Source: an uncultured Clostridia bacterium (GTDB taxonomy: Bacteria > Bacillota > Clostridia > Peptostreptococcales > Anaerovoracaceae). From it: a stretch of DNA of 64,000 bases. Below, one piece after another: positions 1 to 64,000 of this stretch. The stretch covers positions 24,813-88,812 of the forward strand of contig CAKQOE010000003.1 in assembly GCA_934255545.1 (NCBI GenBank), read 5' to 3'. The notes under the pieces are model-generated. The model was given only the letters and a program-made list of their open reading frames with translations. It made no database searches and had not been told where the DNA came from. The stretch's first letter is position 1; the number at the start of each line of letters is the position of its first letter. A program made the position numbers and the translations under genes.

Positions 1-380
1 CAGAGAGACTTTTTTCGGGGCTTGATAAGGCTATGGAATATATAGACGGCTCATATGCGGATATATTTGCAGTAAGCGGTAGCGAGCACAGGAGAGTGCC
101 TGTAGATGATATAATTTACATAATGAATGAAAACCGCAAAGTAGTAATAGTGACAGATTCAGAGAAGATGATCACAAAAGATAGTATTGATATATGGTGT
201 GAAAGGCTGCCGTCACATTTCTTTTTTCAGGTGCATAGATCATTTCTGGTAAATCTGCATTATATAGATAAATATTCAAATAATGAAATAATATTAAAAG
301 ATGGCACGAATATAACTATAGCGCCGCGTCGCCGCGGCGAATTCAGAAAATACTGGTTTGAATACATCAGGAGGTTATAG
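1..380 (+). CDS. LytTR-domain response regulator, C-terminal part (5' truncated by window edge)
   Basis: ORF 33..380 has LytTR DNA-binding domain sequence (FFQVHRSFLVNLHYI, TNITIAPRRRGEF). The reading frame stays open upstream to position 3, so the receiver domain probably lies outside the window. Directly followed by a GHKL kinase. Confidence 0.6.
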   Translation, partial: ERLFSGLDKAMEYIDGSYADIFAVSGSEHRRVPVDDIIYIMNENRKVVIVTDSEKMITKDSIDIWCERLPSHFFFQVHRSFLVNLHYIDKYSNNEIILKDGTNITIAPRRRGEFRKYWFEYIRRL

Positions 381-383
381 TGT

Positions 384-1664
384 ATGCTCGATCCTGTTAT
401 ATCTTTTTTAGTTTATGGTACAGAAGCTGTAATTTCATATGTGTTTTTTTCAAATCTTGCACAGAAAAAATATTCTGCAATGAAAACGTTTCTGTACAGT
501 ATTATGCTGTTTGCATGGGGAGCCTCGGTAAACCTCATGTTTCAGAATAATATATTTATAAATCTTGTTGTATTTACGTTGATAGATTTTATATATGCAA
601 GGATAGCGTTCAGGATAACATACAGAGATGCGATATTTTTTGCTGTTATACTGACTGCGATTGCAGGGTTGATGGAATTTGTAGCGATATTTCTGGTATC
701 AGCATTTACAGGAAGTGCTGCATCAGAATATAACGATGATTTTTCATTATTCATGCTCGAGTGTCCCATCAGTAAGATGCTTTACTTTATAGCTGCTGTG
801 GCATTATCAAGGTTTGTAGGTACAAGGCAGGATCAAGGCAAGCTGCCGGCAATACTTTTTATGTATCCGGTAACTTGCATGGGATGCATATGTATATTCT
901 GGTATATAGGTCTGCAGGGGCATATCAGTACACGTATACAGTTTGTGCTTTCAGCAGCAAGTCTGCTCCTTTCTGTTTCATCTATGATACTGTTTGCAAC
1001 ATGGCATGAGCATATAGATCAGGAAAATGAACTGCTTGAGATGAAGAGCGAGATGATGCGCACAGAGAAGGAAAAGGCATATTATGACATACTTGACCGG
1101 CAGAATCAGGAACTCATGATATACGCTCATGATGCGAAAAATCATCTTGCTGCCATGCAGCGACTCAGTGGTGATGTAAGGCTGGATGAATATATATCAA
1201 AAATGTCAGACAGACTACAGGAGTACACAAGTAGCTGCCACAGCGGTAATATGATGCTGGATGTAATGACAGATAAGTACGTCTCCGAGGCAAAGCTGCG
1301 CGGCGTCAGATTTACATACGAGGTAAGAGCGTGCAATTTCAGTCAAATGGACGATTTTGATCTTGTAGCAGTATTTGGAAATCTAATGGACAATGCAATG
1401 ACCGCTGCCGAAAAAAGCTCAGAAAAGCGTCTGACGCTTGAAACAGGCTGGCGAAACAATTACAGTGTCGCGGTCATAAGGAACAGCTGTGATACAAGAC
1501 CAAAAACAAACAAAGGAAGACTCGTTACAACAAAACCGGACAGCCGATTGCACGGCTATGGTCTTAAAAGCGTAGCAAATACGCTGAAAAAATACGATGG
1601 AGACTCGGACTGGGATTATGATGAAGAAAAGCATGAATTTATAACTACTCTCATGATAAAGTGA
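384..1664 (+). CDS. AgrC/LytS-type (HPK10-like) membrane sensor histidine kinase
   Basis: N-terminal half is multi-TM hydrophobic. H-box (IYAHDAKNHLAAMQRL) and N-box (FGNLMDNAMTAAEK) of a GHKL ATPase. Start overlaps the LytTR regulator stop region (operonic). Confidence 0.7.
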   Translation: MLDPVISFLVYGTEAVISYVFFSNLAQKKYSAMKTFLYSIMLFAWGASVNLMFQNNIFINLVVFTLIDFIYARIAFRITYRDAIFFAVILTAIAGLMEFVAIFLVSAFTGSAASEYNDDFSLFMLECPISKMLYFIAAVALSRFVGTRQDQGKLPAILFMYPVTCMGCICIFWYIGLQGHISTRIQFVLSAASLLLSVSSMILFATWHEHIDQENELLEMKSEMMRTEKEKAYYDILDRQNQELMIYAHDAKNHLAAMQRLSGDVRLDEYISKMSDRLQEYTSSCHSGNMMLDVMTDKYVSEAKLRGVRFTYEVRACNFSQMDDFDLVAVFGNLMDNAMTAAEKSSEKRLTLETGWRNNYSVAVIRNSCDTRPKTNKGRLVTTKPDSRLHGYGLKSVANTLKKYDGDSDWDYDEEKHEFITTLMIK

Positions 1665-1684
1665 ATTACAAACAGCGATAATCA

Positions 1685-1716
1685 AAAAAGCACGCGTTGG
1701 CGCGTGCTTTTTTGAT
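1685..1716. terminator. bidirectional intrinsic terminator between convergent kinase and symporter genes
   Basis: Perfect hairpin aaaaaagcacgcg-ttgg-cgcgtgctttttt with A/T runs on both sides. Confidence 0.7.
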
Positions 1717-1727
1717 ACTGAATTGAA

Positions 1728-2966
1728 TTAGTTTAATGACTTAGCAGCCTTGCGGGCAACGCGTTTTTCTTCGAGTCTTGAAACTACGATAGCGCAGGCT
1801 GCGTCGCCTGTGATGTTAAGCGTTGTACGGCCCATGTCGAATATTCTGTCAACGCCTGCAACGAGTGCGATACCGTCGATAGGAAGACCTACGCTTGTGA
1901 GGACCATTGCGAGCATTACCATGCCTGCGCCCGGAACACCTGCAGTACCGATAGAAGCGAGAGTCGCAGTCAGTACGATAGTGAGCATCTGAGCGAAAGT
2001 CAGGTCGATGCCGTAGCATGAAGCGATGAATATAGAGCATACGCCCTGGTAGATCGCCGTTCCGTCCATGTTTATAGTCGCGCCGAGCGGAAGTATGAAT
2101 GATGAGTATTCTCTCTTTACGCCGAGCTTTTCAGTGCATTCCATGTTGAGCGGGAGCGTTCCCATAGATGAAGCTGATGAGAATGCAAATATGATGGCAG
2201 GAGCCATGCCCTTGAAGAATGTAAGCGGCGACATTTTGCCGAGTGCTGATACTGACAGCGAGTATACAAGTACAGCGTGTATGATGTAGCATATATAAGC
2301 TACAAGGATGACCATTGCGAGAGACTGCAGGATCATCGGGCCGTTTTCAGCGACTACCGGACAGAGCAGACAGAATACACCTATAGGCGAGAGCCTGAGT
2401 ATCAGTTCCATGACGTTCATGAAAACATCGTTGAAGCTTTCGATCACTTCAGCGGCTTTCCGGCCTTTTTCACCTGATATGAGTATGCCGAAGCTTATGA
2501 GTATGGCCATGACGATGACCTGGAGCATAGTAGCGTCAGACATCGGAGCTATGAAGTTTGAAGGGAATATATTTACAAATGTATCCATAAAGCTCTGCGC
2601 CTCGTTTGCAGCCTCATACGTGAGGTCAGATGTAGAGAGCGCAGGGAAGAATCCCTTTGTGAGGTTTGCGATGATAAGACCTATAGTGATGGCGAATGCT
2701 GTCGTTACCATATAATAAACTACTGTCTTCCAGCCGATCGAACCGACCCTCTTTATGTCCTTCATGGAAATAACGCCGACCATGATAGAGAAGAGCACGA
2801 TAGGCACTACGATGAATTTGAGAAGGTTGAGGAAGATGGTACCGAACGGTTTGATGTAAGAATTGGCGAATTCAACGTGATTCACCATAAGCACGCCGGC
2901 GATGATCGCCAGCAGCAGAGCGATGAATATCTGCCCTGCGAGCGAAATTTTTTTGATTTTTTTCAA
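1728..2966 (-). CDS. dicarboxylate/amino acid:cation symporter (DAACS family, GltP/SstT-like)
   Basis: 412 aa, roughly 8-10 TM. N-terminus MKKIKKISLAGQIFIALLLAIIAGVLM and internal re-entrant-loop-like Ser/Gly-rich segments typical of the sodium:dicarboxylate symporter family. RBS GGAGGAG just upstream on the minus strand. Confidence 0.65.
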   Translation of the reverse strand: MKKIKKISLAGQIFIALLLAIIAGVLMVNHVEFANSYIKPFGTIFLNLLKFIVVPIVLFSIMVGVISMKDIKRVGSIGWKTVVYYMVTTAFAITIGLIIANLTKGFFPALSTSDLTYEAANEAQSFMDTFVNIFPSNFIAPMSDATMLQVIVMAILISFGILISGEKGRKAAEVIESFNDVFMNVMELILRLSPIGVFCLLCPVVAENGPMILQSLAMVILVAYICYIIHAVLVYSLSVSALGKMSPLTFFKGMAPAIIFAFSSASSMGTLPLNMECTEKLGVKREYSSFILPLGATINMDGTAIYQGVCSIFIASCYGIDLTFAQMLTIVLTATLASIGTAGVPGAGMVMLAMVLTSVGLPIDGIALVAGVDRIFDMGRTTLNITGDAACAIVVSRLEEKRVARKAAKSLN

Positions 2967-3308
2967 TTTTCTCCTCCTGATATAGCAGCCGTAGGCGTGA
3001 CGTCGCTGTGCGCGCCGGAGGCTTTGTATATGAGACCGTATGCATAGCTACGACATCCCGACAATTATACATTATTATCAGTTTAGCTGTAAATAAATAT
3101 TTTGAGTAAAGTATATCTTTGAAAACAAAAATTGAGAAAAACCGCTTTCTGCAAGGGTTGAACGAATAATAAATATAATATATACTGAATCAAATATACA
3201 TTAATAAATGCAGCAGGACGCGTCTGCCCGGCAGACATCAGGCGCCCGTCGCGGGCGCTTTGCCTGATCATTTAAAGGTAAGATATTTAAGGAGGAATTA
3301 TTGAATAT

Positions 3309-5168
3309 ATGTCGTTCAAAGATGATGTAAAAAACAGGATAATGGTGCTTGACGGCGCGATGGGAACGTATTTCGCAGCCAAAAGAAGTGATTATGCGAA
3401 GCCTTGCGAGCTTGCGAACATAGATATGCCAAATACTGTAAAAGATATACATATGGCGTACATAAATGCAGGATGCGATGCCATAAAGACAAATACATTT
3501 ATGGTAAACCCGATGAATCCGATATATGAAGGTGACCTCGAGCTGATGAAAAACGTAGTCAAAGCAGGATGGCGCATAGCTCAGTCTGCTGCTGCCGAGG
3601 CGTCAAAGGATGGAAAAAACGTATCTGTATTTGCTGATATCGGTCCGATGCCTGCAGGAGCAAAGGGCGACAGCGCCGTAAAAGCTGCAGCGTTTGAAAA
3701 GGTCTGCGATATTTTTATAGCGTGCGGCGCCAAAAATTTTATCTTTGAGACTAACAGCAGCGATGAAGGCATAGCAGAGGCTGCGGAGTATATAAAGGAA
3801 AATGTCGATGATGCTTTCGTGCTTGTCTCTTTTGCGGCTCAGCCGGACGGATATACGCGCGACGGTATGTTCGTAAAGGATCTTGCGGCAAGGGTATCAG
3901 CGTGCAGTGCTGTAGACGCTGTAGGCCTTAACTGCGTTTCAAGCGCGCTTCATATGCGCAGCCTCATGGATATAATGGCGCCTGCTGTCGCAGAGGGCGG
4001 AAAGCTGCTTGCTGTAATGCCTAACGCCGGTTATCCTAAGGTCATAAACAACAGAGTGTTTTATGACAGCGATCCGGTGTATTTTGCCGAGCAGACTGCA
4101 CTTATGATCGACAGCGGAGTCGTTATAGCAGGCGGCTGTTGCGGAACTACTGAGGAACACATAAAGGCGCTTGCAATGAAGGCTTCTGAGATAAACAGCG
4201 GCGAAAAGGCTCCGGCGAAGGTGCGTGTAAATGTTTCAAAGACAGCCGGCGCCGCAGGCGCGGGCGCTCTGGCGGCACATGACACAGAACACAACGTATT
4301 TGCGCGCAGACTTGAGAGGGGCGAAAAGGTCATAGCCGTGGAGCTCGACCCGCCGAGAAACGCAGACAGCGCCAAATACATGGCAGGCGCGTGGACGCTG
4401 AAGGCAGCAGGCGTAGACGCTATAACTATAGCAGACTGCGCTACGGCGCGCGCAAGCATGGACAGCAGCATCATGGCGTGCAAGCTCAGACGCGAGCTGG
4501 GCATCGACGCCATACCGCATATGACGTGCCGCGACCGCAATCTGAACGCTACGAAGGCCCTTCTTCTTGCGCTTTCGACCGAAGGTGTTTCAAACGTACT
4601 GACAGTTACGGGAGATCCTGTTCCATCGGCGGAACGCGACGAGGTAAAAAGCGTTTTCCAGTTTAATTCGCGTATGCTTGCTTCATATATAAAGTCGCTC
4701 AACGAAAATGAGTTCTCGCGCCCTATAAGGGTATACGGTGCGCTCAATATAAATGCGAAGAATTTCGACAGAGAACTGGAAAGAACTGTTAAAAAAGTAG
4801 AGAACGGTATGTGGGGATTCCTGACTCAGCCTGTTTTGACTGAAGAGGCTATGGAAAACCTTAACAAGGCGCATGAGAGGCTCGCACCGCTCGGCGCAAA
4901 GCTCCTCGGCGGCATAATACCCGTAGTGAGCAGCAGGAACGCGCGCTTCATGAACAGCGAGATAAGCGGAATAACAGTAGACCAGCGCATCATCGACATC
5001 TATGAAGGAAAGACGCGCGATGAGTGCACGGAGCTTGCAGTCGATATTTCCACGGACATAGCGAAGCGCATCGCGGGCTTCTGTGACGGTTACTACCTGA
5101 TGACGCCGTTCTCAAGGACAGACATAATGAGCCGCCTTGTCGGTAATATAAAAGAAATGAATAAATAG
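3309..5168 (+). CDS. bifunctional homocysteine S-methyltransferase / 5,10-methylenetetrahydrofolate reductase (YitJ-like)
   Basis: 619 aa. N-terminal Hcy-binding methyltransferase domain (MVLDGAMGT, GGCCGTT). C-terminal MetF-like domain (IAVELDPPR, HMTCRDRN). RBS AAGGAGG upstream. Confidence 0.75.
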   Translation: MSFKDDVKNRIMVLDGAMGTYFAAKRSDYAKPCELANIDMPNTVKDIHMAYINAGCDAIKTNTFMVNPMNPIYEGDLELMKNVVKAGWRIAQSAAAEASKDGKNVSVFADIGPMPAGAKGDSAVKAAAFEKVCDIFIACGAKNFIFETNSSDEGIAEAAEYIKENVDDAFVLVSFAAQPDGYTRDGMFVKDLAARVSACSAVDAVGLNCVSSALHMRSLMDIMAPAVAEGGKLLAVMPNAGYPKVINNRVFYDSDPVYFAEQTALMIDSGVVIAGGCCGTTEEHIKALAMKASEINSGEKAPAKVRVNVSKTAGAAGAGALAAHDTEHNVFARRLERGEKVIAVELDPPRNADSAKYMAGAWTLKAAGVDAITIADCATARASMDSSIMACKLRRELGIDAIPHMTCRDRNLNATKALLLALSTEGVSNVLTVTGDPVPSAERDEVKSVFQFNSRMLASYIKSLNENEFSRPIRVYGALNINAKNFDRELERTVKKVENGMWGFLTQPVLTEEAMENLNKAHERLAPLGAKLLGGIIPVVSSRNARFMNSEISGITVDQRIIDIYEGKTRDECTELAVDISTDIAKRIAGFCDGYYLMTPFSRTDIMSRLVGNIKEMNK

Positions 5169-5204
5169 ATCAAAAACAAAGCGTCAGCCGGGCTGACGTA
5201 AATA

Positions 5205-5245
5205 TGACCGCTGAGACGTAATGAGCTTCAGCGGTCATTTGCTTT
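5205..5245. terminator. bidirectional intrinsic terminator between convergent genes
   Basis: Hairpin atgaccgctga...tcagcggtcat followed by a T-rich stretch. Lies between the YitJ-like stop and the methyltransferase stop. Confidence 0.6.
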
Positions 5246-5261
5246 ACAGAAATTATGATAT

Positions 5262-6062
5262 TTATTTTATAAGTATATCAACAGTATGGCGCCCTGAACC
5301 GAGAAGCTCGGGACGCTCGCATGTAGCGAGATGATAGTCGAGGAAAAGCCTGAACGTTTCCTCATCCCATGAGTTGAGCCATGGGCGCATGTAGTGGGCA
5401 GGACCGTCTGCTGATATGAGTTTTTTGCGCCTGAGCCCTGCAGCGTCTGAAAGAGCATATATATCTTCGACGCGGACAAAATCATAAAGATCCTTTTCGT
5501 CAGATATGCAGTGAAAGCTGGCGTCGAGCTTGTTGTTTTTTACGGAATCCTTTATATGCTCTTCACGGAACCCGTGGAAAAGGACGGAATATTCATTCAT
5601 ACAGTATGCGACGAGTATGTATCCGCCGGGCTTGGTGACGCGCTTTGCTTCATTTAAAGCGCGAAGCTTTTCATCAAATGTAAAAAGATGGTACATCGGC
5701 CCGAAAAGCAGCGTTATGTCAAATTCATCATCTGCCAGCTTTTTCAGGTTCAGCGCGTTTCCCTGTATGGCTTTTACATTGTCGCCTTTTGAGCGGAGTA
5801 TGCCGAGATTGTACTTTACAAGCTCTACAGCGGTCACGTCATGGCCTGCATCGGCAAGAGCAAACGAGTATCTGCCGGTGCCGGCGCCTATATCTGCTAT
5901 CTTAAGATGCTCCCGTCCTGCGATGCATTCGTTTATGTATTTCATGGATGTAGTGAATTCTACTATGCCACGGCGCTGGCCGAGGCGTTTTTCCTCACTG
6001 AATTTATTATAATATTTTTCCAGTTCTGTCATTTCAGGCATGGATATTTTATTTCCTTTCAT
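5262..6062 (-). CDS. class I SAM-dependent methyltransferase
   Basis: Motif I ADIGAGTGRYSFALADAG and post-I acidic residue (DVTAVELV). 266 aa. Confidence 0.7.
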   Translation of the reverse strand: MKGNKISMPEMTELEKYYNKFSEEKRLGQRRGIVEFTTSMKYINECIAGREHLKIADIGAGTGRYSFALADAGHDVTAVELVKYNLGILRSKGDNVKAIQGNALNLKKLADDEFDITLLFGPMYHLFTFDEKLRALNEAKRVTKPGGYILVAYCMNEYSVLFHGFREEHIKDSVKNNKLDASFHCISDEKDLYDFVRVEDIYALSDAAGLRRKKLISADGPAHYMRPWLNSWDEETFRLFLDYHLATCERPELLGSGRHTVDILIK

Positions 6063-6405
6063 TAATTGATCTTATGGATCTATTGTAATGCCCTTTGCAT
6101 ACCTTTTCAAGTTTGTAAAATTTATTTTGTTCCGGCAAAAATCCCTGTAATTTCCTCAAAAAACACGTTGACCTTCCTGTAAAGTGTAAACTTTATAATA
6201 TAAAAGTAATATTCTGATAGATCATTATGACGAGCGCCGGCCAGGCCGGCGGGCATGATGTCAGTTGATGATACTAATGAATACAACTGATGAGCAGATC
6301 AGAGATAATAGTCAATATCCGGCGCCGGGCGACGGCAGTTACTGTGAAGCTTATCTTGTTGACTCGATCGTTTATAAAATTATTTATTATTGAAGGAGTA
6401 GAATT

Positions 6406-7209
6406 ATGGGCAGTGGAATAGTAAGAGGATTTTATAAGGGCCTCGATGATATTTTTGCGCGCAATGATACTCAGGCAGCGAAAAACTATATAGAGATATG
6501 GCTCAAGACAGCAAGGGCTAACAGCAACAGAGAGCTTGAGCTTGCTACATGCAATGAGCTCGGAGGCGTATGCCGCGTGCTTGGAGACCAGGAACGCGCG
6601 AAGCAGCTTTACGAAAGAGCGCTTGAACTCATAATCGCGCTCAGACTGACAGGCACGGATAACCATGCTGTAACGCTCATAAACGCCGGGGACGTGTATA
6701 TCGTAACGGGCGACTATGAGACGGCGCTTCATTATTTCCTGCAGGCGCAGCAGATACTGACGGCTATAGATATGGACGGCGACTACCGTATGGCGGCGCT
6801 GTGCAACAATATAAGCATGGTATACCGCTATCAGGGAAAGCTTGCTGAGGCAGAGGAAGCGCTCAACAGAGCGTTTGATATCATAAAAGGCCTGCCTGAG
6901 TGCCGTCCTGAGATGGCGACGACGCTTGTAAATCTCGGCGAGCTTCAGCTCAAGCAGCAAAAATACACGATGTCTGAGGAAAGCTTTAAAAACGCGATCA
7001 TGATATATGAAAAGGAGCTCGGAGGGCGTGACCCGCATCTTCCGTCAGCGTACTCAGGCCTCGGTCATCTTTATTATGTGACCGGACGCCTCGGCGAATC
7101 AGAATCGGCATACGTGCGCGCTCTCGCGCTTGCTGAGGCGCAGTTCGGCAAAAACGACGCTTACAGGATAATAAGCAGAAATCTTGATACGGTAAGAAAA
7201 GCAGGCTGA
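6406..7209 (+). CDS. tetratricopeptide (TPR) repeat protein
   Basis: Repeated 34-aa TPR-like units (AxxxYxxAL..., NLGELQLKQQKY, GLGHLYYVTGRLGESESAYVRAL). RBS GAAGGAG upstream. Confidence 0.6.
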   Translation: MGSGIVRGFYKGLDDIFARNDTQAAKNYIEIWLKTARANSNRELELATCNELGGVCRVLGDQERAKQLYERALELIIALRLTGTDNHAVTLINAGDVYIVTGDYETALHYFLQAQQILTAIDMDGDYRMAALCNNISMVYRYQGKLAEAEEALNRAFDIIKGLPECRPEMATTLVNLGELQLKQQKYTMSEESFKNAIMIYEKELGGRDPHLPSAYSGLGHLYYVTGRLGESESAYVRALALAEAQFGKNDAYRIISRNLDTVRKAG

Positions 7210-7294
7210 TATCGCGCGCCGGCGCGCGTGATGACATAGTGATGAACATATTTATTATTGATATATGATTTAAAATTACGGAGAATTTTAAAAA

Positions 7295-8227
7295 ATGAAA
7301 GGAATGGAACTCAGCAGAAAGTATTTCGATGAATACGGTCTGCCTATGCTAAAGCAGAAATTCCCGCAGTACATCGACAAAATGGCAGCAGGCCTTGCAG
7401 GTGAAGGCTCAGAATGCCTTGGATTTGACGATGAATACTCGCAGGATCACGATTTCGGAGCAGGCTTCTGTATATGGCTGCCCGATGATCTTTACAGGAG
7501 CATCGGCGCTGAGATACAAAAAGAGTATGACAGACTTCCTGAAACATATATGGGCATAAGCCGCAATATAACGGCTATGAATCCCGGAAGGACCGGGGCT
7601 ATGTCTACGGAAGACTTTTATTTCAGGTATACCGGGCTCAGGCGCGCGCCTCAGGATAACATGGAGTGGTTCAGGATACCGGAGCATTTTCTCGCTACTG
7701 TCACGAACGGTCAGGTATTTATGGACAGGCTCGGGCAGTTTACAGATATACGGACGGCGCTGCTCGGATATTATCCGGAGGACGTACTCCGAAAGAAGCT
7801 GGCAGCCAGATGCGCTGTGATGGCGCAGGCCGGTCAGTATAATTATCCCCGCTGCATAAAGCGCGGTGAGCGCTCGGCGGCGTACCTTGCATGCGCTGAG
7901 TTTATAAAAGCGGCGCTGTCTGCGGTCTATCTTCTCAACCGCAGGTATATGCCGTTTTACAAGTGGTCGTTTCGCGGTACAGACGATCTGCCTTTGCTGA
8001 AAAACGCAGCTTCTGCTCTCAGAAAACTCTCTCTCGCTGACGATGCCGGAGCACATGATACAGCAAAGCAGGATCTTATAGAAAGCATCTGCATAGATGT
8101 CATACGCGAAATGAACAGACAGCACCTTACATATGTTACTGAAACGTTTATGGAGGCGCAGGCGCTCGACCTGATGAAGGGCGTGAGTGATACACGAATT
8201 TCATCGATGCATATACTTGCAGATTAA
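7295..8227 (+). CDS. conserved hypothetical protein
   Basis: 310 aa ORF with good RBS context (GGAGAAT...ATG). Coding-like composition. No recognisable catalytic motif. Confidence 0.4.
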   Translation: MKGMELSRKYFDEYGLPMLKQKFPQYIDKMAAGLAGEGSECLGFDDEYSQDHDFGAGFCIWLPDDLYRSIGAEIQKEYDRLPETYMGISRNITAMNPGRTGAMSTEDFYFRYTGLRRAPQDNMEWFRIPEHFLATVTNGQVFMDRLGQFTDIRTALLGYYPEDVLRKKLAARCAVMAQAGQYNYPRCIKRGERSAAYLACAEFIKAALSAVYLLNRRYMPFYKWSFRGTDDLPLLKNAASALRKLSLADDAGAHDTAKQDLIESICIDVIREMNRQHLTYVTETFMEAQALDLMKGVSDTRISSMHILAD

Positions 8228-8252
8228 AATAAATATTGATAATCAATGAATA

Positions 8253-8280
8253 CAGCCGCGCAGGCGCGGAGCGTTTATTG
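8253..8280 (+). terminator. intrinsic terminator after hypothetical gene
   Basis: Hairpin ccgcgcaggcgcgg followed by tttatt. Confidence 0.5.
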
Positions 8281-8407
8281 GTCATTGATGTGAAAATTCG
8301 ATTGCTTTTATGAAGGTTACAATATATTATATAACAGGTAAGATTTTATTGTGTTTTACTTTGTTTATAATAAAAATATGTGACTTTCTGTTGGAAAGGA
8401 GTAGTTT

Positions 8408-8788
8408 ATGTCGGCTAAAACGGCATACATACTGCTTGTTATCTCTATACTTTTTGAACAGATAGGAACAGGCTTTCTTGAGGCTACTAAAGCGTTTACG
8501 TTTTTAAAGCCTACGATCATTGTGATCGTTGCATACGTTATATCATATATACTCTTCTCAAAGCTTCTTGAGAAGATAAACCTGAGCGTGGCGTACGCGA
8601 CATGGACGGCTTTAGGCACGATAAGTGCGGCGCTTATAGGACTTATAGCATATAAGCAGGTCATATCCGTAACAGGATGGATAGCTATATTTATCATGTG
8701 CGCCGGTATAGTCATACTTAATCTTTTCGGTACGCCGAAGGAAGAAAAAGGCGGTGACGGAAAAAAGAACGGGGGTGATGCTGAATGA
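8408..8788 (+). CDS. small multidrug resistance (SMR) family transporter subunit
   Basis: 126 aa, 4 TM. Conserved membrane-embedded Glu in TM1 (ILFEQIGTGFLEATK) typical of EmrE/SugE/Gdx. Overlaps the next SMR gene by 4 nt (paired heterodimeric SMR arrangement). Confidence 0.7.
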   Translation: MSAKTAYILLVISILFEQIGTGFLEATKAFTFLKPTIIVIVAYVISYILFSKLLEKINLSVAYATWTALGTISAALIGLIAYKQVISVTGWIAIFIMCAGIVILNLFGTPKEEKGGDGKKNGGDAE

Positions 8789-9111
8789 GTATCGTAACAG
8801 CATATTTCCTTCTCGGAGTTTCAGTCATCACTGAGATCATTGCGACATCGACGCTTCCGGCTACAAAGGGATTTACAAAGCTCAAACCGAGCCTTGTATC
8901 TGTGATCGGATATGTAGTATGTTTTTACTGCATGGGCATAGCGCTGACGAAGCTCAACCTGGGTATCGCTTATGGCACATGGGGCGCTATCGGTACGGCG
9001 GTGACGCCGATCATAGGCTATATAGCTTACAAACAGAAGACAACAAAAGCAGGCTGGTTCGGAGTGCTTCTTACTGTTATAGGCGTATTTATACTTAACA
9101 TGTACGGCTGA
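8785..9111 (+). CDS. small multidrug resistance (SMR) family transporter subunit (second of pair)
   Basis: 108 aa, 4 TM. TM1 motif VITEIIATSTLPATKGF. Confidence 0.7.
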   Translation: MSIVTAYFLLGVSVITEIIATSTLPATKGFTKLKPSLVSVIGYVVCFYCMGIALTKLNLGIAYGTWGAIGTAVTPIIGYIAYKQKTTKAGWFGVLLTVIGVFILNMYG

Positions 9112-9312
9112 TGCTCCGCGCTTGCGCAGCAATATCCGACGGCAGCATCCGGTGGCAGCGTTCAGACGGTAAACAGATAAAACACATGAAAATATTGGTA
9201 TTCATTTTGGATTTGATTTGATTTCAGATGCTTGGAAGCCGCGGTTTTCGGCAGGCATTTTCGAAAATGACCGCTGTCCGGCGCCTGAAAGAGCGTTTCA
9301 GGAGGTTTCTTT

Positions 9313-9966
9313 ATGAGAGAAGACATAAAAATAAAGGCCCGACCGGAAGATGAGATCATAAACGCAGTTATAGAGCGCGAGTGGTCCATGTTTGATAAAG
9401 TTCAGAATATCGGAGGCTGCAGGGCGTCATGCCAGGATGACGAATGGACGTTTTATGCCAACAGATACAGCCAGTTTTCCGCGCTGAGCCAGGAAACTGT
9501 ATTCAGCTATTACAATGACCTGACGCGCGCCATAGAGGACGGCCGTAATGTGATAACAGAAAAATACGCTTATATGATGGAGTTTACGGATCCGGAGTAT
9601 TATCACCGCGAGCTTGAGGCTTCACTTCCTGCCGTACCTGCTGATAATATGGAGCTCGTGCAGCAGATCGTTGAAATACAGCTCAGGCAGGAGAAGGCTT
9701 TCAGAGAGAGATTTCCGTATTTTGCCGGACGAGGCAGAGTCCTTGACAATGACGAAAGCTCATTCACTTCGTTTAAAGTATATAGCATCGGAGAGCTTAA
9801 GACGTATTCATACGATACGTTGAAGCTTTTTTTACGTGACATAAAGCTTACTGACAGAGAGGCGGAACTCAGTCTTTCATACAGGATACATCTGAACACC
9901 GCCCGTTTTTACGGCTACAAAACACTTGATGATGCAGAAAATGCTTTAAGAGAAGGGCGGAGGTAA
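9313..9966 (+). CDS. conserved hypothetical protein
   Basis: 217 aa ORF with RBS GGAGG. No motif recognised. Confidence 0.35.
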   Translation: MREDIKIKARPEDEIINAVIEREWSMFDKVQNIGGCRASCQDDEWTFYANRYSQFSALSQETVFSYYNDLTRAIEDGRNVITEKYAYMMEFTDPEYYHRELEASLPAVPADNMELVQQIVEIQLRQEKAFRERFPYFAGRGRVLDNDESSFTSFKVYSIGELKTYSYDTLKLFLRDIKLTDREAELSLSYRIHLNTARFYGYKTLDDAENALREGRR

Positions 9967-9972
9967 TGTCAA

Positions 9973-10833
9973 ATGGAGAGAGAGATCAGAGAGAACAAGG
10001 ACAGTAGACAGCTTTATTCCATAGGCCAGGTAAGCAAGCTGTGCAACATATCGCAGAAGACATTGAGATATTATGACAAGATAGGTCTGATAAAGCCGGA
10101 TAAAGTTGATGACAGCAACAACTACAGATACTACAGCCGCGAGACGCTGCTTTTCGTGCCTGTCATAAAATACTACAAGCAGATGGGTTTCAAGCTTGAG
10201 GAGATGCAGGAGCTGCTGGGCAGCTCGTCATACAGCAGGCATATTCGTAAATTCAACGAAAAGATATCTGAGATACAGCAGCAGATGAGTGAGCTGCGCG
10301 TTGCGAGCAGATCTATAAAAGACTGGAGAGACCTTATACTTGAAGCGCAGACAGTGCTTGAAAATAAAGTGACTGAGGTGTCTGTAAGGTATCTGGACAA
10401 CCTGTCGGGATGCTATATGGAGCAGGATTTCAACGGAAATTATCCCGAGACTATCATAAATATCGACTGGACTAATTACCTCGAGCAGATAGACATCTCC
10501 ATAACAGGCGCTGTCATGATGTACTGCGGCGACTTTCGCAGCAAGATGCTCCGCAAGAACGTCCGCATAAAGGTATTTCAGGAGGTAGCGACAGCATCTG
10601 AGGATTATCCGGCGTTTTCTGTAGGAGGCACGATGGTCGCGTCATGCTATCATATAGGAAATTACGGCACTATAAACGACACATATAAAAAGATAATGAA
10701 CTGGGCAGAAACGAACGGTTACGAATGCTCCGAATTTTCGGTTGAACGCTTCGTGACTGATTTCTGGACCACTAAAAATATAGATGAATTCATCACGGAA
10801 GTGATCGTAGGCATCAAGAGAAAGGAAGTTTAG
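9973..10833 (+). CDS. MerR-family transcriptional regulator with C-terminal GyrI-like effector-binding domain (BmrR/TipA architecture)
   Basis: N-terminal MerR HTH (YSIGQVSKLCNISQKTLRYYDKIGLIKP), coiled-coil linker, roughly 150 aa C-terminal domain. Immediately upstream of the pduU/pduV-like pair. Confidence 0.65.
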   Translation: MEREIRENKDSRQLYSIGQVSKLCNISQKTLRYYDKIGLIKPDKVDDSNNYRYYSRETLLFVPVIKYYKQMGFKLEEMQELLGSSSYSRHIRKFNEKISEIQQQMSELRVASRSIKDWRDLILEAQTVLENKVTEVSVRYLDNLSGCYMEQDFNGNYPETIINIDWTNYLEQIDISITGAVMMYCGDFRSKMLRKNVRIKVFQEVATASEDYPAFSVGGTMVASCYHIGNYGTINDTYKKIMNWAETNGYECSEFSVERFVTDFWTTKNIDEFITEVIVGIKRKEV

Positions 10834-10840
10834 ATTAAAA

Positions 10841-11227
10841 ATGGCAGATATAAATGATCTGTTTCCACATGATGAAGACGGAAGGTTAAGGATCATACAG
10901 GAGCACGTTCCGGGCAAGCAGATAACGCTTGCGCATATAATCGGAAGCCCGCGCCCTATAGTTTACAAGAAGCTCGGACTTAATCCGGATATCGATTACG
11001 GTTCGTCAGCGATAGGGATCATCACTGTATCTCCTCCTGAATCAGCAGTAATAGCAAGCGATATATCAGTAAAATCAGGCGACGTTTACCTGGGCTTTGT
11101 AGACCGTTTCAGCGGCTCGCTCATCATAACAGGCAGGCTTTCAGAAGTAGAAACTGCTATAAATGAAATAGTAACGTACTTCAGAGACGACCTCGGATAT
11201 GCGTGCTGCGACGTCACAAGAAGATAA
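10841..11227 (+). CDS. pduU: EutS/PduU-type (permuted) BMC shell protein, satellite copy
   Basis: 128 aa. IIQEHVPGKQITLAHIIGSP...AIGIITVSP...GFVDRFSGSLIITG aligns with the PduU/EutS permuted BMC domain. Confidence 0.7.
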   Translation: MADINDLFPHDEDGRLRIIQEHVPGKQITLAHIIGSPRPIVYKKLGLNPDIDYGSSAIGIITVSPPESAVIASDISVKSGDVYLGFVDRFSGSLIITGRLSEVETAINEIVTYFRDDLGYACCDVTRR

Positions 11228-11241
11228 AGGCGGCAGTATAA

Positions 11242-11718
11242 ATGAGAAAGATCATACTCATCGGCCGCAGCGAGACAGGCAAGACGACGCTGACTCAGGC
11301 GCTCAAGGGTGAAAAGATCCAATACCACAAGACGCAGTACGTAAATAATTTCGATGTTATAATAGACACTCCGGGTGAGTATGCGGAAACTGCCGACCTT
11401 GGCGGAGCACTGGCTATATATTCATATGAAGCCGATGTAGTCGGACTGCTTCTCAGCGCTATAGAGCCTTACTCGCTCTATCCGCCGTGCATATGCGCCA
11501 TGGTAAACCGTGAGGTCATAGGCATAGTCACAAAGATAGACAGATCGGACGCTGTTCCGGAACGTTCAGCCGAATGGCTGAGGCTTGCAGGCTGCGAAAA
11601 GATATTTTACGTCAGCTCATACACAGGCGAGGGTATCCCGGAGCTTCTTGAATATCTCAAGGAAGACGGTGACGTGCTCCCGTGGGAGGAAGCTAAAAGA
11701 GCAGATAATGAGCTTTAG
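11242..11718 (+). CDS. pduV: EutP/PduV-family small GTPase, satellite copy
   Basis: 158 aa. P-loop GRSETGKTTL, DTPGEY. Same family as ORF 19938..20402. Confidence 0.7.
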   Translation: MRKIILIGRSETGKTTLTQALKGEKIQYHKTQYVNNFDVIIDTPGEYAETADLGGALAIYSYEADVVGLLLSAIEPYSLYPPCICAMVNREVIGIVTKIDRSDAVPERSAEWLRLAGCEKIFYVSSYTGEGIPELLEYLKEDGDVLPWEEAKRADNEL

Positions 11719-11865
11719 GAATGTAATGCAGTAAATGCATAAAAGAAAGCGCGCGTCGCCGCGCGAACACGGATGCGCGTGAAGATACTGATTTACAAAG
11801 CACACGGGCTATAGACTGTATACACTTATATCTGTATTACATATAAGCAAAATATTATATTATAC

Positions 11866-11906
11866 GGTAAAGAAAGATTCCCCTTGGGGAATCTTTCTTT
11901 ACTTTG
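11866..11906 (+). terminator. intrinsic terminator after pduU/pduV satellite
   Basis: Perfect 15-bp hairpin aaagaaagattcccc-ttgg-ggaatctttcttt followed by a T-rich stretch. Confidence 0.7.
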
Positions 11907-12037
11907 TATGATAAAAAACTAACAATATCCCATCCAAATTGACTGCACCATATTTTTGTATTGTCAAGCAAAAGTTTGTTTTAAACATGTTTTTTAATTC
12001 AAATAAGCTTGTGATTTCAATGCATTGAGTATATAAC

Positions 12038-12075
12038 GGGAGCACCGCTTATAATGCCGGTGCTCCTGTTTTTTG
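12038..12075 (+). terminator. intrinsic terminator (of a short unannotated transcript)
   Basis: gggagcaccg-cttataatg-ccggtgctcc followed by tgtttttt. Confidence 0.6.
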
Positions 12076-12096
12076 ATATCTGAAAATTTTGAAAAA

Positions 12097-12135
12097 AAAT
12101 ATTGACCTTCCACCTTACTGTATGGAGTATATTCA
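12097..12135 (+). promoter_or_regulatory. candidate sigma-A promoter of the BMC operon
   Basis: TTGACC at 12103, then AT-rich -10-like elements (tatgga/gtatat) 17-19 nt downstream. Followed by a roughly 220 nt leader before the 12354 start. Confidence 0.35.
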
Positions 12136-12353
12136 ACAATAGGGAGAGGAAGTATGGGAATACTGTGCCGACAGGGCTTTTAAAGCTGTTGCAAAAGTAA
12201 CATTATATGGTAATGTTAAACGGCAATCATACATATTATATGTACTTAGTTATGCAGCGGCTGTAAAAACTCTGACGGATGTATTCGGTGTTTCTGTTAT
12301 GAATACTCCCGAAAGTTTATCACAATAATTTATATTTAAAGGAGAAGTTTTTA

Positions 12354-13427
12354 ATGAACAATTCTGCACAGGCTTTAGCCGCTAAACAGGCGCTGGCTAA
12401 AGGATTCAGAAAAAAGGGTATTGCGATCGCAGTCCTGTCAGGTATGCTTTACGGAATCTACACTGCGTTCATGACTCAGGGTATGGCTTCAGGCAAGTGG
12501 GCTGCATGGTACGGCGGAGCAGCATCAGCATTCGCTGTTATCTACACTCTCAGTGCTGTAGGCGCTGCTACAAACGACCTTTTCTCAGCTGTATGGACTC
12601 TTATCTATTCAGCTATCAAGGGTAAGCTTGGTGACTTCGGCAGATCACTCAAGTCTAAGCCGGGTGTGATCCTTATCATATCTGCTATCATCGGTGGTCC
12701 TATCGCTTCAACTTGCTATGTATTAGGTCTCCAGCTCGGCGGATCTATCATCATTCCTATCGCTGCATTAAACGCAGCTATCGGCGCTATCATCGGTAAG
12801 TTCGTATTTAAGCAGCCTCTTACAGGCAAGATGATCCTCGGTATCATCATCTGCTTCGCAGCTGCAGTACTTATCGGAAGCACATCATTCGCTGACGGCG
12901 TAGACCTCAGCGGCGGCGCTGTATTCGGCCTTATCGCTGCATTCTGCGCAGCTCTCGGCTGGGGTATCGAAGGCGCGGTTGCAGGCTTCGGTACATCAAT
13001 GATCGACCCTGAGATCGGTATCACTATCAGACAGGTGACATCAGGCTTATCAAACGCTATAATCCTCGTTCCGCTCCTCTCACTCATAGGCGGTGACGGA
13101 ATCGGTTCTGGTTTCTCATTCGTAGCTCAGGCTCTCTCTGATGGTCCTTCAGCTTGGATGTTCATCATCTCAGGTCTTGCAGCAGCAGCTTCATTCGGCT
13201 TCTGGTACAAGGGCAACAGTATGTGCGGTGCAGCTCTCGGTATGGCTTGCAACGGCATGTACGCTTTCTGGGGTCCACTCTTCTGCTTCCTTATCATCGG
13301 TCTTGGCTTTGGTGTAGACGGTTACGCTATTCCATGGCAGGGCTGGGTAGGCGCAGCTATCATGGTATTCGGTATCTTCGTACTGGCAATTGCTCAGGGT
13401 AAGGCAGCAGCAGAGGAGGCAAAATAA
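12354..13427 (+). CDS. 10-TM DMT-superfamily permease (RhaT/GlcU-like), putative substrate importer of the BMC locus
   Basis: 357 aa, Gly/Ala-rich hydrophobic protein with two 5-TM halves (GIAIAVLSGMLYGIYTAF ... GGAVFGLIAAFCAALGWG). First gene of the BMC gene string. RBS AAAGGAGAAG. Confidence 0.45.
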   Translation: MNNSAQALAAKQALAKGFRKKGIAIAVLSGMLYGIYTAFMTQGMASGKWAAWYGGAASAFAVIYTLSAVGAATNDLFSAVWTLIYSAIKGKLGDFGRSLKSKPGVILIISAIIGGPIASTCYVLGLQLGGSIIIPIAALNAAIGAIIGKFVFKQPLTGKMILGIIICFAAAVLIGSTSFADGVDLSGGAVFGLIAAFCAALGWGIEGAVAGFGTSMIDPEIGITIRQVTSGLSNAIILVPLLSLIGGDGIGSGFSFVAQALSDGPSAWMFIISGLAAAASFGFWYKGNSMCGAALGMACNGMYAFWGPLFCFLIIGLGFGVDGYAIPWQGWVGAAIMVFGIFVLAIAQGKAAAEEAK

Positions 13428-13429
13428 TA

Positions 13430-13696
13430 ATGAAACCATTAAACTTTGCAATTTTAAAATATTTTACAACGGTTAAAGAGGCTTGCGCTGATGACGTTAT
13501 CGAAGCGCTCAAGCCACAGTACGGTAACTTCAAGGCCCTCAAGAAGAAGGCAGTTATCGAAGCTCTTATGACAGCAGAAGCAAATGGCCTTATTGCTGAA
13601 TCAAGATTTGAGCTTAAGAACGACGGCGAGCTTGTAGTTTACTACAACGCTCCAGCTGAATGTGCAGCTACTATCAACAGTTATATAAAGGACTAA
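13430..13696 (+). CDS. small hypothetical protein (possible winged-helix fold)
   Basis: 88 aa ORF tightly coupled (2 nt) to the permease gene. No motif recognised. Confidence 0.35.
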   Translation: MKPLNFAILKYFTTVKEACADDVIEALKPQYGNFKALKKKAVIEALMTAEANGLIAESRFELKNDGELVVYYNAPAECAATINSYIKD

Positions 13697-13800
13697 TGAT
13701 TTAAAGGCGAAAGCCTGTATAGACCCATCCGCGGGGCGGATGCAGCGACTGCGCGCTGATATTCATGCCTCGCGGATATTTCAGAAAGGAGACAGACTTA

Positions 13801-14100
13801 ATGAGATACGAAGCAGATCAGGCACTCGGTATGCTTGAAACTGTAGGTATGGTTCCTGCTCTTGAGGCAGCTGACAAGATGCTCAAGGCTGCAGATGTAG
13901 AACTTATCTCCTACGAAAATGTCGGTTCAACTCTCGTTACTATATTCATAAAGGGAGATGTAGCCGCAGTAAAGGCAGCTATCAGCGCGGGCGCAGAAGC
14001 TGCTGCAGCGATCGGTAAGCTCACAGCTACTGACGTAATTCCACGCCCTATCAGACCAATCGGTGATATCGTTTCTATTTACGATATCGACGAAATGTAA
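13801..14100 (+). CDS. BMC-H shell protein (PduA/EutM-like)
   Basis: Canonical BMC domain (ALGMLETVGMVPALEAADKMLKAADVELI...GDVAAVKAAISAG). Start moved to ATG 13801, which has a good RBS (AGGAGA). The track ORF starts at 13765. Confidence 0.8.
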   Translation: MRYEADQALGMLETVGMVPALEAADKMLKAADVELISYENVGSTLVTIFIKGDVAAVKAAISAGAEAAAAIGKLTATDVIPRPIRPIGDIVSIYDIDEM

Positions 14101-14116
14101 TTAAGGAGGTATCGAA

Positions 14117-14431
14117 ATGGCAAGATCAGAAGCAATAGGCTTAATTGAAACTTTCGGTATCGTTTATGCTATTGAAGCAGCAGATGCTATGTGCAAGGCT
14201 GCAGATGTAGAGCTCATAGGATTCGAAAACACAGCATCAGGATATATTTCAGTCCTGACTGAAGGAGATGTAGGCGCATGCAGAACTGCTGTTGAGGCAG
14301 GCTGCAAGGCTGTACAGGAAATCGGTTCAGAAGTATACAGTTCAGTAGTTATCGCAAGACCTCACGAAGATCTCGCAAAGATCACTGCTCTGTATTCTTT
14401 AGACAAGCTCCTTCCTTACGTAGAAAAATAA
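14117..14431 (+). CDS. BMC-H shell protein
   Basis: AIGLIETFGIVYAIEAADAMCKAADVELIGFEN...GDVGACRTAVEAG. RBS AAGGAGG. Confidence 0.8.
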   Translation: MARSEAIGLIETFGIVYAIEAADAMCKAADVELIGFENTASGYISVLTEGDVGACRTAVEAGCKAVQEIGSEVYSSVVIARPHEDLAKITALYSLDKLLPYVEK

Positions 14432-14455
14432 TGATCCGAGAGGAGAGAGAATCAC

Positions 14456-15850
14456 ATGAACATAAAAACAATGGATAATGATCTGCTCTCCATTCAGGAA
14501 GCAAGGATCCTGGCGGAAAACGCATCAGAGGCGCAGAAGATACTCGCGACATTTCCGCAGGAAAAAATAGATGAGATAGTAGCTCGTATGGCTGAGGCAG
14601 CTTCACTGCATGCAAATGAGCTTGCAGAGCTTTCAGCCGATGAGACCGGATACGGAAACAGTGTTGATAAGGCTATAAAAAACAGATTCGTCACAGAGTA
14701 TCTTCCAAAGAAACTCAAGGACATGAAGTGTGTAGGTCTTATCGATGCTGATCCTGAAAACGGCATCATGGAAATAGGCGTGCCGGTCGGCGTTGTCGTA
14801 AGCATCTGTCCGGCTACAAATCCTGTATCAACTGCGATCTATACATCACTGATAGGTATTAAATCCGGCAATGCTGTTATAGTTTCGCCGCATCCTGCGT
14901 CAGCTAAGAGCGTAGGAAAGGTCATGAATGTGATGATAAGGGCCGCTGAGGGATACGGACTTCCTGAAGGAGCGCTTGCATATCTGCATACGGCTGCTTC
15001 AGCGGGCACAAGAGAGCTTATAAAAAACAGCTGCACTTCCATGATAATAGACACCGGTGTTCCGAAGCTCCTTAAGGACTCGTATTATTCAGGCAAGCCT
15101 GTAATATACGGAGGAAGAGGCAACGGACCTGCTTTTGTTGAAAAAACGGCTGATGTAAAAGCAGCCGCTGAAGCTATCGTAGCCAGCAAATCTTTTGACT
15201 ACGGCGTTGTTTCAGCGTCAGAGCAGTCAGTAGTAGTTGACAGAGACGTCGCAGACGCGATGCGCGATGCAATGAAAGCTGCCGGAGCTTATTTTATGAC
15301 GGATGAAGAAGCTGAAAAGCTCGGATCTGTTCTTTACTTCCCTAATGGGGGAGCAAACAAGGTCCTTATCGGAAGACCTGCTTCAGAGCTGGCTCTTACA
15401 GCGGGATTCAAGGTTCCTTCAGGGACGAGAGTCCTTGTATCGGAGCGCAGATATGTAGCGGCAAACAATCCGTATGAACGCGAACTGCTTTGTCCGGTCC
15501 TTGCATTCTATATAGAAGACGACTGGATGAACGCATGCGAAAAATGTATTGAGCTTCTTCTTACGGATAAGAAGAGTCACACTCTTGTGATACATTCAAA
15601 CGATCCGGAAGTTATCAGTCATTTCGCAATGAAAAAGCCTGTAAGCAGGGTGCTTGTCAATACATCTTCCGTATTTGGAAGCATGGGTGCGACAACAAAC
15701 CTTTTCCCTGCTATGACGCTCGGAAGCGGCGCAGCAGGCAAGGGTATCACATCAGACAATGTTTCTCCGATGAACCTTATCTATAAGCGCAAGGTCGGTT
15801 ATGGTGTAAGGACGCTGGAAAGCCTTGGACTGGGCGTGCCGAAAAAATAA
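14456..15850 (+). CDS. CoA-acylating aldehyde dehydrogenase (PduP/EutE/CutF-like), copy 1
   Basis: 464 aa. ALDH fold with catalytic Cys context (VSICPATNP, catalytic C in GVVSASEQS region). No obvious terminal extension. Confidence 0.75.
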   Translation: MNIKTMDNDLLSIQEARILAENASEAQKILATFPQEKIDEIVARMAEAASLHANELAELSADETGYGNSVDKAIKNRFVTEYLPKKLKDMKCVGLIDADPENGIMEIGVPVGVVVSICPATNPVSTAIYTSLIGIKSGNAVIVSPHPASAKSVGKVMNVMIRAAEGYGLPEGALAYLHTAASAGTRELIKNSCTSMIIDTGVPKLLKDSYYSGKPVIYGGRGNGPAFVEKTADVKAAAEAIVASKSFDYGVVSASEQSVVVDRDVADAMRDAMKAAGAYFMTDEEAEKLGSVLYFPNGGANKVLIGRPASELALTAGFKVPSGTRVLVSERRYVAANNPYERELLCPVLAFYIEDDWMNACEKCIELLLTDKKSHTLVIHSNDPEVISHFAMKKPVSRVLVNTSSVFGSMGATTNLFPAMTLGSGAAGKGITSDNVSPMNLIYKRKVGYGVRTLESLGLGVPKK

Positions 15851-15908
15851 AAAAGTTATGTAATATAATTTTAACTAACAAAATTTAAATTATTTAAGAG
15901 GTGAAATT

Positions 15909-18503
15909 TTGGACATTCGTGAATTTTCAAACCGCATCGCGGAAGCAACAAAAGATATGTCTGAACAGGAACGCGCATCTCTCATGAAGATGTTCGAATC
16001 AGTATCTGATCACGTTTCTGCTGTTAAGCCTGAGGACGTGGCTCACCACGACACTCACGAAGGCAAGATGACATATTATTCATCTATAGCTGCAGCTACT
16101 ACAGAAGTTGACGAAGACGGAGTACCAAAGGGTCCTACAGAAAGACTCGTAAAGCTTAAGGAAAACTTCCTCGAGCAGGTACCTTCTATTACAACATACA
16201 GAGCTCGCGCAGTAACTAAGATCACTAGGGAAAACCCTGGTATGCCTAAGATCCTTCTTAGAGCAAAGTGCTTCAGATACTGCTGCGAAACAGCTCCACT
16301 CGTTATCCAGGACAACGAACTGATCGTTGGTGCTCCAAACGGCGCTCCAAGAGCAGGTGCATTCTCTCCTGATATCGCATGGAAGTGGATGGTAGATGAG
16401 ATCGATACTATCGGTACAAGACCTCAGGACCCATTCTACATTTCAGAAGAAGATAAGAAGATCATGAGAGAAGAGCTCTTCCCATTCTGGGAAGGCAAGT
16501 CAGTTGACGAATACTGTGAAACTCAGTACAGAGAAGCAGGCGTATGGGAACTTTCAGGCGAATCTTTCGTTTCTGACTGCTCATACCACGCAGTAAACGG
16601 CGGCGGCGACTCAAACCCTGGTTATGACGTTATCCTCATGAAGAAGGGTATGATCGACATCCAGAACGAAGCTAAGGAACATCTCGCAAAGCTCGACTAC
16701 GAGAATCCTGAAGACATGGATAAGATCTATTTCTATAAATCAGTAATCGAAACTACAGAGGGTGTTATGGCTTATGCAAGACGTATGTCTGAGTATGCTG
16801 AACAGCTCGCTGCCAAGGAAGCTGATCCTAAGAGAAAGGCTGAGCTCCTCCAGATCGCAAAGGTAAATGCAAAGGTTCCTGCGCACAAGCCTGAAACATT
16901 CTGGGAAGCTATCCAGGCAGTATGGACTATCGAATCACTCCTCCCTGTAGAAGAAAACCAGACAGGTATGTCTATCGGCCGTGTTGACCAGTATATGTAC
17001 CCATTCTACAAGCATGATATCGAATCAGGTCACATGAACAACTTCCAGGCATTCGAGCTCGCAGGCTGCATGCTCATCAAGATGTCTGAAATGATGTGGA
17101 TCACAAGTGAAGGCGGTTCTAAGTTCTTCGCCGGTTATCAGCCATTCGTTAACATGTGCGTAGGCGGTGTTACAAGAGCAGGTCAGGATGCTACAAACGA
17201 ACTTACTTACCTCCTCATGGATGCAGTAAGACACGTAAAGATCTATCAGCCATCACTCGCGTGCCGTATCCACAACAAGTCACCACAGAAATATCTCAAG
17301 AAGATCGTTGACGTTGTACGTTCAGGCATGGGCTTCCCTGCTTGCCACTTCGATGATACTCATATCAAGATGATGCTCGCTAAGGGCGTTTCTATCGAAG
17401 ACGCGAGAGACTACTGCCTCATGGGCTGCGTAGAACCACAGAAGTCAGGAAGACTTTACCAGTGGACTTCTACAGCGTACACTCAGTGGCCTATCTGCAT
17501 CGAGCTCGTTCTCAACCATGGTGTTCCACTGTGGTACGGTAAGCAGGTATGCCCTGACTTCGGCGATATCGAACAGTACAAGACTTATGAAGAATTTGAT
17601 CACGCTGTAAAGGAAATGATCAAGTACGTTACTAAGTGGACTGACGTTGCTACTGTAATTTCACAGAGAGTACACAGAGACCTCGCTCCAAAGCCACTCA
17701 TGTCTATCATGTATGAAGGCTGCATGGAAAAGGGTAAGGACGTATCTGCAGGCGGCGCTATGTACAACTTCGGACCTGGTGTTGTATGGTCTGGTCTTGC
17801 TACTTACGCTGACTCAATGGCAGCTATCAAAAAGCTCGTATTTGACGACAAGAAATATACATTAACTCAGCTCAACGAAGCACTCAAGGCTGACTTCGAG
17901 GGTTATCCTCAGGTTAAGGCTGACTGCCTCGCAGCTCCTAAGTATGGTAACGATGATGACTACGCTGACCTCATCGCAGCTGATATCATCAACTTCACTG
18001 AAATGGAACACAGAAAGTTCAAGACTCTCTACTCTGTACTGAGCCACGGTACACTTTCTATTTCAAACAACACTCCGTTTGGTCAGCTCCTCGGCGCTTC
18101 AGCAAACGGCCGTGATGCATGGACTCCGCTCTCAGACGGTATCTCACCAACTCAGGGTGCTGACTACAAGGGCCCTACAGCTATCATCAAGTCTGTAGCT
18201 AAGCTCTCAAACGACAACATGAACATCGGTATGGTACACAACTTCAAGCTCATGGCTGGTCTCCTTGACACACCTGAAGGCGAGAATGGTATCATCACTC
18301 TGCTGAGAACAGCATGCGCATTCGGAAACGGAGAAATGCAGTTCAACTATATCGACAACAACACTCTGATCGAAGCTCAGAAGCATCCTGAACAGTACAA
18401 GGACCTCGTAGTTCGTGTAGCAGGATACAGCGCATTCTTCACAGAACTCTGCAAGGATGTACAGGATGAGATCATCAGCAGAACTATGTTAAACCATTTC
18501 TAA
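15909..18503 (+). CDS. cutC: choline trimethylamine-lyase (glycyl radical enzyme CutC)
   Basis: 864 aa, TTG start with RBS AGAGGTG. Gly radical motif RVAGYSAFF (Gly839). Cys loop GC507VE509P. Tyr226, Asp234 (GGGD), Phe413, Thr520 and Tyr524 match the published D. alaskensis CutC choline-binding residues at a constant +18 offset. About 60-aa N-terminal extension. Confidence 0.75.
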
Positions 18504-18592
18504 TTCTAATTAAAAACGCTTAAGAAACTTACGCAGGGCAAGCCTTTGAAAAGCTTCCCTGCAGGCAAGTTTCTCAACTTGAACCGGAGGTT

Positions 18593-19549
18593 TTGATTAT
18601 GAGCAATGTTGAAGGAAGCTCTATCGAGAGAAAAGCGTTCATATTCAACAAGCAGAAATACAATATGTATGATGGCCCCGGTGTCAGAACACTGGTTTTT
18701 TTCAAAGGCTGTCCGCTGAGATGTAAATGGTGCGCAAATCCGGAAGGACTTGAAAGAAAGTACCAGATAATGCTCAGACCGACAAGCTGTGTCGGATGCG
18801 GTGCGTGCGTTCCGGCCTGCCCGCAGGGCCTTCACAGCATATCAGATACCGGAGAGCATCTTATAGACAGGACTAAGGACTGTATAGGATGCGGCGCATG
18901 TGTAGAAGCGTGCAATTATTCGGCGCTGAAAGTAGCCGGTGAATATGCAACGATATCTGAACTTCTTGATTATGTCGAGGAGGACAGAGCATTCTATGAG
19001 CAGTCAGGCGGCGGTGTAACCCTCGGCGGCGGTGAAGTAACTGCACAGCCGAAGGCAGCAGAAAGTCTGCTGATGGCATGTAAACAGAACGGTATCCATA
19101 CCGCGATAGAAACATGCGGTTATACAAAAAAAGAAACTATCCTGAGGATAGCTGAGTACGTAGACCTGTTCCTGTTTGATATAAAAAATATCGATCCGGA
19201 CAGACACTATGATCTCACAGGCGTAAGGAACGAGATCATCCTCGAAAACCTTAAAGCGCTCCTTCAGAATAAGAAAAATGTAAAAATCAGAATGCCTCTG
19301 CTTAAGGGGATAAATGACAGCGAAGAGGAGATCAGAGGTGTTATCGATTTCCTCATGCCATTTAAAAATTATAGAAACTTCCAGGGGATAGATCTCCTGC
19401 CGTATCATAAGCTCGGCGTAAACAAATACGTTCAGCTTGGCATGGACTATCCTGTAGAGGGAGATCCTTCACTGACAGATGATGATCTGGACAGAATAGA
19501 AGGCTGGATCAGCGAGTATGACTTTCCTGTTAAAGTCATCAAGCATTAA
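18593..19549 (+). CDS. cutD: glycyl-radical enzyme activating enzyme (CutD)
   Basis: 318 aa radical SAM protein. [12 protein letters not shown] plus two ferredoxin-like clusters ([23 protein letters not shown]). Confidence 0.8.
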
Positions 19550-19569
19550 CAGGAAGGGGTGCGGAAAAT

Positions 19570-19923
19570 ATGGGCGAATTGCACGAAAAAGTCACAGACC
19601 GCATCATACAGGAATCGGTACCTGGAAAACAGGTAACTATAGCTCACGTTATAGCCTCACCTACGCATGATATATATGAAAGGCTGGGGATCGATGATAA
19701 GGGCGCTATCGGCATACTTACGATATCACCTTATGAAGTAGCGATAATAGCCGCAGATATTGCTACAAAAGCCGCTGATGTAGAGATAGGCTTCCTTGAC
19801 AGATTCACAGGATCCGTTGTAATATCAGGCGATGTACAGAGTGTTGAAACGGCGCTTCACGAAGTTACCGAAAAGCTCTGCAACCTGCTTGATTTCACTA
19901 CGGTACCGGTAACAAGGACCTGA
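19570..19923 (+). CDS. pduU: EutS/PduU-type BMC shell protein
   Basis: 117 aa. [21 protein letters not shown]...AIGILTISP...[14 protein letters not shown], close to the PduU consensus. Confidence 0.8.
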
Positions 19924-19937
19924 GAAGGAAGCGCATA

Positions 19938-20402
19938 ATGATCGTTGGCCCGAGAAACTGCGGTAAAACTTCTCTGGCTAACAGACTTAACAGATACACC
20001 GGTCCGCTGAGGAAAACTCAGGACACGATCTATGGAAAGTACACTATAGATGTTCCAAGCGCATTTCTTGAAAATACAGATATGTACAAGCATCTCATAG
20101 CACTTTCACAGGATGCCTGGTGCGCCCTTATAATGGTAAACCAGGAAAGGATAGAACATGTTTATTCTCACGCGTTCGCCAACGCGCTGCTGTGCCCGTC
20201 TTTCGGAGTTATCGGAAAGTCGGACCTGGCACCTGAAAACGAAGCAGTATGCGTTAAGCAGCTGCAGACGGCGGGAGCGCGCGAACCGTATTTCAGAGTA
20301 AACCTGTTAGCTGAAAACGGAACGGATGAACTAGAAGGATTCCTCCGGGAATTCTACAATGAAAGGAACAGGGGCTTAGATGAGATTCATAACAGAAAAT
20401 GA
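19938..20402 (+). CDS. pduV: EutP/PduV-family GTPase
   Basis: 154 aa. P-loop GPRNCGKTSL. Confidence 0.7.
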   Translation: MIVGPRNCGKTSLANRLNRYTGPLRKTQDTIYGKYTIDVPSAFLENTDMYKHLIALSQDAWCALIMVNQERIEHVYSHAFANALLCPSFGVIGKSDLAPENEAVCVKQLQTAGAREPYFRVNLLAENGTDELEGFLREFYNERNRGLDEIHNRK

Positions 20403-20808
20403 ATTGAGAGACCTGTACAGGCAGGAACACTTCACAAGCTTCACCCTTCAGACCAATGAAAGACTCACACCGGGAGGAAGACAGTATCTTCTGGATCACG
20501 GGATCAATATGTATGACGCCGAAAATCCGGCGCCTGCAGATACACCGGCAGCAACAGTTGACGGACATACCGCAGCACCTGCTGCGCAGCCTGCTCCTGT
20601 GCCGGTCGCTCCGCCTGAACCAAAGGTCAGCTTTGACCAGATGTTCATGAGTGAAACAGGGATGTCAAGACAGGAGCTCCTTCTGAGAGTTCAGTCACTC
20701 GAAAAGATGAGTCTTGCAATAGCAGAAGAACTTCGTATGATCAGCAGTGTGTTAGGAGGCGAAAAAGAATCATGCCAGACAACGGAAACGGAAACGACAG
20801 ATCTTTAA
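20380..20808 (+). CDS. BMC-associated hypothetical protein with EutQ-N-like N-terminal domain and Pro/Ala-rich linker
   Basis: N-terminus FITENELRDLYRQEHFTSFTLQTNERLTPGGRQYLLDHGI resembles the N-terminal segment of the EutQ homologue at 24202 (KLICTKEVEEAEK...NTLVTPAAKDAAINAGI). Followed by a PAPADTPAATVDGHTAAPAAQPAPVPVAPPEP linker. Confidence 0.45.
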   Translation: MRFITENELRDLYRQEHFTSFTLQTNERLTPGGRQYLLDHGINMYDAENPAPADTPAATVDGHTAAPAAQPAPVPVAPPEPKVSFDQMFMSETGMSRQELLLRVQSLEKMSLAIAEELRMISSVLGGEKESCQTTETETTDL

Positions 20809-21635
20809 CTTTCGAATACTGCGATCAGATGGTCGCTGACTTTGAGAAAGTGATCAAACATCCTATAAAGGAAAGATCATCTGTTTATTACACAGGCGTA
20901 GACCTCGGTACTGCATGCGTAGTACTTGCGGTCCTCGATGAAAACAGACGTCCGGTAGCGGGCGCTTACAGATACGCCGATGTAGTAAGAGACGGAATGG
21001 TAGTTGATTACATCGGAGCAGTAAGAATAGTAAGAGAACTCAAGGAACAGATAGAAGAACAGCTCGGCACTGAATTGATATATGCAGCAGGAGCGATCCC
21101 TCCGGGAACAGATCTTCTTGATTCAGGCGCTGTAAAGAATGTTATCCAGGGTGCCGGCTTTGAGCTTACAAATCTGCTCGACGAATCAACAGCAGCTAAC
21201 GAAGTACTGAAAATGAAAAACGGCGCAGTTGTCGATATCGGCGGCGGTACTACAGGTATTTCGATCTTCAAGGACGGAAAAGTAGTATACATCGCTGACG
21301 AGCCGACAGGCGGTACTCATTTCTCACTCGTTGTTTCAGGAGCTTACAAGCTTCCGTTCGACGAAGCAGAACTTTACAAGAGAAATGAAGATAATCACAA
21401 GGAACTTTTACCTGTGCTCAAGCCTGTTATCGAAAAGGTAGCGTCTATCATCAGCAGACATATTGCAAAGTACGATGTTGATGAGATATCACTGGTTGGA
21501 GGTACCTGCTGCTTAACCGGTATCGAAGGAATAATCCAGAAGAGCACCGGTGTTTACACGCACAAGCCAAAGAACCCTATGTTCGTAACTCCGCTTGGTA
21601 TAGCGCTCAGCTGTACTGATGAGCCTGTAGATTAA
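20772..21635 (+). CDS. eutJ: EutJ-like actin/Hsp70-fold ATPase
   Basis: GVDLGTACVV, ADVVRDGMVVDYIGAVRIVR, DIGGGTTGISIF and LVGGTCCLTG align with E. coli EutJ. The true start may be the internal Met (MVADF) at about 20829. Confidence 0.75.
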   Translation: MPDNGNGNDRSLTFEYCDQMVADFEKVIKHPIKERSSVYYTGVDLGTACVVLAVLDENRRPVAGAYRYADVVRDGMVVDYIGAVRIVRELKEQIEEQLGTELIYAAGAIPPGTDLLDSGAVKNVIQGAGFELTNLLDESTAANEVLKMKNGAVVDIGGGTTGISIFKDGKVVYIADEPTGGTHFSLVVSGAYKLPFDEAELYKRNEDNHKELLPVLKPVIEKVASIISRHIAKYDVDEISLVGGTCCLTGIEGIIQKSTGVYTHKPKNPMFVTPLGIALSCTDEPVD

Positions 21636-21660
21636 CTTAGAGAAAAGAGGTTGGAATCAA

Positions 21661-21966
21661 ATGGAAATCAGAATGATAAAATCTCCTTCTAAGGGAACAC
21701 TTGACATACTGATGAGACGCAAGGGTTCGCTCAAGAGCGAAACTCCGGATTGCGTCGACGCGGTAGGCCTCATACAGGGAAGAATGATAGAAATGGTCGT
21801 TGCGGCCGACATAGCGGAAAAAGCTGTGGGAGTAACAGTAGAAGACATACGCGGAAGCTGTCCTCAGAATATGATCCTGCTGGCGATATTCGGCGATACA
21901 GCATCAGTTGAGTCCGCTCTCGCGGACATAAAGGCAAAAGCAAAGGAGGGTATGGAAACATGCTGA
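21661..21966 (+). CDS. divergent BMC-H-like shell protein with roughly 30-aa N-terminal extension
   Basis: AVGLIQGRMIEMVVAADIAEKAVGVTVEDIRG...ILLAIFGDTASVESALADI has BMC-domain topology. Confidence 0.55.
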   Translation: MEIRMIKSPSKGTLDILMRRKGSLKSETPDCVDAVGLIQGRMIEMVVAADIAEKAVGVTVEDIRGSCPQNMILLAIFGDTASVESALADIKAKAKEGMETC

Positions 21967-22226
21967 CAGCGAGACTTACAGGTAATATATGGTCAACACG
22001 AAAGGCAGAGTCCCTCAACGGCTTTAAGCTGATGCAGGCAGAAATAATCGGCGGCGGGATAGATTCCGGCAAAAGGATCATCGTAATAGATAATATAAGC
22101 GCCGGTATCGGAGACAGAGTAATAATAACGACCGGATCGTCAGCCAGACGAATGCTCGGAGATGACGATCTTCCGGTCGATGCAGTTGTAGTCGGCATCA
22201 TCGATGATGACTGTGACTTTGAATAA
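21960..22226 (+). CDS. eutN: BMC-P vertex protein (EutN/CcmL/PduN family)
   Basis: 88 aa. IDNISAGIGDRVIITTGSSARRM...PVDAVVVGIIDD matches the EutN pattern. Confidence 0.8.
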   Translation: MLTARLTGNIWSTRKAESLNGFKLMQAEIIGGGIDSGKRIIVIDNISAGIGDRVIITTGSSARRMLGDDDLPVDAVVVGIIDDDCDFE

Positions 22227-22242
22227 AGGGAGGTCTGTTTAA

Positions 22243-23562
22243 GTGGATCTTATAGAACAGATCAAAGCAGCAGGAGTCGTGGGCGCAGGCGGTGCTGGCT
22301 TCCCGACTTACGCTAAATTCGGTTCGCCGGCTGATTACCTGCTGATGAATGCAGCAGAGTGCGAACCGCTCCTGAGAGTAGACCAGCAGCTCCTGGCTAT
22401 ATACACAGACGAGATCCTTAAGGGTTTTGATATGGCTGCGAAGGCTGCAGGAGTTAAAAAGGCTATTATCGGAATAAAGGTAAAGCATCACGAAGTTATC
22501 GACCTTTTAAGAAAAAGGATCGGAGAACTCGGCATGGACATAGAAGTAGGCGAGCTTCCTGATATCTACCCTGCCGGTGACGAGCAGGTACTTGTTTACC
22601 AGCTTACAGGCAGAGTCGTTCCTGAAGCAGGCATTCCTATCAACGTAGGATGTATCGTCTGCAACGCTGAGACAGTCCTCAATATCTACAGAGCATCTGA
22701 GGGTAAGGCTGTAACAGAAAAGTTCATAACGCTTGCCGGAGATATTCCAAACAGAATGACTGTAAAGGTTCCTGTAGGAACACCTGTCATAGATGTCCTG
22801 AAGCTTTCGGGAATCGAAGACTTCAGCGATTATGCTGTTATCGACGGCGGTCCTATGATGGGTTCTGTCATGGCAGACCTTAACGGTCACGTTATAAAGA
22901 AAAACAAGGGCTTCATCATCCTCAGAAAGGATCACTATCTTATCCGCAAGAAGTCAACTACGATGGAACAGGCTAAGAGAGTGAACAAAGCTACATGCGA
23001 GCAGTGCAGGATGTGTACTGACCTCTGCCCGAGATTCCTTCTCGGACACAGCGTAGCTCCTCACAAGATGATGAGAGTCATGAACTACAATATCGACGAT
23101 CTTGAGGGTCAGAAGGTAGCGCAGCTCTGCTGCCAGTGCGGACTTTGTGAATTCTTCTCATGTCCTGCGGGCCTCCACCCTAAGATGGCAAATATGTATT
23201 TCAAGGACAGACTTGCTGAGCAGGGTCTCAGATATACTCCTTCAAAGACAGAATTTGAACCGAGAAATATCAGAGATATGCGCCTTGTCCCAAGCAAGCG
23301 TCTTGTAGCGAGAATAGGTCTTAAGAATTTCGACAGACCTGCTCCTATGAGTGATGTAAAGATCGAGCCTTCAGTTGTAAGAATAGCTCTCCGCCAGCAT
23401 GTAGGCGGTCCGGCTCAGCCGGTCGTAACTGTCGGTCAGAGCGTTACAGCAGGACAGCTCATCGGAAACGTTCCTGAAGGTAAGCTGGGAGCTACAGTTC
23501 ACAGCAGCATAGACGGAACTGTTTCAGAAGTAACAGCTGATTATATTGAGATAAGGAGGTAA
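22243..23562 (+). CDS. pduS: PduS-like RnfC-family Fe-S flavoprotein (cobalamin reductase-like)
   Basis: 439 aa. GVVGAGGAGFPT nucleotide-binding motif. Two 4Fe-4S motifs (CEQCRMCTDLCP, CCQCGLCEFFSCP). Confidence 0.7.
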   Translation: MDLIEQIKAAGVVGAGGAGFPTYAKFGSPADYLLMNAAECEPLLRVDQQLLAIYTDEILKGFDMAAKAAGVKKAIIGIKVKHHEVIDLLRKRIGELGMDIEVGELPDIYPAGDEQVLVYQLTGRVVPEAGIPINVGCIVCNAETVLNIYRASEGKAVTEKFITLAGDIPNRMTVKVPVGTPVIDVLKLSGIEDFSDYAVIDGGPMMGSVMADLNGHVIKKNKGFIILRKDHYLIRKKSTTMEQAKRVNKATCEQCRMCTDLCPRFLLGHSVAPHKMMRVMNYNIDDLEGQKVAQLCCQCGLCEFFSCPAGLHPKMANMYFKDRLAEQGLRYTPSKTEFEPRNIRDMRLVPSKRLVARIGLKNFDRPAPMSDVKIEPSVVRIALRQHVGGPAQPVVTVGQSVTAGQLIGNVPEGKLGATVHSSIDGTVSEVTADYIEIRR

Positions 23563-24113
23563 TGATTATGAGAGCTATTGGTATGGTTGAATTCAACAGC
23601 ATAGCAAGAGGCATTTATGCGGCAGATCAGATGGTCAAGACTTCCGAAGTTGAAATCGTAACAGCTGCTTCAACATGCCCCGGAAAATACATTGCGATCG
23701 TTCACGGCGACGTGTCAGCGGTAGAAGAATCTGTTCAGGCAGGCGAAAAGGAAGCCGGAGAGTTTTATGTTGACTCTATGGTGATCCCTAATGTTGATGC
23801 AGGTGTATTCCCTGCGATCACAGGCGCTACTATGCCTGAAAGGATCGGCGCGATCGGCATCATGGAGTCTTTCTCCATTTCAACGATGATCATCTGCGCA
23901 GACCAGATACTTAAGGCTGCCGATGTTGAAAGCATCGAGCTCAGGCTCGGCAACGGACTCGGCGGTAAGTCATACTTCACTTTCACAGGTGATGTATCCG
24001 CTGTACAGGCAGGCTCAAGCGCGGGCGTTGCCATCGCGAAGGAGAAGGGACTTCTCGTAAATTCAGAAGTTATTCCTTCACCTTCACACAGGCTTGTCGA
24101 ATCACTTTTATAA
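23562..24113 (+). CDS. pduT: PduT-like tandem-domain BMC-T shell protein (Fe-S binding)
   Basis: 183 aa with two BMC domains (AIGMVEFNSIARGIYAADQMVK... and AIGIMESFSISTMIICADQILKAA...). Conserved Cys in the TCPGK motif as in PduT. Confidence 0.75.
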   Translation: MIMRAIGMVEFNSIARGIYAADQMVKTSEVEIVTAASTCPGKYIAIVHGDVSAVEESVQAGEKEAGEFYVDSMVIPNVDAGVFPAITGATMPERIGAIGIMESFSISTMIICADQILKAADVESIELRLGNGLGGKSYFTFTGDVSAVQAGSSAGVAIAKEKGLLVNSEVIPSPSHRLVESLL

Positions 24114-24201
24114 TAATTAATATATATAATGATTAAAAAGTGATAAAGTGCCGCTCCGGCGGCGAATATAAATATGAAAATAAACGAAAGGATGTGTATG
24201 C

Positions 24202-24888
24202 ATGAAAAAGCTTATTTGCACTAAAGAAGTGGAAGAGGCTGAAAAGCAGGGCCAGAAAGTCATCTATATCGATGAAAACACACTGGTAACACCTGCTGCG
24301 AAGGATGCGGCTATAAACGCAGGCATCGAATTCGTATGCGGACAGGCTCCTGAAGCTTGCGCAGCAGCACCTGCTGCTCCTGCTGAACCTGCTCCTGCAG
24401 CTCAGCCAGCTGTAACACCTGCTGCTCCTGTACAGGAGAGCGCTATAGACAGCGAACTTATTTACAAGGCTATCATGTCTCTGGCTGAAAGAGGACTTCT
24501 CGGAAATCTTGCAAACGTTATACAGCAGGATGTTCCATACGTTTCTGAAGGAGACGGACAGGGCTTCGTAAAGCTCGTAAGAAGCAGCACTGCAAAGTGG
24601 GAACCACTTGATACAGGCAACCCGGCAGATAAGGTTTTCTACAATGAGCTTATCAACTCAGACGACGGCTCAGCTATGAACGCAGGCTTCATGACTATTG
24701 AAAACTGCTCATTCCCATGGGACGTAGCATGCCAGGAGATCTACTATGTAGTAGAAGGTACTCTTACTGTTGAAAAGGACGGCAGAGTATTCACAGGTCA
24801 CCCTGGTGACTGCCTCTTCTTCCAGAACGGCGCTCATCTGAAGTTCGGTTCACCTGATAAGGTCAAAGTATTCTACGCAACTCACTAA
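24202..24888 (+). CDS. eutQ: EutQ-like cupin protein
   Basis: 228 aa. N-terminal EutQ-type segment, Ala/Pro linker, C-terminal cupin (GFMTIENCSFPWDVACQEIYYVVEGTLTV...GHPGDCLFF). Confidence 0.7.
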   Translation: MKKLICTKEVEEAEKQGQKVIYIDENTLVTPAAKDAAINAGIEFVCGQAPEACAAAPAAPAEPAPAAQPAVTPAAPVQESAIDSELIYKAIMSLAERGLLGNLANVIQQDVPYVSEGDGQGFVKLVRSSTAKWEPLDTGNPADKVFYNELINSDDGSAMNAGFMTIENCSFPWDVACQEIYYVVEGTLTVEKDGRVFTGHPGDCLFFQNGAHLKFGSPDKVKVFYATH

Positions 24889-24905
24889 ACAGGAGATAGA
24901 TATTA

Positions 24906-25724
24906 ATGCAGGCACTTGGTTTTATAGAAACAAAAGGACTGCTTGCAGCCATTGAGAGCGCTGACGCCATGCTTAAGGCAGCGAACGTATCTCTTTATGA
25001 CAGGACGTTCACAGGCGGCGGCCTGGTGACTATAACAGTCATCGGTGATGTAGGCGCGGTCAAGGCTTCGGTAGACGCCGGAGCTGCGGCTGTAATGAAC
25101 CTCGGTCAGGAACTTCTGATATCTGTTCACGTTATCCCAAGACCTCATGAAGAAGTTGACAGGATGATGAAAGCAGACAGAAAGCTCGGAGGAAACGACG
25201 GCGGCGATGATAACGGCGGTGGCGGCGGAGACGGCGCACCTGCTGAGGAGGCTTCTGAAGAAGAAACAGCAGAAGAAGCTGAAACAGTTGAAACTGTTAT
25301 CGAAGAAGCGCCTGAAACAGCGGAAGAAAATGAAGCTGAAATAACGGCTGAAGAACCTGAAACTGTTGCTGACGAAAAGCAGCCTGAGGCTGAGATCCAT
25401 GAGACTCCGGCAGAAAGCGAAGCTGAAGAAGAGGCTGAGGCCCCTGAAGAAGCAGAGCATGAAACTGAAGCCCCTGAAGAACCGGCTGAGGCTGAAGACG
25501 AAGCATTCGACAGCAGAACGCTGACCAAAGAAGGCATCGACAATATAGCAGCAGAAAAGGGAATAAACAAAGCAGTTGAAATTCTTCAGGAATGCAAGGT
25601 AGTAAAACTGAGAAACCTCGCCAGAGATTATACCGGTTTCGGAATCACAGGCCGAGAAGTATCAAAAGCTAACAAGGCAGACCTCATCGAAGAATTCATA
25701 AAGTATTATTTAAAGAAAAAGTAA
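24906..25724 (+). CDS. BMC-H shell protein fused to a long acidic linker and a C-terminal Rho_N/SAP-like domain
   Basis: Residues 1-95 are a canonical BMC-H ([26 protein letters not shown]...[13 protein letters not shown]...VHVIPRPH). Roughly 110 aa Glu/Ala/Thr/Pro-rich low-complexity segment. The last roughly 65 aa ([55 protein letters not shown]) fit the Rho N-terminal/SAP helix-extended-helix pattern. Confidence 0.65.
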
Positions 25725-25759
25725 AAAAAGATATAATGAAAGGGAGGGGATTCTGATTC

Positions 25760-27394
25760 ATGGAAAATATGGATTATGATTTACGTTCTATCCAGGAAGT
25801 AAGAAATCTTGCACGCCTTGGACAGGTCGCTCAGGACAGACTTTTTAATTATACAGACGATCAGATCGACAGGATCATCAGAAATATGGTCCGCGTAGCT
25901 GAAGAAAACGCTGTAATGCTCGCTAAGATGGCAGTTGAAGAAACAGGCTTCGGTAAGTATGAGGATAAGACTTACAAGAACCACATGGCTTCAACTATCC
26001 TTTATGAGTCAATAAAGGACATGAAGTGCTCAGGTATCATCAGCGAAGATCCTATCAACAGAACTATGGACGTTGCAGACCCTGTAGGTCTCATAATGGG
26101 TATCGTTCCTTCAACTAACCCGACATCTACAGTTATCTACAAGTCTATCATCTCTATAAAGGCAAGAAACGCTATCGTATTCTCACCTCATCCATCAGCT
26201 CTCAAGTGCACAGTAAAGGCTGCTGAGCTCATGCTCGAAGCTGCTGTTGCAGCAGGCGCTCCTGCAAATGTTATCGGCTGCATCACAATGCCTACTATGC
26301 CGGCAACAAACGAACTGATGAGATGCAAGGAGATCAAGCTCATCCTCGCTACAGGCGGTCCTGGAATGGTAAGAGCAGCATACAGCTGCGGTAAGCCTGC
26401 AATCGGCGTAGGCGCAGGTAACTCACCGGCTTACATCGAAAGAACAGCAGATGTTAAGAAGGCTGTTACAAACATCATGGCCAGCAAGACATTCGACTAT
26501 GGTACTATCTGCGCTTCAGAGCAGTCTATCGTATGCGAAGAATGCAACAAGGACGCTGTAGTAGCTGAATTCCAGAGACAGGGCGGCTACTTCATGTCTG
26601 AAGAAGAAACTGCTAAAGTCTGCAAGCTCCTCTTTAAGAAGGGCAATGCAATGAACGCTAAGTTCGTAGCAAGATCTGCTCAGGTCATCGCTGATGCAGC
26701 AGGCATCACTATCCCGGCAGGCACAAGACTCCTCATCGGCCCTCAGGGCGGTGTCGGTGACGGTTATCCGCTCTCATTCGAAAAGCTCACAAGCGTTATC
26801 GCTTTCTATGTTGTTAAGGACTGGCATGAAGCATGCAGCCTGAGCATCGAGCTTCTCCAGAACGGTATCGGCCACACAATGAGCTTACATACTGAGGACA
26901 GAAACATCGTTCTTGAATTCTCAAGAAAGCCTGCTTCAAGGATCCTCGTTAATACAGGAAGCGCACTCGGCGGTACAGGTGCAAGCACAGCTCTTCCGCC
27001 TGCGTTAACACTCGGATGCGGAACACTCGGCGGAAGCTCAGTTTCAGAGAACGTTACTCCGATGCACCTCGTAAACATCAAGAAGGTTGCTTACGGTATC
27101 AAGGACTGCACTACTCTGATCGCTGACGACCCTACATTTAACCACCCGGAGCTCCTTTCTGTACAGCAGGGCTGCACACCGGCAGCATGCTCAACAGCTG
27201 CTCCTGCACAGAACGGTTACCTCTCACCTGCTGAATACCAGCAGAACAACAGCGGTATCAGCTACGGCGTAGGCTGCAACAGCTGCTGCACAGACAACAA
27301 ACTTGCTCCTGCAGCAAGCGATACTCCTATTGACATGAACGAACTCAACAACATGATCAATGCGCTTGTAAAGGCAATGAAGGGCGAGAACTAA
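25760..27394 (+). CDS. CoA-acylating aldehyde dehydrogenase, copy 2, with Cys-rich C-terminal extension and putative C-terminal encapsulation peptide
   Basis: 544 aa. The ALDH core is paralogous to 14456..15850. Extra roughly 80 aa C-terminus contains GCTPAACS...GVGCNSCCTD and the terminal amphipathic helix IDMNELNNMINALVKAMKG. Confidence 0.7.
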   Translation: MENMDYDLRSIQEVRNLARLGQVAQDRLFNYTDDQIDRIIRNMVRVAEENAVMLAKMAVEETGFGKYEDKTYKNHMASTILYESIKDMKCSGIISEDPINRTMDVADPVGLIMGIVPSTNPTSTVIYKSIISIKARNAIVFSPHPSALKCTVKAAELMLEAAVAAGAPANVIGCITMPTMPATNELMRCKEIKLILATGGPGMVRAAYSCGKPAIGVGAGNSPAYIERTADVKKAVTNIMASKTFDYGTICASEQSIVCEECNKDAVVAEFQRQGGYFMSEEETAKVCKLLFKKGNAMNAKFVARSAQVIADAAGITIPAGTRLLIGPQGGVGDGYPLSFEKLTSVIAFYVVKDWHEACSLSIELLQNGIGHTMSLHTEDRNIVLEFSRKPASRILVNTGSALGGTGASTALPPALTLGCGTLGGSSVSENVTPMHLVNIKKVAYGIKDCTTLIADDPTFNHPELLSVQQGCTPAACSTAAPAQNGYLSPAEYQQNNSGISYGVGCNSCCTDNKLAPAASDTPIDMNELNNMINALVKAMKGEN

Positions 27395-27395
27395 A

Positions 27396-28055
27396 ATGGC
27401 AGAACCAAATTATGAAGCAATTATGCAGATACTTCTGGACGCTGTAAAGAACGGCGTTAAGCCTGCAGCATGCGAAGCAGCAGCTGAGGATACAGTTCCT
27501 GTAGGTATCTCAAACAGACATATACACCTCTCAGAGAGCGATCTTAAAGCTCTCTTCGGAGATGGTTATGAACTGACAAACATAAAGGATCTTTCACAGC
27601 CTGGACAGTTCGCATGCAAGGAAGTAGTTACTATCTGCGGTCCTAAGGGCGCTATCGAAAAGGTAAGAGTACTCGGACCTTTAAGAAGCAAGACTCAGGT
27701 AGAAGTTCTCCACAGCGACCGCTTCAAGCTCGGAGTTACTGCTCCTGCAAGACTCTCAGGCGACCTCGCAGGTACTCCCGGAGTTACAGTGATCGGTCCT
27801 AAGGGTTCGGTTCAGTTAAAAGAAGGTCTGATCGTTGCACAGAGACATGTACACATGACATGCCAGGACGCTGAAAGATTCGGCGTACATGACGGCCAGA
27901 TCGTAAGCCTCAAGGTAGAAGGTCCAAGAGGCGGCGTTTTATCAAACGTTATAATAAGAGCAAATGACAAGTCAAAGCTTGACTGTCATCTCGATACTGA
28001 TGAAGCTAATGCAATGGATATAGGCTCATCAACTAAGGTAACTATCATAAAGTAG
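27396..28055 (+). CDS. pduL: phosphate propanoyl/acetyl-transferase PduL
   Basis: Two PduL repeats (GISNRHIHLSESD, IVAQRHVHMTCQD). N-terminal amphipathic helix NYEAIMQILLDAVKNG is consistent with an encapsulation peptide. Confidence 0.8.
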   Translation: MAEPNYEAIMQILLDAVKNGVKPAACEAAAEDTVPVGISNRHIHLSESDLKALFGDGYELTNIKDLSQPGQFACKEVVTICGPKGAIEKVRVLGPLRSKTQVEVLHSDRFKLGVTAPARLSGDLAGTPGVTVIGPKGSVQLKEGLIVAQRHVHMTCQDAERFGVHDGQIVSLKVEGPRGGVLSNVIIRANDKSKLDCHLDTDEANAMDIGSSTKVTIIK

Positions 28056-28160
28056 TTTCCTGATAAAAACTGACAAAACATAAATCACAATTTTAAAACA
28101 AAAACAAAATCAATTTAAATTTAAAATTTATATCTTTTCTTAACAAGGAGGAAATTTAAA

Positions 28161-28451
28161 ATGACTAAGTATGATGCACTCGGAATGATCGAAACAAAGG
28201 GTTTAGTAGGTTCTATCGAAGCAGCTGATGCTATGGTAAAGGCAGCTAACGTATACCTCATCGGTAAGGAACACGTTGGCGGCGGTCTCGTTACTGTAAT
28301 GGTAAGAGGTGACGTTGGCGCTGTTAAGGCTGCTACAGATGCTGGTGCTGCTGCTGCTCAGAGAGTAGGCGAGCTCATCTCTGTTCACGTAATTCCTAGA
28401 CCACACGCTGAAGTTGAAACTATTCTCCCTACAGGTACAAAGGCTGAATAA
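28161..28451 (+). CDS. BMC-H shell protein (PduA/PduJ-like)
   Basis: [32 protein letters not shown]...[17 protein letters not shown]. Preceded by a roughly 100 nt AT-rich spacer and a strong RBS AAGGAGG. Confidence 0.85.
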
Positions 28452-28505
28452 TTCAATTCAGTATCATTCATACTAAATTAAATAAAATGCCCTGACGGGC
28501 TATCT

Positions 28506-28531
28506 GGGGCGGCTTCGACCGCCCCTTTTTC
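28506..28531 (+). terminator. intrinsic terminator closing the BMC operon
   Basis: ggggcggc-ttcg-accgcccc followed by ttttt. Confidence 0.75.
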
Positions 28532-28769
28532 AAAAATATTATTTTGTCAGTATGACAATTAAAACATTATTCATTACTCAGGAAAATTTTTCTCTATTCA
28601 TATCCTGTAAGCGCGCCGGCGCGCACAATGGCTGACGCATTACGCATTTATCCCCTCATACGTTCCGAACAGCGGAATGCCTGCGATTTGATCCTTCCCG
28701 CCATTTATTATGTGTTACTGATATCTGAGATGGGGAGGAGGATTACAGATCTGGGAGGATTTTATATTT

Positions 28770-31700
28770 ATGAACAGAAAATTACACCTGATCCTGGCAT
28801 TTATGGCAGCAACACTGTTCGTGGGGATCATGGCAGTGCCATCTATGGCAGCTACAGTTGTAGAAGGCCCGACACCTATATTTGAAGGTGCAGCGACTGC
28901 TGATAACGATCTGACTATGTATAATGACAAGATCGCTTTATCATTCGCTGTAGGCACTAACAACTACTGGAACATGACACGCGGTTCAGTTCTCGATATC
29001 GGTATAAACGATGGACAGAACAACTTCAAGCAGGACCTTACTAACGATTCTGAATTCCTGCTCGACCTTTGGACTTCTACAGGAAGCTACAAGGGCGAGA
29101 ATCTCCTGACAGACGTTGACGCGAAGTACAGCGTTGACGGAGACACTGCGAAGGTCGTAATGAAGACTCGTTACTGGGTAGCTGACGCTGACAAGAACGG
29201 CAAGGATGATGAAAAGGAATACGGTACAGTCCAAAAGCCGCTCAACGTTACTACTACATATACGCTTAAGGACGGCGATTCTTTCGTAACTATGGTGACT
29301 ACAGTTGAAAACCCTGCAGACAACAAGGTTACTTACAAGAACATGTACAGCGGATATTCTATCAGTACTAACGCAGCAAGTATGTACGGACCGTTTGGTT
29401 TCTATCCTGAAGTTAAGACTACAGGTATAGCAGTGGGCGCAAATGAAAAGGTACAGGAGCGTTTCGGAGAGTTCGTTGCTACATACAGCGACAGCTATAC
29501 TGCTTCAGTTCAGATGGACGATGCCGATTCTTACAAGGGTTCTTCAGGTTACAAGGACGTATACAAGCTCCGTAATATAGCTCCGGGTCACACTGAGAAA
29601 TATACAGGCGAGCTTCTGGTTTCAGATAAGAGTGAAACAGCTTCTATCATCTCACGCTATATCGCGAGAGAAAACATCAAGGATGCTTCAAAGCTCAGCG
29701 GTACTGTAACAGATGACAGCGGCAAGCCTGTAGCAGGCGCTTATGTCATCGTAGAAAAGACAGGCGTATACATGCCTACTGAAAAGTCACAGAGCGTCAA
29801 CGGCCAGGCCGTTGGTACTCCTGTTGCAAACATGATGCCATTCGTATGGACGAGAACAGATGAAAACGGAAAGTATTCGTTCGATCTTCCAAACACAGGC
29901 TGGAACGATGGAACTGAAAACGTTCTCGGAAACGGTGACTACACTTACAAGCTTAAGGTAGAAGCTTCAGGATATACTTCACTTCTCACAGATGAGATAA
30001 AGCTCACAGGCGACAAGACTGAAGATCTTAAGATAGAGCAGGGTGCTCACATCCATCTCAAGGCTACAGATCAGAAGGGTAATGCTATACCTTTCAAGAT
30101 CCAGATCTCAGGCATAACTGCAGAGATGAAGACACTCGGCGGAGCTGTTCAGTTCTCTGACGCTTTCGCTTCTTCAAACGATCTTGACTTCAACCTTTCA
30201 AAGGCTGAAAACGTTACTATAACAGCTACATACAGCACACCGTTCCTTTCGAAGTCTGCTTCATGGAAGGGTGACATAACTTCAGCGGGTCTCGACCATA
30301 CATTCGTTATCGATATTCCTATCGATGCGAAGGCTGAAGGCTGGTACAACATGGATAACCACAACCACTCAGACTATGGTGACGGTTCTACGTCTATAAA
30401 AGATCTCTTCAGCTTCCAGATAGCTCAGGGACTCGACTTCAATGTTGTAACAGACCACGACACACGCATACACAATGCTGAGATGGCTCAGTTCGCAAAG
30501 GACAAGAACAGAGTATTCCTGTCAAATATCGAAGTTTCACCGGGCTGGGGACACTGGGGCTACCTCGGTGTTGACTACAGCGACAGCGGAGCTCCTATAA
30601 ACCCTTCAACAGCTACTCCTAAGCAGATAGCTGAGACAGGTCATAAGCTCGGAGCTACAGTTATCATGCATCATCCGTTCTCTGACTACGGTTTCCTCAA
30701 CAACCAGTCATCAGTAAACGGCGGAAATGAAGAAGGATGGGACAGCTTCGATCTTCTCGAGCTCCAGAACACTATGGATCTTACAGGACTCGATACAGTA
30801 AACGCAGCTGACTGGGCGAAGATAAACCGTCAGAATCTCGCGGCTACACTTCCTTCAGACAAGCTCAGCGGCGTTAACGACAAGATGGACGCAAAAGCGC
30901 TCCTCGCTGCAATGTCTTTCTGGAATGAAGGCATAGAAAAATATCTGAGCGCAGGCTCAGACGCGCATGATGCGCACAACACAAGCCTGTATTCAGGCGT
31001 TATACGTGAATTCGCAAAGCTTGACACTTACAGCCAGGATGCTTATACTACAGCACTTAAGAGCGGCAAGGCATACGTAACATGCGGTCCTGTCCTCTTC
31101 CCTGCTGACAATGCCATGTTCGGTTCAAAGCAGTCAGCAAAGGCAGGCGATGAGCTTACATTTGACCTCGATGTTCAGGCAATCGACGGTTTTGATACTA
31201 TCTACCTGTACAGAAACGGCGTATGCATAGACAAGAAGGAACTCAACGGCACTACAGACCGTACAGCAGTTTCATTCAAGACTACAGCGCCTGCAGGCAA
31301 GAACGTATGGTACAGCTTCACTGCAGTTGACAAGAATAACCACTGGGCAGCTACAGACCCGATCTGGGTAGACGTTAAGGGCTTCACAGACGTAACATCA
31401 GCTGACTGGTTCTACGACACTGTTTCAGCTATCGTTGATAAGGGTCTTATGAACGGTACAGGCGACGGCTCTACATTCAGCCCTAAGGCTCAGCTCACAC
31501 GCGGCATGGCAGCTACTGTTCTTTACAGAATGTCAGGTGAGACTACAGGCGTTGCAGCTGAAGCTGCTGCAACATTCAGCGATGTTGACTCATCTAAGTG
31601 GTACGCTGCTGCAGTTGACTGGGCTGCAGACAACGGAATCGTAAAGGGTTCTGACGGCAAGTTCAAGCCAAACGACAATATAACTCGCCAGGATATGGCG

Positions 31701-31925
31701 ACAATGCTTTACCGCTACGCTCAGTACAAGAAAACTGACACCAGCAAGGTGAACGACCTGTCTGCATTCAGCGACAAGGCTGCAGTTTCATCTTATGCTT
31801 CTGAAGGCATGCAGTGGGCTGTAGGCGCAGGCATCGTAAGCGGACGCGACGCAGCTACTCTTGCTCCTAAGGCAAAGATAAGCCGTGCGGAGTTCGCTAC
31901 TATGGTAAGCCGTTATCTGGCTTAA
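28770..31925 (+). CDS. secreted SLH-anchored surface protein with CarboxypepD_reg-like and PHP/CehA-McbA-like metallohydrolase domains
   Basis: Signal peptide (MNRKLHLILAFMAATLFVGIMAVPSMAA). SGTVTDDSGKPVAGAYVIVEKTG beta-sandwich. GWYNMDNHNHSDYGDG...VTDHD...HHPFSDYG His-rich PHP-like motifs. Three C-terminal SLH repeats (FTDVTSADWFYDTV..., FSDVDSSKWYAAAVDWA..., FSDKAAVSSYASEGMQWA...). Confidence 0.65.
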   Translation: MNRKLHLILAFMAATLFVGIMAVPSMAATVVEGPTPIFEGAATADNDLTMYNDKIALSFAVGTNNYWNMTRGSVLDIGINDGQNNFKQDLTNDSEFLLDLWTSTGSYKGENLLTDVDAKYSVDGDTAKVVMKTRYWVADADKNGKDDEKEYGTVQKPLNVTTTYTLKDGDSFVTMVTTVENPADNKVTYKNMYSGYSISTNAASMYGPFGFYPEVKTTGIAVGANEKVQERFGEFVATYSDSYTASVQMDDADSYKGSSGYKDVYKLRNIAPGHTEKYTGELLVSDKSETASIISRYIARENIKDASKLSGTVTDDSGKPVAGAYVIVEKTGVYMPTEKSQSVNGQAVGTPVANMMPFVWTRTDENGKYSFDLPNTGWNDGTENVLGNGDYTYKLKVEASGYTSLLTDEIKLTGDKTEDLKIEQGAHIHLKATDQKGNAIPFKIQISGITAEMKTLGGAVQFSDAFASSNDLDFNLSKAENVTITATYSTPFLSKSASWKGDITSAGLDHTFVIDIPIDAKAEGWYNMDNHNHSDYGDGSTSIKDLFSFQIAQGLDFNVVTDHDTRIHNAEMAQFAKDKNRVFLSNIEVSPGWGHWGYLGVDYSDSGAPINPSTATPKQIAETGHKLGATVIMHHPFSDYGFLNNQSSVNGGNEEGWDSFDLLELQNTMDLTGLDTVNAADWAKINRQNLAATLPSDKLSGVNDKMDAKALLAAMSFWNEGIEKYLSAGSDAHDAHNTSLYSGVIREFAKLDTYSQDAYTTALKSGKAYVTCGPVLFPADNAMFGSKQSAKAGDELTFDLDVQAIDGFDTIYLYRNGVCIDKKELNGTTDRTAVSFKTTAPAGKNVWYSFTAVDKNNHWAATDPIWVDVKGFTDVTSADWFYDTVSAIVDKGLMNGTGDGSTFSPKAQLTRGMAATVLYRMSGETTGVAAEAAATFSDVDSSKWYAAAVDWAADNGIVKGSDGKFKPNDNITRQDMATMLYRYAQYKKTDTSKVNDLSAFSDKAAVSSYASEGMQWAVGAGIVSGRDAATLAPKAKISRAEFATMVSRYLA

Positions 31926-32257
31926 CATTTAAAAACACCGGTCCGGGGCGCTGAATTTCAGGAATGGCGCCCCGACCGTAAAATAGGCATTCCTCTGTTC
32001 GGAGTGTATGAGAGATAATAACAGCGGTCTGAATGACGGCGGCGCAAGCCGGCCTGTCATAGACTGCATGATATATGAGAGAGATAAAAATGAGTAAAGG
32101 CGCGCCTGCAGGCGCGGATACCTGCGGCCGGGAGGCCGCGGGACCGATGTCGTATCGGCATTAATAATATTTTTGAAAAGGTTATTTCATTTGTTGATAT
32201 AAATAATTTACATTAAAAGAATCTGAAAACAATTTTTAAAGGATGGTATAGAAGAAA

Positions 32258-33403
32258 ATGGACAGATTTGACCTGAAAACCAAGATCTTTTTTGGGGATA
32301 ACGCCTTAGACAGGCTGAGAGACAACCCGTATGACAGGATCCTTGTCATCGCTGACCCGTTCGTAGTTGAAAGCGGCATGATAAACTCGCTCACAAGAAG
32401 ACTCGACGAGGCACACAAGGAATATCACGTATACAGTGACGTGATCCCTGATCCTCCGCTTGATAAGATCGCTTACGGCGTTCAGTTCGCGCTCGGCTAC
32501 AAGCCTGACGCTATAGTTGCAGTAGGCGGCGGCGCTGCTATCGACAGCGCAAAGTCTATAAAGGAATTTTCTGAGAAGATCGGAAAGAACGGCGAGATAA
32601 AGCTCATCGCTATCCCTACTACGAGTGGAAGCGGCTCTGAGGTAACATCTTATGCTGTAGTTACCGATACGTTCAAGAACAATCTCAAGTGCCCTATCGT
32701 TACTGACGACATCATTCCTAATGAAGCTATACTCGATGCTGAGCTGACTATGTCAGTTCCGCCTGCTATCACAGCTGATACGGGTATGGACGTTATCACT
32801 CACGCCATAGAGGCTTATGTGAGCGAAAAGGCTAACGCATTCACTGACGCTCTCGCTGAGAAGTCACTCGAGCTCTGCGCAAAGTACCTCGTAAGAGCTT
32901 ACAAGAACGGCAAGGATGTAGAAGCAAGACAGCAGATGCACGTTGCTTCATGCCTCGCAGGCATCGCGTTCAGCAGCTGTTCTCTCGGTATAAACCACAG
33001 CATGGCTCACCAGCTCGGCGGTCACTTCCATATCGCTCACGGCAGAGCAAACGCAATACTCCTTCCGCATATAATCGCATTCAACAGCAGGATCGATGCG
33101 GTAAACAGTGATGCGGAGCTTCCTGCATGTGCAGCTAAGTACTGCGCTGCTGCAGCAAAGTTCGGAGTTACAGGAAACGGCATCGGCGATACAGTAAGAA
33201 AGCTCGTTGACCATATAAAGAACATGATGTTCACTATGAACATCCCTATGACTGTTTCTCTGACAGGCAAGTGCACAAAGGAAGAGTACATGCAGGCTAT
33301 CGCCGATATGGTACAGGGTGCTATGACAGACGGATGTACTGAATTCAATCCAAGAAAGACTGAGCCTGCTGAGTTCGCAGCCTTATTTATTGGATTATGG
33401 TAA
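32258..33403 (+). CDS. iron-containing (group III) alcohol dehydrogenase
   Basis: 381 aa. GGGAAIDSAK Fe-ADH NAD-binding motif and His-rich metal site (HSMAHQLGGHFHIAHG). No N-terminal extension. Confidence 0.75.
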   Translation: MDRFDLKTKIFFGDNALDRLRDNPYDRILVIADPFVVESGMINSLTRRLDEAHKEYHVYSDVIPDPPLDKIAYGVQFALGYKPDAIVAVGGGAAIDSAKSIKEFSEKIGKNGEIKLIAIPTTSGSGSEVTSYAVVTDTFKNNLKCPIVTDDIIPNEAILDAELTMSVPPAITADTGMDVITHAIEAYVSEKANAFTDALAEKSLELCAKYLVRAYKNGKDVEARQQMHVASCLAGIAFSSCSLGINHSMAHQLGGHFHIAHGRANAILLPHIIAFNSRIDAVNSDAELPACAAKYCAAAAKFGVTGNGIGDTVRKLVDHIKNMMFTMNIPMTVSLTGKCTKEEYMQAIADMVQGAMTDGCTEFNPRKTEPAEFAALFIGLW

Positions 33404-33690
33404 AAAATACGCCTGCTGCTTAAAACGGCAGATGCAGTAAGGGCCCGCGCCTCCGGCGCGGCCGCATATAACTGACTGCGTCTGCCCGGCAGACGTACAT
33501 TGCGCGGGCGTACCGCGCCGCCGCGACGGAGCACCCCACATCCCGCAGTGCTCCCGCGCGGCCTTAAAAATATACACCCAAAAACTTACCCGTAAAAAAT
33601 TACGGACAACCAAAATAAAAGACAGACAAGCAGATCCCTGCCGGAAATGACCGGATCATAAAAACAGATCTGCAAAAAACAGGTAAGAAT

Positions 33691-35217
33691 ATGAAAAACA
33701 CAGATCTTACAGTAAAAATAAAAAGAATGCGCGACCGCAGCCTGTTTGAATGCACGCTGAGAGACGGCAGCGCTCCCGCTCCCGCCGGCTGCAGTGCCGG
33801 ACAGACGGGCGGCTGTATGCCGGGCGCCCCATCAGACGACCAAAGCATCATAACGCGCTTCAAAGTAGACGCGCCGCCCGACAATGCAGTAATGTCATCA
33901 GTAATGAAGCTTTATGAGACAGCAGGGCGCGCAGGCATGAAGATAGAAGCATGCCCCGCAGAGGGCGATGACAGCCCGCTCTGGAAGCCGCTGCGCATAG
34001 GAAATCTTACATCTAAAAACAGATTTGCCGTGCTCCCGATGGAAGCAGCAGACGCTGAACCTGACGGAACGCCGACTGAAAGTACCGTACAGCGTTACAG
34101 AGATTACTGCAGAGGCGGTTCAGGCGTCGTATGGATAGAGGCAGTGAGCCTCGATGCTCCGACACGCTCGCGCAACAATCAGCTCATGCTGGATGTATAC
34201 GATGCTTCATCACGAAGAGCATGGGAGCGCTTTATCGGAAACTTAAAGAAAGAATTCCCTGATACTGTCATAGTACTTCAGTATCATCACGGCGGTGAGA
34301 CAGTTTCAGCCAATGCGTCAAGAAAAGTATCTGTAAAAGAATTATATGGATTTGGCGGTGACATAGTAGACGCAGATTATATAGATTCATTTATCGACCG
34401 CGAGGTAGAGACAGCGAGATTTCTGCATGAGATAGGCGCAGACGGTATAGACCTTAAAATGTGCCACGGCTATCTTGGTTCTCAGATACTCAGACCATAC
34501 AATGACAGAAACTGGAAATATGGAGGTTCGTGGGAAAACAGGAGCCGTTTTGCATTTGATCCGTGCGAGCGTATAAGAGATATAATACCTGACAGGCGTT
34601 TCATTATCGGAGCCCGCGTCAGCATGTATGATGAAATGCCGGGAGGACAGGGACATGCAGGTGCAGACAGCCCGTATATAGACCTCACTGAATCCATAGC
34701 CCTCATAAAAGGCATGGAAGCGCGAGGCTGCGATTTCTTTGGCGAGACTATAGGCAATGCTTCTGTTTACTGGAAAAACATGTCACCTGTAAGATCATGC
34801 GCAGCTAATGTATACCAGCATCTGACTATGGCAAAGATCATGAAGGAAAACCTCAGGCCTGAGACTGTGGTTATAGGAGCTGGACTTTCCGTTCTTGGAA
34901 AAGGCGGAGAGAGCAAGCTCGGCGGCATGCCGCCTGAAAACGAAGGACTGAAGGCTTTCGCTGAAAAATGCATCAGCACAGGAGGTCTTGATATGATAGG
35001 CCTCGGAAGGCAGGCTTTTGCCGATCCGTATCTGCCGCTTAAGATGCAGCTCGGCGCAGACGATCAGATAAAATGGTGCAGGACATGCAACATGTGCAGC
35101 GAGCTTGAGCTTAACATGAAGCATATAGGCTGCGTCGTATATGACGGAAAATACAAAGAACTGCTGGATAAGACGCGCGCGCAGGGCGCAAAAGATCTAA
35201 GCAGCTTTATCATATAG
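33691..35217 (+). CDS. NADH:flavin oxidoreductase (Old Yellow Enzyme family); start uncertain
   Basis: LRIGNLTSKNRFAVLPME, CHGYLGSQILRPYNDRNWKYGGSWENRSRF (OYE signature) and a C-terminal Cys cluster. The first roughly 65 aa of the ORF are GC-rich low complexity, so the true start is probably near Met 33889. Confidence 0.55.
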   Translation: MKNTDLTVKIKRMRDRSLFECTLRDGSAPAPAGCSAGQTGGCMPGAPSDDQSIITRFKVDAPPDNAVMSSVMKLYETAGRAGMKIEACPAEGDDSPLWKPLRIGNLTSKNRFAVLPMEAADAEPDGTPTESTVQRYRDYCRGGSGVVWIEAVSLDAPTRSRNNQLMLDVYDASSRRAWERFIGNLKKEFPDTVIVLQYHHGGETVSANASRKVSVKELYGFGGDIVDADYIDSFIDREVETARFLHEIGADGIDLKMCHGYLGSQILRPYNDRNWKYGGSWENRSRFAFDPCERIRDIIPDRRFIIGARVSMYDEMPGGQGHAGADSPYIDLTESIALIKGMEARGCDFFGETIGNASVYWKNMSPVRSCAANVYQHLTMAKIMKENLRPETVVIGAGLSVLGKGGESKLGGMPPENEGLKAFAEKCISTGGLDMIGLGRQAFADPYLPLKMQLGADDQIKWCRTCNMCSELELNMKHIGCVVYDGKYKELLDKTRAQGAKDLSSFII

Positions 35218-35263
35218 ATATATTTAATTTTTGATCCTTTTACCAAAACGGAAGGAGTACACA

Positions 35264-37801
35264 ATGAAAACATTAAAACTCACTGACAGCCTTTACTGGA
35301 CAGGTGTGCTCGACCCGGATCTCAAGGTGTTTGACATAGTAATGACGCCTGAGTTCGGAACTACGTACAATTCTTACGTACTGAAAGGCAGCCGCGCTAC
35401 GGCTCTGTTTGAGACTGCAAAGGAAGTATTCTGGGACGAGTATAAGGCTTCGCTTGAGAGCCTCGGAGTCATGGGGCATATAGATTACGTCATCATGAAC
35501 CATACTGAACCGGATCACGCCGGAAGTATCGCCAAGATACTCGAGCTCAACCCTATGGCTACAGTTGTCGGAACAGCTACTGCCATAAGCTTCTTAAAGG
35601 AGATAGCAAATAAGGACTTCAGAAATATAGCCGTAGCTGACGGAGATACTTTATCCCTTGGCGATAAGACACTGAAGTTCATGGTGCTTCCAAACCTCCA
35701 CTGGCCTGACACTATGTATACTTACGTAGTTGAAGAAAAGGCGCTCTTCCCTTGCGATTCATTCGGTTCGCACTACAGCCATGAGGGCGTGCTGAGGAGC
35801 ACGGTAACTGATGAAGAGGGTTACTGGAGAGCTACAAAGTATTATTTCGACGCTATAATCGGACCATTTAAGGATCCGTACATGCTCAATGCGCTCGACC
35901 GTATAAAGGATCTTGATATTAAGCTGATCTGCCCGGGGCACGGTCCTGTGCATGACTGCAAGATCCCTGAGCTCATGCAGGTATACCGCGGATGGTGCGG
36001 AAGCGCTGCCCCGAAGAGCTCTGAAAAGCTCGTCGTTATACCGTATGTAAGCGCTTACGGTTACACAGGTCAGCTTGCTGAGCACATCGCGGCAGGCATA
36101 AAAGACCGCTGCAAGGATATCGAAGTACGCATGTACGACATGGTCACAGCTGACGCGGCGCAGGTAGGCGCTGAACTCGCTCAGGCAGACGGCATACTCA
36201 TGGGAACTCCGACGATAATCGGCGAGGCGCTTGCCCCTATATGGCAGCTCACGCTCGGAATGTTCCCGCCGACTCATAAGGGCAAGCTTGCGAGCGCATT
36301 CGGAAGCTATGGATGGAGCGGCGAAGGCGTGCCTCATATAATAGAACGCCTCAAACAGCTTCAGATGAGAGTCCTCGACGGATTCACTGTAAGACTCAGA
36401 CCGAGCGATACACAGCTTCTCGACGCTCACGATTTCGGATACAACTTTGCGTGCGCACTGCTCAAGACTGCTCCTGAAAAGAGCACTGCAGTCTCAACAG
36501 GCGGCAAGATGCTCATGAAATGCCTCGTATGCGGCGAGATATTTGACGCTTCACTCGGCGCGTGCCCTGTATGCGGCGTAGGCCTCGACAAGTGCGTTCC
36601 TGTAGAGTCTACGGAAACAACGTTCCGTCGTGATACAATGGAAAAATTTGTTATCATAGGCGGCGGCGCCGCAGCATTCAATGCGGCTGACGCGATACGC
36701 GCGAGAAACAGACAGGCTCATGTGACGATCATAACTAATGAAAAATACGTACCGTACAACAGACCTATGCTGACGAAAGCTCTGCTTTCAGACATATCCG
36801 GCAACAGACTTGCAATAGTGGGACCTGACTGGTATCAGATAAACAACATAGACGTAGTATTTGAAACAGAAGTAAGCTCAGTAGATGTATACTCAAAGCG
36901 CGTTATGACATCAAAGGGCGCTTATGATTACGACAAGCTCATATACGCTCTCGGCGCACGCTGCTTCATCGCTCCGATACAGGGCGCAGATGCTCCGCAT
37001 GTAGTTTCTGTAAGGAACATTGCCGACACAGAAAAAGCAAAGAGCCTGCTCAAGCCGGGCGCAAACGTAGTCTGCATAGGCGGCGGCGTTATGGGTCTCG
37101 AGGCAGCATGGGAGCTCAAGCAGGGCGGATACAGAGTGACAGTGCTTGAAGGCGCTCCGGGACTTCTTCCTAAGCAGCTCGATGATAAAGCTTCAGCTAT
37201 GCTCGAGGGTATAGTTACAGGCTGCGGCATAGACGTAGTTACAGGCGCAGGCATATCACAGATAACTGCTTCAGACGTTAAGCTGAACGACGGCAGGAGC
37301 TTCGCAGCTGACCTCGTCATAATGTCTACAGGCATGCGTCCAAACACTGCTATTGCAGAAGCGGCAGGCATAAAGACAGAAAACGGCTTCATATGCGTTG
37401 ACGCTCACATGCATACGAGCGCTGCAGACGTTTACGCTTGCGGCGACTGCGTGACATATGACGGCCAGCCTCAGGCATTCTGGGCTCAGGCATCAGAAAC
37501 AGGCAGGATAGCAGGAGCTGACGCAGCGGGAGAACCTCTGACATATTCACCACTCAGCGGTTCGCTTTCAATAAACGCGTTCAATACATCTGTATTCGCA
37601 GTCGGCACGAACGGCAAGGACGCGCCGGACGAGTACACAACGTCTGAATTCCACGACCCTAAGCGCCATATCTATGCGAAGTACTTCTTCAGAAACAGCC
37701 GCCTTGCAGGCGCGATACTTGCAGGCGATACTTCAAGGATGGCGGATATAACAAAGGCCATGGAAGAAGGCGCGACGCAGCGCGAATTTCTCGGAATGTA
37801 A
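35264..37801 (+). CDS. multidomain flavodiiron protein fused to rubredoxin-like and NAD(P)H:rubredoxin oxidoreductase domains (class F-like FDP)
   Basis: Metallo-beta-lactamase diiron domain (HTEPDHAGS), flavodoxin domain, Cys4 rubredoxin-like motif (CLVCGEIF...CPVCG), FAD/NAD Rossmann domains (FVIIGGGAAAFNAAD, VVCIGGGVMGLEAA). Start set to the Met with RBS GGAAGGAG. Confidence 0.7.
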   Translation: MKTLKLTDSLYWTGVLDPDLKVFDIVMTPEFGTTYNSYVLKGSRATALFETAKEVFWDEYKASLESLGVMGHIDYVIMNHTEPDHAGSIAKILELNPMATVVGTATAISFLKEIANKDFRNIAVADGDTLSLGDKTLKFMVLPNLHWPDTMYTYVVEEKALFPCDSFGSHYSHEGVLRSTVTDEEGYWRATKYYFDAIIGPFKDPYMLNALDRIKDLDIKLICPGHGPVHDCKIPELMQVYRGWCGSAAPKSSEKLVVIPYVSAYGYTGQLAEHIAAGIKDRCKDIEVRMYDMVTADAAQVGAELAQADGILMGTPTIIGEALAPIWQLTLGMFPPTHKGKLASAFGSYGWSGEGVPHIIERLKQLQMRVLDGFTVRLRPSDTQLLDAHDFGYNFACALLKTAPEKSTAVSTGGKMLMKCLVCGEIFDASLGACPVCGVGLDKCVPVESTETTFRRDTMEKFVIIGGGAAAFNAADAIRARNRQAHVTIITNEKYVPYNRPMLTKALLSDISGNRLAIVGPDWYQINNIDVVFETEVSSVDVYSKRVMTSKGAYDYDKLIYALGARCFIAPIQGADAPHVVSVRNIADTEKAKSLLKPGANVVCIGGGVMGLEAAWELKQGGYRVTVLEGAPGLLPKQLDDKASAMLEGIVTGCGIDVVTGAGISQITASDVKLNDGRSFAADLVIMSTGMRPNTAIAEAAGIKTENGFICVDAHMHTSAADVYACGDCVTYDGQPQAFWAQASETGRIAGADAAGEPLTYSPLSGSLSINAFNTSVFAVGTNGKDAPDEYTTSEFHDPKRHIYAKYFFRNSRLAGAILAGDTSRMADITKAMEEGATQREFLGM

Positions 37802-37825
37802 TAAAGATAAGGAGATGATATCACT

Positions 37826-38365
37826 ATGAAGATCGCAGTGATCACAGGAAGCCCTCACAAGGACGGCACATCAGCTTTTCTGGCTGATAATTTCATAAAA
37901 GGCGCGCAGGACGCGGGACACAGCGTTTACCGTTTTGATGCCGCTTTTAAAAATATAAGCCATTGCCAGGCGGACGAGTACTGTCACACTCAGAACTGCA
38001 ACCGCTGCGGCGTAAGCGACGACATGGACGAGCTCTACCCGCACCTGCTTGAGTGCGACCACCTTGTACTCGTATCACCGCTTCATTATAATTCATTCTC
38101 TTCACAGCTCAAGACAGCTATAGACAGGATATACTGCATAGATAAAGAAATGCACCGCAAAGCGAGCGCGTCACTCATCGTTACATACGAAGAAACAGAT
38201 CTTGAGCCTGCAGTAGGCATCGTAGCTTCATTCAAGCAGATGCTCCGCTACTGGGGATGGGATGAAAAGAATATCCTCCTCGCAAAGGGATGTCCTGATA
38301 TGGAGGCTCTGCTCCAGACAGAATACCCTAAGCAGGCGTATATAATGGGAAGAACACTGGCATAG
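37826..38365 (+). CDS. flavodoxin-like fold NADPH-dependent FMN reductase family protein
   Basis: MKIAVITGSPHKDGTSAFLA N-terminal motif. 179 aa. Confidence 0.55.
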   Translation: MKIAVITGSPHKDGTSAFLADNFIKGAQDAGHSVYRFDAAFKNISHCQADEYCHTQNCNRCGVSDDMDELYPHLLECDHLVLVSPLHYNSFSSQLKTAIDRIYCIDKEMHRKASASLIVTYEETDLEPAVGIVASFKQMLRYWGWDEKNILLAKGCPDMEALLQTEYPKQAYIMGRTLA

Positions 38366-38449
38366 ACCGCGTGCGCCCGGCGCACGACAAGCCGCAGGCC
38401 CATTCATACTGTTACAGAAATATACATAAAAATGCAATAACCTCGAAAA

Positions 38450-38528
38450 TACTGCCCAAAGCCGTGACGGAAAATGATATCACCGTCCTGCCGAAGGGCA
38501 GTATTTTTATGCGCGCGTCACCGCGCGT
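38450..38528 (+). repeat. composite hairpin element (terminator-like stem plus GCGCGC palindrome), upstream copy
   Basis: atactgcccaaagcc...gggcagtattttt then gcgcgcgtcaccgcgcg. Similar to the element at 40518..40592. Confidence 0.55.
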
Positions 38529-38790
38529 GAAGCACCGCCGGTGACGGTAAGGGCCGGCTGGTACGAGGACCCTTACAATATAACAGGTGAAAATGGCGAA
38601 AGAAACGGTTACGGTCATGAATACCAGCAGGCTGCAGCGTCGTATACGAGCCGGGGTACAGTTGTTACTATCGTTCCTGAAACTTTTATTGCTGGCAAGT
38701 TTTATTGCAATTGCTATTTGAAGCGGCGGATAGTAAAATCAAAGTGTATATTATGCAGTTTGGAACTTATTAGATAAATATATCTATGAT

Positions 38791-40503
38791 ATGGGGGATA
38801 AAATGGCGGAAGAACTGAAACTGCCGGTCGGTATAGAAAATTTCAGAGAGATAAGAGAGATGGGGTTCTACTATGTCGATAAAACAGGACTGATAGAAGA
38901 GCTCCTTGAACAGTGGGGAAAGGTAAATCTGTTTACAAGGCCGAGGCGCTTTGGCAAAACTCTTAATATGAGCATGTTAAAATATTTTCTTGAGATCGGT
39001 GCTGACAATACTCTGTTTGACGGACTTTATATATCTCAGAATGAAAAGCTTTGCGAACAGTATCTGGGAAAGTTTCCGGTTATTTTTATTACGTTGAAAA
39101 ATGTAGACGGGCTTACATTTGACGAAGCGCAATATCGCATGAAAGAGCTCATAGCAAAAGAAGCCGAACGCTTCAGTTTTCTGAAAGACAGTGCTAAACT
39201 TACAGAAAATGAAAAAAATGCATACAGGTCTGTTATTTCATTCCAGAATGGTCAGTATGCTATGGATGGAAAAAGTCTTGTATCATCATTACAGCTGCTG
39301 TCAGAGCTGTTAAGCAAGCATTACGGTAAGAAGACGGTCATTCTTATAGATGAGTATGATGTTCCGCTTGACAAAGCATTTGATCATGGGTATTACAAAG
39401 AAATGGTAGCACTTGTAAGAGGAGTGTTCGGTCAGGTGCTTAAAACAAATGATTCGCTTCAGTTCGCTGTACTGACAGGCTGTCTGAGAGTTTCAAAGGA
39501 AAGTATTTTTACAGGACTAAATAATTTTAAGGTGCTTTCGATCACTGATACTCGCTTTGATGAGCATTTTGGGTTCACAGATCAGGATGTGAGAGATCTG
39601 CTGAAGGCGTATCATCTTGAATCGCATATTAAAGAAATAAAAGAGTGGTATGACGGATACCGTTTCGGCCGTGCTGATATTTATTGCCCATGGGATGTTA
39701 TCAATCATGTTGACAGACTGCGCAGTGATCCTGAAGCTGAGCCGCAGGCGTACTGGATAAATACCAGCAGTAATGACCTTGTAAGGCGTTTCATAGATAA
39801 AGCGGATCAGACTACGAAGGATGAGATAGAGCGTTTGATGGAAGGCGAGACTATCGAAAAGCAAATAAGGCTCGACCTGACATATGACGAGATAGACAGC
39901 AGCATAGAAAATCTCTGGAGCGTGCTGTTTACAACAGGTTATCTTACACTGACGGACAGACCGCAGCGCGGAGTATACAGGCTGAAGATCCCTAATGAAG
40001 AGATACGTGAAGTTTATGAGCATACGATAAAGCAGCTGTTCAAAGATATCGTTCTGAACGATGTGGATGAGCTTAGAAAGTTCTGGAGGGCTTTTACCGA
40101 AGGAAACGCTCAGGAAATAGAAAAACGGCTGTCGAAAATGTTGAGCCGTACCATAAGCATATACGATGTGAAGAAAAATGACGGCGAGAGCTTTTATCAC
40201 GCGTTTCTTGCAGGAATACTTGTCGGTAACGCGGCCTGGGGCGTGGTATCAAACAGAGAAGGCGGCGACGGGCGCCCTGATATTATCGTAAAAACAGAAG
40301 ACCAGGATGCGGGCATCATAATAGAGCTGAAAAGAGCAGACTCATTTTCTGACCTTGACGATAAATGCCGTAAAGCACTGGATCAGATACGTGAGCGAAG
40401 ATATGACGAGTACCTGAGAAATGAAGGAAGAAACGACATATGGGTTTATGGTATAGCTTTTTATAAAAAACGCTGCAGAGTTATTGCAGAAAAATTAAAA
40501 TAA
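38791..40503 (+). CDS. predicted AAA-ATPase with C-terminal PD-(D/E)XK nuclease-like domain (DUF1703-type)
   Basis: 570 aa. Conserved N-terminus GIENFREIREMGFYYVDKTGLIEELL...RPRRFGKTLNMSMLKYF characteristic of this family. C-terminal D...E.K-like segment (GRPDIIVKTEDQDAGIIIELK). Confidence 0.65.
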   Translation: MGDKMAEELKLPVGIENFREIREMGFYYVDKTGLIEELLEQWGKVNLFTRPRRFGKTLNMSMLKYFLEIGADNTLFDGLYISQNEKLCEQYLGKFPVIFITLKNVDGLTFDEAQYRMKELIAKEAERFSFLKDSAKLTENEKNAYRSVISFQNGQYAMDGKSLVSSLQLLSELLSKHYGKKTVILIDEYDVPLDKAFDHGYYKEMVALVRGVFGQVLKTNDSLQFAVLTGCLRVSKESIFTGLNNFKVLSITDTRFDEHFGFTDQDVRDLLKAYHLESHIKEIKEWYDGYRFGRADIYCPWDVINHVDRLRSDPEAEPQAYWINTSSNDLVRRFIDKADQTTKDEIERLMEGETIEKQIRLDLTYDEIDSSIENLWSVLFTTGYLTLTDRPQRGVYRLKIPNEEIREVYEHTIKQLFKDIVLNDVDELRKFWRAFTEGNAQEIEKRLSKMLSRTISIYDVKKNDGESFYHAFLAGILVGNAAWGVVSNREGGDGRPDIIVKTEDQDAGIIIELKRADSFSDLDDKCRKALDQIRERRYDEYLRNEGRNDIWVYGIAFYKKRCRVIAEKLK

Positions 40504-40517
40504 TAGGACATCTTAGA

Positions 40518-40592
40518 TACTGCCTAAAGCTGAAGCGGAGCACAATGCACTGAAGAAGCTTAGGGCAGTATTTTTTTGCGCGCCCGGCGCGC
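40518..40592 (+). repeat. composite hairpin element (terminator plus GCGCGC palindrome), downstream copy
   Basis: atactgcctaaagct...agggcagtattttttt then gcgcgcccggcgcgc. Functions as a terminator for the AAA-ATPase gene. Confidence 0.6.
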
Positions 40593-40737
40593 TCCACACA
40601 ATATGTTTAGAAAAAACATAATTATTTTTTTATCGTAGCAGTGCAATGACAAGTTCATTTTATCAGTGCTCAGTAACATTATAGAGAAAATATACTATAT
40701 TATTTCTTAAAATTTCATTAGTAATAATACGTAGCTC

Positions 40738-40768
40738 TTGATTTTTTAGGGGGGGGGTAGCGTATAAT
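40738..40768 (+). promoter_or_regulatory. sigma-A-type promoter with G9 homopolymer in the spacer
   Basis: TTGATT (40738-40743), 19-nt spacer containing G9 (40749-40757), TATAAT (40763-40768). About 95 nt upstream of the SLH protein start. Confidence 0.5.
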
Positions 40769-40863
40769 GGGATTAATTTATGGCATAAAGATTGCATATT
40801 CAAAATTATTTTGAATATTTTATTCTTTATGCGTAAATTTACATGCGAAGAGGAGGAATTTAT

Positions 40864-41724
40864 ATGAAACGTAAAACATTTGCAACTTTACTTTGCCTGT
40901 GTATGGCTGTTTCAATGACAACTGCGTCAGTATTTGCCGCAGATACTGGATCAACTCAGCCAACGACAACACCGACAACATCAACAACACCGACGACACC
41001 GACAACGCCGACAACGCCGACAACACCGACGACACCAACAACGCCGACAACGCCGACGACGCCGACAACACCGACGACGCCGACAACACCAGCAACACCG
41101 ACAACACCGGGTGGTGGCGGTCATCACAGTGGCGGTGGCAGCGGCAGTAGCAGCAGTAGTGGTGGTAGTAGTACTACTACCACACCTACTACAGAGAAGA
41201 ATTTCTCTGATGTATCTGCAGGAAGTTACTACTATGAGGCTGTTAAGTGGGCTAGTAAGCTTGGTATCGTAGAGGGTACTACTAATACTACATTTGCGCC
41301 AAATGATAATTGCACTCGCGCACAGATGGTTACGTTCCTGTGGAGACAGGCTGGAAGTCCAAAGGCTGCATCTGCAAAAAATCCATTTAGCGATGTTTCT
41401 GAAAATGCTTATTATTATGATGCTGTGATATGGGCTGTAGAAAATGGAATTACTAATGGTGTGACAGAGACTACATTTGCGCCAAATGATAAAGTAACTC
41501 GTGCTCAGACAGTTACGTTCCTTCATCGTAAAGATAAGTCTCCAAATGTAAACGGTACACTTAAATTTAATGATGTTCAGATGAACAGTTTCTATGCAAA
41601 AGCAGTTATCTGGGCGACTGAAGCTGGTATTACCAATGGCACTACAGCTACAACTTTTGATCCAAATGACCCATGTACACGTGCACAGATAGTTACGTTC
41701 ATGTATCGTAATAGCGCAAAATAA
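40864..41724 (+). CDS. secreted SLH-domain protein with (TTPTTP)n repeat linker
   Basis: Signal peptide MKRKTFATLLCLCMAVSMTTASVFA after RBS GAGGAGG. Thr/Pro repeat region. Gly/Ser-rich segment. Three SLH-like repeats (FSDVSAGSYYYEAVKWA..., FSDVSENAYYYDAVIWA..., FNDVQMNSFYAKAVIWA...). Confidence 0.7.
   Translation: MKRKTFATLLCLCMAVSMTTASVFAADTGSTQPTTTPTTSTTPTTPTTPTTPTTPTTPTTPTTPTTPTTPTTPTTPATPTTPGGGGHHSGGGSGSSSSSGGSSTTTTPTTEKNFSDVSAGSYYYEAVKWASKLGIVEGTTNTTFAPNDNCTRAQMVTFLWRQAGSPKAASAKNPFSDVSENAYYYDAVIWAVENGITNGVTETTFAPNDKVTRAQTVTFLHRKDKSPNVNGTLKFNDVQMNSFYAKAVIWATEAGITNGTTATTFDPNDPCTRAQIVTFMYRNSAK
40966..41100 (+). repeat. tandem 18-nt coding repeat (acaccgacgacgccgaca-type) encoding TTPTTP units
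   Basis: Direct reading of the sequence: seven or more near-identical ccgacaac(a/g)ccgac(a/g)ac units. Confidence 0.8.
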
Positions 41725-41843
41725 AGTTCTGGCAGATTTTTAAAATCATTATGAACAGTGAGAGGATATGGAGTTGGGCAAAGTGTTCAGCTCCATATTT
41801 GTTATATGACGCAATTACTTTATGAAAGGATCATTAATAGGCT

Positions 41844-44800
41844 ATGAGATTAAAGAAAATCAAACCGAAAAAGGTACTTTCACTTGTGTTATCATGCGCC
41901 TTAATTTCATCTTTGATAACACCTGCGGCTTTTGCAGCAGTGAAAAAAGTGATGCCGCCTGATGGCAAAGTACTTATCTCTCAAACGGATCATAAATTAG
42001 CTAATGGTGTTACTGAATCAGATGTATTTTTAAATGAAGCCAGTGGTAATGCACAGATCGCAGGCTATATGCTGACTGTTGAGCCAGATTCGCAGGCGAC
42101 TTTTAAAGCTTCTTACAGGAATTATTATACAGATGGAAGTACGATCGACAGCCGAAAGAATAATGCAAAAAACTTGAAGTGGGGACTTGAGTCTACCACT
42201 GATCAGGCTGCTGATTATGAGCGTGCTACAGGTGGCAATGTGATCGCCGCTATTAATGGTGATTATTATAATATGCAGACCGGACAGCCATTAGGTTATC
42301 TGATTATGGAAGGAAATCTTGTTCAGAAAAATAATGGCAGCTCGAATGAGCCGTACTTTGCAGTTTTAAAGGATGGTAGTTTTGCAATCAGAGAACCTGG
42401 AACGGATTGCTCTGATGTTCAGGAAGCGATATCTGGTCCGTTTTACCTTGTTCACGACGGTCAAATAGTTGTTGATCCCAATAATACTGACCTGATGCCG
42501 AGGAATTCAATTGGTGTTAAGGAAGATGGTACAGTAGTAACTTTTGTGGCAGATGGACGTCAGTACCCATATTCAGTAGGAATGAGTATATACGACCTGG
42601 CATGCTATTATGAAAAACAAGGTGTAGAAAACGCAATATATTTGGATGGAGGAGGATCAGCTACATTTGCTTCAAAGCGTGAAGGTACAAATAAACTTGA
42701 GATCCGCAACAGTCCTTCTGATGGAGTAGAACGTACTGTTTCAAGCGCGCTGCTGCTGGTCTCAACTGCAGATAAGGATGGTAAATTTGATCATGCTTCT
42801 GTAGAACCAAATAATCAGTTGTATACACCGGGAAGTACTGTACAGTTCTCTGCTTCTGGAGTTGATGCAGCAGGTGGTCCTGCTGATCTTCCGGATGATA
42901 TTAAATGGACACTTAAAGAAGATAGCTGTGGTAATATTGATAAAAATGGTTTATTTACTCCTGCAAAAGACTATCGCGGTAATGTAGAGGTACAGTTATT
43001 ATATGAAAATAATGTGATCGGTTCCACTGATGTCACAATTGCAGATGTTACAGATATTTCATTTACAGGTGATTCTGCTTCTTTAGATTTTGGCGCGGAG
43101 TCTGATCTTGGTTTAACTGTTAAGAGCAATGGCCGTGATATTATATACAAAAATGGTGACTTTATCTGGTCAGTTACACCTGAAGATATTGGATCAGTTG
43201 AAAATAACATTTTTACTGCTGCAGGAGGAACTAATACTTTGACAGGCAATGTCAAGGTTTCATATGTATATGATGATAGTATAGCCGATTCTATTTCAGT
43301 CGAAATAGGTAAGATGCCTGAAGTCCTTATAGATTTTGAACCTGATGAGAACGGACCGCTGACGGGTGCTCATTATCATTGGGGCAAAGAGGATTTCGTG
43401 AAGGCAGGTATTACAGAAGGTTATAGTGGAAGTGTTTCTCCTGTTGAGGTAATAACCAGTGGTGCGTATTCTGACAACCCTGTTCACAGTATGCTGGAAG
43501 CTCCTTTCATTTTTACAGGAAACTGGGATACTGCTGTTCCTGCGGCGGACATTTTCCGGGCTAACGGTTACACTTTCTATTTATGGCCTAATAATTCTAT
43601 TACTACTTACAATGTAGGCACTGTAAAAACATCTACCGAGGAAGAAGGCGGTCATGTTCGATTCGGTGACTATTCGCTGGAATTGAACTATGATTATTCT
43701 TCTTATAATGGTACAAGCAACAGTAATTTTTATCTCAGATACTGTGGTGAGCAGAAGAAGATCGAAGGTTATCCGACTCAGATCGGCGTTTGGGTATATG
43801 TACCGGAAGGCTCTTGGAAATATTCAATGTATGCAGATCTGGTGTATTGGAATGGATCTGATTATTCAACTAAGAATTTTAAACTTTATCATGCTAAAAA
43901 CGGCGATACAAGTGATACGAGTGAAGGCAATATAACTACAGAGACAGACTGGAGCGGATGGCGTTATTGCTATGCAGATGTAGGGGAATTTTTTGCATCA
44001 TATCAGAACGCGGAACATCCTATAAGCATAATTCCGGGTCAGGGATTATTCTGGTTATCATATCAGCCTGGTGGAGATTCTGAATTTAAGGGACGTAAGA
44101 ACGGTTCTGTATTTTACGATAATTATCGTGTTGTATACGGCACTAATCTTGATGACCTGGATAATCCTATGATTGACAGCATAACTGTTAATGATAAGTC
44201 TTTAGAAGAGGACAGCAGCACAGTTATCGATGCTAATACTATTGAGATCGAGACAAAATATCATGATGTCGATGGTAATAATAAGTCCGGTATCAATGCC
44301 AGTGCAACAGTGATACTTATTGACGGCAAGGAAATGACAGCTGATAAAGCTGATGACATTGCACTCAGCAGGCTTGAAATGACTAACGGACATCATGTAG
44401 TTACTGTGAGAGTATATGATAATTTTGGAAATGCAGCTGAAATGACAAGAGGTTTCACTGTTTACAACGGTGATGAAGACAAGACGTCTACTGTTTCTAT
44501 CTTAGGTGACGATTTTGTACCTTTGGGCGGTGAATATACACTTAAGGTAATTTCTACTGAAGATATCCAAAGCGTATATATGATCCTGTCAAATCTTAAT
44601 TCTGATATTGGTGAACCTGAAGTAAAGCCTAGCGATGGATGGAAAGTAACCCAGCAAGAATATAAGAACACAGGCTTCAAAAAAGCATCTCTTACTCTAA
44701 AATTGGAGAAAAAAGAGACTTCAAGTCTCATGATGCGCATAAAACGGAAACTTGATGATCTTTTAACTAAAGATCTGGCAGAGATCACATTCCATATCGA

Positions 44801-47800
44801 CAAGAATATGGATACTACTGTCAATTCATTCACATATACACCTGCAAGCATAATGTACATTGGCAAAGATGGCGTGGAAAAGACTGCGGCTTTACCTGCA
44901 GTCAAGTATGAATTGTCTGCTTATTATACATTGAAACCTGGAATCCAGGTCGAAGGGCAGAGCAGTATCATTACAGTTTTAAATAAAGATGGAACACCTG
45001 CTTCTGAAGTAACGATATATTTGAACGGAACAGAAATCGGTAAAACAGATGATTCAGGGCAACTTGAAACTGACGCCATGAAAGAAATGAAGGCTAATAC
45101 GGAGTACACTCTTACGGCAGATGGAAGTAAGGGTGTAGCAGAAGCTGTGAAGTCAACTGTGCTTGCTAATACATTTACAGACGAAGAACCTTTTAAGGCG
45201 ATACATCTGAATGCTTCAGAGAATGGATCTACAGATCAGAACATAAGCTTTTTAAGTGATCCGACAAGATCTGCTGCATCTGCATATGTAAAGTATCGTA
45301 TTGCTGATACAGGATCAGAGTGGCAGATAGTTTCAGGAAGTAGCACTTTAACTGATTTCAGCACCAGCAAAAATGCTGCGAGAGTCAATGCGATACATAT
45401 TACAGGATTAAAGCCAGAGACTAAATATGAATTTATGGTAGGCGATGGTGAAAAATGGTCTGAAATAAAAACGTTCAGTACGGTTACTGAAGCTGATGAT
45501 GCTGATACATCTTTCTTTGTTATGGGCGATACTCAGATGAGTGGAGATCAGGAAAGTGATGCTGATAAAGAAGCTCTGAAGATCATGCAGGATCTGAGCA
45601 GTATTCTTAAAGGCAAAAAAGTAGATTTTGGCTTACAAACTGGCGATTATGTAGATAATGGCAGCAATCTTGCCATGTGGCAGGAAATGCAGGATGCGTT
45701 CAGTTCATGCTATCCTTCAACAGATATCATACATACTTTAGGCAACCATGAGTATTATGGAAATGCCACCGGTGATATTGCTAATAATATTTTACAACTT
45801 CCGGACAAAGATTATTATTCTGTAGAATATGGAAGCGTATATGTAGCTGTGATCAATAATTCTGCAGATCTTAATAAGGCATGTGAATGGCTCATAACTG
45901 ATGCTGCCAAGAGCAATTGTCAGTGGAAAGTACTGGCTGTACATCAGCCTCCTTACTATACCAATGCTAACGGCGGAAGTGAAAAATTTAACAAAATTAT
46001 TCCTGATGCAGCAGAGAAAGCAGGTATTAATGTTGTTTTCTCAGGGCATGATCATTCTTATGCCAGAACGCCTATGCTAAAGGATGGACAGGCAGTTGAA
46101 GAAAACGGTGTAGTATACTTTATATGCGGAGATCTGGGTGAAAAGTCCAGAAATGTAAACTACGCTATAACATCCGGTTTTAAATATGAACATGCCACAC
46201 AGGATTATACAGGCATTATGCTGTACGTTACAGCTGAAGATGGTACTATGTCTATCACTGCTTACGATAGCACTGGCGGAGGTAATATTTTAGACAGTGT
46301 AGTTCTTAATTCAGCATGCAAAGACGGTCACGATTACGAAATATATGACAATGATACGGGCAAGGTAGTCTGCAGTCGCTGTGGACATTCAGAAACACTT
46401 GAAAAATTGAAATATACTGGTTGGCTGTCTGTAAAGAATACAAATGATAAAATGTATTTTATCGATGGTAAGTATAAAACAGGCTGGTTTACTATCGGTA
46501 CTACTACGTACCATTTCTCAGATGAAGGTATAATGCATGAGACAACAACAGTAGATACACGTACCTGCACAAAGAGTGGCGCACTTGTAACTACATGTAA
46601 TGTATGTCATGCTCAGCAGTCAAGTCAGTCACTGTGGCCAGAAGGACATAACTGGGATAGTGAACACGTATGCACGAAATGCGGTACTGTCGGTAAGGAT
46701 ATTTCAAAGGCAGAATTGCAAGTATATAATGCTACGATGGATGATCCAAGAGCAGCTGTGGTAGCTACTTATGACAATACTAAGCTAACTCTTAAGAGCA
46801 GCCAGGTAAACTGTGATGGTTATGTGACATATTCAAATAATGCAGGTGTTGGCGTTGGTACAGTTACTATTACAGGTGAGGGAGACTTTTACGGTACAGT
46901 TTCTGCAAGCTATAAAATTACACCAGGAGTTGTAAAGAGTGTGACTGTTGGTACAGTTACACGCAACAGCATAGACCTTAATTGGTCTGAAAGTAAGGGC
47001 GCAACGAAATATCGTGTGGAGATCAGTAAAGATGGTGGATCCACATGGTCATCTGTGAGATATACTTCTGATAACAAGATGACAGTTACTGGACTGGAGA
47101 CGGGTGTTTCGTACGCATTCAGATTATATGGTTATACATACATTGGTGATGTGTGCTACAGTGCACCACACTATTCTTCTGTAGTTACTGCAATTACGGA
47201 AAGCAATAAGGAACCGTCTACTCAGGATCATATTTCAAATATCATTGCAAAAGTTTCAGGTGCAGATCTGTCTATGCAGTTAGTTGATGGTACAGCATAT
47301 CTGTTCCTACCTTCTTATGCTGATATGACACAATTACCTTTAACATTTACTATGCGTGATATTGAAACAGATAGAGTGACATTAAGCGGTGATGCAGGAA
47401 ATGTAATATTAGATAGCCTTTCAGATACAGTGAATATGACTGAGATCACTGGTGATAAGGGTGGCCGCATGATGGTACAGATAGATGGACTCAGTGCAAT
47501 GCCTGTATATGTCATGCATTCAGATAATATTTCGTCGATGTATATTACAAGTGATGATCCTGAAAATAAGGGCAGAGAATTTGTAGATGCAAGTAAATCA
47601 AACAAGGCAACTGCTCAGATGAAGCTGATCAGCGAAGATGGCACTGTAATTTACGATGATGCAATGTCGCAGTTAAAAGCTCGAGGCAATACAACTTTCG
47701 TAAACGCAGAAAAGAAGTCTTATCAAATCAAATTGAAAAATAAGACTGACCTTATAGAATGCGGTGAAAAAAACAAGACATGGGTACTGCTTGCCGGTTA

Positions 47801-49997
47801 CTTTGATGCTACTCAGATGCATGATAAGGCGTATAAGGACTTAGCAAGAAGTATCGGTATGAGCTATGTCCCTAACTGCGACTGGATCGATCTGTATTAT
47901 GACGGAGAGTATCGAGGAACGTATCTCCTTGGTGAGAAAAATTCTGTAGGTAAGACTGGCGTAAATGTTACAGATATGGAAGAAGCTTACGAAGGTTTAA
48001 ATACAGATTACGGTGTCAATGCGATAACTGCTACTGCTGAAAATCGTTATGGATGTACATATCAGTATACAAAGAATCTAACAGAACCAGATGATATTAC
48101 AGGTGGTTACTTGTTAGAGTTAAATATGCCTGGTTATGATGAAGCCAGCGGTTTCAAGACGGTTAACGGAGCTGTTTTAAATGTAAAGAGTCCTGAGTGG
48201 TGCGGAAAAGATGCCATGGAATACATCAGTGAATATTATCAGGATTTTGAAAATGCAGTTTATGCGACTGATGAAAATGGTAACTATACTGGTTATAACG
48301 AGGCTACGGGTAAGTATTATTACGAATACTGTGATCTTACATCTTTAGTTCAGATGTATCTTATACAAGAGCTTGCCAATAATGTAGATGGTTTTTATTC
48401 ATCTTTCTATTTCTATAAAGACGCTGACGGCATAATGTATGCAGGTCCTGTATGGGATATGGAATCTACTGCTGGCAGTGGATGGTCAGGATATGTCAGT
48501 CCAGATATGGAATTTATCAATGGCCGTTATCTGGCAAAGGCTCTGACTCAGATACCTGGATTTATGAGTGCAGTAAAAGAATATTATAATGATACATTCA
48601 GAGGTGCTTCAGAGAAGCTTATAGGTGATAATGGGATCTTGCAGCAGAGCTCACAGAAAATTTCTGCAAGTACATCTATGAATTATGTTATGTGGCCTTA
48701 CATCAGAGTGGGCAATCCGAAAACCAGCAATCATCTGTGGCCTGACGGAACAACATATAATACAGTAGTAGATGATATGGTCTCATGGATAAAGAAACGT
48801 ATTGATGCATTGGATGCATCTTATCCTAAAGATGGACCAATCACTCCTGTTGAACCGACTGACCCTGTTGAACCAACGATTCCAACGGAGCCGACTGTCC
48901 CTGTTGAACCAACGATTCCGACTCAGCCGACAGTTCCGGCAGATCGTATTTATACGGTGAAAGCTGATTACTATATTAATGGCAGAAAAGTAAATAGCGA
49001 GCCTGTGGAACTCTTGTGCGGCACAGCAGAAGTAGATACAGTTATTACGATCGTTCCGGAAAATACATGGAGCACATATAATGGAGAACATTATATACTG
49101 GATACGTCAGACATGAAAATAGCAGTTACTGCTGAGTCGGAAAAGAATGTGCTGATATTACGCTATAATAAAACGAGTGGTGGAAGCAGTAGCGGAAGTG
49201 GTTCACATGCCTCGAACTATACAGTTTCTGTTGGTAATGTAAATAATGGTACGGTAACCGTTTCCTCTAAGGTTGCAGCTAAAGATGATACCATAATCAT
49301 CACGGCGAGTCCAAATAAGGGATATGATCTGAAAAGCATCACTGTTTTGGACAAAAATGGAAATAGTATAAAGTATATTGAGAAGGACGGAAAATATATA
49401 TTTAATATGCCGACCTCTAATGTAACGGTTTCTGCTTCATTTGTTAAGGATAACAGTCAGGCTGATAACAAGATGTTTGATGATGTCCTGCCGGGTTCTT
49501 ACTATTATGATGCTGTAAAGTGGGCAATAGAAAATGATATTACAAATGGTAAGACAGAAAAACTCTTTGGTTCAGACGATCCTTGTACGCGAGGTCAGAT
49601 CGTTACATTCCTTTGGAGAGCGGCAGGTTCACCTGAAGCATCTAAATCAGCAAACTTTACGGACGTAAATGATAATGATTATTATGCAAAGGCAATAGCG
49701 TGGGCTGTAGAGAGCGGAATAACTAATGGTACAGGAAAAGGTCTATTCTCTCCTGATGAGACATGTACCAGAGCTCAGTGCGTAGCGTTCTTATATCGTG
49801 CTGCAGGAATTCCTGATATAGATGGTATATCAGCATTTAATGACGTAGCATCAGACGCTTACTACGCAAAAGCAGTAATCTGGGCAGAACGGAATGGTAT
49901 CACAAAAGGTATCAGTGATAATATGTTCGGTTCAGCTAACAGCTGTACTCGCTCACAGATAATCACATTCAGTTACAGATATGCTCAGTGCAAGTAA
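41844..49997 (+). CDS. giant (2717 aa) SLH-anchored surface protein with phosphodiester glycosidase, Ig-like/FN3, calcineurin-like metallophosphoesterase and CotH kinase-like domains
   Basis: Signal peptide. NAGPA-like phosphodiester glycosidase region (AINGDYYN...IYLDGGGSATF). Metallophosphoesterase motifs (FFVMGDTQ, GDYVDNG, LGNHEY, VFSGHDHSYAR). CotH-like region (WVLLAGYFDATQMHDKAYKDLA...IDLYYDGEYRGTYLL). PT-rich linker (PTDPVEPTIPTEPTVPVEPTIPTQPTVP). Three C-terminal SLH repeats. Confidence 0.7.
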   Translation: MRLKKIKPKKVLSLVLSCALISSLITPAAFAAVKKVMPPDGKVLISQTDHKLANGVTESDVFLNEASGNAQIAGYMLTVEPDSQATFKASYRNYYTDGSTIDSRKNNAKNLKWGLESTTDQAADYERATGGNVIAAINGDYYNMQTGQPLGYLIMEGNLVQKNNGSSNEPYFAVLKDGSFAIREPGTDCSDVQEAISGPFYLVHDGQIVVDPNNTDLMPRNSIGVKEDGTVVTFVADGRQYPYSVGMSIYDLACYYEKQGVENAIYLDGGGSATFASKREGTNKLEIRNSPSDGVERTVSSALLLVSTADKDGKFDHASVEPNNQLYTPGSTVQFSASGVDAAGGPADLPDDIKWTLKEDSCGNIDKNGLFTPAKDYRGNVEVQLLYENNVIGSTDVTIADVTDISFTGDSASLDFGAESDLGLTVKSNGRDIIYKNGDFIWSVTPEDIGSVENNIFTAAGGTNTLTGNVKVSYVYDDSIADSISVEIGKMPEVLIDFEPDENGPLTGAHYHWGKEDFVKAGITEGYSGSVSPVEVITSGAYSDNPVHSMLEAPFIFTGNWDTAVPAADIFRANGYTFYLWPNNSITTYNVGTVKTSTEEEGGHVRFGDYSLELNYDYSSYNGTSNSNFYLRYCGEQKKIEGYPTQIGVWVYVPEGSWKYSMYADLVYWNGSDYSTKNFKLYHAKNGDTSDTSEGNITTETDWSGWRYCYADVGEFFASYQNAEHPISIIPGQGLFWLSYQPGGDSEFKGRKNGSVFYDNYRVVYGTNLDDLDNPMIDSITVNDKSLEEDSSTVIDANTIEIETKYHDVDGNNKSGINASATVILIDGKEMTADKADDIALSRLEMTNGHHVVTVRVYDNFGNAAEMTRGFTVYNGDEDKTSTVSILGDDFVPLGGEYTLKVISTEDIQSVYMILSNLNSDIGEPEVKPSDGWKVTQQEYKNTGFKKASLTLKLEKKETSSLMMRIKRKLDDLLTKDLAEITFHIDKNMDTTVNSFTYTPASIMYIGKDGVEKTAALPAVKYELSAYYTLKPGIQVEGQSSIITVLNKDGTPASEVTIYLNGTEIGKTDDSGQLETDAMKEMKANTEYTLTADGSKGVAEAVKSTVLANTFTDEEPFKAIHLNASENGSTDQNISFLSDPTRSAASAYVKYRIADTGSEWQIVSGSSTLTDFSTSKNAARVNAIHITGLKPETKYEFMVGDGEKWSEIKTFSTVTEADDADTSFFVMGDTQMSGDQESDADKEALKIMQDLSSILKGKKVDFGLQTGDYVDNGSNLAMWQEMQDAFSSCYPSTDIIHTLGNHEYYGNATGDIANNILQLPDKDYYSVEYGSVYVAVINNSADLNKACEWLITDAAKSNCQWKVLAVHQPPYYTNANGGSEKFNKIIPDAAEKAGINVVFSGHDHSYARTPMLKDGQAVEENGVVYFICGDLGEKSRNVNYAITSGFKYEHATQDYTGIMLYVTAEDGTMSITAYDSTGGGNILDSVVLNSACKDGHDYEIYDNDTGKVVCSRCGHSETLEKLKYTGWLSVKNTNDKMYFIDGKYKTGWFTIGTTTYHFSDEGIMHETTTVDTRTCTKSGALVTTCNVCHAQQSSQSLWPEGHNWDSEHVCTKCGTVGKDISKAELQVYNATMDDPRAAVVATYDNTKLTLKSSQVNCDGYVTYSNNAGVGVGTVTITGEGDFYGTVSASYKITPGVVKSVTVGTVTRNSIDLNWSESKGATKYRVEISKDGGSTWSSVRYTSDNKMTVTGLETGVSYAFRLYGYTYIGDVCYSAPHYSSVVTAITESNKEPSTQDHISNIIAKVSGADLSMQLVDGTAYLFLPSYADMTQLPLTFTMRDIETDRVTLSGDAGNVILDSLSDTVNMTEITGDKGGRMMVQIDGLSAMPVYVMHSDNISSMYITSDDPENKGREFVDASKSNKATAQMKLISEDGTVIYDDAMSQLKARGNTTFVNAEKKSYQIKLKNKTDLIECGEKNKTWVLLAGYFDATQMHDKAYKDLARSIGMSYVPNCDWIDLYYDGEYRGTYLLGEKNSVGKTGVNVTDMEEAYEGLNTDYGVNAITATAENRYGCTYQYTKNLTEPDDITGGYLLELNMPGYDEASGFKTVNGAVLNVKSPEWCGKDAMEYISEYYQDFENAVYATDENGNYTGYNEATGKYYYEYCDLTSLVQMYLIQELANNVDGFYSSFYFYKDADGIMYAGPVWDMESTAGSGWSGYVSPDMEFINGRYLAKALTQIPGFMSAVKEYYNDTFRGASEKLIGDNGILQQSSQKISASTSMNYVMWPYIRVGNPKTSNHLWPDGTTYNTVVDDMVSWIKKRIDALDASYPKDGPITPVEPTDPVEPTIPTEPTVPVEPTIPTQPTVPADRIYTVKADYYINGRKVNSEPVELLCGTAEVDTVITIVPENTWSTYNGEHYILDTSDMKIAVTAESEKNVLILRYNKTSGGSSSGSGSHASNYTVSVGNVNNGTVTVSSKVAAKDDTIIITASPNKGYDLKSITVLDKNGNSIKYIEKDGKYIFNMPTSNVTVSASFVKDNSQADNKMFDDVLPGSYYYDAVKWAIENDITNGKTEKLFGSDDPCTRGQIVTFLWRAAGSPEASKSANFTDVNDNDYYAKAIAWAVESGITNGTGKGLFSPDETCTRAQCVAFLYRAAGIPDIDGISAFNDVASDAYYAKAVIWAERNGITKGISDNMFGSANSCTRSQIITFSYRYAQCK

Positions 49998-50034
49998 AAA
50001 ATAGATAGGTTTATTAATAACTTTATCTAACAAA

Positions 50035-50092
50035 AAACGTCGTAGTTTACTACCGGTCATATATCGGATAGTAAGCTTACGACGTTTTTTAT
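50035..50092 (+). terminator. intrinsic terminator after giant surface protein gene
   Basis: aaaaaacgtcgtag...cttacgacgtttttt. Confidence 0.7.
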
Positions 50093-50183
50093 TATATCAA
50101 TAAGGAAAGTTTAGCGCGCCCGGCGCGCTCACAGCGCTGCAGAACGCAAAGATAAAATCATTTACTGGATCAAATAGTTTATA

Positions 50184-50843
50184 TTATTCGGTGTAAATAT
50201 CGCTGCGTATCTTTTCGGAAAGGTCAGCAACGGTATTTTCGTCATATGACGCTGCAAACTCAGTCGATGTCATCACAGTCACGCCGATGCGCGCCATATC
50301 GTCGATGTTGGTGCGCTGTATCTCAGGCGTCTGCGATGAGCAGCAGTCCTCAAGCGCGATGACGTTATAGTCGAGCGATATCCCATCGTATGCCGTCGTG
50401 CGGATGCAGTTTGGCGTAGTAGTGCCTGTCAGTATTATGTTCCGTACACCTAAACGGCGTAAAATAAGATCGAGCTCTGTCTGAAAGAATGCGCTGAAGC
50501 GCGGCTTTATGATGATATAGTCCTCAGGACGCGGCGCCAGCGCCGCAGGCTCTTCTATGCTGCACGGGCCGGCGGAGCCCGGCGCGAGAACGTTTTCAGC
50601 GGATCTCCAGCATTCGTACCGCGTATTTTCAACGTCGCTTCCGTCAGGACGATATATACGCTTTACGTAAAACACAGGTATGCCCTTTTCGCGAGCTGCT
50701 TCTATCGCGGAAGCAAGCACAGGAACGGTAGCAGCCGCCCCGGCGATGCAGAGCGGAGAAGCAGGGTCGATAAAACCGTTTTCCATATCTATGATTATAA
50801 ATGCGGAACGTGTTGTATTAGCTTTTCTTTTATGTGATGACAT
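50184..50843 (-). CDS. isochorismatase-family cysteine hydrolase
   Basis: FIIIDMENGF, VFYVKRIY and catalytic Cys context NCIRTTAYDG. 219 aa. Confidence 0.7.
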   Translation of the reverse strand: MSSHKRKANTTRSAFIIIDMENGFIDPASPLCIAGAAATVPVLASAIEAAREKGIPVFYVKRIYRPDGSDVENTRYECWRSAENVLAPGSAGPCSIEEPAALAPRPEDYIIIKPRFSAFFQTELDLILRRLGVRNIILTGTTTPNCIRTTAYDGISLDYNVIALEDCCSSQTPEIQRTNIDDMARIGVTVMTSTEFAASYDENTVADLSEKIRSDIYTE

Positions 50844-51076
50844 GATCGTTTACCTCGTAATTTATTATTCTGATGAATTTAATTGTAGCATATATTTATG
50901 CCATTTTGACATATAAAGCATTTTGTAGTATAGTATACAAGGTCATGCCGCAGACGCGGCAAAGACCGCGACAGTTCGTCAGCGCCATCCTGTCGTAAAA
51001 CAAAACCAGGGCTACTGATGAAGACATTAGTGCGGGCGCTTTCATGCGTCCGCTTTTTAAATTTCGGGAGAAAAAT

Positions 51077-51499
51077 ATGTATACATTAAAAACAGAGCAG
51101 AGCTTCGACTCTGCGCATTTTCTTGCAGACTATGTGGGAAAATGCAGAAATATCCACGGCCACAGATGGCGTGTGATAATAGAGATACAAGGAGAAGCGC
51201 TGCTTGAGAGCGGCGAAAAGCGCGGCATGCTCGTTGATTTCGGAGACCTTAAAAACGATCTGAAAAAGCTCGCTGACGAGCTGGATCACTCGCTCATAAT
51301 AGAAAGCGGATCGTTGAAGGATGCGACGATGGAAGCGCTGCGTGACGAGGAATTCCGTATAGTAGAATTCCCATTCAGGCCGACAGCTGAAAATTTCGCA
51401 AAATATTTCTACGACCGCATGAGCGGTCTCGGCTACAGAGTGCGCGAAGCGGTCGTTTACGAGACGCCAAACAACTGCGCGTCTTATTCGGAGGCATAG
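51077..51499 (+). CDS. queD: 6-carboxy-5,6,7,8-tetrahydropterin synthase QueD
   Basis: CRNIHGHRWRV zinc-site motif, QueD-like length. Start moved to the Met with RBS GGGAGA. Confidence 0.75.
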   Translation: MYTLKTEQSFDSAHFLADYVGKCRNIHGHRWRVIIEIQGEALLESGEKRGMLVDFGDLKNDLKKLADELDHSLIIESGSLKDATMEALRDEEFRIVEFPFRPTAENFAKYFYDRMSGLGYRVREAVVYETPNNCASYSEA

Positions 51500-51506
51500 G
51501 CTGAAA

Positions 51507-52184
51507 ATGACAAAATACAAAGTAGTAGAACATTTTGCAAGCATAAACGGCGAGGGGACTCGCGCAGGCCGGCTCGCGTATTTCATTCGTTTTAAGGGAT
51601 GCGGGCTTTCATGCTCATACTGCGACACATCGTGGGCGAATCACGAGGACGCCGAGTTTACTGAAATGACGGCGCAGCAGATATATGACACCGTAAAGCT
51701 TTCAGGCATAACGAACGTAACGCTTACAGGCGGCGAACCTCTTATGCAGGAAGGGCTCGAAGAGCTTACAGACATGCTTCTTTCTGACGAAAAGCTCAGC
51801 GTAGAGATAGAAACGAACGGGAGCATCCCGCTCGATAAATTCATACCGGCTGACCCTGCAGCCAGACGCCCGATATTTACTATGGATTACAAGCTTCCGT
51901 CAAGCGGCATGGAGATAATGATGCTTACGGCAAACTTCGACCTGCTGGCTCCGCAGGACACGGTCAAATTCGTATCGGGCAGCATGGAGGATCTGGAACG
52001 CGCACGCGATGTCATAGATATGTACGGCCTGACTGAAAAATGCAGTGTTTATATAAGCCCTGTTTTCGGTCAGATAGATCCGGCAGATATAGTTGAATTT
52101 ATGAAGGAAAACAGGATGAACGGCGTAAATCTGCAGCTTCAGCTGCACAAGCTGATCTGGGATCCTCAGGAGAGAGGAGTGTAA
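51507..52184 (+). CDS. queE: 7-carboxy-7-deazaguanine synthase QueE (radical SAM)
   Basis: [16 protein letters not shown] radical SAM Cys motif with the QueE-typical architecture. 225 aa. Confidence 0.75.
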
Positions 52185-52188
52185 AACG

Positions 52189-52782
52189 ATGGCGGAGCAC
52201 GTAAAAAAGCAGATAGACCGGGACGCTATACGGGAGCATATACGCGGTATACTCGTCGCTCTCGGCGACGATCCGGACCGAGAAGGTCTTAAAGAAACGC
52301 CTGACAGGGTAGCGCGCATGTATGAAGAGGTCTTTGAAGGTATGAATTATACGAATGACGAGATCGCGGAGATGTTCGACAAGACATTTGAAGACGAGCT
52401 CGAGTTCTCTGAACAGTCGCAGGATCTTGTCATAGTGCGGGACATAGACGTTTTCAGCTACTGCGAGCACCATATGGCTCTCATGTACGACATGAAGGTG
52501 ACTGTAGCGTATATACCGTCAGGAAAAGTCATAGGCCTCAGCAAGATCGCGCGTATAGCCGATATGGCAGCAAAGCGCCTGCAGCTTCAGGAGCGCATAG
52601 GATCTGACATAGCGGATATCATAGAAAAGGTGACAGGCTCAGACGACGTAGCCGTGCTCATAAGCGCGCGCCACAGCTGTATGACGGCGCGCGGCATAAG
52701 AAAATCAGACGCAAAGACATACACGGAAACGCTGCGCGGAAGATTCCGTGACGAGCCGCTTTTACAGATGAGAGTAAGATAA
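52189..52782 (+). CDS. folE: GTP cyclohydrolase I FolE
   Basis: [26 protein letters not shown] and [11 protein letters not shown] are FolE signatures. Confidence 0.8.
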
Positions 52783-52800
52783 GACGAGAGGAATATAAAA

Positions 52801-53298
52801 ATGACAGGAAGAACAAACGACGAAACACAGGGCATAACGCTCCTGGGAAACCAGGGTACAAAATATCCCGACGATTACGCGCCTGAAGTGCTTGAAACAT
52901 TTATAAACAAACACCCGGACAACGATTATTTCGTAAAATTCAACTGCCCGGAATTCACGAGCCTGTGCCCGATCACAGGCCAGCCTGACTTTGCGACTAT
53001 AACGATCTCATACGTTCCGGATATAAAAATGGTAGAGAGCAAATCACTCAAGCTCTATCTTTTCAGCTTCAGAAATCACGGCGACTTCCACGAAGACTGC
53101 GTAAACATCATAATGAAGGATCTCATAAAGCTCATGGAACCTAAATACATCGAAGTCTGGGGCAAATTCACGCCGCGCGGCGGCATCTCGATAGACCCGT
53201 ACTGCAACTACGGCAAGCCGGGCACGCGCTGGGAAGACGTAGCGTGGAAGCGCCTCGCGGAGCACGACATGTATCCTGAAAAGGTGGACAACAGATAA
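52801..53298 (+). CDS. queF: NADPH-dependent 7-cyano-7-deazaguanine reductase QueF (unimodular type)
   Basis: [17 protein letters not shown]...[20 protein letters not shown] is the QueF signature with catalytic Cys. 165 aa. Confidence 0.8.
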
Positions 53299-53391
53299 AG
53301 TACAGATATCACGCGCCGGCGCGTGCCGTAAGAGTGATCTATTTATATATGTATTTATTTAAAAATTAATTATTTATTAAAAGGGGAAAAT

Positions 53392-54390
53392 ATGTGCACA
53401 GCAGCCACATACAAAACAAAAGACTTTTATTTCGGGCGCACGCTCGATTATGAATTCTCATACGGAAGCGAGATAGCAGTAATGCCGCGAAGATACCCGC
53501 TGAAATTCAGACATCCGGAAAGCAGCGTCGGCCCTGCCGACGAGCACTGGGCCATCATCGGGATGGCGCACGTCGTAAACGATCATCCGCTGTTTTTTGA
53601 TGCAGTAAATGAAAAGGGCCTCGGCATGGCGGGACTGAACTTCGTAGGAAACGCGGTATTCGCCGAGCCTGCAGATACTGAGTCAACAGGAAAACTGAAC
53701 GTAGCTCAGTACGAGTTCATAACATGGATACTTTCACAGTGCGCCGATCTGGATGAAGCACGCAAAAAGCTCGCAGTCATGAACCTGACAGGCGAGCCAT
53801 TCAGTGAGCAGCTTCCTGCAGCACAGCTCCACTGGATTATCGCAGATAAAACAGGCGCTATAACAGTAGAATCGATGGCGGATGGTCTGCATGTATATGA
53901 AAATCCGGCAGGAGTCCTTACAAATAACCCACCGTTCGAGCAGCAGATGTTCCAGCTCAATAATTATGCGGCGCTGTCGCCTCGCCGGCCTGATAATACA
54001 TTCGCGCCGGGCTTTGAACTGAACGCATACAGCAGAGGCATGGGAGCGCTCGGGCTTCCGGGAGACCTTTCATCGACATCGCGCTTCGTAAGAGCAGCTT
54101 TCACAAAGCTCAACTCTCACTCAGGCACCGGCGAAAACGAAAGCGTGAGCCAGTTCTTCCATATACTTGGCTCAGTAGACCAGCAGCGCGGCTGCTGCGA
54201 GGTGGAGCCGGGCAAGTATGAAATAACCATATACACATCATGCTGCAACGCAACAAAGGGCATCTACTACTATACGACATACGAAAACCACCAGATATCA
54301 GCCGTAGACATGCACAGAACAGACCTCGACAGCGAAGCTCTCACGTGCTACCCGCTGATAGAAACACAGCAGATAAATTTCCAGAATTAG
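53392..54390 (+). CDS. choloylglycine hydrolase / penicillin V acylase family Ntn-hydrolase (bile salt hydrolase-like)
   Basis: Starts MCTA (nucleophilic Cys2 after the initiator Met). 332 aa, typical of the linear amide C-N hydrolase family. Confidence 0.65.
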   Translation: MCTAATYKTKDFYFGRTLDYEFSYGSEIAVMPRRYPLKFRHPESSVGPADEHWAIIGMAHVVNDHPLFFDAVNEKGLGMAGLNFVGNAVFAEPADTESTGKLNVAQYEFITWILSQCADLDEARKKLAVMNLTGEPFSEQLPAAQLHWIIADKTGAITVESMADGLHVYENPAGVLTNNPPFEQQMFQLNNYAALSPRRPDNTFAPGFELNAYSRGMGALGLPGDLSSTSRFVRAAFTKLNSHSGTGENESVSQFFHILGSVDQQRGCCEVEPGKYEITIYTSCCNATKGIYYYTTYENHQISAVDMHRTDLDSEALTCYPLIETQQINFQN

Positions 54391-54400
54391 GTATAAAAAT

Positions 54401-55066
54401 ATGAAATATATATACGCGCCGGGCTGCGCGCTCATGCTTTACGATAGAGAACTTGCAGAGCTTCTGAAAAAAAAGATAGAAAAGAGATATACGCTTGCAG
54501 ACACGAGATACATGTGCTGTCTTGATGCAGAAACACCCGACAAAGATACTGCGATCATCACAACATGCACGTACTGCCACACGCACTACAGAACAATACA
54601 GCCGGATGCGCCGCATGTATTTTTTCTTGAGGATCTGGCTGAAAGCGGTGATTTTGATTTTCCTGATTACGGCGGCGCAGAAATGAGCATACACGACACC
54701 TGTTCCGGAAGAGCCGATGACCGTTACCTGAACACCGTGCGCAAGCTGCTGCAGAGAATGAACATCCGAGTAACAGAGCCGGAACGTTCGGGCAAGCGCG
54801 GTATATGCTGCGGCTCGTCGCTTTATGGCAGGCTGCCGATAGAAAAGGTCACTGAATTCATGAAAAAAAGAGCTGACCAGATGCCGTGTGAGGACGTAGT
54901 AGTATACTGTCCTACATGCGTGCAGAGCATAGCCATAGGCGGCAAACGACCGAGATATATACTTGATCTGCTTTTCGGACGCGAAACATCGCCGAGCGTC
55001 GGAAGCGGTGACAGCATAGATGAATGGAAAAAAGATCTCGGTAAATATCGTGAAGAAAACAGATAA
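54401..55066 (+). CDS. CCG-domain (Cys-rich) Fe-S protein, LutA/HdrB-like
   Basis: Two Cys-rich CCG-type repeats (APGCALM...YMCCLDAE...TTCTYCH and DTCSGR...GICCGSSLYG...VYCPTCV). Confidence 0.55.
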   Translation: MKYIYAPGCALMLYDRELAELLKKKIEKRYTLADTRYMCCLDAETPDKDTAIITTCTYCHTHYRTIQPDAPHVFFLEDLAESGDFDFPDYGGAEMSIHDTCSGRADDRYLNTVRKLLQRMNIRVTEPERSGKRGICCGSSLYGRLPIEKVTEFMKKRADQMPCEDVVVYCPTCVQSIAIGGKRPRYILDLLFGRETSPSVGSGDSIDEWKKDLGKYREENR

Positions 55067-55169
55067 GCGCAGCAATACTGATGCTGAATATGCATGAAGA
55101 TAGTACAAAAGTGATTGAAATTCAACGACTGTACAGATTAAAAAACATAAAAAAATCAATCTATACATT

Positions 55170-55205
55170 TGACATGTTTTTTACGTTGTGCTAATCTAAT
55201 GGCAG
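55170..55205 (+). promoter_or_regulatory. sigma-A-type promoter (TTGACA-17-TAATCT) for the second GRE operon
   Basis: catTTGACAtgttttttacgttgtgcTAATCTaatgg. Confidence 0.5.
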
Positions 55206-55516
55206 TTAAAAATTTTACACTACAAAGGATAGAGGCGCAGCAGCCAAAAGTATCCTGTGTTTATCAAGGCCGTCGCGAGGCTGCGGACACAGAGGAAAGG
55301 GGTCGCTGCCGAAGGCGGATGAGGCGAAACTCCGTCTGGGCATACGGAAAATATCCGTATGACTGTCGCATTTGTGCGGAGCGCTATACTTGATCGTACT
55401 CACAGCGGCCCGGCCGTAAACCGCAGAACAGACCGGACACCAGAGAAAAACCGAAAAATTAGATTTTAAGCAAACTCATAATAAGTAAACTTGAATTTTA
55501 ACAAGGTAAAGATCAC

Positions 55517-55550
55517 AGTCGATTACAGGGTCAACGCACAGAGCGTTGAT
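55517..55550 (+). terminator. intrinsic terminator inside the 5' leader (candidate attenuator)
   Basis: gggtcaacgc-acag-agcgttgatcc followed by tttttt. About 55 nt upstream of the GRE start. Confidence 0.65.
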
Positions 55551-55602
55551 CCTTTTTTAATGCACAAAATGCAGATAAATATGGAGAAGGAGAAAAAAGG
55601 TA

Positions 55603-57966
55603 ATGCTGAATGAAAGACTCACTCGTATGAGAGAAAAATACTTTAATACTATCCCGGCTATAACGGCCGAGCGTCTGGTGCTCGCTACAGAAGCATATCA
55701 GAAATTTGCAGGCGATGTTGCGCCGGTATTCCGCGCAAAGATAGCAAAGTACGTTATGGAGCGCATGACTACGCTGATCATGGAAGATGAGCTTATAGTA
55801 GGTACGCCTACAAATACATACCGCGGAGCAAATCTGTTTCCTGAGTACACGTCAAGCTCATGGCTCATATCAGACATCGATGAGTTTCCGGTAAGAAAGA
55901 CAGACCCTTACCGCATCAGCCCGGAGGACCGCGAAGCTATACTTGAAACACTCAAGTACTGGGAAGGCAAGGCAATAGAGGACATGGCGCCTGAGATCCT
56001 GCCTGATTACATAGAAAACGCGCGTCAGAAGGACCTTATCTCAGTAGGCTGCAGAAACGGCGTTTCAGGAGAAACGACACCTAATCATAAAAAATTCCTC
56101 GAGATCGGCCTTAAGGGATTCATGAAGGAATGCCGTGAAAATATTGACCGCGTAAAGGGCGGTACAAAAGAAAAACAGGAAAAGGTGGATTTCTGGAGAG
56201 CATGCATAATATTCTGCGAGGGCCTTATAACATACGCTCACAGAATGGCAGACGAAGCAGAACGCCAGGCGTCTGAGTGTGAAGATCCAAAGAGAAAGCA
56301 GGAGCTGCTGACTATAGCTGAAAACTGCAGAGTAGTTCCTGAAAACCCGCCGCAGAACTTCTGGCAGGCGCTTCAGATGATCTGGTTCATACAGGTAGCG
56401 TTCCATATAGAAGCACCGACTACAGCATGCGGCTTCGGAAGATTCGACCAGTATATGTATCCTGCATTCAAGGCTGATCTCGACAGCGGCGCCATAAACG
56501 ACGACAGCGCGCTCGAACTTCTTGAATGCTTCTACCTCAAGTGCTGCGAAGTATATGAAGTCCGCGACAAGTGGTACGCGAAATCATTCGCAGGCTACCC
56601 GATGTGGGAAATACTCGTAGTAGGCGGCCAGACACCTGACGGCAAGGACGCAAGTAATGAGCTCTCATACCTCTGCCTCGATGCAGCCGCAGATCTGCAG
56701 ACTACACAGCCTGTACTCGCAGTAAGAGTATTTGAGGGCACACCTGAGCCTCTTATCAGAAAAGGCGCTGAAATGATCCAGCAGGGCATGGCTAATCCGG
56801 GATTCTTTAACGACGAGGCAGCTATAAAGATGACGCTCGGTAAGGGCTGCACTATGGAGGAAGCGAGAGACTGGACTATAGTAGGCTGCATACAGCCGGG
56901 ACCGGGAGGCGGCACTACAGACGGTTCGCCTGACGCAGGCTACGTAAACGCCCCTAAGGTACTTGAGCTTGTTCTCCATAACGGTATCGACCCGGCGACG
57001 GGTGAAAGGCTTGGACTTGAAACAGGAGATCCGAGAGATTTCAAGACATTTGAAGATCTCGTAGAAGCTCTTAAAAAGCAGCTTGTTTACTGCTACAGGA
57101 TGATAAAGGACGGATACGACCTTATGGTCCCTTACCACAGCGTAAACTACCCTGTAATATTCGCTTCCATGGCTATGCAGGGCTGCGTTGAGTCAGGAAA
57201 GTCAGTCCAGGAGGGCGGCGCGAAGTACACTACTGCAGGGATGTTCATAACAGGTGCAGCAAACCTCGGCGACTCTCTGACAGCTATAGAAGACCTTGTA
57301 TACAACAAGAAAAAGATAACGATGGACGAGCTCATAAAAGCGCTCGACAAGAATTTCGAAGGCGAAGAACGTATGCGCCAGATGCTCATAAACGAGCCTC
57401 CTAAGTACGGAAACGACGACCCGCACGCAGACGCGATGGTACGCGACCTCCTGAAGTTCTGCGCGGACACAGTTCAGGAATGGGAAGACTCAAGAGGCGG
57501 ACATTACTCATTCAGTAATCTGTCACAGACGGTAAATATCTCACACGGCGAAGTGTGCGGAGCTACACCTGACGGACGTCTTGCAGGCGAGCCTTACTGT
57601 GACAATGCTTCGCCGACTATGGGACGTGACCTCAACGGCCCTACAGCTACGGTAAAATCAGTAGCTGCCATAGACCAGAGCAACTTCCATGACGGCGCGC
57701 TCTTCAATCTGAGATTCGACCCTAAGGGCATCCAGGGCGAAAAGGGCATTCAGATAATCGAGGGAGTTATAAAGACATACTTCGAAAACGGCGGCGAACA
57801 CATACAGATAAATGTCGTTGACGATGAAACGCTCAAAAAGGCGCAGCAGAAGCCTGAAGACTACAGAGGCCTTATGGTCCGTGTAGCCGGTTACATGGCT
57901 TACTTCACAGAACTCGACAAGGCGGCGCAGGACACTATCATATACAGAACTGCGCACCTTAAGTAA
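55603..57966 (+). CDS. glycyl radical enzyme of unknown specificity (787 aa) with non-canonical Cys loop
   Basis: Gly radical motif VRVAGYMAYFTEL (Gly763). Cys loop VGC429IQ431PGPGG has Gln where eliminase-type GREs have Glu. The N-terminus resembles GDH/HypD-type GREs. Confidence 0.8.
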   Translation: MLNERLTRMREKYFNTIPAITAERLVLATEAYQKFAGDVAPVFRAKIAKYVMERMTTLIMEDELIVGTPTNTYRGANLFPEYTSSSWLISDIDEFPVRKTDPYRISPEDREAILETLKYWEGKAIEDMAPEILPDYIENARQKDLISVGCRNGVSGETTPNHKKFLEIGLKGFMKECRENIDRVKGGTKEKQEKVDFWRACIIFCEGLITYAHRMADEAERQASECEDPKRKQELLTIAENCRVVPENPPQNFWQALQMIWFIQVAFHIEAPTTACGFGRFDQYMYPAFKADLDSGAINDDSALELLECFYLKCCEVYEVRDKWYAKSFAGYPMWEILVVGGQTPDGKDASNELSYLCLDAAADLQTTQPVLAVRVFEGTPEPLIRKGAEMIQQGMANPGFFNDEAAIKMTLGKGCTMEEARDWTIVGCIQPGPGGGTTDGSPDAGYVNAPKVLELVLHNGIDPATGERLGLETGDPRDFKTFEDLVEALKKQLVYCYRMIKDGYDLMVPYHSVNYPVIFASMAMQGCVESGKSVQEGGAKYTTAGMFITGAANLGDSLTAIEDLVYNKKKITMDELIKALDKNFEGEERMRQMLINEPPKYGNDDPHADAMVRDLLKFCADTVQEWEDSRGGHYSFSNLSQTVNISHGEVCGATPDGRLAGEPYCDNASPTMGRDLNGPTATVKSVAAIDQSNFHDGALFNLRFDPKGIQGEKGIQIIEGVIKTYFENGGEHIQINVVDDETLKKAQQKPEDYRGLMVRVAGYMAYFTELDKAAQDTIIYRTAHLK

Positions 57967-58901
57967 TGCAGGGCGGGGTGCTCACGGCTCCGGTAGGCGG
58001 CATACAGAAATTCTCTACAGAAGACGGTCCCGGCATAAGGACGACCGTCTTTCTGAAGGGCTGTCCGCTGAACTGCCGCTGGTGTCATAACCCGGAGCTC
58101 ATAAAATACCTTCAGCAGCTCATAAGGATGCCGAACAGCTGCATAAAGTGCGGCAGCTGCATAGAAGAATGCCCGCAGAAAGCGATATTCGTAAACAGCG
58201 AGGGCGAGATAGATATAGACAGAGAAAAATGCGATGTCTGTCTTAAATGCACAGAAACATGCTATGCAAAAGCGCTTCAGCCTGTAGCCGATATGATGAC
58301 TGCAGAGCAGGTCATGAAAACAGTAGAGCAGGACAGCCAGTTCTACAGGCACACAGGCGGCGGCATGACTGTCAGCGGCGGAGAGATGCTGACACATGCG
58401 CGTTTCGTAGCAGAGCTTATAGACGAAGCCGCAGCGCGCGGAATAAACGTCTGTCTCGATACATCCGGCTGCGGAAGCGGCGATGACCTTGAAAGGCTTG
58501 CATCACGTGAAAATGTGACTGATATCCTGTACGACATGAAATGCATAGATGAAGAAATACACAGATCAGCAACAGGAAGAAGCAATGATATAATACTCGA
58601 AAATCTCAGACGCCTGGCGTCTGACGAAACGCTTCGCGCAAAGCTTCAGATGCGCATGCCGCTCATAAAGGGGCTTAACGATGACTGGAGCCTGATAGAG
58701 CGCACGGCTGAGCTTTACAGGGAACTCGGTATAAAGCGCGTAACGCTCCTGCCGTATCACAGCCTCGGCCTCATAAAAGAAAAACACCTCGGAGGCGAGC
58801 AGACAGAGTTTGAGCCGCCGGACGACGAGTACGTTGACAGGATAAAGAGCTTTTTTGAAGAGGAATGCGGCATGGAGGCTGAGATACTCGGCAAGCTTTA
58901 A
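57966..58901 (+). CDS. glycyl-radical enzyme activating enzyme (for GRE 2)
   Basis: CPLNCRWCHNPE radical SAM motif plus CIKCGSCIEECP and CDVCLKCTETC auxiliary clusters. Start overlaps the GRE stop by 1 nt. Confidence 0.8.
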   Translation: MQGGVLTAPVGGIQKFSTEDGPGIRTTVFLKGCPLNCRWCHNPELIKYLQQLIRMPNSCIKCGSCIEECPQKAIFVNSEGEIDIDREKCDVCLKCTETCYAKALQPVADMMTAEQVMKTVEQDSQFYRHTGGGMTVSGGEMLTHARFVAELIDEAAARGINVCLDTSGCGSGDDLERLASRENVTDILYDMKCIDEEIHRSATGRSNDIILENLRRLASDETLRAKLQMRMPLIKGLNDDWSLIERTAELYRELGIKRVTLLPYHSLGLIKEKHLGGEQTEFEPPDDEYVDRIKSFFEEECGMEAEILGKL

Positions 58902-59131
58902 GCGCGCATTGTATGTGCGCAGCGCGGCCTCAGCCGCAAGATGCATGTGCGGTGACGCACACGAAGATAAAAACTTGTTATTGAAATATTTTACATAAAT
59001 CAAATTTGATGGACATTCAGGCGGTGACGAATTTTTTACCGATTAATACTGTATTTTTATACTAAATCCGTCTGTTTTTACCATATATAAAGTTATAATC
59101 CGTTATATTTATCTAAGGAAGGAAAGATATT

Positions 59132-60634
59132 ATGAGCAAGGATTCAGGTGAATCAAAAGAAAACAACTCGCTCAAGCGCAGACTGACGTCACGCCACCTT
59201 TCAATGATCGCCATAGGCGGTTCGATCGGTACGGGACTCTTCCTCGCGATGGGCGGAACTATACGTGACGCGGGCCCCGGCGGCGCGATGGTAGCGTATA
59301 TGATAATGGGAGCAGTAGTATTCTGCATGATGACTGCACTCGGCGAAATGGCTACAAAGCTGCCTATACCGGGAGCGTTCACATCATACGCAAACAGATT
59401 CATAGATCCTGCGTGGGGATTTACAAACGGCTGGGCTTACTGGTTCGGCTCATCAATGACAGTTGCGGCAGAGCTCATAGCCGGAGCCATAATCATAAAA
59501 TACTGGTTCCCGGGAACTAACTCATCGCTGTGGGCAATGCTGTTCCTTGCAGCGCTGCTCGCTATAAACCTGTTCTCGGTAAAGGGCTTCGGAGAAGCCG
59601 AGTTCTGGTTTGCAGGCATTAAGGTAGTCGTAACTATCATATTCCTCATCGTAGGCGTTCTTATGATCGTAGGCATCATGCACAGCGGCGAGGAAGCAGG
59701 ATTCCACAACTGGGTGCTCGATGGCGGCGAAGCCGGAAAAGCACCGTTCATAAACGGCATCGGAGGTATCATAGGGATATTCATGGTAGCGGCCTTCTCG
59801 TTCTCAAATACAGAGCTCGTAGGTCTGAGCGCCGCTGAGGCAGAAAATCCAAGCAGAGACGTTCCAAAGGCTATAAACAGCGTATTCTGGAGGATCATGA
59901 TATTCTACCTCGGTACTATATTCGTTATAGCTACACTCATCCCGTTCACAGAGCCTTCACTGCTCAGCGCTGCAGAAGACAACGTAGCAGCTTCACCGTT
60001 CACTATCATATTCAGAAACGCAGGCTTTGCGGCAGCAGCTTCTGTGATGAACGCAGTTATCCTCACATCAGTTCTTTCGTGCGGTAATTCTTCATTATAC
60101 GCAGCATCAAGAACACTTCAGCATATGGCTGAAAAGGGAGACGCGCCTAAGTTTTTCGCAAAGATCAGCAGCCACGGCGTTCCTGTAAGAGCCGTACTCG
60201 CTACTTCTATCATAGCAGCTTCAGCGTTCGGCGCCTCACTTATAGGCGACGGCAGAGCTTATACTGCAGCTTACTACCTGTGCGGTATCGCAGGCATATA
60301 CAACTGGCTGACTATCAGCGTTGCACACTATAAGTTCAGAAAAGGCTGGGTAAAGCAGGGACATTCACTCAATGAACTCGAATACAAGTCACCGTTCTTC
60401 CCTTACGGTTCGTGGTTCTGCATCATCATATGCATTATCATATGCTTCGGCGCGAACTGGTGGGTATTTACGGACTTCAACTGGTTCGACTTCCTCACAT
60501 GCTATGCCATCATCCCGCTTTCAATAGTCATGTTCTTCGTTTACAAGCACGTAAAGAAGACAAAGTGGGTAAGATACGAGGATATGGACTTCACACCGCC
60601 TGAGGGTGTTACTCGCAAAGACATATCAGCATAA
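59132..60634 (+). CDS. APC-superfamily amino acid permease (LysP/AroP-like)
   Basis: 500 aa, 12 TM. SRHLSMIAIGGSIGTGLFLAMG signature. RBS AAGGAAGGAAAG. Confidence 0.75.
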   Translation: MSKDSGESKENNSLKRRLTSRHLSMIAIGGSIGTGLFLAMGGTIRDAGPGGAMVAYMIMGAVVFCMMTALGEMATKLPIPGAFTSYANRFIDPAWGFTNGWAYWFGSSMTVAAELIAGAIIIKYWFPGTNSSLWAMLFLAALLAINLFSVKGFGEAEFWFAGIKVVVTIIFLIVGVLMIVGIMHSGEEAGFHNWVLDGGEAGKAPFINGIGGIIGIFMVAAFSFSNTELVGLSAAEAENPSRDVPKAINSVFWRIMIFYLGTIFVIATLIPFTEPSLLSAAEDNVAASPFTIIFRNAGFAAAASVMNAVILTSVLSCGNSSLYAASRTLQHMAEKGDAPKFFAKISSHGVPVRAVLATSIIAASAFGASLIGDGRAYTAAYYLCGIAGIYNWLTISVAHYKFRKGWVKQGHSLNELEYKSPFFPYGSWFCIIICIIICFGANWWVFTDFNWFDFLTCYAIIPLSIVMFFVYKHVKKTKWVRYEDMDFTPPEGVTRKDISA

Positions 60635-60933
60635 TATATAAGCAAAGTAATAAATACCCATATATGTCAGTAAGCTGCGCTCACGCGCAGAACAAGCTGA
60701 CGACGCGCCCGGCGCGTCAACAGGACCTGCAGCCGTTGCTTTCTGCGGTTATGAGCAGCCGCTGCAGGTCTCCTTCTCCAGCCCCACCCCCCCCGCCCCA
60801 AAAAAGCGAGAAACAAAAAACAAACCAAAAACAAACAAAACACAACACAAAAACGCGCCGTCCATCCGGACCGCGCGTTTTTCCACACCCTGAAATCAAA
60901 ACTACAGGACGCCTGAGTATTTAAAGCGTCTTT

Positions 60934-61980
60934 TTATTTATCACTTTTTCTGCTTGAAGCGACCTCCATATAAACAGAACTCAAAAGCACAAGCCCGGCC
61001 CCGATCCAGCCTGCGGCTCCCATAGCTTCATTGAGCAGTATGACAGATATGACACAGCCTGAAGCAGGTTCCATGGCAAATATAACGCCTGCGCGGTTAG
61101 CCGGGACATACTGCTGGCAGACGGACTGCAGCAGGAAAGCAGCAGCGCTGCAGAAAAGCCCCAGGAACACTATAGTTCCGAGATGGAGCGGAGTTATATG
61201 TATATCGCTGAACGATCCGGTAAACAGAGCAGCCGCCGACGTCCACAACGCGACAAACGCCATGAGCAGCGTCGTAAACAGCATAGGATCAAAATCATTT
61301 TCAGCCGGAGCTTTATCATGCTCGCCGTCAGCAGCCTTCACGTCAGATCCGCTGCCGCGCGATATCCTGTCAAGAAATATTATATGAAGCGATCCGGCAA
61401 CGGAGGCCACCATGCACAGCAGATCGCCGGCATTCAGCGCAAGCCCGGCCATGCCCGGCGTATAGCTTAAAAGAAGCACGCCGACAAAGCATATTATGAT
61501 ACTGCGCGCTATGATCCCGTTTATCTTTACCTTAAACAGTATCCTGTTTATGATCGGCACGAAAACGAACGTCAGACACGTAAAAAACGATGCGCGCGCC
61601 GATATAGTGTACTTTATGCCTATAGTAGAAAAAACGTACATGCCGGTTATGAAAAACGACAGCATGAAAGCCTGTTTTATGACTTTGAGATTTATACGCG
61701 CGAGATTCCTGTGAAACACAACTGCCAGTACAGCCGCGGCCACGAGAAACCTTACCGGAAGTATAAAAAACGTAGGCTGGTCCTCGACTATCTTTGTAGC
61801 CGGGTAGCTAACGCCCCATAAAAGCGCCGCGATAAATATCCCGGCCGCGCCTAAAAGCTCCTTTTTATCAGCAATGCGGCCGTTTTTTCCGGCTCCGCCC
61901 TTACTGCCGCCGGCGGCAGCGCTCTGATGTATATTATTAGTATTCTTTTCCATGATCCTTCCTCTTTTTATTAAAAACAC
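60934..61980 (-). CDS. EamA/DMT-family transporter
   Basis: 348 aa, roughly 10 TM with duplicated EamA-like halves. Confidence 0.55.
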   Translation of the reverse strand: MFLIKRGRIMEKNTNNIHQSAAAGGSKGGAGKNGRIADKKELLGAAGIFIAALLWGVSYPATKIVEDQPTFFILPVRFLVAAAVLAVVFHRNLARINLKVIKQAFMLSFFITGMYVFSTIGIKYTISARASFFTCLTFVFVPIINRILFKVKINGIIARSIIICFVGVLLLSYTPGMAGLALNAGDLLCMVASVAGSLHIIFLDRISRGSGSDVKAADGEHDKAPAENDFDPMLFTTLLMAFVALWTSAAALFTGSFSDIHITPLHLGTIVFLGLFCSAAAFLLQSVCQQYVPANRAGVIFAMEPASGCVISVILLNEAMGAAGWIGAGLVLLSSVYMEVASSRKSDK

Positions 61981-62368
61981 AACATACTATTATATATCAA
62001 AAATATGCAAGTGAAAATATTTATGTGACAGACTTGCGGCTGAAATAACTGCACATAAAAAATATACAGCAGCAAAAATATATGATGTAAGCATGAGCGC
62101 GCATAACAAAACCGTTTGCGATAGAAAAGCTCAGAAAATGCATGGCTGATCTTGTGCGCCGATGGTGATTGACTCAGCAGTACAGGAATGGTATCATTTT
62201 CTAGAAATAAATAATATGATATGATATTTTGCAGGCGTCACCGCCTGTGCGAAACCGGCCGGAAGCGACCGCTCAATATGGTATGCGCCATACATCGTGG
62301 GCGGTCGTTTCTGCGCAGCCGTTTAAATGCAGAAAATATATAAAATATGTAAAGGAAATAAAAAAATT

Positions 62369-63253
62369 ATGGGAAATAATATAAAAACTGTAAAGCTTCC
62401 CGACGGAAGCGAGATGCCGAAACTCGGACAGGGCACATGGCAGATGGCGGAAGACGATGCAAAAATGGAAAGAGAGATAGCCGGTCTGCGCCACGGCATA
62501 GAGCTCGGCATCCGCATGATAGACACAGCGGAGATGTACGCAGAAGGCAAGGCGGAAAGCCTCGCGGGCGACGCTATAAAGGGTCTGGACCGCAGCGAGC
62601 TTTATATAGTCAGCAAGGTCTATCCGCAGAACGCCAATAAAAAGCATATGTTCAGCAGCCTTGAGCGCAGCCTTAAGCTGCTCGGAACAGACTATCTGGA
62701 TATGTACCTGCTCCACTGGCGCGAGGACGCTGACCTCGCGGAAATGGTCTGGTGCATGGAAAAGCTTAAGGATGAGGGCAAGATAAAGCGCTGGGGCGTG
62801 TCTAACTTTGATGTGGCAGACATGGAGGACCTGTGGAAGGTGCCTGACGGCCACCGCTGCGTTATGAACCAGGTGCTTTATAACCTCGGAACGCGCGGTA
62901 TAGAGTACGACCTTATCCCGTGGCAGCGCGAGCACGGCGTGCCGTTTACAGCGTACAGCCCTGTAGGCCAGGCGGGCGCGCTCGTAACGCAGGACGGCGT
63001 ATCAAAAGCGCAGATGATGAGCGATAAAAACGTAAACGAAGTAGCTGCGCGCCTCGGCGTGTCAGTAGTCCAGCTCCTGCTGGCGTTTTCTATGCGTTTT
63101 GATGATTTTGCGTCTATCCCTAAGGCAGTGGGATTCGATCACATAGACGAAAACGCAGCAGCGCTTGACATCGCTCTGAGCGATGCAGATATAGAACAGC
63201 TTTCAGCTTCATTTCCGGCGCCTTTGAAGAAGATCGAGATAGAAAAGTATTAA
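62369..63253 (+). CDS. aldo/keto reductase
   Basis: GQGTWQMAED, IDTAEMY and the Lys/His catalytic tetrad context (LLHWRE). Start set to the Met with upstream RBS. The track ORF begins at 62327. Confidence 0.7.
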   Translation: MGNNIKTVKLPDGSEMPKLGQGTWQMAEDDAKMEREIAGLRHGIELGIRMIDTAEMYAEGKAESLAGDAIKGLDRSELYIVSKVYPQNANKKHMFSSLERSLKLLGTDYLDMYLLHWREDADLAEMVWCMEKLKDEGKIKRWGVSNFDVADMEDLWKVPDGHRCVMNQVLYNLGTRGIEYDLIPWQREHGVPFTAYSPVGQAGALVTQDGVSKAQMMSDKNVNEVAARLGVSVVQLLLAFSMRFDDFASIPKAVGFDHIDENAAALDIALSDADIEQLSASFPAPLKKIEIEKY

Positions 63254-63329
63254 TATAATGTTAAAATGCAGGGCGCCCGCTCAAATGGGCGTCTTTTGCA
63301 ATAAATGGATGATAAAAAAGAGTGAAATT

Positions 63330-64000
63330 ATGAAGACTGTAATATACTTTCTGACAACTATAATAGCAACGTCCGCCGGCGGCGTAAGTGGCATGGGCGG
63401 CGGTATAATCATAAAGCCGGTGCTTGATCTTATGGGCGATTTTACGCCGCAGACCATAGGCGTGATGTCGGCGACAACAGTATTTGTGATGTCGCTCGTT
63501 TCAACGTGGAGAAATATACGAAACGGCATAGAGATAAAAAAGGATGTAGCGGTCACAGTCGCGCTCGGATCGGTGGCCGGAGGCCTCGCAGGGCAGAAGA
63601 TATTTTCCGTTATCGCGTCAAACGCCCCGGACAGCGCATTCGTCATAAGGATGCAGAATATCATACTTTTTATAGTGGTCATGTCCATACTGCTGTACAT
63701 GAAAAATAAAGACCGCATCACGTCGCGCGATTTAAAGGGCGCAGTGCCTGTATTCACGTCAGGGCTGGCACTCGGCATGATCGCGTCATTTCTCGGCATA
63801 GGCGGCGGCCCGCTGAACGTCGTGATATTCATATACCTCTTCTCATACAGCTCAAGATCGGCAGCAGCCTGCTCGCTTATAACAGTGCTTTTCTCACAGT
63901 TCTCAAAGCTGACGCTGGCAGCCGCCGGAGGCGATTTCGCAGGCGTAAACTGGGCGATCCTCGGCCCTATGCTCATAGCAGGAGTAGCCGGAGGCTTCAT
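63330..64000 (+). CDS. TSUP-family (TauE/SafE-like) membrane permease, 3' truncated by window end
   Basis: ATG at 63330. The translation is hydrophobic and Gly-rich (GGVSGMGGGIIIKPVLDL ... FLGIGGGPLNVVIFIY) with two TSUP-type repeats. No stop before the window end, so it is absent from the complete-ORF track. Confidence 0.6.
   Translation, partial: MKTVIYFLTTIIATSAGGVSGMGGGIIIKPVLDLMGDFTPQTIGVMSATTVFVMSLVSTWRNIRNGIEIKKDVAVTVALGSVAGGLAGQKIFSVIASNAPDSAFVIRMQNIILFIVVMSILLYMKNKDRITSRDLKGAVPVFTSGLALGMIASFLGIGGGPLNVVIFIYLFSYSSRSAAACSLITVLFSQFSKLTLAAAGGDFAGVNWAILGPMLIAGVAGGF

Follow-up and report, generated by a model that had tools for sequence, protein, structure and literature searches.

A divergent PduU/PduV-type gene pair at the end of a probable regulator operon beside a type I cut choline-utilisation locus

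We analysed a 64-kb window of DNA (64,000 nucleotides) from an uncultured Clostridia bacterium, in which the gene for a MerR-family regulator is followed by genes for a EutS/PduU-type shell protein and a EutP/PduV-type protein, here called PduU' and PduV'. As a whole, this region is probably best explained as the 3' part of an accessory operon with eight genes, which belongs to a type I cut (GRM1) locus for choline utilisation, and the gene order of this operon is TPR, DUF4037, SMR, SMR, DUF4125, MerR regulator, PduU' and PduV' (Table 1). Judged by sequence comparison, PduU' and PduV' are an old, separately evolving two-gene module and not a recent duplicate of the PduU and PduV genes of the main operon. 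We assigned the regulator to the functional family of Dde_3291, a choline-dependent activator.

Table 1. Features of the regulator operon and the adjoining cut operon (positions within the window)
Feature	Position	Strand	Evidence or remark
P1, candidate MerR-type promoter of the regulator operon	6168..6199	+	TTGACC-N20-TATAAT, TTCC left half-site; PWM 25.5 bits
TPR-repeat protein, first gene of the regulator operon	6406..7209	+	TPR_12, E 2.6e-44
DUF4037 protein	7295..8227	+	PF13228, E 4e-38
SMR transporter gene pair	8408..8788 and 8785..9111	+	PF00893, E about 1e-19 to 6e-20 each
DUF4125 protein	9313..9966	+	PF13526, E 2.4e-59; stop codon 6 nt ahead of the regulator ATG
MerR-family regulator, 286 aa	9973..10833	+	MerR_1/MerR HTH, MerR-DNA-bind and GyrI-like domains (Pfam)
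PduU', divergent EutS/PduU-type BMC-H, 128 aa	10841..11227	+	PF00936, 41.7 bits (cutoff 24.5)
PduV', EutP/PduV-family P-loop GTPase-like, 158 aa	11242..11718	+	PF10662, 169 bits (cutoff 21)
T1, terminator hairpin, perfect 17+17 palindrome	11866..11903	.	GTAAAGAAAGATTCCCC-TT-GGGGAATCTTTCTTTAC; core equals the operator half-sites
T2, intrinsic terminator	12035..12076	+	GGGAGCACCG..CGGTGCTCC, then TTTTTT
P2, MerR-type promoter of the cut operon	12102..12133	+	TTGACC-TTCCACCTTACTGTATGGAG-TATATT, 20-bp spacer; PWM 22.8 bits
First two cut-operon genes: 357-aa polytopic membrane protein and 88-aa protein	12354..13696	+	no Pfam match
CutC (GRE)	15909..18503		TIGR04394, 1674 bits (cutoff 1050); CutD next
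Main-operon PduU	19570..19923	+	
Main-operon PduV	19938..20402	+	DVPS in place of DxPG; starts at MIVGP
EutQ	24202..24888		
PduL	27396..28055		

Gene order and terminators

An earlier reading of this DNA from its letters alone (the sequence-only reading) had placed a MerR/GyrI-like regulator, a EutS/PduU-type gene and a EutP/PduV gene in a trio upstream of the main operon, and a separate PduU/PduV pair within it. All three open reading frames were found intact and exactly where it had put them, as was the main pair. The trio is tightly coupled and lies 5' of a type I cut/GRM1 operon, with CutC 5 kb downstream of the regulator. The gaps measure 6 nt between DUF4125 and the regulator, 7 nt between the regulator and PduU' and 14 nt between PduU' and PduV', and ribosome-binding sites are present. 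Because gaps of 6-14 nt leave no space for a promoter, the trio is the tail of a longer operon and not a separate unit. The promoter that had been suggested upstream of 10841 would have to fit into a gap of merely 7 nt, and the pair, which had been described as lying under the regulator, is in the window co-transcribed with it and not its separate target. The trio does lie upstream of the operon as proposed, but the distance of 1 kb was a loose one: PduV' ends 384 bp from the cut promoter, 636 bp from the first cut-operon gene (12354) and 2 kb from the first main-operon shell gene (13765), with two genes in between.

Among the accessory genes, TPR preceded DUF4037 in 19 of 66 loci; of the testable loci with a pair docked behind the regulator, 13 of 13 had this arrangement. 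DUF4037 and DUF4125 stood together directly 5' of the regulator in 24 of 66 loci, and also occurred in one GRE/BMC locus that has no MerR regulator; for neither protein did we find a function in the literature. The SMR pair was located between DUF4037 and DUF4125 only in the window and in locus L001, and the accessory genes known for GRM1 include an 'MDR efflux transporter' (PMC4207490). Weak hairpins 3' of DUF4037 (8256..8269) and 5' of DUF4125 (9284..9302), together with the 200-bp gap at 9111..9313, could split the regulator operon. An Rfam scan of 5900..14000 (E up to 1) detected no riboswitch in the 220-nt leader or 5' of the SMR genes; its sole match was a chance snoRNA.

The first two genes of the cut operon formed a conserved pair in nearly every locus, with a tandem duplication of the pair in several Clostridium loci, and they are a candidate choline transporter unit. 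By description, their possible counterparts are Ddes_1354, a choline-induced 'predicted transporter' (PMC4453576), or the DMT permease Dde_3288 (PMC12363597).

The two terminators that the sequence-only reading had seen between the trio and the main operon are both strong hairpins with a U-run, with a dG of -28.3 and z of -8.1 for T1 (11860..11912) and a dG of -23.5 and z of -5.7 for T2 (12030..12082). T1 is in addition a perfect copy of the operator dyad, 230 bp upstream of the dyad in P2. In 33 of 79 loci, compared to 1.1% expected, the regulator unit was followed by a T1-like TTCCC..GGGAA palindrome at most 75 nt 3' of its last gene, and in the window, L001 and L052 a palindrome of this type lies about 160 nt past the PduV' stop codon. 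The palindrome follows PduV' in docked loci and follows the MerR gene where the pair is absent from this place.

The MerR regulator

The regulator matched NF053782, the NCBIfam model named 'choline utilization transcriptional activator', over nearly its whole profile (positions 3-277 of 278; E 4.6e-94, 315 bits), and the next family scored 57 bits. Since 315 bits lies below the equivalog cutoff of 450, orthology with Dde_3291 rests on context and motif and not on the curated threshold. The AF2 model of the regulator (pLDDT 87) was aligned by Foldseek to full-length BmrR with a TM of 0.68-0.72, including the acetylcholine complex 3Q5S, which agrees with the BmrR architecture read from the sequence. 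Glu258 was invariant in a 20-sequence alignment and aligned with the conserved Glu of EcmrR and CTR107. Linkage of a MerR/GyrI gene to other cut loci had been proposed as a check, and the regulator is linked to such loci: CutC was found downstream of the regulator in 60 of the 63 homologous loci with at least 8 kb of downstream sequence.

In Desulfovibrio (Oleidesulfovibrio) alaskensis G20, Dde_3291 is a choline-dependent activator (Kuehl 2014) with the same operator motif (PMC4045070), and regulators of this family were reported from nearly every type I cut cluster (Martinez-del Campo 2015). That cut transcription is activated in a choline-dependent way has been demonstrated for Dde_3291 only (PMC4045070), and choline induction has also been demonstrated in D. 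desulfuricans (PMC4453576). By analogy with Dde_3291, the window regulator presumably binds choline. The sequence-only reading was right to connect the regulator with choline (Dde_3291, NF053782); it called this hypothesis only, but the link is prior knowledge and not new.

The window resembles the Desulfovibrio systems (Dde_3291, and Ddes_1352 of D. desulfuricans) in that a MerR-family regulator adjoins the cut/BMC operon. The window protein also matches, over its full length, the model made for this activator. In the Desulfovibrio systems a TTCCCC..GGGGAA dyad separates the -35 from the -10 element of the cut promoter, and in the window a candidate dyad of this type with a good left half is so placed; in both, the regulator belongs to an operon with accessory genes and a second site (P1 in the window) 5' of it. 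The window differs in a profile score below the equivalog cutoff, in dyads that are degenerate on the right side, and in the operon partners, which in G20 are the DMT permease Dde_3288 and the small protein Dde_3289, compared to TPR, DUF4037, the SMR pair, DUF4125, PduU' and PduV' in the window. An identification of Dde_3288-3290 as TPR, DUF4037 and DUF4125 was rejected as wrong for at least two of the three, since Dde_3288 is a DMT permease and Dde_3289 a small PadR-like protein.

With BmrR of Bacillus subtilis and EcmrR of E. coli the regulator has in common the winged HTH, coiled coil and GyrI-like domain, the fold similarity to BmrR, the glutamate of EcmrR and CTR107, and promoters with over-long spacers, and BmrR was crystallised with acetylcholine (3Q5S). 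However, these proteins share only about 21% identity with it and control efflux pumps in response to many lipophilic cations, whereas the Dde_3291 family controls a catabolic organelle in response to choline (in Desulfovibrio).

Promoters and operator

A MerR-type promoter had been expected at about 12100, and P2, with its 20-bp spacer, was found at this place. Its architecture matches the published motif CnTTCCCCnnnnGGGGAAnG (PMC4045070), and TTGAC-N-TTCCCC..GGGAAA..-TATAAT with an N20 spacer was present 5' of the first cut-operon gene in most of 80 loci. Within the P2 spacer the dyad has one good half, the left (TTCCAC), and a degenerate right half; in relatives the dyad is clear (e.g. TTCCCCTAAGGGGAA). 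P1 and P2 were the only two PWM matches of at least 10 bits in the window, and both are correctly placed; 200 shuffles yielded 0 matches of at least 22 bits. In 1.38 Mb there were 91 matches, all on the coding strand and all 5' of TM357, BMC-H (BMCH1/BMCH3), MerR or TPR genes. A fixed-spacing PWM of the core operator gave no match in the window, because the spacing at the dyad centre varies, and it was replaced by a regular expression.

MerR-type regulators commonly act by realigning -35 and -10 elements across an over-long spacer. In the same way, a dimer of the window regulator would bind the TTCC..GGAA dyad within the over-long spacer of P2, and choline in the GyrI-like pocket would cause it to realign the -35 and -10 elements of this promoter. 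Through P1, the regulator would probably also raise the expression of its own operon. A P1-type site was also found 5' of the TPR gene in L001. However, the right half-site of P1 is weak, and L002, L004, L006, L007 and L008 have an ordinary promoter with an 18-bp spacer at the P1 position; the degenerate right half and the 18-bp spacers of these closest named relatives make autoregulation through P1 uncertain.

Sequences of PduU' and PduV'

Proteins of the EutS/PduU-type class form hexamers in which an N-terminal beta-barrel caps the pore. Residues 12-127 of PduU' were covered by matches to the solved structures of C. difficile EutS (4AXI, E 6e-32), Salmonella PduU (3CGI, E 1.8e-28) and E. coli EutS (3I96, E 8e-27), and the protein carries a 5-residue loop insertion. 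PduU' scored 99 bits with NF012012 (EutS subfamily), below the cutoff of 123, compared to 123.4 bits for the main-operon PduU, which fits a divergent clade. The PduU' clade was monophyletic, with 78% identity within it, 45% to the main GRM1 PduU and 46-49% to solved PduU/EutS. The main PduU, with 53-61% identity, is closer to the solved proteins than PduU' is, and it has less in common with PduU' than with the four solved PduU/EutS sequences.

PduV' has the motifs GRSETGKT, DTPGE and TKID (GTPase-type G1, G3 and G4), which are conserved in its clade, and scored 136.2 with TIGR02528, marginally below the cutoff of 138.35. Among solved structures no EutP/PduV structure was found for it, the sole match being a weak one to a FeoB G-domain. 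The PduV' clade was also monophyletic, with 78.5% identity within it and 27% to the main PduV, and the best 120 homologues listed were all at least 75% identical. Across genera, identity within the clades of the pair is about 78%, whereas the adjacent regulators share merely 51-56%. Pseudogenisation of the pair had been named as a point against the sequence-only reading, and both open reading frames were intact in 24 of 24 loci with the pair.

Docked and stand-alone pairs

Of 75 genome loci, 15 had the pair docked behind the regulator, all 15 of them Anaerovoracaceae-like, and it was additionally docked in L084, L085, L091 and L093. Hominibacterium faecale, Zhenpiania hominis and Lentihominibacter faecis are cultured relatives with a docked pair. 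In L003 and L005, a MerR-PduU'-PduV' unit has its own strong MerR-type promoter, and in one GRE/BMC locus with a PocR kinase and an AraC regulator the pair is divergent from DUF4037-DUF4125. Stand-alone pairs, distal and with unrelated neighbours, were found in L081, L083, L086, L090 and L092. The pair stands alone in Aminipila, C. aminobutyricum and other relatives, and A. luticellarii and C. aminobutyricum have cut loci besides their stand-alone pair. In the three upstream regions that were read (L081, L083 and L086), stand-alone pairs had ordinary promoters, and no choline operator was found 5' of the pair in these three loci or in the divergent arrangement of L088. The pair therefore need not be specific to the choline organelle. 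Its gene neighbourhoods show a portable module, which in one Anaerovoracaceae-like group, the window included, has moved in directly behind the regulator gene and ahead of the regulator's terminator, so that it is made together with the regulator.

Shell genes that are expressed apart from the main operon, for example CcmK3/K4, are known from satellite and satellite-like BMC loci (Axen 2014; Sutter 2021). Satellite-like loci with BMC-H and PduV/EutP are common (PMC4207490), and 57% of satellite-like loci have PduV/EutP adjoining the shell gene (Axen 2014). The window pair is likewise expressed apart from the main operon but lies at most 2 kb from the main locus and inside the regulator operon. 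The sequence-only reading had called it a satellite; at 2 kb from the first shell gene it is not distal in the sense of Sutter 2021, whose definition fits only the stand-alone copies in relatives.

Discussion

Salmonella PduU and PduV interact in two-hybrid and docking studies, with PduV outside the shell (PMC4315436), and shell binding by PduV and a link of it to BMC movement are also described (PMC9132943). By analogy, PduU' would be a minor tile of the shell with PduV' docked on its cytosolic side, and through the pair the choline organelle would gain a second point of attachment or positioning whose expression is independent. As in Salmonella PduU-PduV and in eutS-eutP of the eut operon, the gene for a permuted BMC-H protein has a PF10662 P-loop gene directly behind it. 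Unlike Salmonella PduU, PduU' belongs to a separate clade, about 48% identical to PduU/EutS, has the loop insertion and a longer N-terminus, and the window pair is located outside the structural operon, that is, in the regulator operon or, in relatives, alone.

The sequence-only reading had taken the pair as a duplication of exactly the two components PduU and PduV, which would provide extra dosage if recent. The pair does belong to the same two families as the main pair and has the same gene order, but PduU' and PduV' are only 50% and 26% identical to the main copies in the window, the main PduU resembles PduU' less than it does the four solved PduU/EutS proteins, the phylogeny that had been proposed as a check places the primed copies in monophyletic clades of their own, and independent two-gene loci of these clades exist in other genera. 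Recent duplication is refuted by these comparisons and retains next to no probability. Nearly as improbable is that the regulator is a BmrR-like multidrug sensor of the adjacent SMR efflux pair and unrelated to choline. Its best matches among solved structures are EcmrR and BmrR, and two SMR genes are part of the same operon; however, the SMR pair is so placed only in the window and L001, while 60 of 63 homologues adjoin CutC, the operator sits in the cut promoter, and both the NF053782 match and the genetics of Dde_3291 (PMC4045070) point to choline.

Two other explanations concern the pair itself and are considerably stronger, if still unlikely. PduV' might be a EutP-type acetate kinase that makes ATP from the acetyl phosphate produced by PduL, with PduU' as its docking tile or conduit, and not a positioning GTPase. 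Salmonella EutP and EutQ are reported as acetate kinases (Moore and Escalante-Semerena 2016, as cited in PMC5821096), and if this applied here the role of PduV' would differ from positioning. The strong conservation of PduV' is as expected for an enzyme, and the cut pathway yields acetyl phosphate through PduL. Against this, PduV' scored only 40.8 bits with NF012011 ('acetate kinase EutP', cutoff 258) and keeps the GTPase-type G1, G3 and G4 motifs, and the operon already has EutQ. We would give about the same modest chance to the view that the pair works for some other microcompartment of the cell, or for any (eut, pdu or other GRM), has no choline-specific role and lies behind the cut regulator only because a mobile cassette of the two genes landed at this site. 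This would account for orthologues at least 75% identical in isolated two-gene loci with unrelated neighbours, for the ordinary sigma-70 promoters without a TTCC..GGAA operator in L081, L083 and L086, and for the presence of the pair in merely 15 of 75 cut-regulator loci. It agrees less well with the three distinct arrangements in which the pair adjoins GRM1 accessory genes (among them the GRE/BMC locus without a MerR regulator), with the precise insertion of the pair behind the regulator gene and ahead of the terminator, where several genera have kept it intact, with the own strong MerR-type promoter of the unit in L003 and L005, and with the cut loci that A. luticellarii and C. aminobutyricum have in addition to stand-alone pairs.

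A bolder version of the modular view is that PduU'/PduV' is an autonomous, mobile and previously unclassified 'plug-in' module, a distinct clade of permuted tile with a GTPase of its own that some lineages have wired into the operon of the choline regulator, and, coupled to this, that the T1 palindrome is a real second site for the regulator; we hold this combination to be doubtful. If it were true, the tile-GTPase pair would already be there ahead of the bulk shell and without depending on it, for example in seeding or positioning the organelle, and termination of the regulator unit would be coupled through T1 to the control of the cut promoter, which lies 140-280 bp further downstream.

The probable placement of the pair at the end of the regulator operon does not overturn current understanding of choline utilisation. 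For the regulator, the window lends comparative support from Bacillota to a mechanism previously demonstrated in Desulfovibrio, and the promoter/operator consensus is well defined across about 70 loci. The conversion of choline to trimethylamine (TMA) by gut bacteria is medically relevant, and knowledge of how the cut cluster is switched on could guide attempts to lower TMA. In Anaerovoracaceae-like gut bacteria the choline organelle would have a further tile/GTPase unit, expressed separately and with a higher conservation than the regulator itself, and this pair may offer a tractable handle on the function of PduV-type proteins, which is still unsettled.

The accessory pair lies in a longer unit upstream of a complete cut operon

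The three ORFs proposed by the sequence-only reading, a MerR/GyrI-like regulator followed by the accessory shell gene PduU' and GTPase gene PduV' (together, the trio), were recovered with exactly the same boundaries, and the two terminators it placed between the trio and the main operon correspond to two strong U-run hairpins, T1 and T2 (Table). The trio is part of a longer transcription unit and not a separate one. Gaps of 6, 7 and 14 nt (stop to start codon) separate DUF4125 from the regulator, the regulator from PduU' and PduU' from PduV', and each of these three start codons has its own ribosome-binding site; the unit most likely starts upstream and runs from the TPR gene through DUF4037, two SMR genes and DUF4125 to PduV'. 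A complete type I cut (GRM1) operon for choline-to-trimethylamine conversion is located 3' of the trio.

Table. Promoters, genes and terminators of the regulator and cut operons in the window
Feature	Position	Details
P1, candidate MerR-type promoter of the regulator operon	6168..6199	TTGACC TTCCTGTAAAGTGTAAACTT TATAAT; 207 nt upstream of TPR gene
TPR gene	from 6406	
DUF4037 gene	from 7295	
Two overlapping SMR genes	8408..9111	from 8408 and from 8785
DUF4125 gene	from 9313	
Regulator: MerR HTH, MerR-DNA-bind, GyrI-like	9973..10833	286 aa; domain search
PduU', BMC domain	10841..11227	128 aa; domain search
PduV', PduV-EutP match	11242..11718	158 aa; 169 bits
T1, hairpin with U-run	11860..11912	dG -28.3 kcal/mol, z -8.1
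T1 palindrome	11866..11903	
T2, hairpin with U-run	12030..12082	dG -23.5, z -5.7
P2, MerR-type promoter of the cut operon	12102..12133	TTGACC TTCCACCTTACTGTATGGAG TATATT; 220 nt upstream of cut operon
Cut operon, opening genes	12354..13696	357-aa membrane protein, 88-aa protein; no Pfam or NCBIfam family matched
Cut operon, next		two BMC-H genes, AldDH
Cut operon, CutC and CutD		CutC: TIGR04394, 1674 bits (cutoff 1050)
Cut operon, after CutC/CutD: main PduU, main PduV	19570..20402	main PduV 19938..20402
Cut operon, remainder		EutJ, further BMC-domain gene, EutN, PduS, BMC-T, EutQ, second AldDH, PduL, further BMC-H gene
Second glycyl radical enzyme (787 aa) and activase	55603..60634	adjoins amino-acid permease; no shell genes

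Among the window and the numbered genome loci compared with it, SMR genes were found between DUF4037 and DUF4125 only in the window and in L001. SMR proteins typically have quaternary ammonium or guanidinium cations as substrates, and a riboswitch searched for at these genes was not found. L001, a MAG contig (CAVGTL010000002.1; 84-100% protein identity to the window), is labelled Succinivibrio sp., probably through a binning error, since it has the gene content of Clostridia and only Clostridia among its relatives. In many loci of Bacillota the cut regulator is preceded by TPR, DUF4037 and DUF4125, and often by an FMN reductase as well (6406..9966 in the window; L002-L035, L084, L091 and L093). 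DUF4037-DUF4125 is retained also in a GRE/BMC locus under a PocR kinase without MerR (L088), and has been reported, unexplained, in a limonene-degradation operon (PMC12583861). The polytopic 357-aa membrane protein and the 88-aa protein, likely a choline uptake unit, are conserved in nearly all loci and occur as tandem duplicates in several Clostridium loci (e.g. L044, L047 and L062). The second glycyl radical enzyme of the window is a separate, non-compartmentalised system.

The regulator is of a known kind and is linked to CutC

The suggestion that the regulator is a choline-responsive activator was correct but describes what was previously known. The protein matched the NCBIfam family NF053782, 'choline utilization transcriptional activator', over its full length (E 4.6e-94) with 315 bits, below the equivalog cutoff of 450, and other MerR families gave at most 57 bits. 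Kuehl et al. found the D. alaskensis member, Dde_3291, to activate in a choline-dependent manner and its gene to share an operon with accessory genes, and they defined a palindrome, CnTTCCCCnnnnGGGGAAnG, whose centre falls between the -35 and -10 elements of the cut promoter (PMC4045070). Martinez-del Campo et al. reported this kind of regulator from nearly every type I cut cluster. In an AF2 model (pLDDT 87) the regulator had TM scores of 0.68-0.72 to full-length BmrR, including the BmrR-acetylcholine complex 3Q5S, and its C-terminal domain resembled EcmrR-CTD and CTR107, which are cation-binding GyrI-like proteins. Glu258, invariant in an alignment of 20 sequences and aligned with a glutamate conserved in EcmrR and CTR107, could pair with the quaternary ammonium group of choline.

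Starting from the 20 aligned homologues, we retrieved 80 genome loci with 10-kb flanks and placed the window proteins on them by tblastn. CutC was found downstream of the regulator in 60 of the 63 loci with at least 8 kb of downstream sequence; the linkage of a MerR/GyrI gene to other cut loci was thus borne out. Among the three exceptions, L076 carries its cut genes upstream of the regulator instead, and in L009 and L012 CutC was not found in the ~10 kb downstream. In L012 (~11960..12000) the cut promoter joins the 3' part of EutQ, and the stretch from the membrane-protein gene through BMC-T, CutC included, is missing, which looks like a large deletion or an assembly join.

MerR-type promoters precede the cut operon and, in some lineages, the regulator operon

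The first gene of the cut operon was preceded in almost every locus by TTGAC(N)-TTCCCC-(tata)-GGGAAA-gg..-TATAAT, with a spacer of 20 bp or, in some loci, 19 bp. This layout is the MerR promoter signature, and the dyad is the same as that published for Desulfovibrio. A 32-position weight matrix built from 49 cut-promoter sites was used to scan 1.38 Mb of loci; all 91 sites of at least 18 bits were on the coding strand and upstream of a membrane-protein gene, a BMC-H gene, a regulator or a TPR gene. In the window just two sites reached 10 bits (0.05 expected), and no site of at least 22 bits occurred in 200 shuffles of it. One of the two, P2, is the MerR-type spacer site that had been anticipated near 12100. 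Both P1 and P2 have a good left half-site and a degenerate right half, which leaves it uncertain how strong the operators are in this organism.

A strong site was found immediately 5' of the regulator gene in L003, L005, L010, L071 and L077, and stands at the head of a MerR-PduU'-PduV' unit in L003 and L005, whereas the TPR promoter has an ordinary 18-bp spacer in L002, L004, L006, L007 and L008. Some lineages thus seem to express the regulator operon constitutively and others by self-activation; the window belongs with the self-activating lineages if P1 is functional. Aminipila-like loci (L019, L022, L023, L028 and L029) each have two MerR-type promoters, one just 3' of the regulator, heading ~3.4 kb of genes, and one before the membrane-protein gene, so the regulon of that genus is larger.

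PduU'/PduV' is a portable module and not a duplicate of the main pair

The pair had been described as a duplication of the main PduU/PduV. This was wrong, and recent duplication is ruled out by identities of 50% (PduU' to main PduU) and 26% (PduV' to main PduV) and by separate clades. PduU' and PduV' sequences extracted from all loci each formed a monophyletic clade. Identities for PduU' were 78% inside the clade, 45% against main GRM1 PduU and 46-49% against four solved PduU/EutS sequences, to which main PduU was 53-61% identical. For PduV' they were 78.5% inside the clade and 27% against main PduV, a clade with only 61% internal identity. The pair was 72-82% identical across loci whose regulators were only 51-56% identical, and both ORFs were intact in the 24 loci examined, with no sign of the pseudogenisation in relatives that had been considered; such conservation reflects strong purifying selection on the pair.

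The pair was docked directly behind the regulator gene in 15 of 75 loci, from Hominibacterium, Zhenpiania, Lentihominibacter, Anaerovorax odorimutans, Allocopromorpha and MAGs (both named genera that were checked belong to the Anaerovoracaceae), and TPR-DUF4037-DUF4125 was present in every testable docked locus. In the Clostridium, Aminipila, Peptococcaceae, Enterocloster and Lacrimispora loci compared, this position held no pair. A PduV' homology search returned at least 120 clusters, all those listed being at least 75% identical, and the contexts sampled fell into three arrangements. Further contigs carried more docked copies. Stand-alone two-gene loci with unrelated neighbours occurred in Aminipila luticellarii, C. 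aminobutyricum, a Clostridium MAG and two metagenome contigs; ordinary promoters and no choline operator were seen upstream of the pair in L081, L083 and L086, the three loci in which this region was read. In the third arrangement the pair and DUF4037-DUF4125 are divergently oriented within a GRE/BMC locus, where a PocR kinase and an AraC regulator replace MerR. These arrangements make the pair a portable module, repeatedly found together with GRM1 accessory genes. Axen reported a shell gene coupled with PduV/EutP in most satellite-like loci (PMC4207490), and PduU'/PduV' fits this coupling. The pair thus belongs to the shell-plus-PduV accessory modules, a class already known, and in one lineage of gut Clostridia it has docked into the operon of the regulator. 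The stand-alone loci of A. luticellarii (L081, ~9565..9580) and C. aminobutyricum (L083, ~9530..9545) share a small 5'-UTR hairpin, CAGCGTTGCTGTAA, before the shell gene, which was not seen in L086.

Proposed role of the pair

Reciprocal two-hybrid assays show that PduU and PduV of Salmonella interact, and docking models put PduV on the protruding beta-barrel of PduU at the shell exterior (PMC4315436); PduV binds the shell and has been linked to organelle movement (PMC9132943). By analogy, PduV' would be the cytosolic partner cognate to PduU', itself a minor tile, and the two would make up a second pair, orthogonal to main PduU/PduV and produced along with the regulator, not with the bulk shell. 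PduV' retains canonical G1, G3 and G4 motifs, whereas main PduV of the window has a shortened N-terminus and carries DVPS at the position of the family's DxPG; main PduV may be a weakened copy, and the comparison weakly hints that PduV' is the more active in this organism. Main PduV starts MIVGP, and the in-frame codons before it (..RRKRI) correspond to the conserved KKRIMVIGP N-terminus of orthologues, with no start codon in those upstream codons (19920..19950). PduV' could instead be an acetate kinase of the EutP type, an activity that has been reported for EutP (cited in PMC5821096); we consider this less likely than a shell-docked partner of PduU'.

A terminator palindrome marks the insertion point

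T1 contains a perfect palindrome whose core, TTCCCC-TT-GGGGAA, consists of the operator half-sites. An equivalent palindrome lay at most 75 nt downstream of the last regulator-unit gene in 33 of 79 loci (examples in L002-L048; 1.1% expected); in the window, L001 and L052 its distance from the PduV' stop is ~160 nt. The palindrome stands behind PduV' in docked loci and behind the regulator gene in the others, which shows that the pair entered between that gene and its terminator. Several Clostridium loci have the palindrome behind the 88-aa gene as well, preceding a second promoter. Between the palindrome and the cut promoter, the word CGGGAGCA or the stem GGGAGCAC/GTGCTCCC recurs in several genera (window 12037..12070; intergenic in L001, L003, L004, L012, L017, L021 and L030). 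Conservation of the palindrome's stem sequence across families suggests that the regulator may also bind it, which would provide a second site 140-280 bp upstream of the promoter operator.

Follow-up and report, generated by a model that had tools for sequence, protein, structure and literature searches.

Can a run of nine G bases, lying between the two hexamers of a predicted promoter, act as a slippage switch for a bacterial surface protein? The question is raised by a locus in the 64,000-nucleotide stretch of DNA analysed here (the window), in which the sequence cTTGATTttttagggggggggtagcgTATAATgg (40738-40768, written out as TTGATT-TTTTAGGGGGGGGGTAGCG-TATAAT) precedes the gene for a secreted protein with three S-layer-homology (SLH) domains. 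The distance from the end of the -10 box to this gene is 96 nt. A sequence-only reading of the locus had proposed slipped-strand phase variation through the promoter spacer, based on a TTGATT -35 hexamer, nine consecutive G, a 19-nt spacer and a perfect TATAAT -10 hexamer. These elements are present exactly as described, and the accompanying spacer arithmetic is correct (19 nt for G9, 17 nt for G7). The features of the locus are collected in Table 1.

Table 1. Features of the SLH locus, with positions numbered from the first base of the window.
Feature	Position	Strand	Remarks
9.7-kb island	40507-50193	.	strain-variable; holds the promoter and both surface-protein genes
AAA-ATPase gene terminator and REP-like palindrome	40520-40592	+	stem 40520-40568, T7 40571-40577
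-35-like hexamer TTGATT	40738-40743	+	4/6 to TTGACA, TTG intact; unchanged in all four haplotypes
Promoter spacer TTTT A G9 TAGCG	40744-40762	+	19 nt in the window
G9 homopolymer, variable element	40749-40757	.	run-spectrum outlier with length polymorphism
-10 hexamer TATAAT	40763-40768	+	perfect (6/6), no TG extension; unchanged in all haplotypes
Leader stem-loop	40774-40841	+	begins at the predicted transcription start (~40775)
Ribosome-binding site GAGGAGG	40850-40856	+	7 nt ahead of the ATG at 40864
Gene for predicted secreted protein, 286 aa	40864-41724	+	signal-peptide-like N-terminus, (TTP)n stalk, G/S-rich linker, three SLH domains
9-bp tandem repeat, 16.2 copies	40964-41109	+	encodes the (TTP)n stalk
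Terminator- or attenuator-like hairpin	41764-41799	+	~16-bp stem (with G-U pairs), then U-rich UUUGUUAUAU
Gene for SLH-anchored multi-domain protein, 2717 aa	41844-49997	+	

The AAA-ATPase/PD-(D/E)XK gene upstream ends in a clear terminator (40520-40577), hence the SLH gene needs a promoter of its own, and the terminator region as a whole (40520-40592) is predicted to insulate the SLH gene from read-through. We scanned the whole intergenic region (40505-40863) for hexamer pairs with spacers of 15-20 nt. The TTGATT-19-TATAAT pair ranks first with 10/12 matches, and it is the sole pair to combine a TTG start of the -35 box with a perfect -10 box. A standard promoter scan omits this site because it accepts spacers of 16-18 nt only. 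The 19 nt of the window allele indeed falls outside the canonical sigma-70/sigma-A spacing (17 ± 1 nt); a distance of 18 nt is reached only by the allele with eight G (in L010), and ten G give 20 nt. The optimal spacer of 17 nt is absent from the seven readings of the tract described below, all of which have 18-20 nt, and the 19 nt of the commonest allele is expected to make a poor sigma-A promoter. As the -10 box has no TG extension, contact with the -35 box should matter. In L010 the next-best candidate, GTAACA-17-TATATT (40673-40701), is without the final T (T6) of its -10 box, an invariant position. We infer that the TTGATT/TATAAT pair is the promoter in use and that transcription starts near 40775, an assignment made at sequence level from the best hexamers, their identity in four haplotypes and a leader hairpin located at the predicted +1. 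No second copy of the promoter was found in the window.

A MerR-type activator-dependent promoter, with its 19-20 nt spacer, was also considered. It was rejected, as no inverted repeat lies within or spans 40744-40762, and a spacer without dyad does not support a long-spacer promoter of this type. An inverted repeat of TATTATTTCT and AGTAATAATA is found further upstream, at 40698-40707 and 40720-40729. Two independent assemblies of the window haplotype (L016 and L017) both end at base 40720, 29 nt before the G tract; this shared contig end could possibly reflect a repeat boundary elsewhere in the genome, or a branch in the assembly graph.

An inverted repeat with 18-nt arms starts at 40774, matching the start expected 7 nt past the -10 box. 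The minimum free energy of the leader is -20.8 kcal/mol for the window allele (z -3.1) and -16.2 kcal/mol for the only other allele class (z -1.55). The outer stem, GCATAAAGA (40783-40791) paired with TCTTTATGC (40824-40832), is kept in both leader alleles. Inside it, the window allele carries a perfect palindrome, ATATTCAAAAT-T-ATTTTGAATAT (40796-40818), which in the second allele (L010 and L066) is swapped by four SNPs for a shifted hairpin, AATGATTT-TGAAT-AAATCATT. From the sequence, the change of the inner hairpin looks like a structure-preserving allele replacement, affecting either an RNA hairpin or an operator. A stem-loop at the 5' terminus would be consistent with an mRNA-stabilising leader, given how mRNA decays in Firmicutes. 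A riboswitch or other known structured RNA leader was rejected: an Rfam cmscan of 38000-43000 (E ≤ 1) returned one chance-level match only, located elsewhere, and no Rfam family matches the region.

The gene starting at 40864 had been taken to encode a secreted SLH protein with a hypervariable-looking TP repeat, and both parts of this description are borne out. The three SLH domains of the 286-aa protein are recognised by Pfam (E = 1e-42) and its N-terminus resembles a signal peptide. The (TTP)n stalk measures 52 aa in the window, 85 aa in L012 and 91 aa in L002, the last of which is also without a 15-bp GHHSG-coding segment at 41114. This repeat is a recurrent break point of short-read contigs. 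The giant protein encoded downstream combines NAGPA phosphodiester glycosidase, purple-acid-phosphatase N-terminal, Metallophos, fn3, CotH and Flg_new_2 domains with three SLH domains. With its signal-peptide-like N-terminus, its three SLH domains and a giant SLH enzyme downstream, the gene product is of the surface type in which phase variation might be looked for. The hairpin at 41764-41799 sits in the 120-nt gap between the SLH gene and the giant gene, and by its sequence may be an attenuator that determines how much of one product is made relative to the other.

The G tract itself is a statistical outlier. Runs of G or C are depleted in the window (46% GC): there are 71 runs of at least four bases and five of at least five, and beyond these lengths only one C8 and the G9 tract. 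The probability of extending a run by one base falls from 0.19 to 0.07 with growing run length, and three G5 runs are observed against 33 expected from base composition alone. If the 71 runs of at least four bases are extended at the rate of 0.07, runs of nine or more are expected ~1e-4 times. Given both the depletion and this expectation, the G9 tract is not background. The spectrum of runs skips from G5 straight to G9, the other long run being the C8 at 60787-60794. Loci encoding relatives of the giant protein were taken from 30 other genomes, and their ~300 kb contain no G/C run of eight or more. The tract also has the form of a hypermutable repeat, for which an uninterrupted G/C run of about 7-8 or more is typical: it comprises eight to ten G in different assemblies and is never broken.

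Seven readings of the tract were obtained, one from the window and six from gut-metagenome assemblies, each a consensus sequence. The locus was reached in ENA and Logan assemblies by looking up the exact proteins of neighbouring genes, the sources being human-gut metagenome assemblies that include Hadza and Nepal cohorts. Besides ERZ4560264 and ERZ15610137, from which two of the readings below stem, the locus is carried by ERZ27287162, ERZ28614046, ERZ27287018, ERZ4567799, ERZ28614768, ERZ28634632 and run ERR7745975. Exact-flank pattern scans with a variable gap gave no match in GTDB species-representative genomes or JGI metagenomes; the locus is rare and is reached only through exact-protein look-ups. 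The window SLH protein itself is not on record as an exact match, because the length of its TP repeat differs among strains. A homology search with the whole SLH protein was swamped by low-complexity sequences and SLH paralogues and yielded no orthologue, and a repeat-deleted query recovered only truncated 132-aa gene calls, from which a single further haplotype (L066) was obtained. Look-ups starting at the right side of the island (with the giant protein, the isochorismatase and the giant-protein variant P0245) were discarded, the contigs halting in the TP repeat, short of the promoter.

A uniform length of nine G across strains had been named in advance as the outcome that would speak against phase variation. 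When this comparison was run, lengths of eight, nine and ten G were seen, and the proposal survived. Nine G are found in five of the seven readings (window, L012, L013, L015 and L066), eight in one (L010/L014, ERZ4560264) and ten in one (L002/L011, ERZ15610137), corresponding to spacers of 19, 18 and 20 nt, respectively. Around the tract nothing in the promoter changes: the four aligned haplotypes share one -35 box, one set of non-G spacer bases and one -10 box, while substitutions occur in 24 other columns of the 349 aligned. Between the window and L010 the G tract is the sole indel over 5163 bp, accompanied by 18 SNPs. Eleven of the 18 fall within 40695-40821 (127 bp), on either side of an SNP-free core at 40717-40781, and this cluster could be a recombination patch or a diversifying change in the regulatory flanks. 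Two T7 runs located 120-180 bp upstream, at 40571-40577 and 40623-40629, are constant in the window, L002 and L010; one of them is T8 in L066.

The distribution of tract lengths over haplotypes is informative on two counts. The 5'UTR alleles fall into class I (window type), found with G9 and G10, and class II (L010 and L066), found with G8 and G9. As both classes carry two tract lengths, at least two independent one-base events have occurred. L066 is ~92% identical to the window across the island and still has an uninterrupted G9. At closer range, L013 and L015 match the window at 100% identity and L012 at 99.9%, and the readings on the window haplotype or no more than 0.2% from it (window, L012, L013 and L015) all have nine G. 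Hence, tract length follows lineage at the level of consensus sequences, with no scatter within a clone. The contigs L015, L016 and L017 stop at the tract or within 30 nt of it. These ends were rejected as a sign of heterogeneity within samples, because contigs break at the control C tract likewise and Illumina reads fail at G tracts (PMC9187656).

The C8 run serves as this control, as it lies in a non-promoter position between convergent amino-acid permease and EamA genes. Its length in the fetched contigs is C8 in three, C6 in one and C5 in three. Since the control is polymorphic too, length variation is generic to long G/C runs and by itself is no proof of function. The two tracts differ in their fate in diverged haplotypes, where the control shrinks and gains neighbouring substitutions, while the promoter tract holds eight to ten G. 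The C8 is surrounded by an odd C/A-rich low-complexity stretch (60770-60855), which reads GGGGCGGGGGGGGTGGGG on the minus strand and is G-quadruplex-like. Several contigs break near it.

The promoter and both surface-protein genes belong to a strain-variable island with a GC content of ~0.40, against ~0.49 in the flanks. The island is missing from many strains that are otherwise 97-99% identical in the flanks; in these the AAA-ATPase gene is followed by 156 bp and then by the isochorismatase gene. The AAA-ATPase/PD-(D/E)XK gene (38528-40506) is a second strain-variable module, missing too in one strain. Just past its terminator lies the REP-like palindrome GCGCGCCCGGCGCGC (40578-40592), and identical copies of this sequence at 40578 and 50114 bracket the 9.7-kb island. 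The junctions of strains without the island and of the strain without the AAA-ATPase gene fall at units made up of GGGCAGTATTTTT and a GCGCGC palindrome, and REP-like palindromes have six matches where 0.18 are expected. The arrangement of these sequences suggests that gene modules may be gained and lost by recombination at REP-like repeats. REP-like GC palindromes after terminators were noted at 38371-38385, 40578-40592, 50114-50128 and 60703-60717, with a variant near 38510. The insertion/deletion hotspot adjoins a queuosine-precursor operon.

The closest relatives of the island are in Oscillospiraceae, with Dysosmobacter at 77% identity followed by Faecousia and Lawsonibacter. These best matches have 50-65% GC, compared to ~0.40 for the island. 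The lower GC of the island, together with its relatives in Oscillospiraceae, suggests horizontal acquisition, and taxonomy drawn from the island is unreliable. No G tract was found in the loci of giant-protein relatives from other genomes, including that of Dysosmobacter (L018). As the promoters of these relatives are non-homologous and have no tract, the tract is lineage-specific. The small TP-rich SLH gene is kept in only four of the related loci (L018, L019, L020 and L033), all without the tract, and these four include the three closest by giant-protein identity. In L018 (2923-3436, Dysosmobacter sp. HCP28S3_G4) a promoter-like TTGAAA-16-TATAAT site was observed ~480 nt before the ATG of the orthologous SLH gene. 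The sequence implies that the TP-rich SLH gene of this genome would have a long GC-rich leader and no homopolymer tract.

Taken together, we consider the G tract a credible candidate, supported in part, for phase variation or tuning through the promoter spacer, and put the chance that it is indeed a phase-variable or tunable promoter at about even. The proposed mechanism places a slippage-prone G run in the spacer of a sigma-A (sigma-70-type) promoter of the small SLH gene, which may also drive the giant SLH enzyme gene via read-through. [quoted passage not shown] Since the spacer of every observed allele exceeds the optimum, expression from the locus would be low or off most of the time, and G8 would be the most active of the alleles seen. 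By the sigma-70 spacing rule, and with porA as a precedent (PMC3639595), spacer length would affect expression; the rate of switching and its reversibility are presumed, as is a selective benefit such as escape from phage or IgA. Of the phase variation originally proposed, the architecture and the polymorphism of the tract have thus stood. Against it count the restriction to supra-optimal spacers of 18-20 nt, tract lengths that track lineage, and a control C8 that varies too.

These counterpoints define what the alternatives have to offer. The weightiest of them, although we regard it as unlikely, is tuning at the level of lineages: the promoter is real and tract length affects its strength, but changes are rare and become fixed over evolutionary time. 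Such an account fits the ties between each tract length and a distinct haplotype, the uniform G9 of all window-haplotype readings, the recurrence of G9 in five of the seven readings with the divergent L066 among them, and the similar between-lineage length differences of the control C tract. It sits less well with the established knowledge that runs of G8-G10 are intrinsically hypermutable in every bacterium tested (PMC3639595, PMC9187656) and with one-base changes on both 5'UTR allele backgrounds. Furthermore, a metagenome consensus reports the majority allele only and hides minority variants, and the tract has stayed long and uninterrupted over ~8% divergence where the control has not. Rather improbable, and next in weight, is an incidental tract, a G run in a leader or in inert DNA with neutral length changes, the SLH gene being transcribed from elsewhere, for instance from GTAACA-17-TATATT or a non-sigma-A promoter. 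Upstream promoter-like sites do have a proper spacing of 17-18 nt, while a 19-nt spacer makes a poor sigma-A promoter; the variable non-promoter C8 and the orthologous operons of other genera, which have no tract at all, point the same way. Yet the -10 box of the alternative site is destroyed in L010, whereas TTGATT and TATAAT are invariant in four haplotypes amid a SNP-rich region, and the conserved leader hairpin begins at the +1 predicted from TATAAT. The region also matches no Rfam family. Moreover, in a genome that purges runs beyond five, a neutral G9 should decay as the control does, and eight to ten G have been kept.

The least weighty alternative, which we hold to be very improbable, is that the true tract is uniformly G9, its apparent length differences being artefacts that arose in sequencing or in assembly from Illumina data of low coverage. 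Coverage, as given in the contig names, is only 2.6x for the G8 contig and 5.5x for the G10 contig, three further contigs end at the tract or up to 30 nt from it, contigs also break near the control C tract, and Illumina data are subject to read failure and length errors at G tracts (PMC9187656). The tract is nevertheless real, since seven readings drawn from several studies all show it between identical flanks. In the contigs concerned, the other homopolymers (two T7, A6 and T6) are all called correctly, the G tract being the only indel in 5.2 kb, and it is unlikely that two consensus errors arose independently, one in each direction.

The closest precedent for a phase-variable or tunable spacer is the poly-G tract of the porA promoter in Neisseria meningitidis, in which 11 G give high expression, 10 G a 2.2-fold lower and 9 G a 13-fold lower level (PMC3639595). 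The likeness lies in a poly-G run within the promoter spacer, whose one-base changes grade expression in porA, and in tract lengths that differ between strains; related spacer tracts in Neisseria are the poly-C tracts of opc and fetA. The differences are considerable. PorA is an outer-membrane porin of a Gram-negative pathogen, whereas the locus described here encodes an SLH-anchored protein in a metagenome-assembled genome of an uncultured gut Clostridia bacterium. The common porA allele has optimal spacing and its variants are shorter, in contrast to the 18-20 nt found here, all above the optimum. Switching and its effect on expression are proven for porA and, for the present locus, predicted. 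Repeats in the -35/-10 spacer also switch surface structures in two other bacteria, through the (TA)n repeat of hifA/hifB in Haemophilus influenzae (summarised in PMC9187656) and the poly-A tract of vlp in Mycoplasma hyorhinis. In both systems, as would apply here, a simple-sequence repeat in the spacer alters the promoter geometry of a surface-structure gene. They differ in that their repeats are dinucleotides or poly-A and are experimentally shown on/off switches, compared to poly-G here; vlp is furthermore a multigene family, and the window holds no paralogous copy of the promoter.

Closer in habitat is Bifidobacterium breve, in which G-tract slippage controls sortase-dependent pili and the expressing length is enriched in vivo (PMC9187656). 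Its authors mention further G tracts in promoter spacers (PMC9187656). This organism likewise is a Gram-positive commensal of the human gut with G-tract control of a surface structure. Its tracts, however, lie in coding sequence and act as frameshift on/off switches, and it is an actinobacterium rather than a member of Clostridia. Phase-variable surface proteins are also known from Clostridioides difficile cwpV and from invertible promoters in gut Firmicutes and Bacteroides. Surveys of such invertons in gut bacteria are available (PMC11892184, PMC9286219). [quoted passage not shown] They rely on site-specific inversion by a recombinase between inverted repeats, whereas the element here is a homopolymer with no flanking inverted repeats. 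In the best-ranked literature (20 of 202 and 15 of 119 matching papers), programmed variation in gut bacteria or Clostridia consists of inversions or methylation (PMC11892184, PMC9286219, PMC11741434). Among these best-ranked matches, no paper was found on a homopolymer promoter switch acting on SLH proteins or operating in gut Clostridia.

Heritable on/off or graded control of surface proteins has been well documented for Gram-negative pathogens; the instances known from gut anaerobes mostly involve invertible promoters. Homopolymer promoter switches are invisible to inverton surveys, which are based on inverted repeats. If the G tract is a lineage-level polymorphism only, the finding is an ordinary one. 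More tentatively than the spacer mechanism itself, we envisage a layered system as a possibility, in which a poly-G spacer contingency switch would vary the SLH operon on top of island presence or absence at terminator/REP-like units and of (TTP)n variation. Were this true, the locus would clearly exemplify promoter phase variation by a simple-sequence repeat, acting on SLH proteins in a strictly anaerobic gut Firmicutes bacterium, and would point to strong phage or IgA pressure on the SLH surface module. The proposal is a credible one that extends a known principle to a new host group, and existing metagenomic reads could test it. A tract that works in this way would mean that gut Clostridia employ slippage switches for SLH-anchored proteins as well, and surveying outliers among G/C runs in run-purging genomes could uncover more such switches.

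Follow-up and report, generated by a model that had tools for sequence, protein, structure and literature searches.

Which signal governs the glycyl radical enzyme (GRE) gene that starts at position 55603 of the window, and what can this signal tell about the substrate of an enzyme whose clade is uncharacterised? By the window we mean the whole stretch of DNA analysed here, 64,000 nucleotides long. In the sequence from 54700 to 55900, a leader of ~400 nt separates a promoter-like site from the ATG of the GRE gene, and its elements follow one another, 5' to 3', as TTGACA, spacer, TGcTAATCT, GC-rich segment, AT-rich spacer, hairpin with a run of T's, ribosome-binding site (RBS) and ATG. An earlier sequence-only reading had pointed to this arrangement as a candidate riboswitch or attenuator. 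The parts of the leader, as they stand after the present analysis, are as follows.

55169..55197, + strand: putative sigma-70 promoter (pattern match in the sequence)
55222..55394, + strand: lysine riboswitch aptamer, RF00168 (Rfam cmscan and covariation)
55395..55526, + strand: spacer between the aptamer and the terminator (alignment of six leaders and the leader sequences)
55527..55559, + strand: intrinsic terminator (terminator scan and folding energy)
55583-55592 and 55603-55605, + strand: RBS GGAGAAGGAG and start codon ATG of the GRE gene (sequence; N-terminus MLNERL.. common to the orthologues)

The putative promoter consists of a perfect -35 hexamer TTGACA (55169-55174), a 17-nt spacer and an extended -10 element, TGc-TAATCT, with the TG at 55189-55190 and the hexamer at 55192-55197. 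In the leader alignment, its sequence is unchanged in L001 and L002, two close relatives, and transcription from it would probably start near 55204. The TTGACA-17-TAATCT arrangement reported before is there as a pattern match, but it lies at 55169-55197 and not at 55170-55205. This site was not listed in a consensus promoter scan, because its -10 hexamer matches at only 3/6 positions. At the other end of the leader, a small upstream open reading frame (55560-55613) can be read out of frame with the GRE gene.

The class of the structured segment was given at once by a scan against Rfam. RF00168, the lysine riboswitch family, matched 55222-55394 of the + strand with 91.6 bits (gathering cut-off, 30; E 8e-23), and the match covers model positions 1-182 of 182, not truncated, corresponding to 173 nt of structured RNA. 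This was the single match at the gathering threshold in the 64-kb window. Among other Rfam families, none was found at E<=0.1 in 55100-55650; at E<=1 only freshwater-2 appeared there, and it was rejected (E 0.64). The alignment to the Rfam consensus contains all of the conserved junction motifs (AGAGG, GAAAGG, GCCGAAG, CUGG, ACUGUC and GGAG.GCUA), and the junction motifs of the ligand pocket are largely invariant in an alignment of 12 sequences. The same alignment to the Rfam consensus places the helices as listed below.

55227-55232/55384-55389, + strand: P1, extendable to 55391 (2-bp extension)
55237-55245 (GCAGCAGCC)/55301-55309 (GGUCGCUGC), + strand: P2
55253-55260/55287-55294, + strand: P2a
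55268-55271/55279-55282, + strand: P2b, a small hairpin (GGCU is 55279-55282)
55313-55319/55331-55337, + strand: P3
55338-55348/55354-55364, + strand: P4
55366-55370/55375-55379, + strand: P5

In 14 homologous aptamers, 92.9% of the pair cells of this five-helix fold are paired and compensatory changes are seen in 38/49 pairs, with every helix represented, although these pairing figures are somewhat inflated because the alignment was fitted to the model. None of the shuffles reached the observed values (0/500), and when the structure was slid by 1-3 columns, only 32-44% of the pair cells remained paired. For this analysis, an alignment by MAFFT only had been replaced by a covariance model made from 5 well-aligned sequences with the Rfam-derived structure. 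MAFFT/RNAalifold, applied independently to 12 aptamers, gave strong covariation in P4 and P5, the only helices that it recovered. The MFE folds of the whole leader were uninformative, because the aptamer misfolds in the absence of tertiary energy. Loops L2 and L3 could form a kissing interaction of 4 bp in the window (UCGC/GCGA), and in relatives the loops differ yet are complementary (UUCGC/GCGAA, CGGGA/UCCCG, CGAACC/GGUUCG and CAGACAU/AUGUCUG); per-sequence shuffles were mostly non-significant, and four leaders (L102, L133, L116 and L008) have complementarity of <=3 bp.

By its full-length match, its five-helix fold, its junction motifs and the terminator downstream, the RNA is a member of this known class, to all appearance an ordinary lysine riboswitch. 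We regard its identity as a lysine riboswitch aptamer as almost certain, and L-lysine would be its ligand by family membership. With the E-value and the covariation given above, the ~400-nt structured leader with its promoter-like site, GC-rich segment, U-run hairpin and RBS, as described in the sequence-only reading, is real. The leader is also none of the cobalamin, T-box, SAM or glycine types, to which it could not be matched in that reading, but it does not lack a class. As to the helices suggested in that reading, catacgg/ccgtatg is P4, while the complementarity of ggcgcagcagcc with ggctgcggac (gcagcc with ggctgc) is due to chance, the supported pairings being P2 and P2b, and 'gaaaggggtcgctgccgaaggcgg' is not a helix but the conserved core of the junction. 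The RNA itself is routine, and the Rfam-based annotation of any standard pipeline would label the leader. Its interest rests on the target, a widespread and uncharacterised GRE clade with a C-x-Q motif.

Downstream of the aptamer lies the terminator stem-loop AGGGUCAACGC-ACAGA-GCGUUGAUCCU at 55527-55553, with a U-run to 55559 (in the DNA, AGGGTCAACGC-ACAGA-GCGTTGATCCT with T's as far as 55559). It has 11 pairs, 6 of them G-C, according to the terminator scan, and a folding energy of -17.0 kcal/mol; 43 nt separate the end of the U-run from the ATG of the GRE gene. A strong hairpin had been reported at 55517-55550, which is ~10 nt away from its actual position. In all of the distinct leaders (11/11), the aptamer is followed by a hairpin and a U-run, and the sequences of these hairpins are unrelated; therefore, the platform is considered to act on transcription termination. 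The spacer between the two has low conservation and varies from 6 to 132 nt depending on the lineage, with 132 nt in the window, and insertions and deletions are found in it even among near-identical relatives, for example, a duplication of ~40 nt in L002.

The genes placed under the control of this leader are the following, the third as a probable member.

55603..57966, + strand: GRE of 787 aa, uncharacterised clade (Pfam PFL-like and Gly_radical)
57966..58901, + strand: GRE-activating radical SAM enzyme (TIGR02494, 290 bits against a cut-off of 174; Pfam Radical_SAM and Fer4)
59132..60634, + strand: amino-acid permease of the LysP family (500 aa), the substrate pocket of which is altered (Pfam AA_permease)

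Of the NCBIfam models, only the broad TIGR01774 subfamily matched the GRE, and its scores are below every equivalog cut-off (HypD, 598 against 1100; CutC, 565 against 1050; HpsG/HpfG, IAD, HPAD and PFL, lower). The closest solved structure is that of HplG (7vua, 591 bits), the trans-4-hydroxy-D-proline C-N lyase; glycerol dehydratase, CutC and propanediol dehydratase come next. Together with HplG, glycerol dehydratase, CutC and HypD, the window GRE has the same fold family, the glycyl radical motif, the catalytic Cys and a dedicated activase, the start of which overlaps the stop of the GRE gene. The glycyl radical motif (R760-V-A-G763-Y) and C429 are invariant in the alignment of 10 clade members, and so is the Cys loop G-C429-I-Q431-P, the aligned counterpart of which is G-C-I-E-P in HplG and G-C-V-E-P in GDH and CutC. 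The form GC[IV]QP was found in 119/120 of the best GRE homologues. According to a 2026 review (PMC13450708), all of the characterised C-O, C-N and C-S eliminases among the GREs, as well as the isomerases, keep C-x-E, in which the Glu, two residues after the Cys, is the general base. The window GRE, with Gln431 at the position of this Glu, has C-x-Q instead, and in this respect as well as in its equivalog scores, it differs from the enzymes named above. At 15909-18503, the window encodes its other GRE, a genuine CutC with 1674 bits that is accompanied by CutD and has no such leader.

In the 230-nt gap between the activase and permease genes, no terminator of the + strand was found, and a weak promoter-like site is present at 59035-59063. 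The permease is most likely regulated together with the GRE by the riboswitch, and the gene order GRE, activase, permease is kept in 27 loci. The only strong match of the permease in PDB is LysP of Pseudomonas aeruginosa (9eyd, E 6e-143), and its score against NCBIfam NF008094 is 542 bits, below the cut-off of 735. The residues N104, W105 and S377 have been proposed to give P. aeruginosa LysP its specificity for lysine (PMC12764776). In all of the GRE-linked permeases (27/27), these are replaced by G, S and C, respectively, while F215 and K162 (P. aeruginosa numbering) are kept. Thus, the window permease has the homology to LysP but not the residues proposed for lysine specificity.

For the distribution of the leader, 91 orthologous loci were taken from genomes and metagenomes, with GRE proteins of the clade at >=64% identity. 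In 13 of the 91, belonging to ~10 sequence lineages, the GRE module is preceded on its own strand by a lysine riboswitch, with agreement between Rfam and our own covariance model; the conservation of the leader upstream of orthologous GRE genes, on which the sequence-only reading had made its proposal depend, is therefore found at these related loci. An nhmmer profile of 6 sequences gave only weak values (E 0.01 to 3) for the true riboswitches L135, L158 and L091, and it was not relied on. No degenerate riboswitch was found in the relatives without one, as far as L004 (Rfam E-value scan) and L161-L163 (covariance model) are concerned. L004, which has an AraC gene next to the module, is from Lentihominibacter faecis BX16, and L008, a carrier of the riboswitch, is from Eubacterium sp. 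F2 (NZ_CP176393). By ORF clustering and Pfam, the conserved module consists of an AKR or SDR reductase, the GRE, the activase and a LysP-type or NhaC-type transporter. At its head stands either the lysine riboswitch (the window and 13 further cases) or an AraC-type regulator of ~620 aa (~45 loci), and the two never occur together at the module in the related loci examined. With the riboswitch (RS), the genes, including that for the activase (AE), are arranged in at least 5 orders: RS-GRE-AE-LysP, RS-GRE-AE-NhaC, RS-AE-GRE-NhaC, RS-NhaC-AKR-GRE-AE and RS-NhaC-EamA-AKR-GRE-AE. Since the riboswitch accompanies the GRE module in so many orders, the connection of this enzyme with lysine sensing is no accident of one genome. 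The hosts of the module are relatives of Aminipila, Lentihominibacter and Oscillospiraceae, which are groups of amino-acid fermenters.

How would the leader act on these genes? At a high intracellular concentration, L-lysine would bind to the junction and lock P1 (55227-55232/55384-55389). With P1 locked, the hairpin 55527-55553 and its U-run would be free to form, RNA polymerase would stop before the RBS, and the GRE, the activase and, most likely, the LysP-like permease would not be expressed. At low lysine, the aptamer would release its 3' side, comprising J5/1 GCG, the end of P1 and CUUGAUCGUACU, for pairing with 55517-55537. This segment includes a part of the 5' strand of the terminator, and its pairing would thus allow read-through. 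The two strands of the candidate antiterminator, both predicted from the MFE fold of the nascent transcript, are as follows.

55381..55400, + strand: candidate 5' strand, comprising J5/1 GCG, the end of the 3' strand of P1 and CUUGAUCGUACU
55517..55537, + strand: candidate 3' strand, overlapping AGG (the first three nt) and CGC of the 5' strand of the terminator

We put the probability of the complete statement, namely a canonical lysine riboswitch transcribed from the promoter 55169-55197 and working with OFF logic including ligand-induced termination, at about 0.7; the promoter, the ligand, the OFF direction and the exact antiterminator of the window leader are what we infer, whereas the aptamer with its fold, the conserved terminator and the repeated occurrence of the riboswitch ahead of this GRE module are shown. 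The direction by itself is rated no higher than ~0.7, because the coupling between P1 and the terminator in the window is ~0 and within the distribution of shuffled controls, which was so even with the 2-bp extension of P1. A ligand-sensing leader that acts through a downstream intrinsic terminator, as had been suggested, agrees with the RF00168 match and the terminator. The ligand-induced antitermination suggested with it does not agree, ligand-induced termination being the likeliest mode.

Evidence for the OFF direction came mainly from related leaders. When the nascent transcript of the window was cut at the terminator loop, the MFE fold paired 55381-55400 with 55517-55537, a helix that is not distinguishable from shuffled controls and that overlaps P1 by only 1-3 nt plus J5/1 GCG. 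Analogous long-range helices with other sequences are found in L003 (UGAUUGUAAU:AUUACAAUUA plus GCGCU:GGCGC) and L006, and the segments flanking the spacer are still complementary in the window, L001, L003 and L006 despite the change of sequence. In nascent folds, J5/1 and the 3' strand of P1 pair with the 5' strand of the terminator in the window, L001, L003, L006, L008, L156, L158 and L091. In L156, when the 3' part was folded, the terminator formed 0/9 of its pairs with the P1 3' strand free and 9/9 with this strand blocked. A four-state calculation of the coupling between P1 and the terminator gave -11.3 kcal/mol (z = -3.0) for L156 and -7.7 (z = -3.7) for L091 relative to shuffled controls. 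For these two leaders, the modelled alternative pairing is clearly that of the classical OFF design, in which lysine would promote termination. The mutual exclusion of terminator and antiterminator, which had been expected of the leader, is thus clear in L156 and L091, but in the window it is not distinguishable from shuffles; exclusion between the P1 3' strand and the terminator is suggestive in L003, L006 and L008.

Coupling was negative in 12/12 leaders with P2-P5 left free. No clearly positive, ON-type coupling was found, the maxima being +0.4 kcal/mol and +2.5 in L158, which is within the null distribution (z = 1.0). In a comparison of bound and unbound ensembles, the pairing of the terminator 5' strand also changed in the OFF direction in 12/12 leaders; this is weak evidence because the comparison is biased, the unbound model freeing more sequence. 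The duplex energy between the 3' tail of the aptamer and the terminator 5' strand was non-significant against shuffles for most leaders (z = -0.8 for the window), and no direct competition between P1 and the terminator is obvious in L102, L116, L133 and L135.

One possible alternative is an ON switch, in which lysine prevents termination and induces the GRE operon as a catabolic pathway for lysine, or a derivative of it, in an amino-acid-fermenting Clostridium. We consider this direction unlikely. The AraC-type regulator at the head of the module in ~45 related loci, never combined with the riboswitch, is typical of substrate-induced operons; such control would fit a substrate-induced catabolic operon and therefore an ON switch if lysine is the substrate. 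The hosts are related to amino-acid fermenters, and the window leader itself has no significant OFF-type coupling. In the classical ON design, the terminator uses the P1 3' strand, whereas the terminators here are self-contained hairpins in which this strand is not used. Furthermore, the complementarity of the P1 3' strand to the terminator 5' strand in L156 and L091 is of the OFF type, no leader has a clearly positive coupling, and no intermediate segment was found that is complementary to both the aptamer tail and the terminator. However, the lysine riboswitches that precede kal and kce, genes of lysine fermentation, have been proposed to be activating in amino-acid fermenters (Clostridium sticklandii, Fusobacterium nucleatum and Thermoanaerobacter; PMC5584792). 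It is very improbable that the aptamer and the terminator are uncoupled here, with the aptamer being a relic or acting through RNA stability or Rho, and the hairpin either attenuating constitutively or ending a small leader transcript. The 132-nt and poorly conserved spacer, with its insertions and deletions among near-identical relatives, and the window coupling of ~0 would be consistent with such a case, but the aptamer is intact at each conserved core position, its score equals the best in the set, each of the distinct leaders has a terminator behind its aptamer, and the complementarity of the spacer flanks has been retained through sequence change.

Still farther from the OFF-type lysine riboswitch that we prefer are two readings that concern the identity of the leader. 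A protein-mediated antiterminator, also mentioned in the sequence-only reading, or a different or new class of riboswitch would be compatible with a long leader having a promoter, structure and a terminator, which is generic evidence only. The full-length lysine aptamer explains the structured part, with no other Rfam family at the threshold given above, and the spacer has no conserved sequence as a possible protein-binding site; the protein-mediated mechanism is without any support, and we give this pair of possibilities hardly any weight. The same region contains an open reading frame, 55169-55393 (74 aa, TTG start), the frame of which is open over 74 codons in both the window and L001. However, it coincides with the aptamer, its frame is interrupted by 3-4 stops in L003 and L006 despite the conserved RNA of these two, and the substitutions are compensatory in the RNA helices. 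That it encodes a small protein is thus the least probable of all, and the earlier opinion that it is not coding was correct.

The leader of the Bacillus subtilis lysC gene (lysine riboswitch, L-box or LYS element; RF00168) has the same five-helix aptamer, junction motifs and terminator platform, and ligand-induced termination is the probable logic shared with it. In the window, by contrast, the terminator is located 132 nt downstream and does not abut P1, the antiterminator is not evident, and the regulated genes are not those of lysine biosynthesis. LysP (COG0833) and NhaC/LysW (COG1757) are the standard transporter targets of lysine riboswitches (PMC5584792), and the operons described here likewise have a LysP-type or NhaC-type transporter at their end or beginning, which speaks for the lysine riboswitch reading. 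They differ from the lysP and lysW systems in that the transporter is always accompanied by the GRE and the activase and usually by an AKR or SDR reductase, and from P. aeruginosa LysP in the G, S and C at the proposed specificity positions (PMC12764776). As in the case of kal and kce, a lysine riboswitch precedes genes for non-biosynthetic enzymes in anaerobic bacteria of the Clostridia type; the enzymes are, however, different, those operons have no GRE, and among the platforms described here, the readable ones (L156 and L091) look like OFF switches.

We found no literature tying a lysine riboswitch, or any lysine-related function, to GREs or to pyruvate formate enzymes. The main text of PMC5584792 has no mention of formate lyases or radical enzymes, and the 2026 review (PMC13450708) mentions neither lysine nor riboswitches. 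Papers naming riboswitches and GREs together have no link to lysine in their titles or abstracts, the GapMind preprint being irrelevant in this respect. For GREs and hydroxylysine, the only paper found was one on human urine metabolomics (PMC6057290), and the top-ranked literature on glycated lysine does not mention glycyl radicals.

The lysine riboswitch heads the operon of the GRE, and this suggests lysine, or a derivative of it, as the substrate of the enzyme. A lysine sensor, two families of lysine-type transporters and a reductase repeatedly accompany one uncharacterised C-x-Q GRE clade, and the riboswitch is a strong and testable clue that narrows the search for its substrate to lysine and derivatives. 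Judging from the residues of its pocket, the compound transported by the permease may be a derivative of lysine that is bulkier at its distal end, and the GRE and the reductase may regenerate lysine from the transported derivative, which would fit the repression by lysine. We tentatively propose, as a possibility with the odds rather against it, a lysine-linked radical pathway that has so far escaped recognition. It would consist of an importer (LysP or NhaC type) whose pocket is modified, the C-x-Q GRE, a relative of the C-N lyase HplG, and an AKR or SDR carbonyl reductase, and would free lysine from a modified lysine, being switched off by its product here and induced by its substrate through the AraC-type regulator elsewhere. 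Candidate substrates might be 5-hydroxylysine derived from collagen, glycated lysine, or lysine carrying an N-epsilon-(2-hydroxyalkyl) group.

GREs feature prominently in gut anaerobes, and to our knowledge, most GRE sequence clusters have no known substrate. If the proposed pathway is correct, no GRE would have been assigned to lysine metabolism before this one, and no GRE clade would have been deorphanised before with a riboswitch as the guide. Furthermore, if the enzyme sets lysine free from its glycated or hydroxylated forms, it would provide a new route by which gut bacteria obtain lysine from processed food or collagen.

The features of the window that concern us here are as follows.

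15909-19549, CutC and its activase CutD; CutC is the first glycyl radical enzyme (GRE) of the window
41844-49997 (+), very large ORF of 2717 aa
52189-55066, folE (GTP cyclohydrolase I), queF, bile salt hydrolase and CCG-domain protein genes, directly 5' of the leader
53392-54390, bile salt hydrolase (465 bits; cut-off, 350)
54401-55066, CCG-domain protein
55603-57966, riboswitch-headed GRE; its Cys loop is around residue 429 (about 56887-56901)
59132-60634, LysP-family permease
60934-61980 (-), EamA transporter, divergent
62327-63253 (+), aldo/keto reductase (AKR)

A C-x-E motif at the Cys loop is common to every characterised GRE eliminase and isomerase (PMC13450708), whereas the riboswitch-headed GRE reads G-C-I-Q-P, and GC[IV]QP was found in 119 of its 120 closest homologues. 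The usual reading in the distant GRE paralogues of loci L012-L080, fetched for their related GRE genes, is GCNQI. The window CutC has a normal Cys loop, GCVEP, and scored 1674 bits against the choline TMA-lyase equivalog model; it is a bona fide choline TMA-lyase and is without a riboswitch. The permease also differs from its known relative: in place of N104, W105 and S377, the residues proposed for lysine specificity in Pseudomonas aeruginosa LysP (PMC12764776), the window protein has G, S and C, as do all GRE-linked permeases compared (27/27), although F215 and K162 are kept in them.

In about 45 of the fetched loci (within L004-L163), an AraC-type regulator of about 620 aa, composed of a cupin domain, HTH_18 and a long C-terminal extension, adjoins the GRE module (for example, L007 2725-4575 (-) and L137 525-2399 (-)). 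At no locus did the lysine riboswitch and this regulator occur together at one GRE module, and this mutual exclusion looks like a replacement of one regulator by the other. In relatives that lack the riboswitch (L004 5865-5900, L161 about 50-90 and L162 about 1287-1320), the region 5' of the GRE contains an AGCAAyCCGAT(n)ATT-type direct repeat, which may be the operator of a protein regulator.

An AKR repeatedly adjoins the GRE directly, in the order AKR-GRE-activase-permease, and is replaced by an SDR in other lineages (further examples of the recurrent reductase are L007 5034-5921 and L132 1611-2369); the AKR of the window is encoded 1.7 kb downstream, past the divergent EamA transporter gene. 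Beside the latter is an 86-aa ORF (60664-60924 (+)) with no match in Pfam or NCBIfam, and an 86-aa gene was likewise called next to EamA in L163 (996-1256). The four genes 5' of the leader appear unrelated to the riboswitch operon.

Two loci seem to have a damaged GRE module: in L001 (8388-9308) the activase match is split into two separate pieces, and in L008 (9388-10721) the permease match ends after about 250 aa and continues into a partial AKR match, a junction that looks like a deletion. L001 (CAVGTL010000002.1) is labelled as a Succinivibrio sp. MAG, the other relatives being Clostridia; its GRE is 98% identical to that of the window and the folE-queF-CCG context is common to both, and the label is probably a binning error.

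The leaders of the window and L001 are nearly identical to that of L002, except that in L002 a stretch of about 40 nt in the aptamer-terminator spacer is tandemly duplicated (ACGGTCGGACATTG.., about 420-500, aligned to window 55404-55445). Immediately 3' of the window terminator starts a uORF of 17 codons (55560-55613; ATG CAC AAA ATG ... TGA), which overlaps the start of the GRE in a different reading frame and is probably meaningless.
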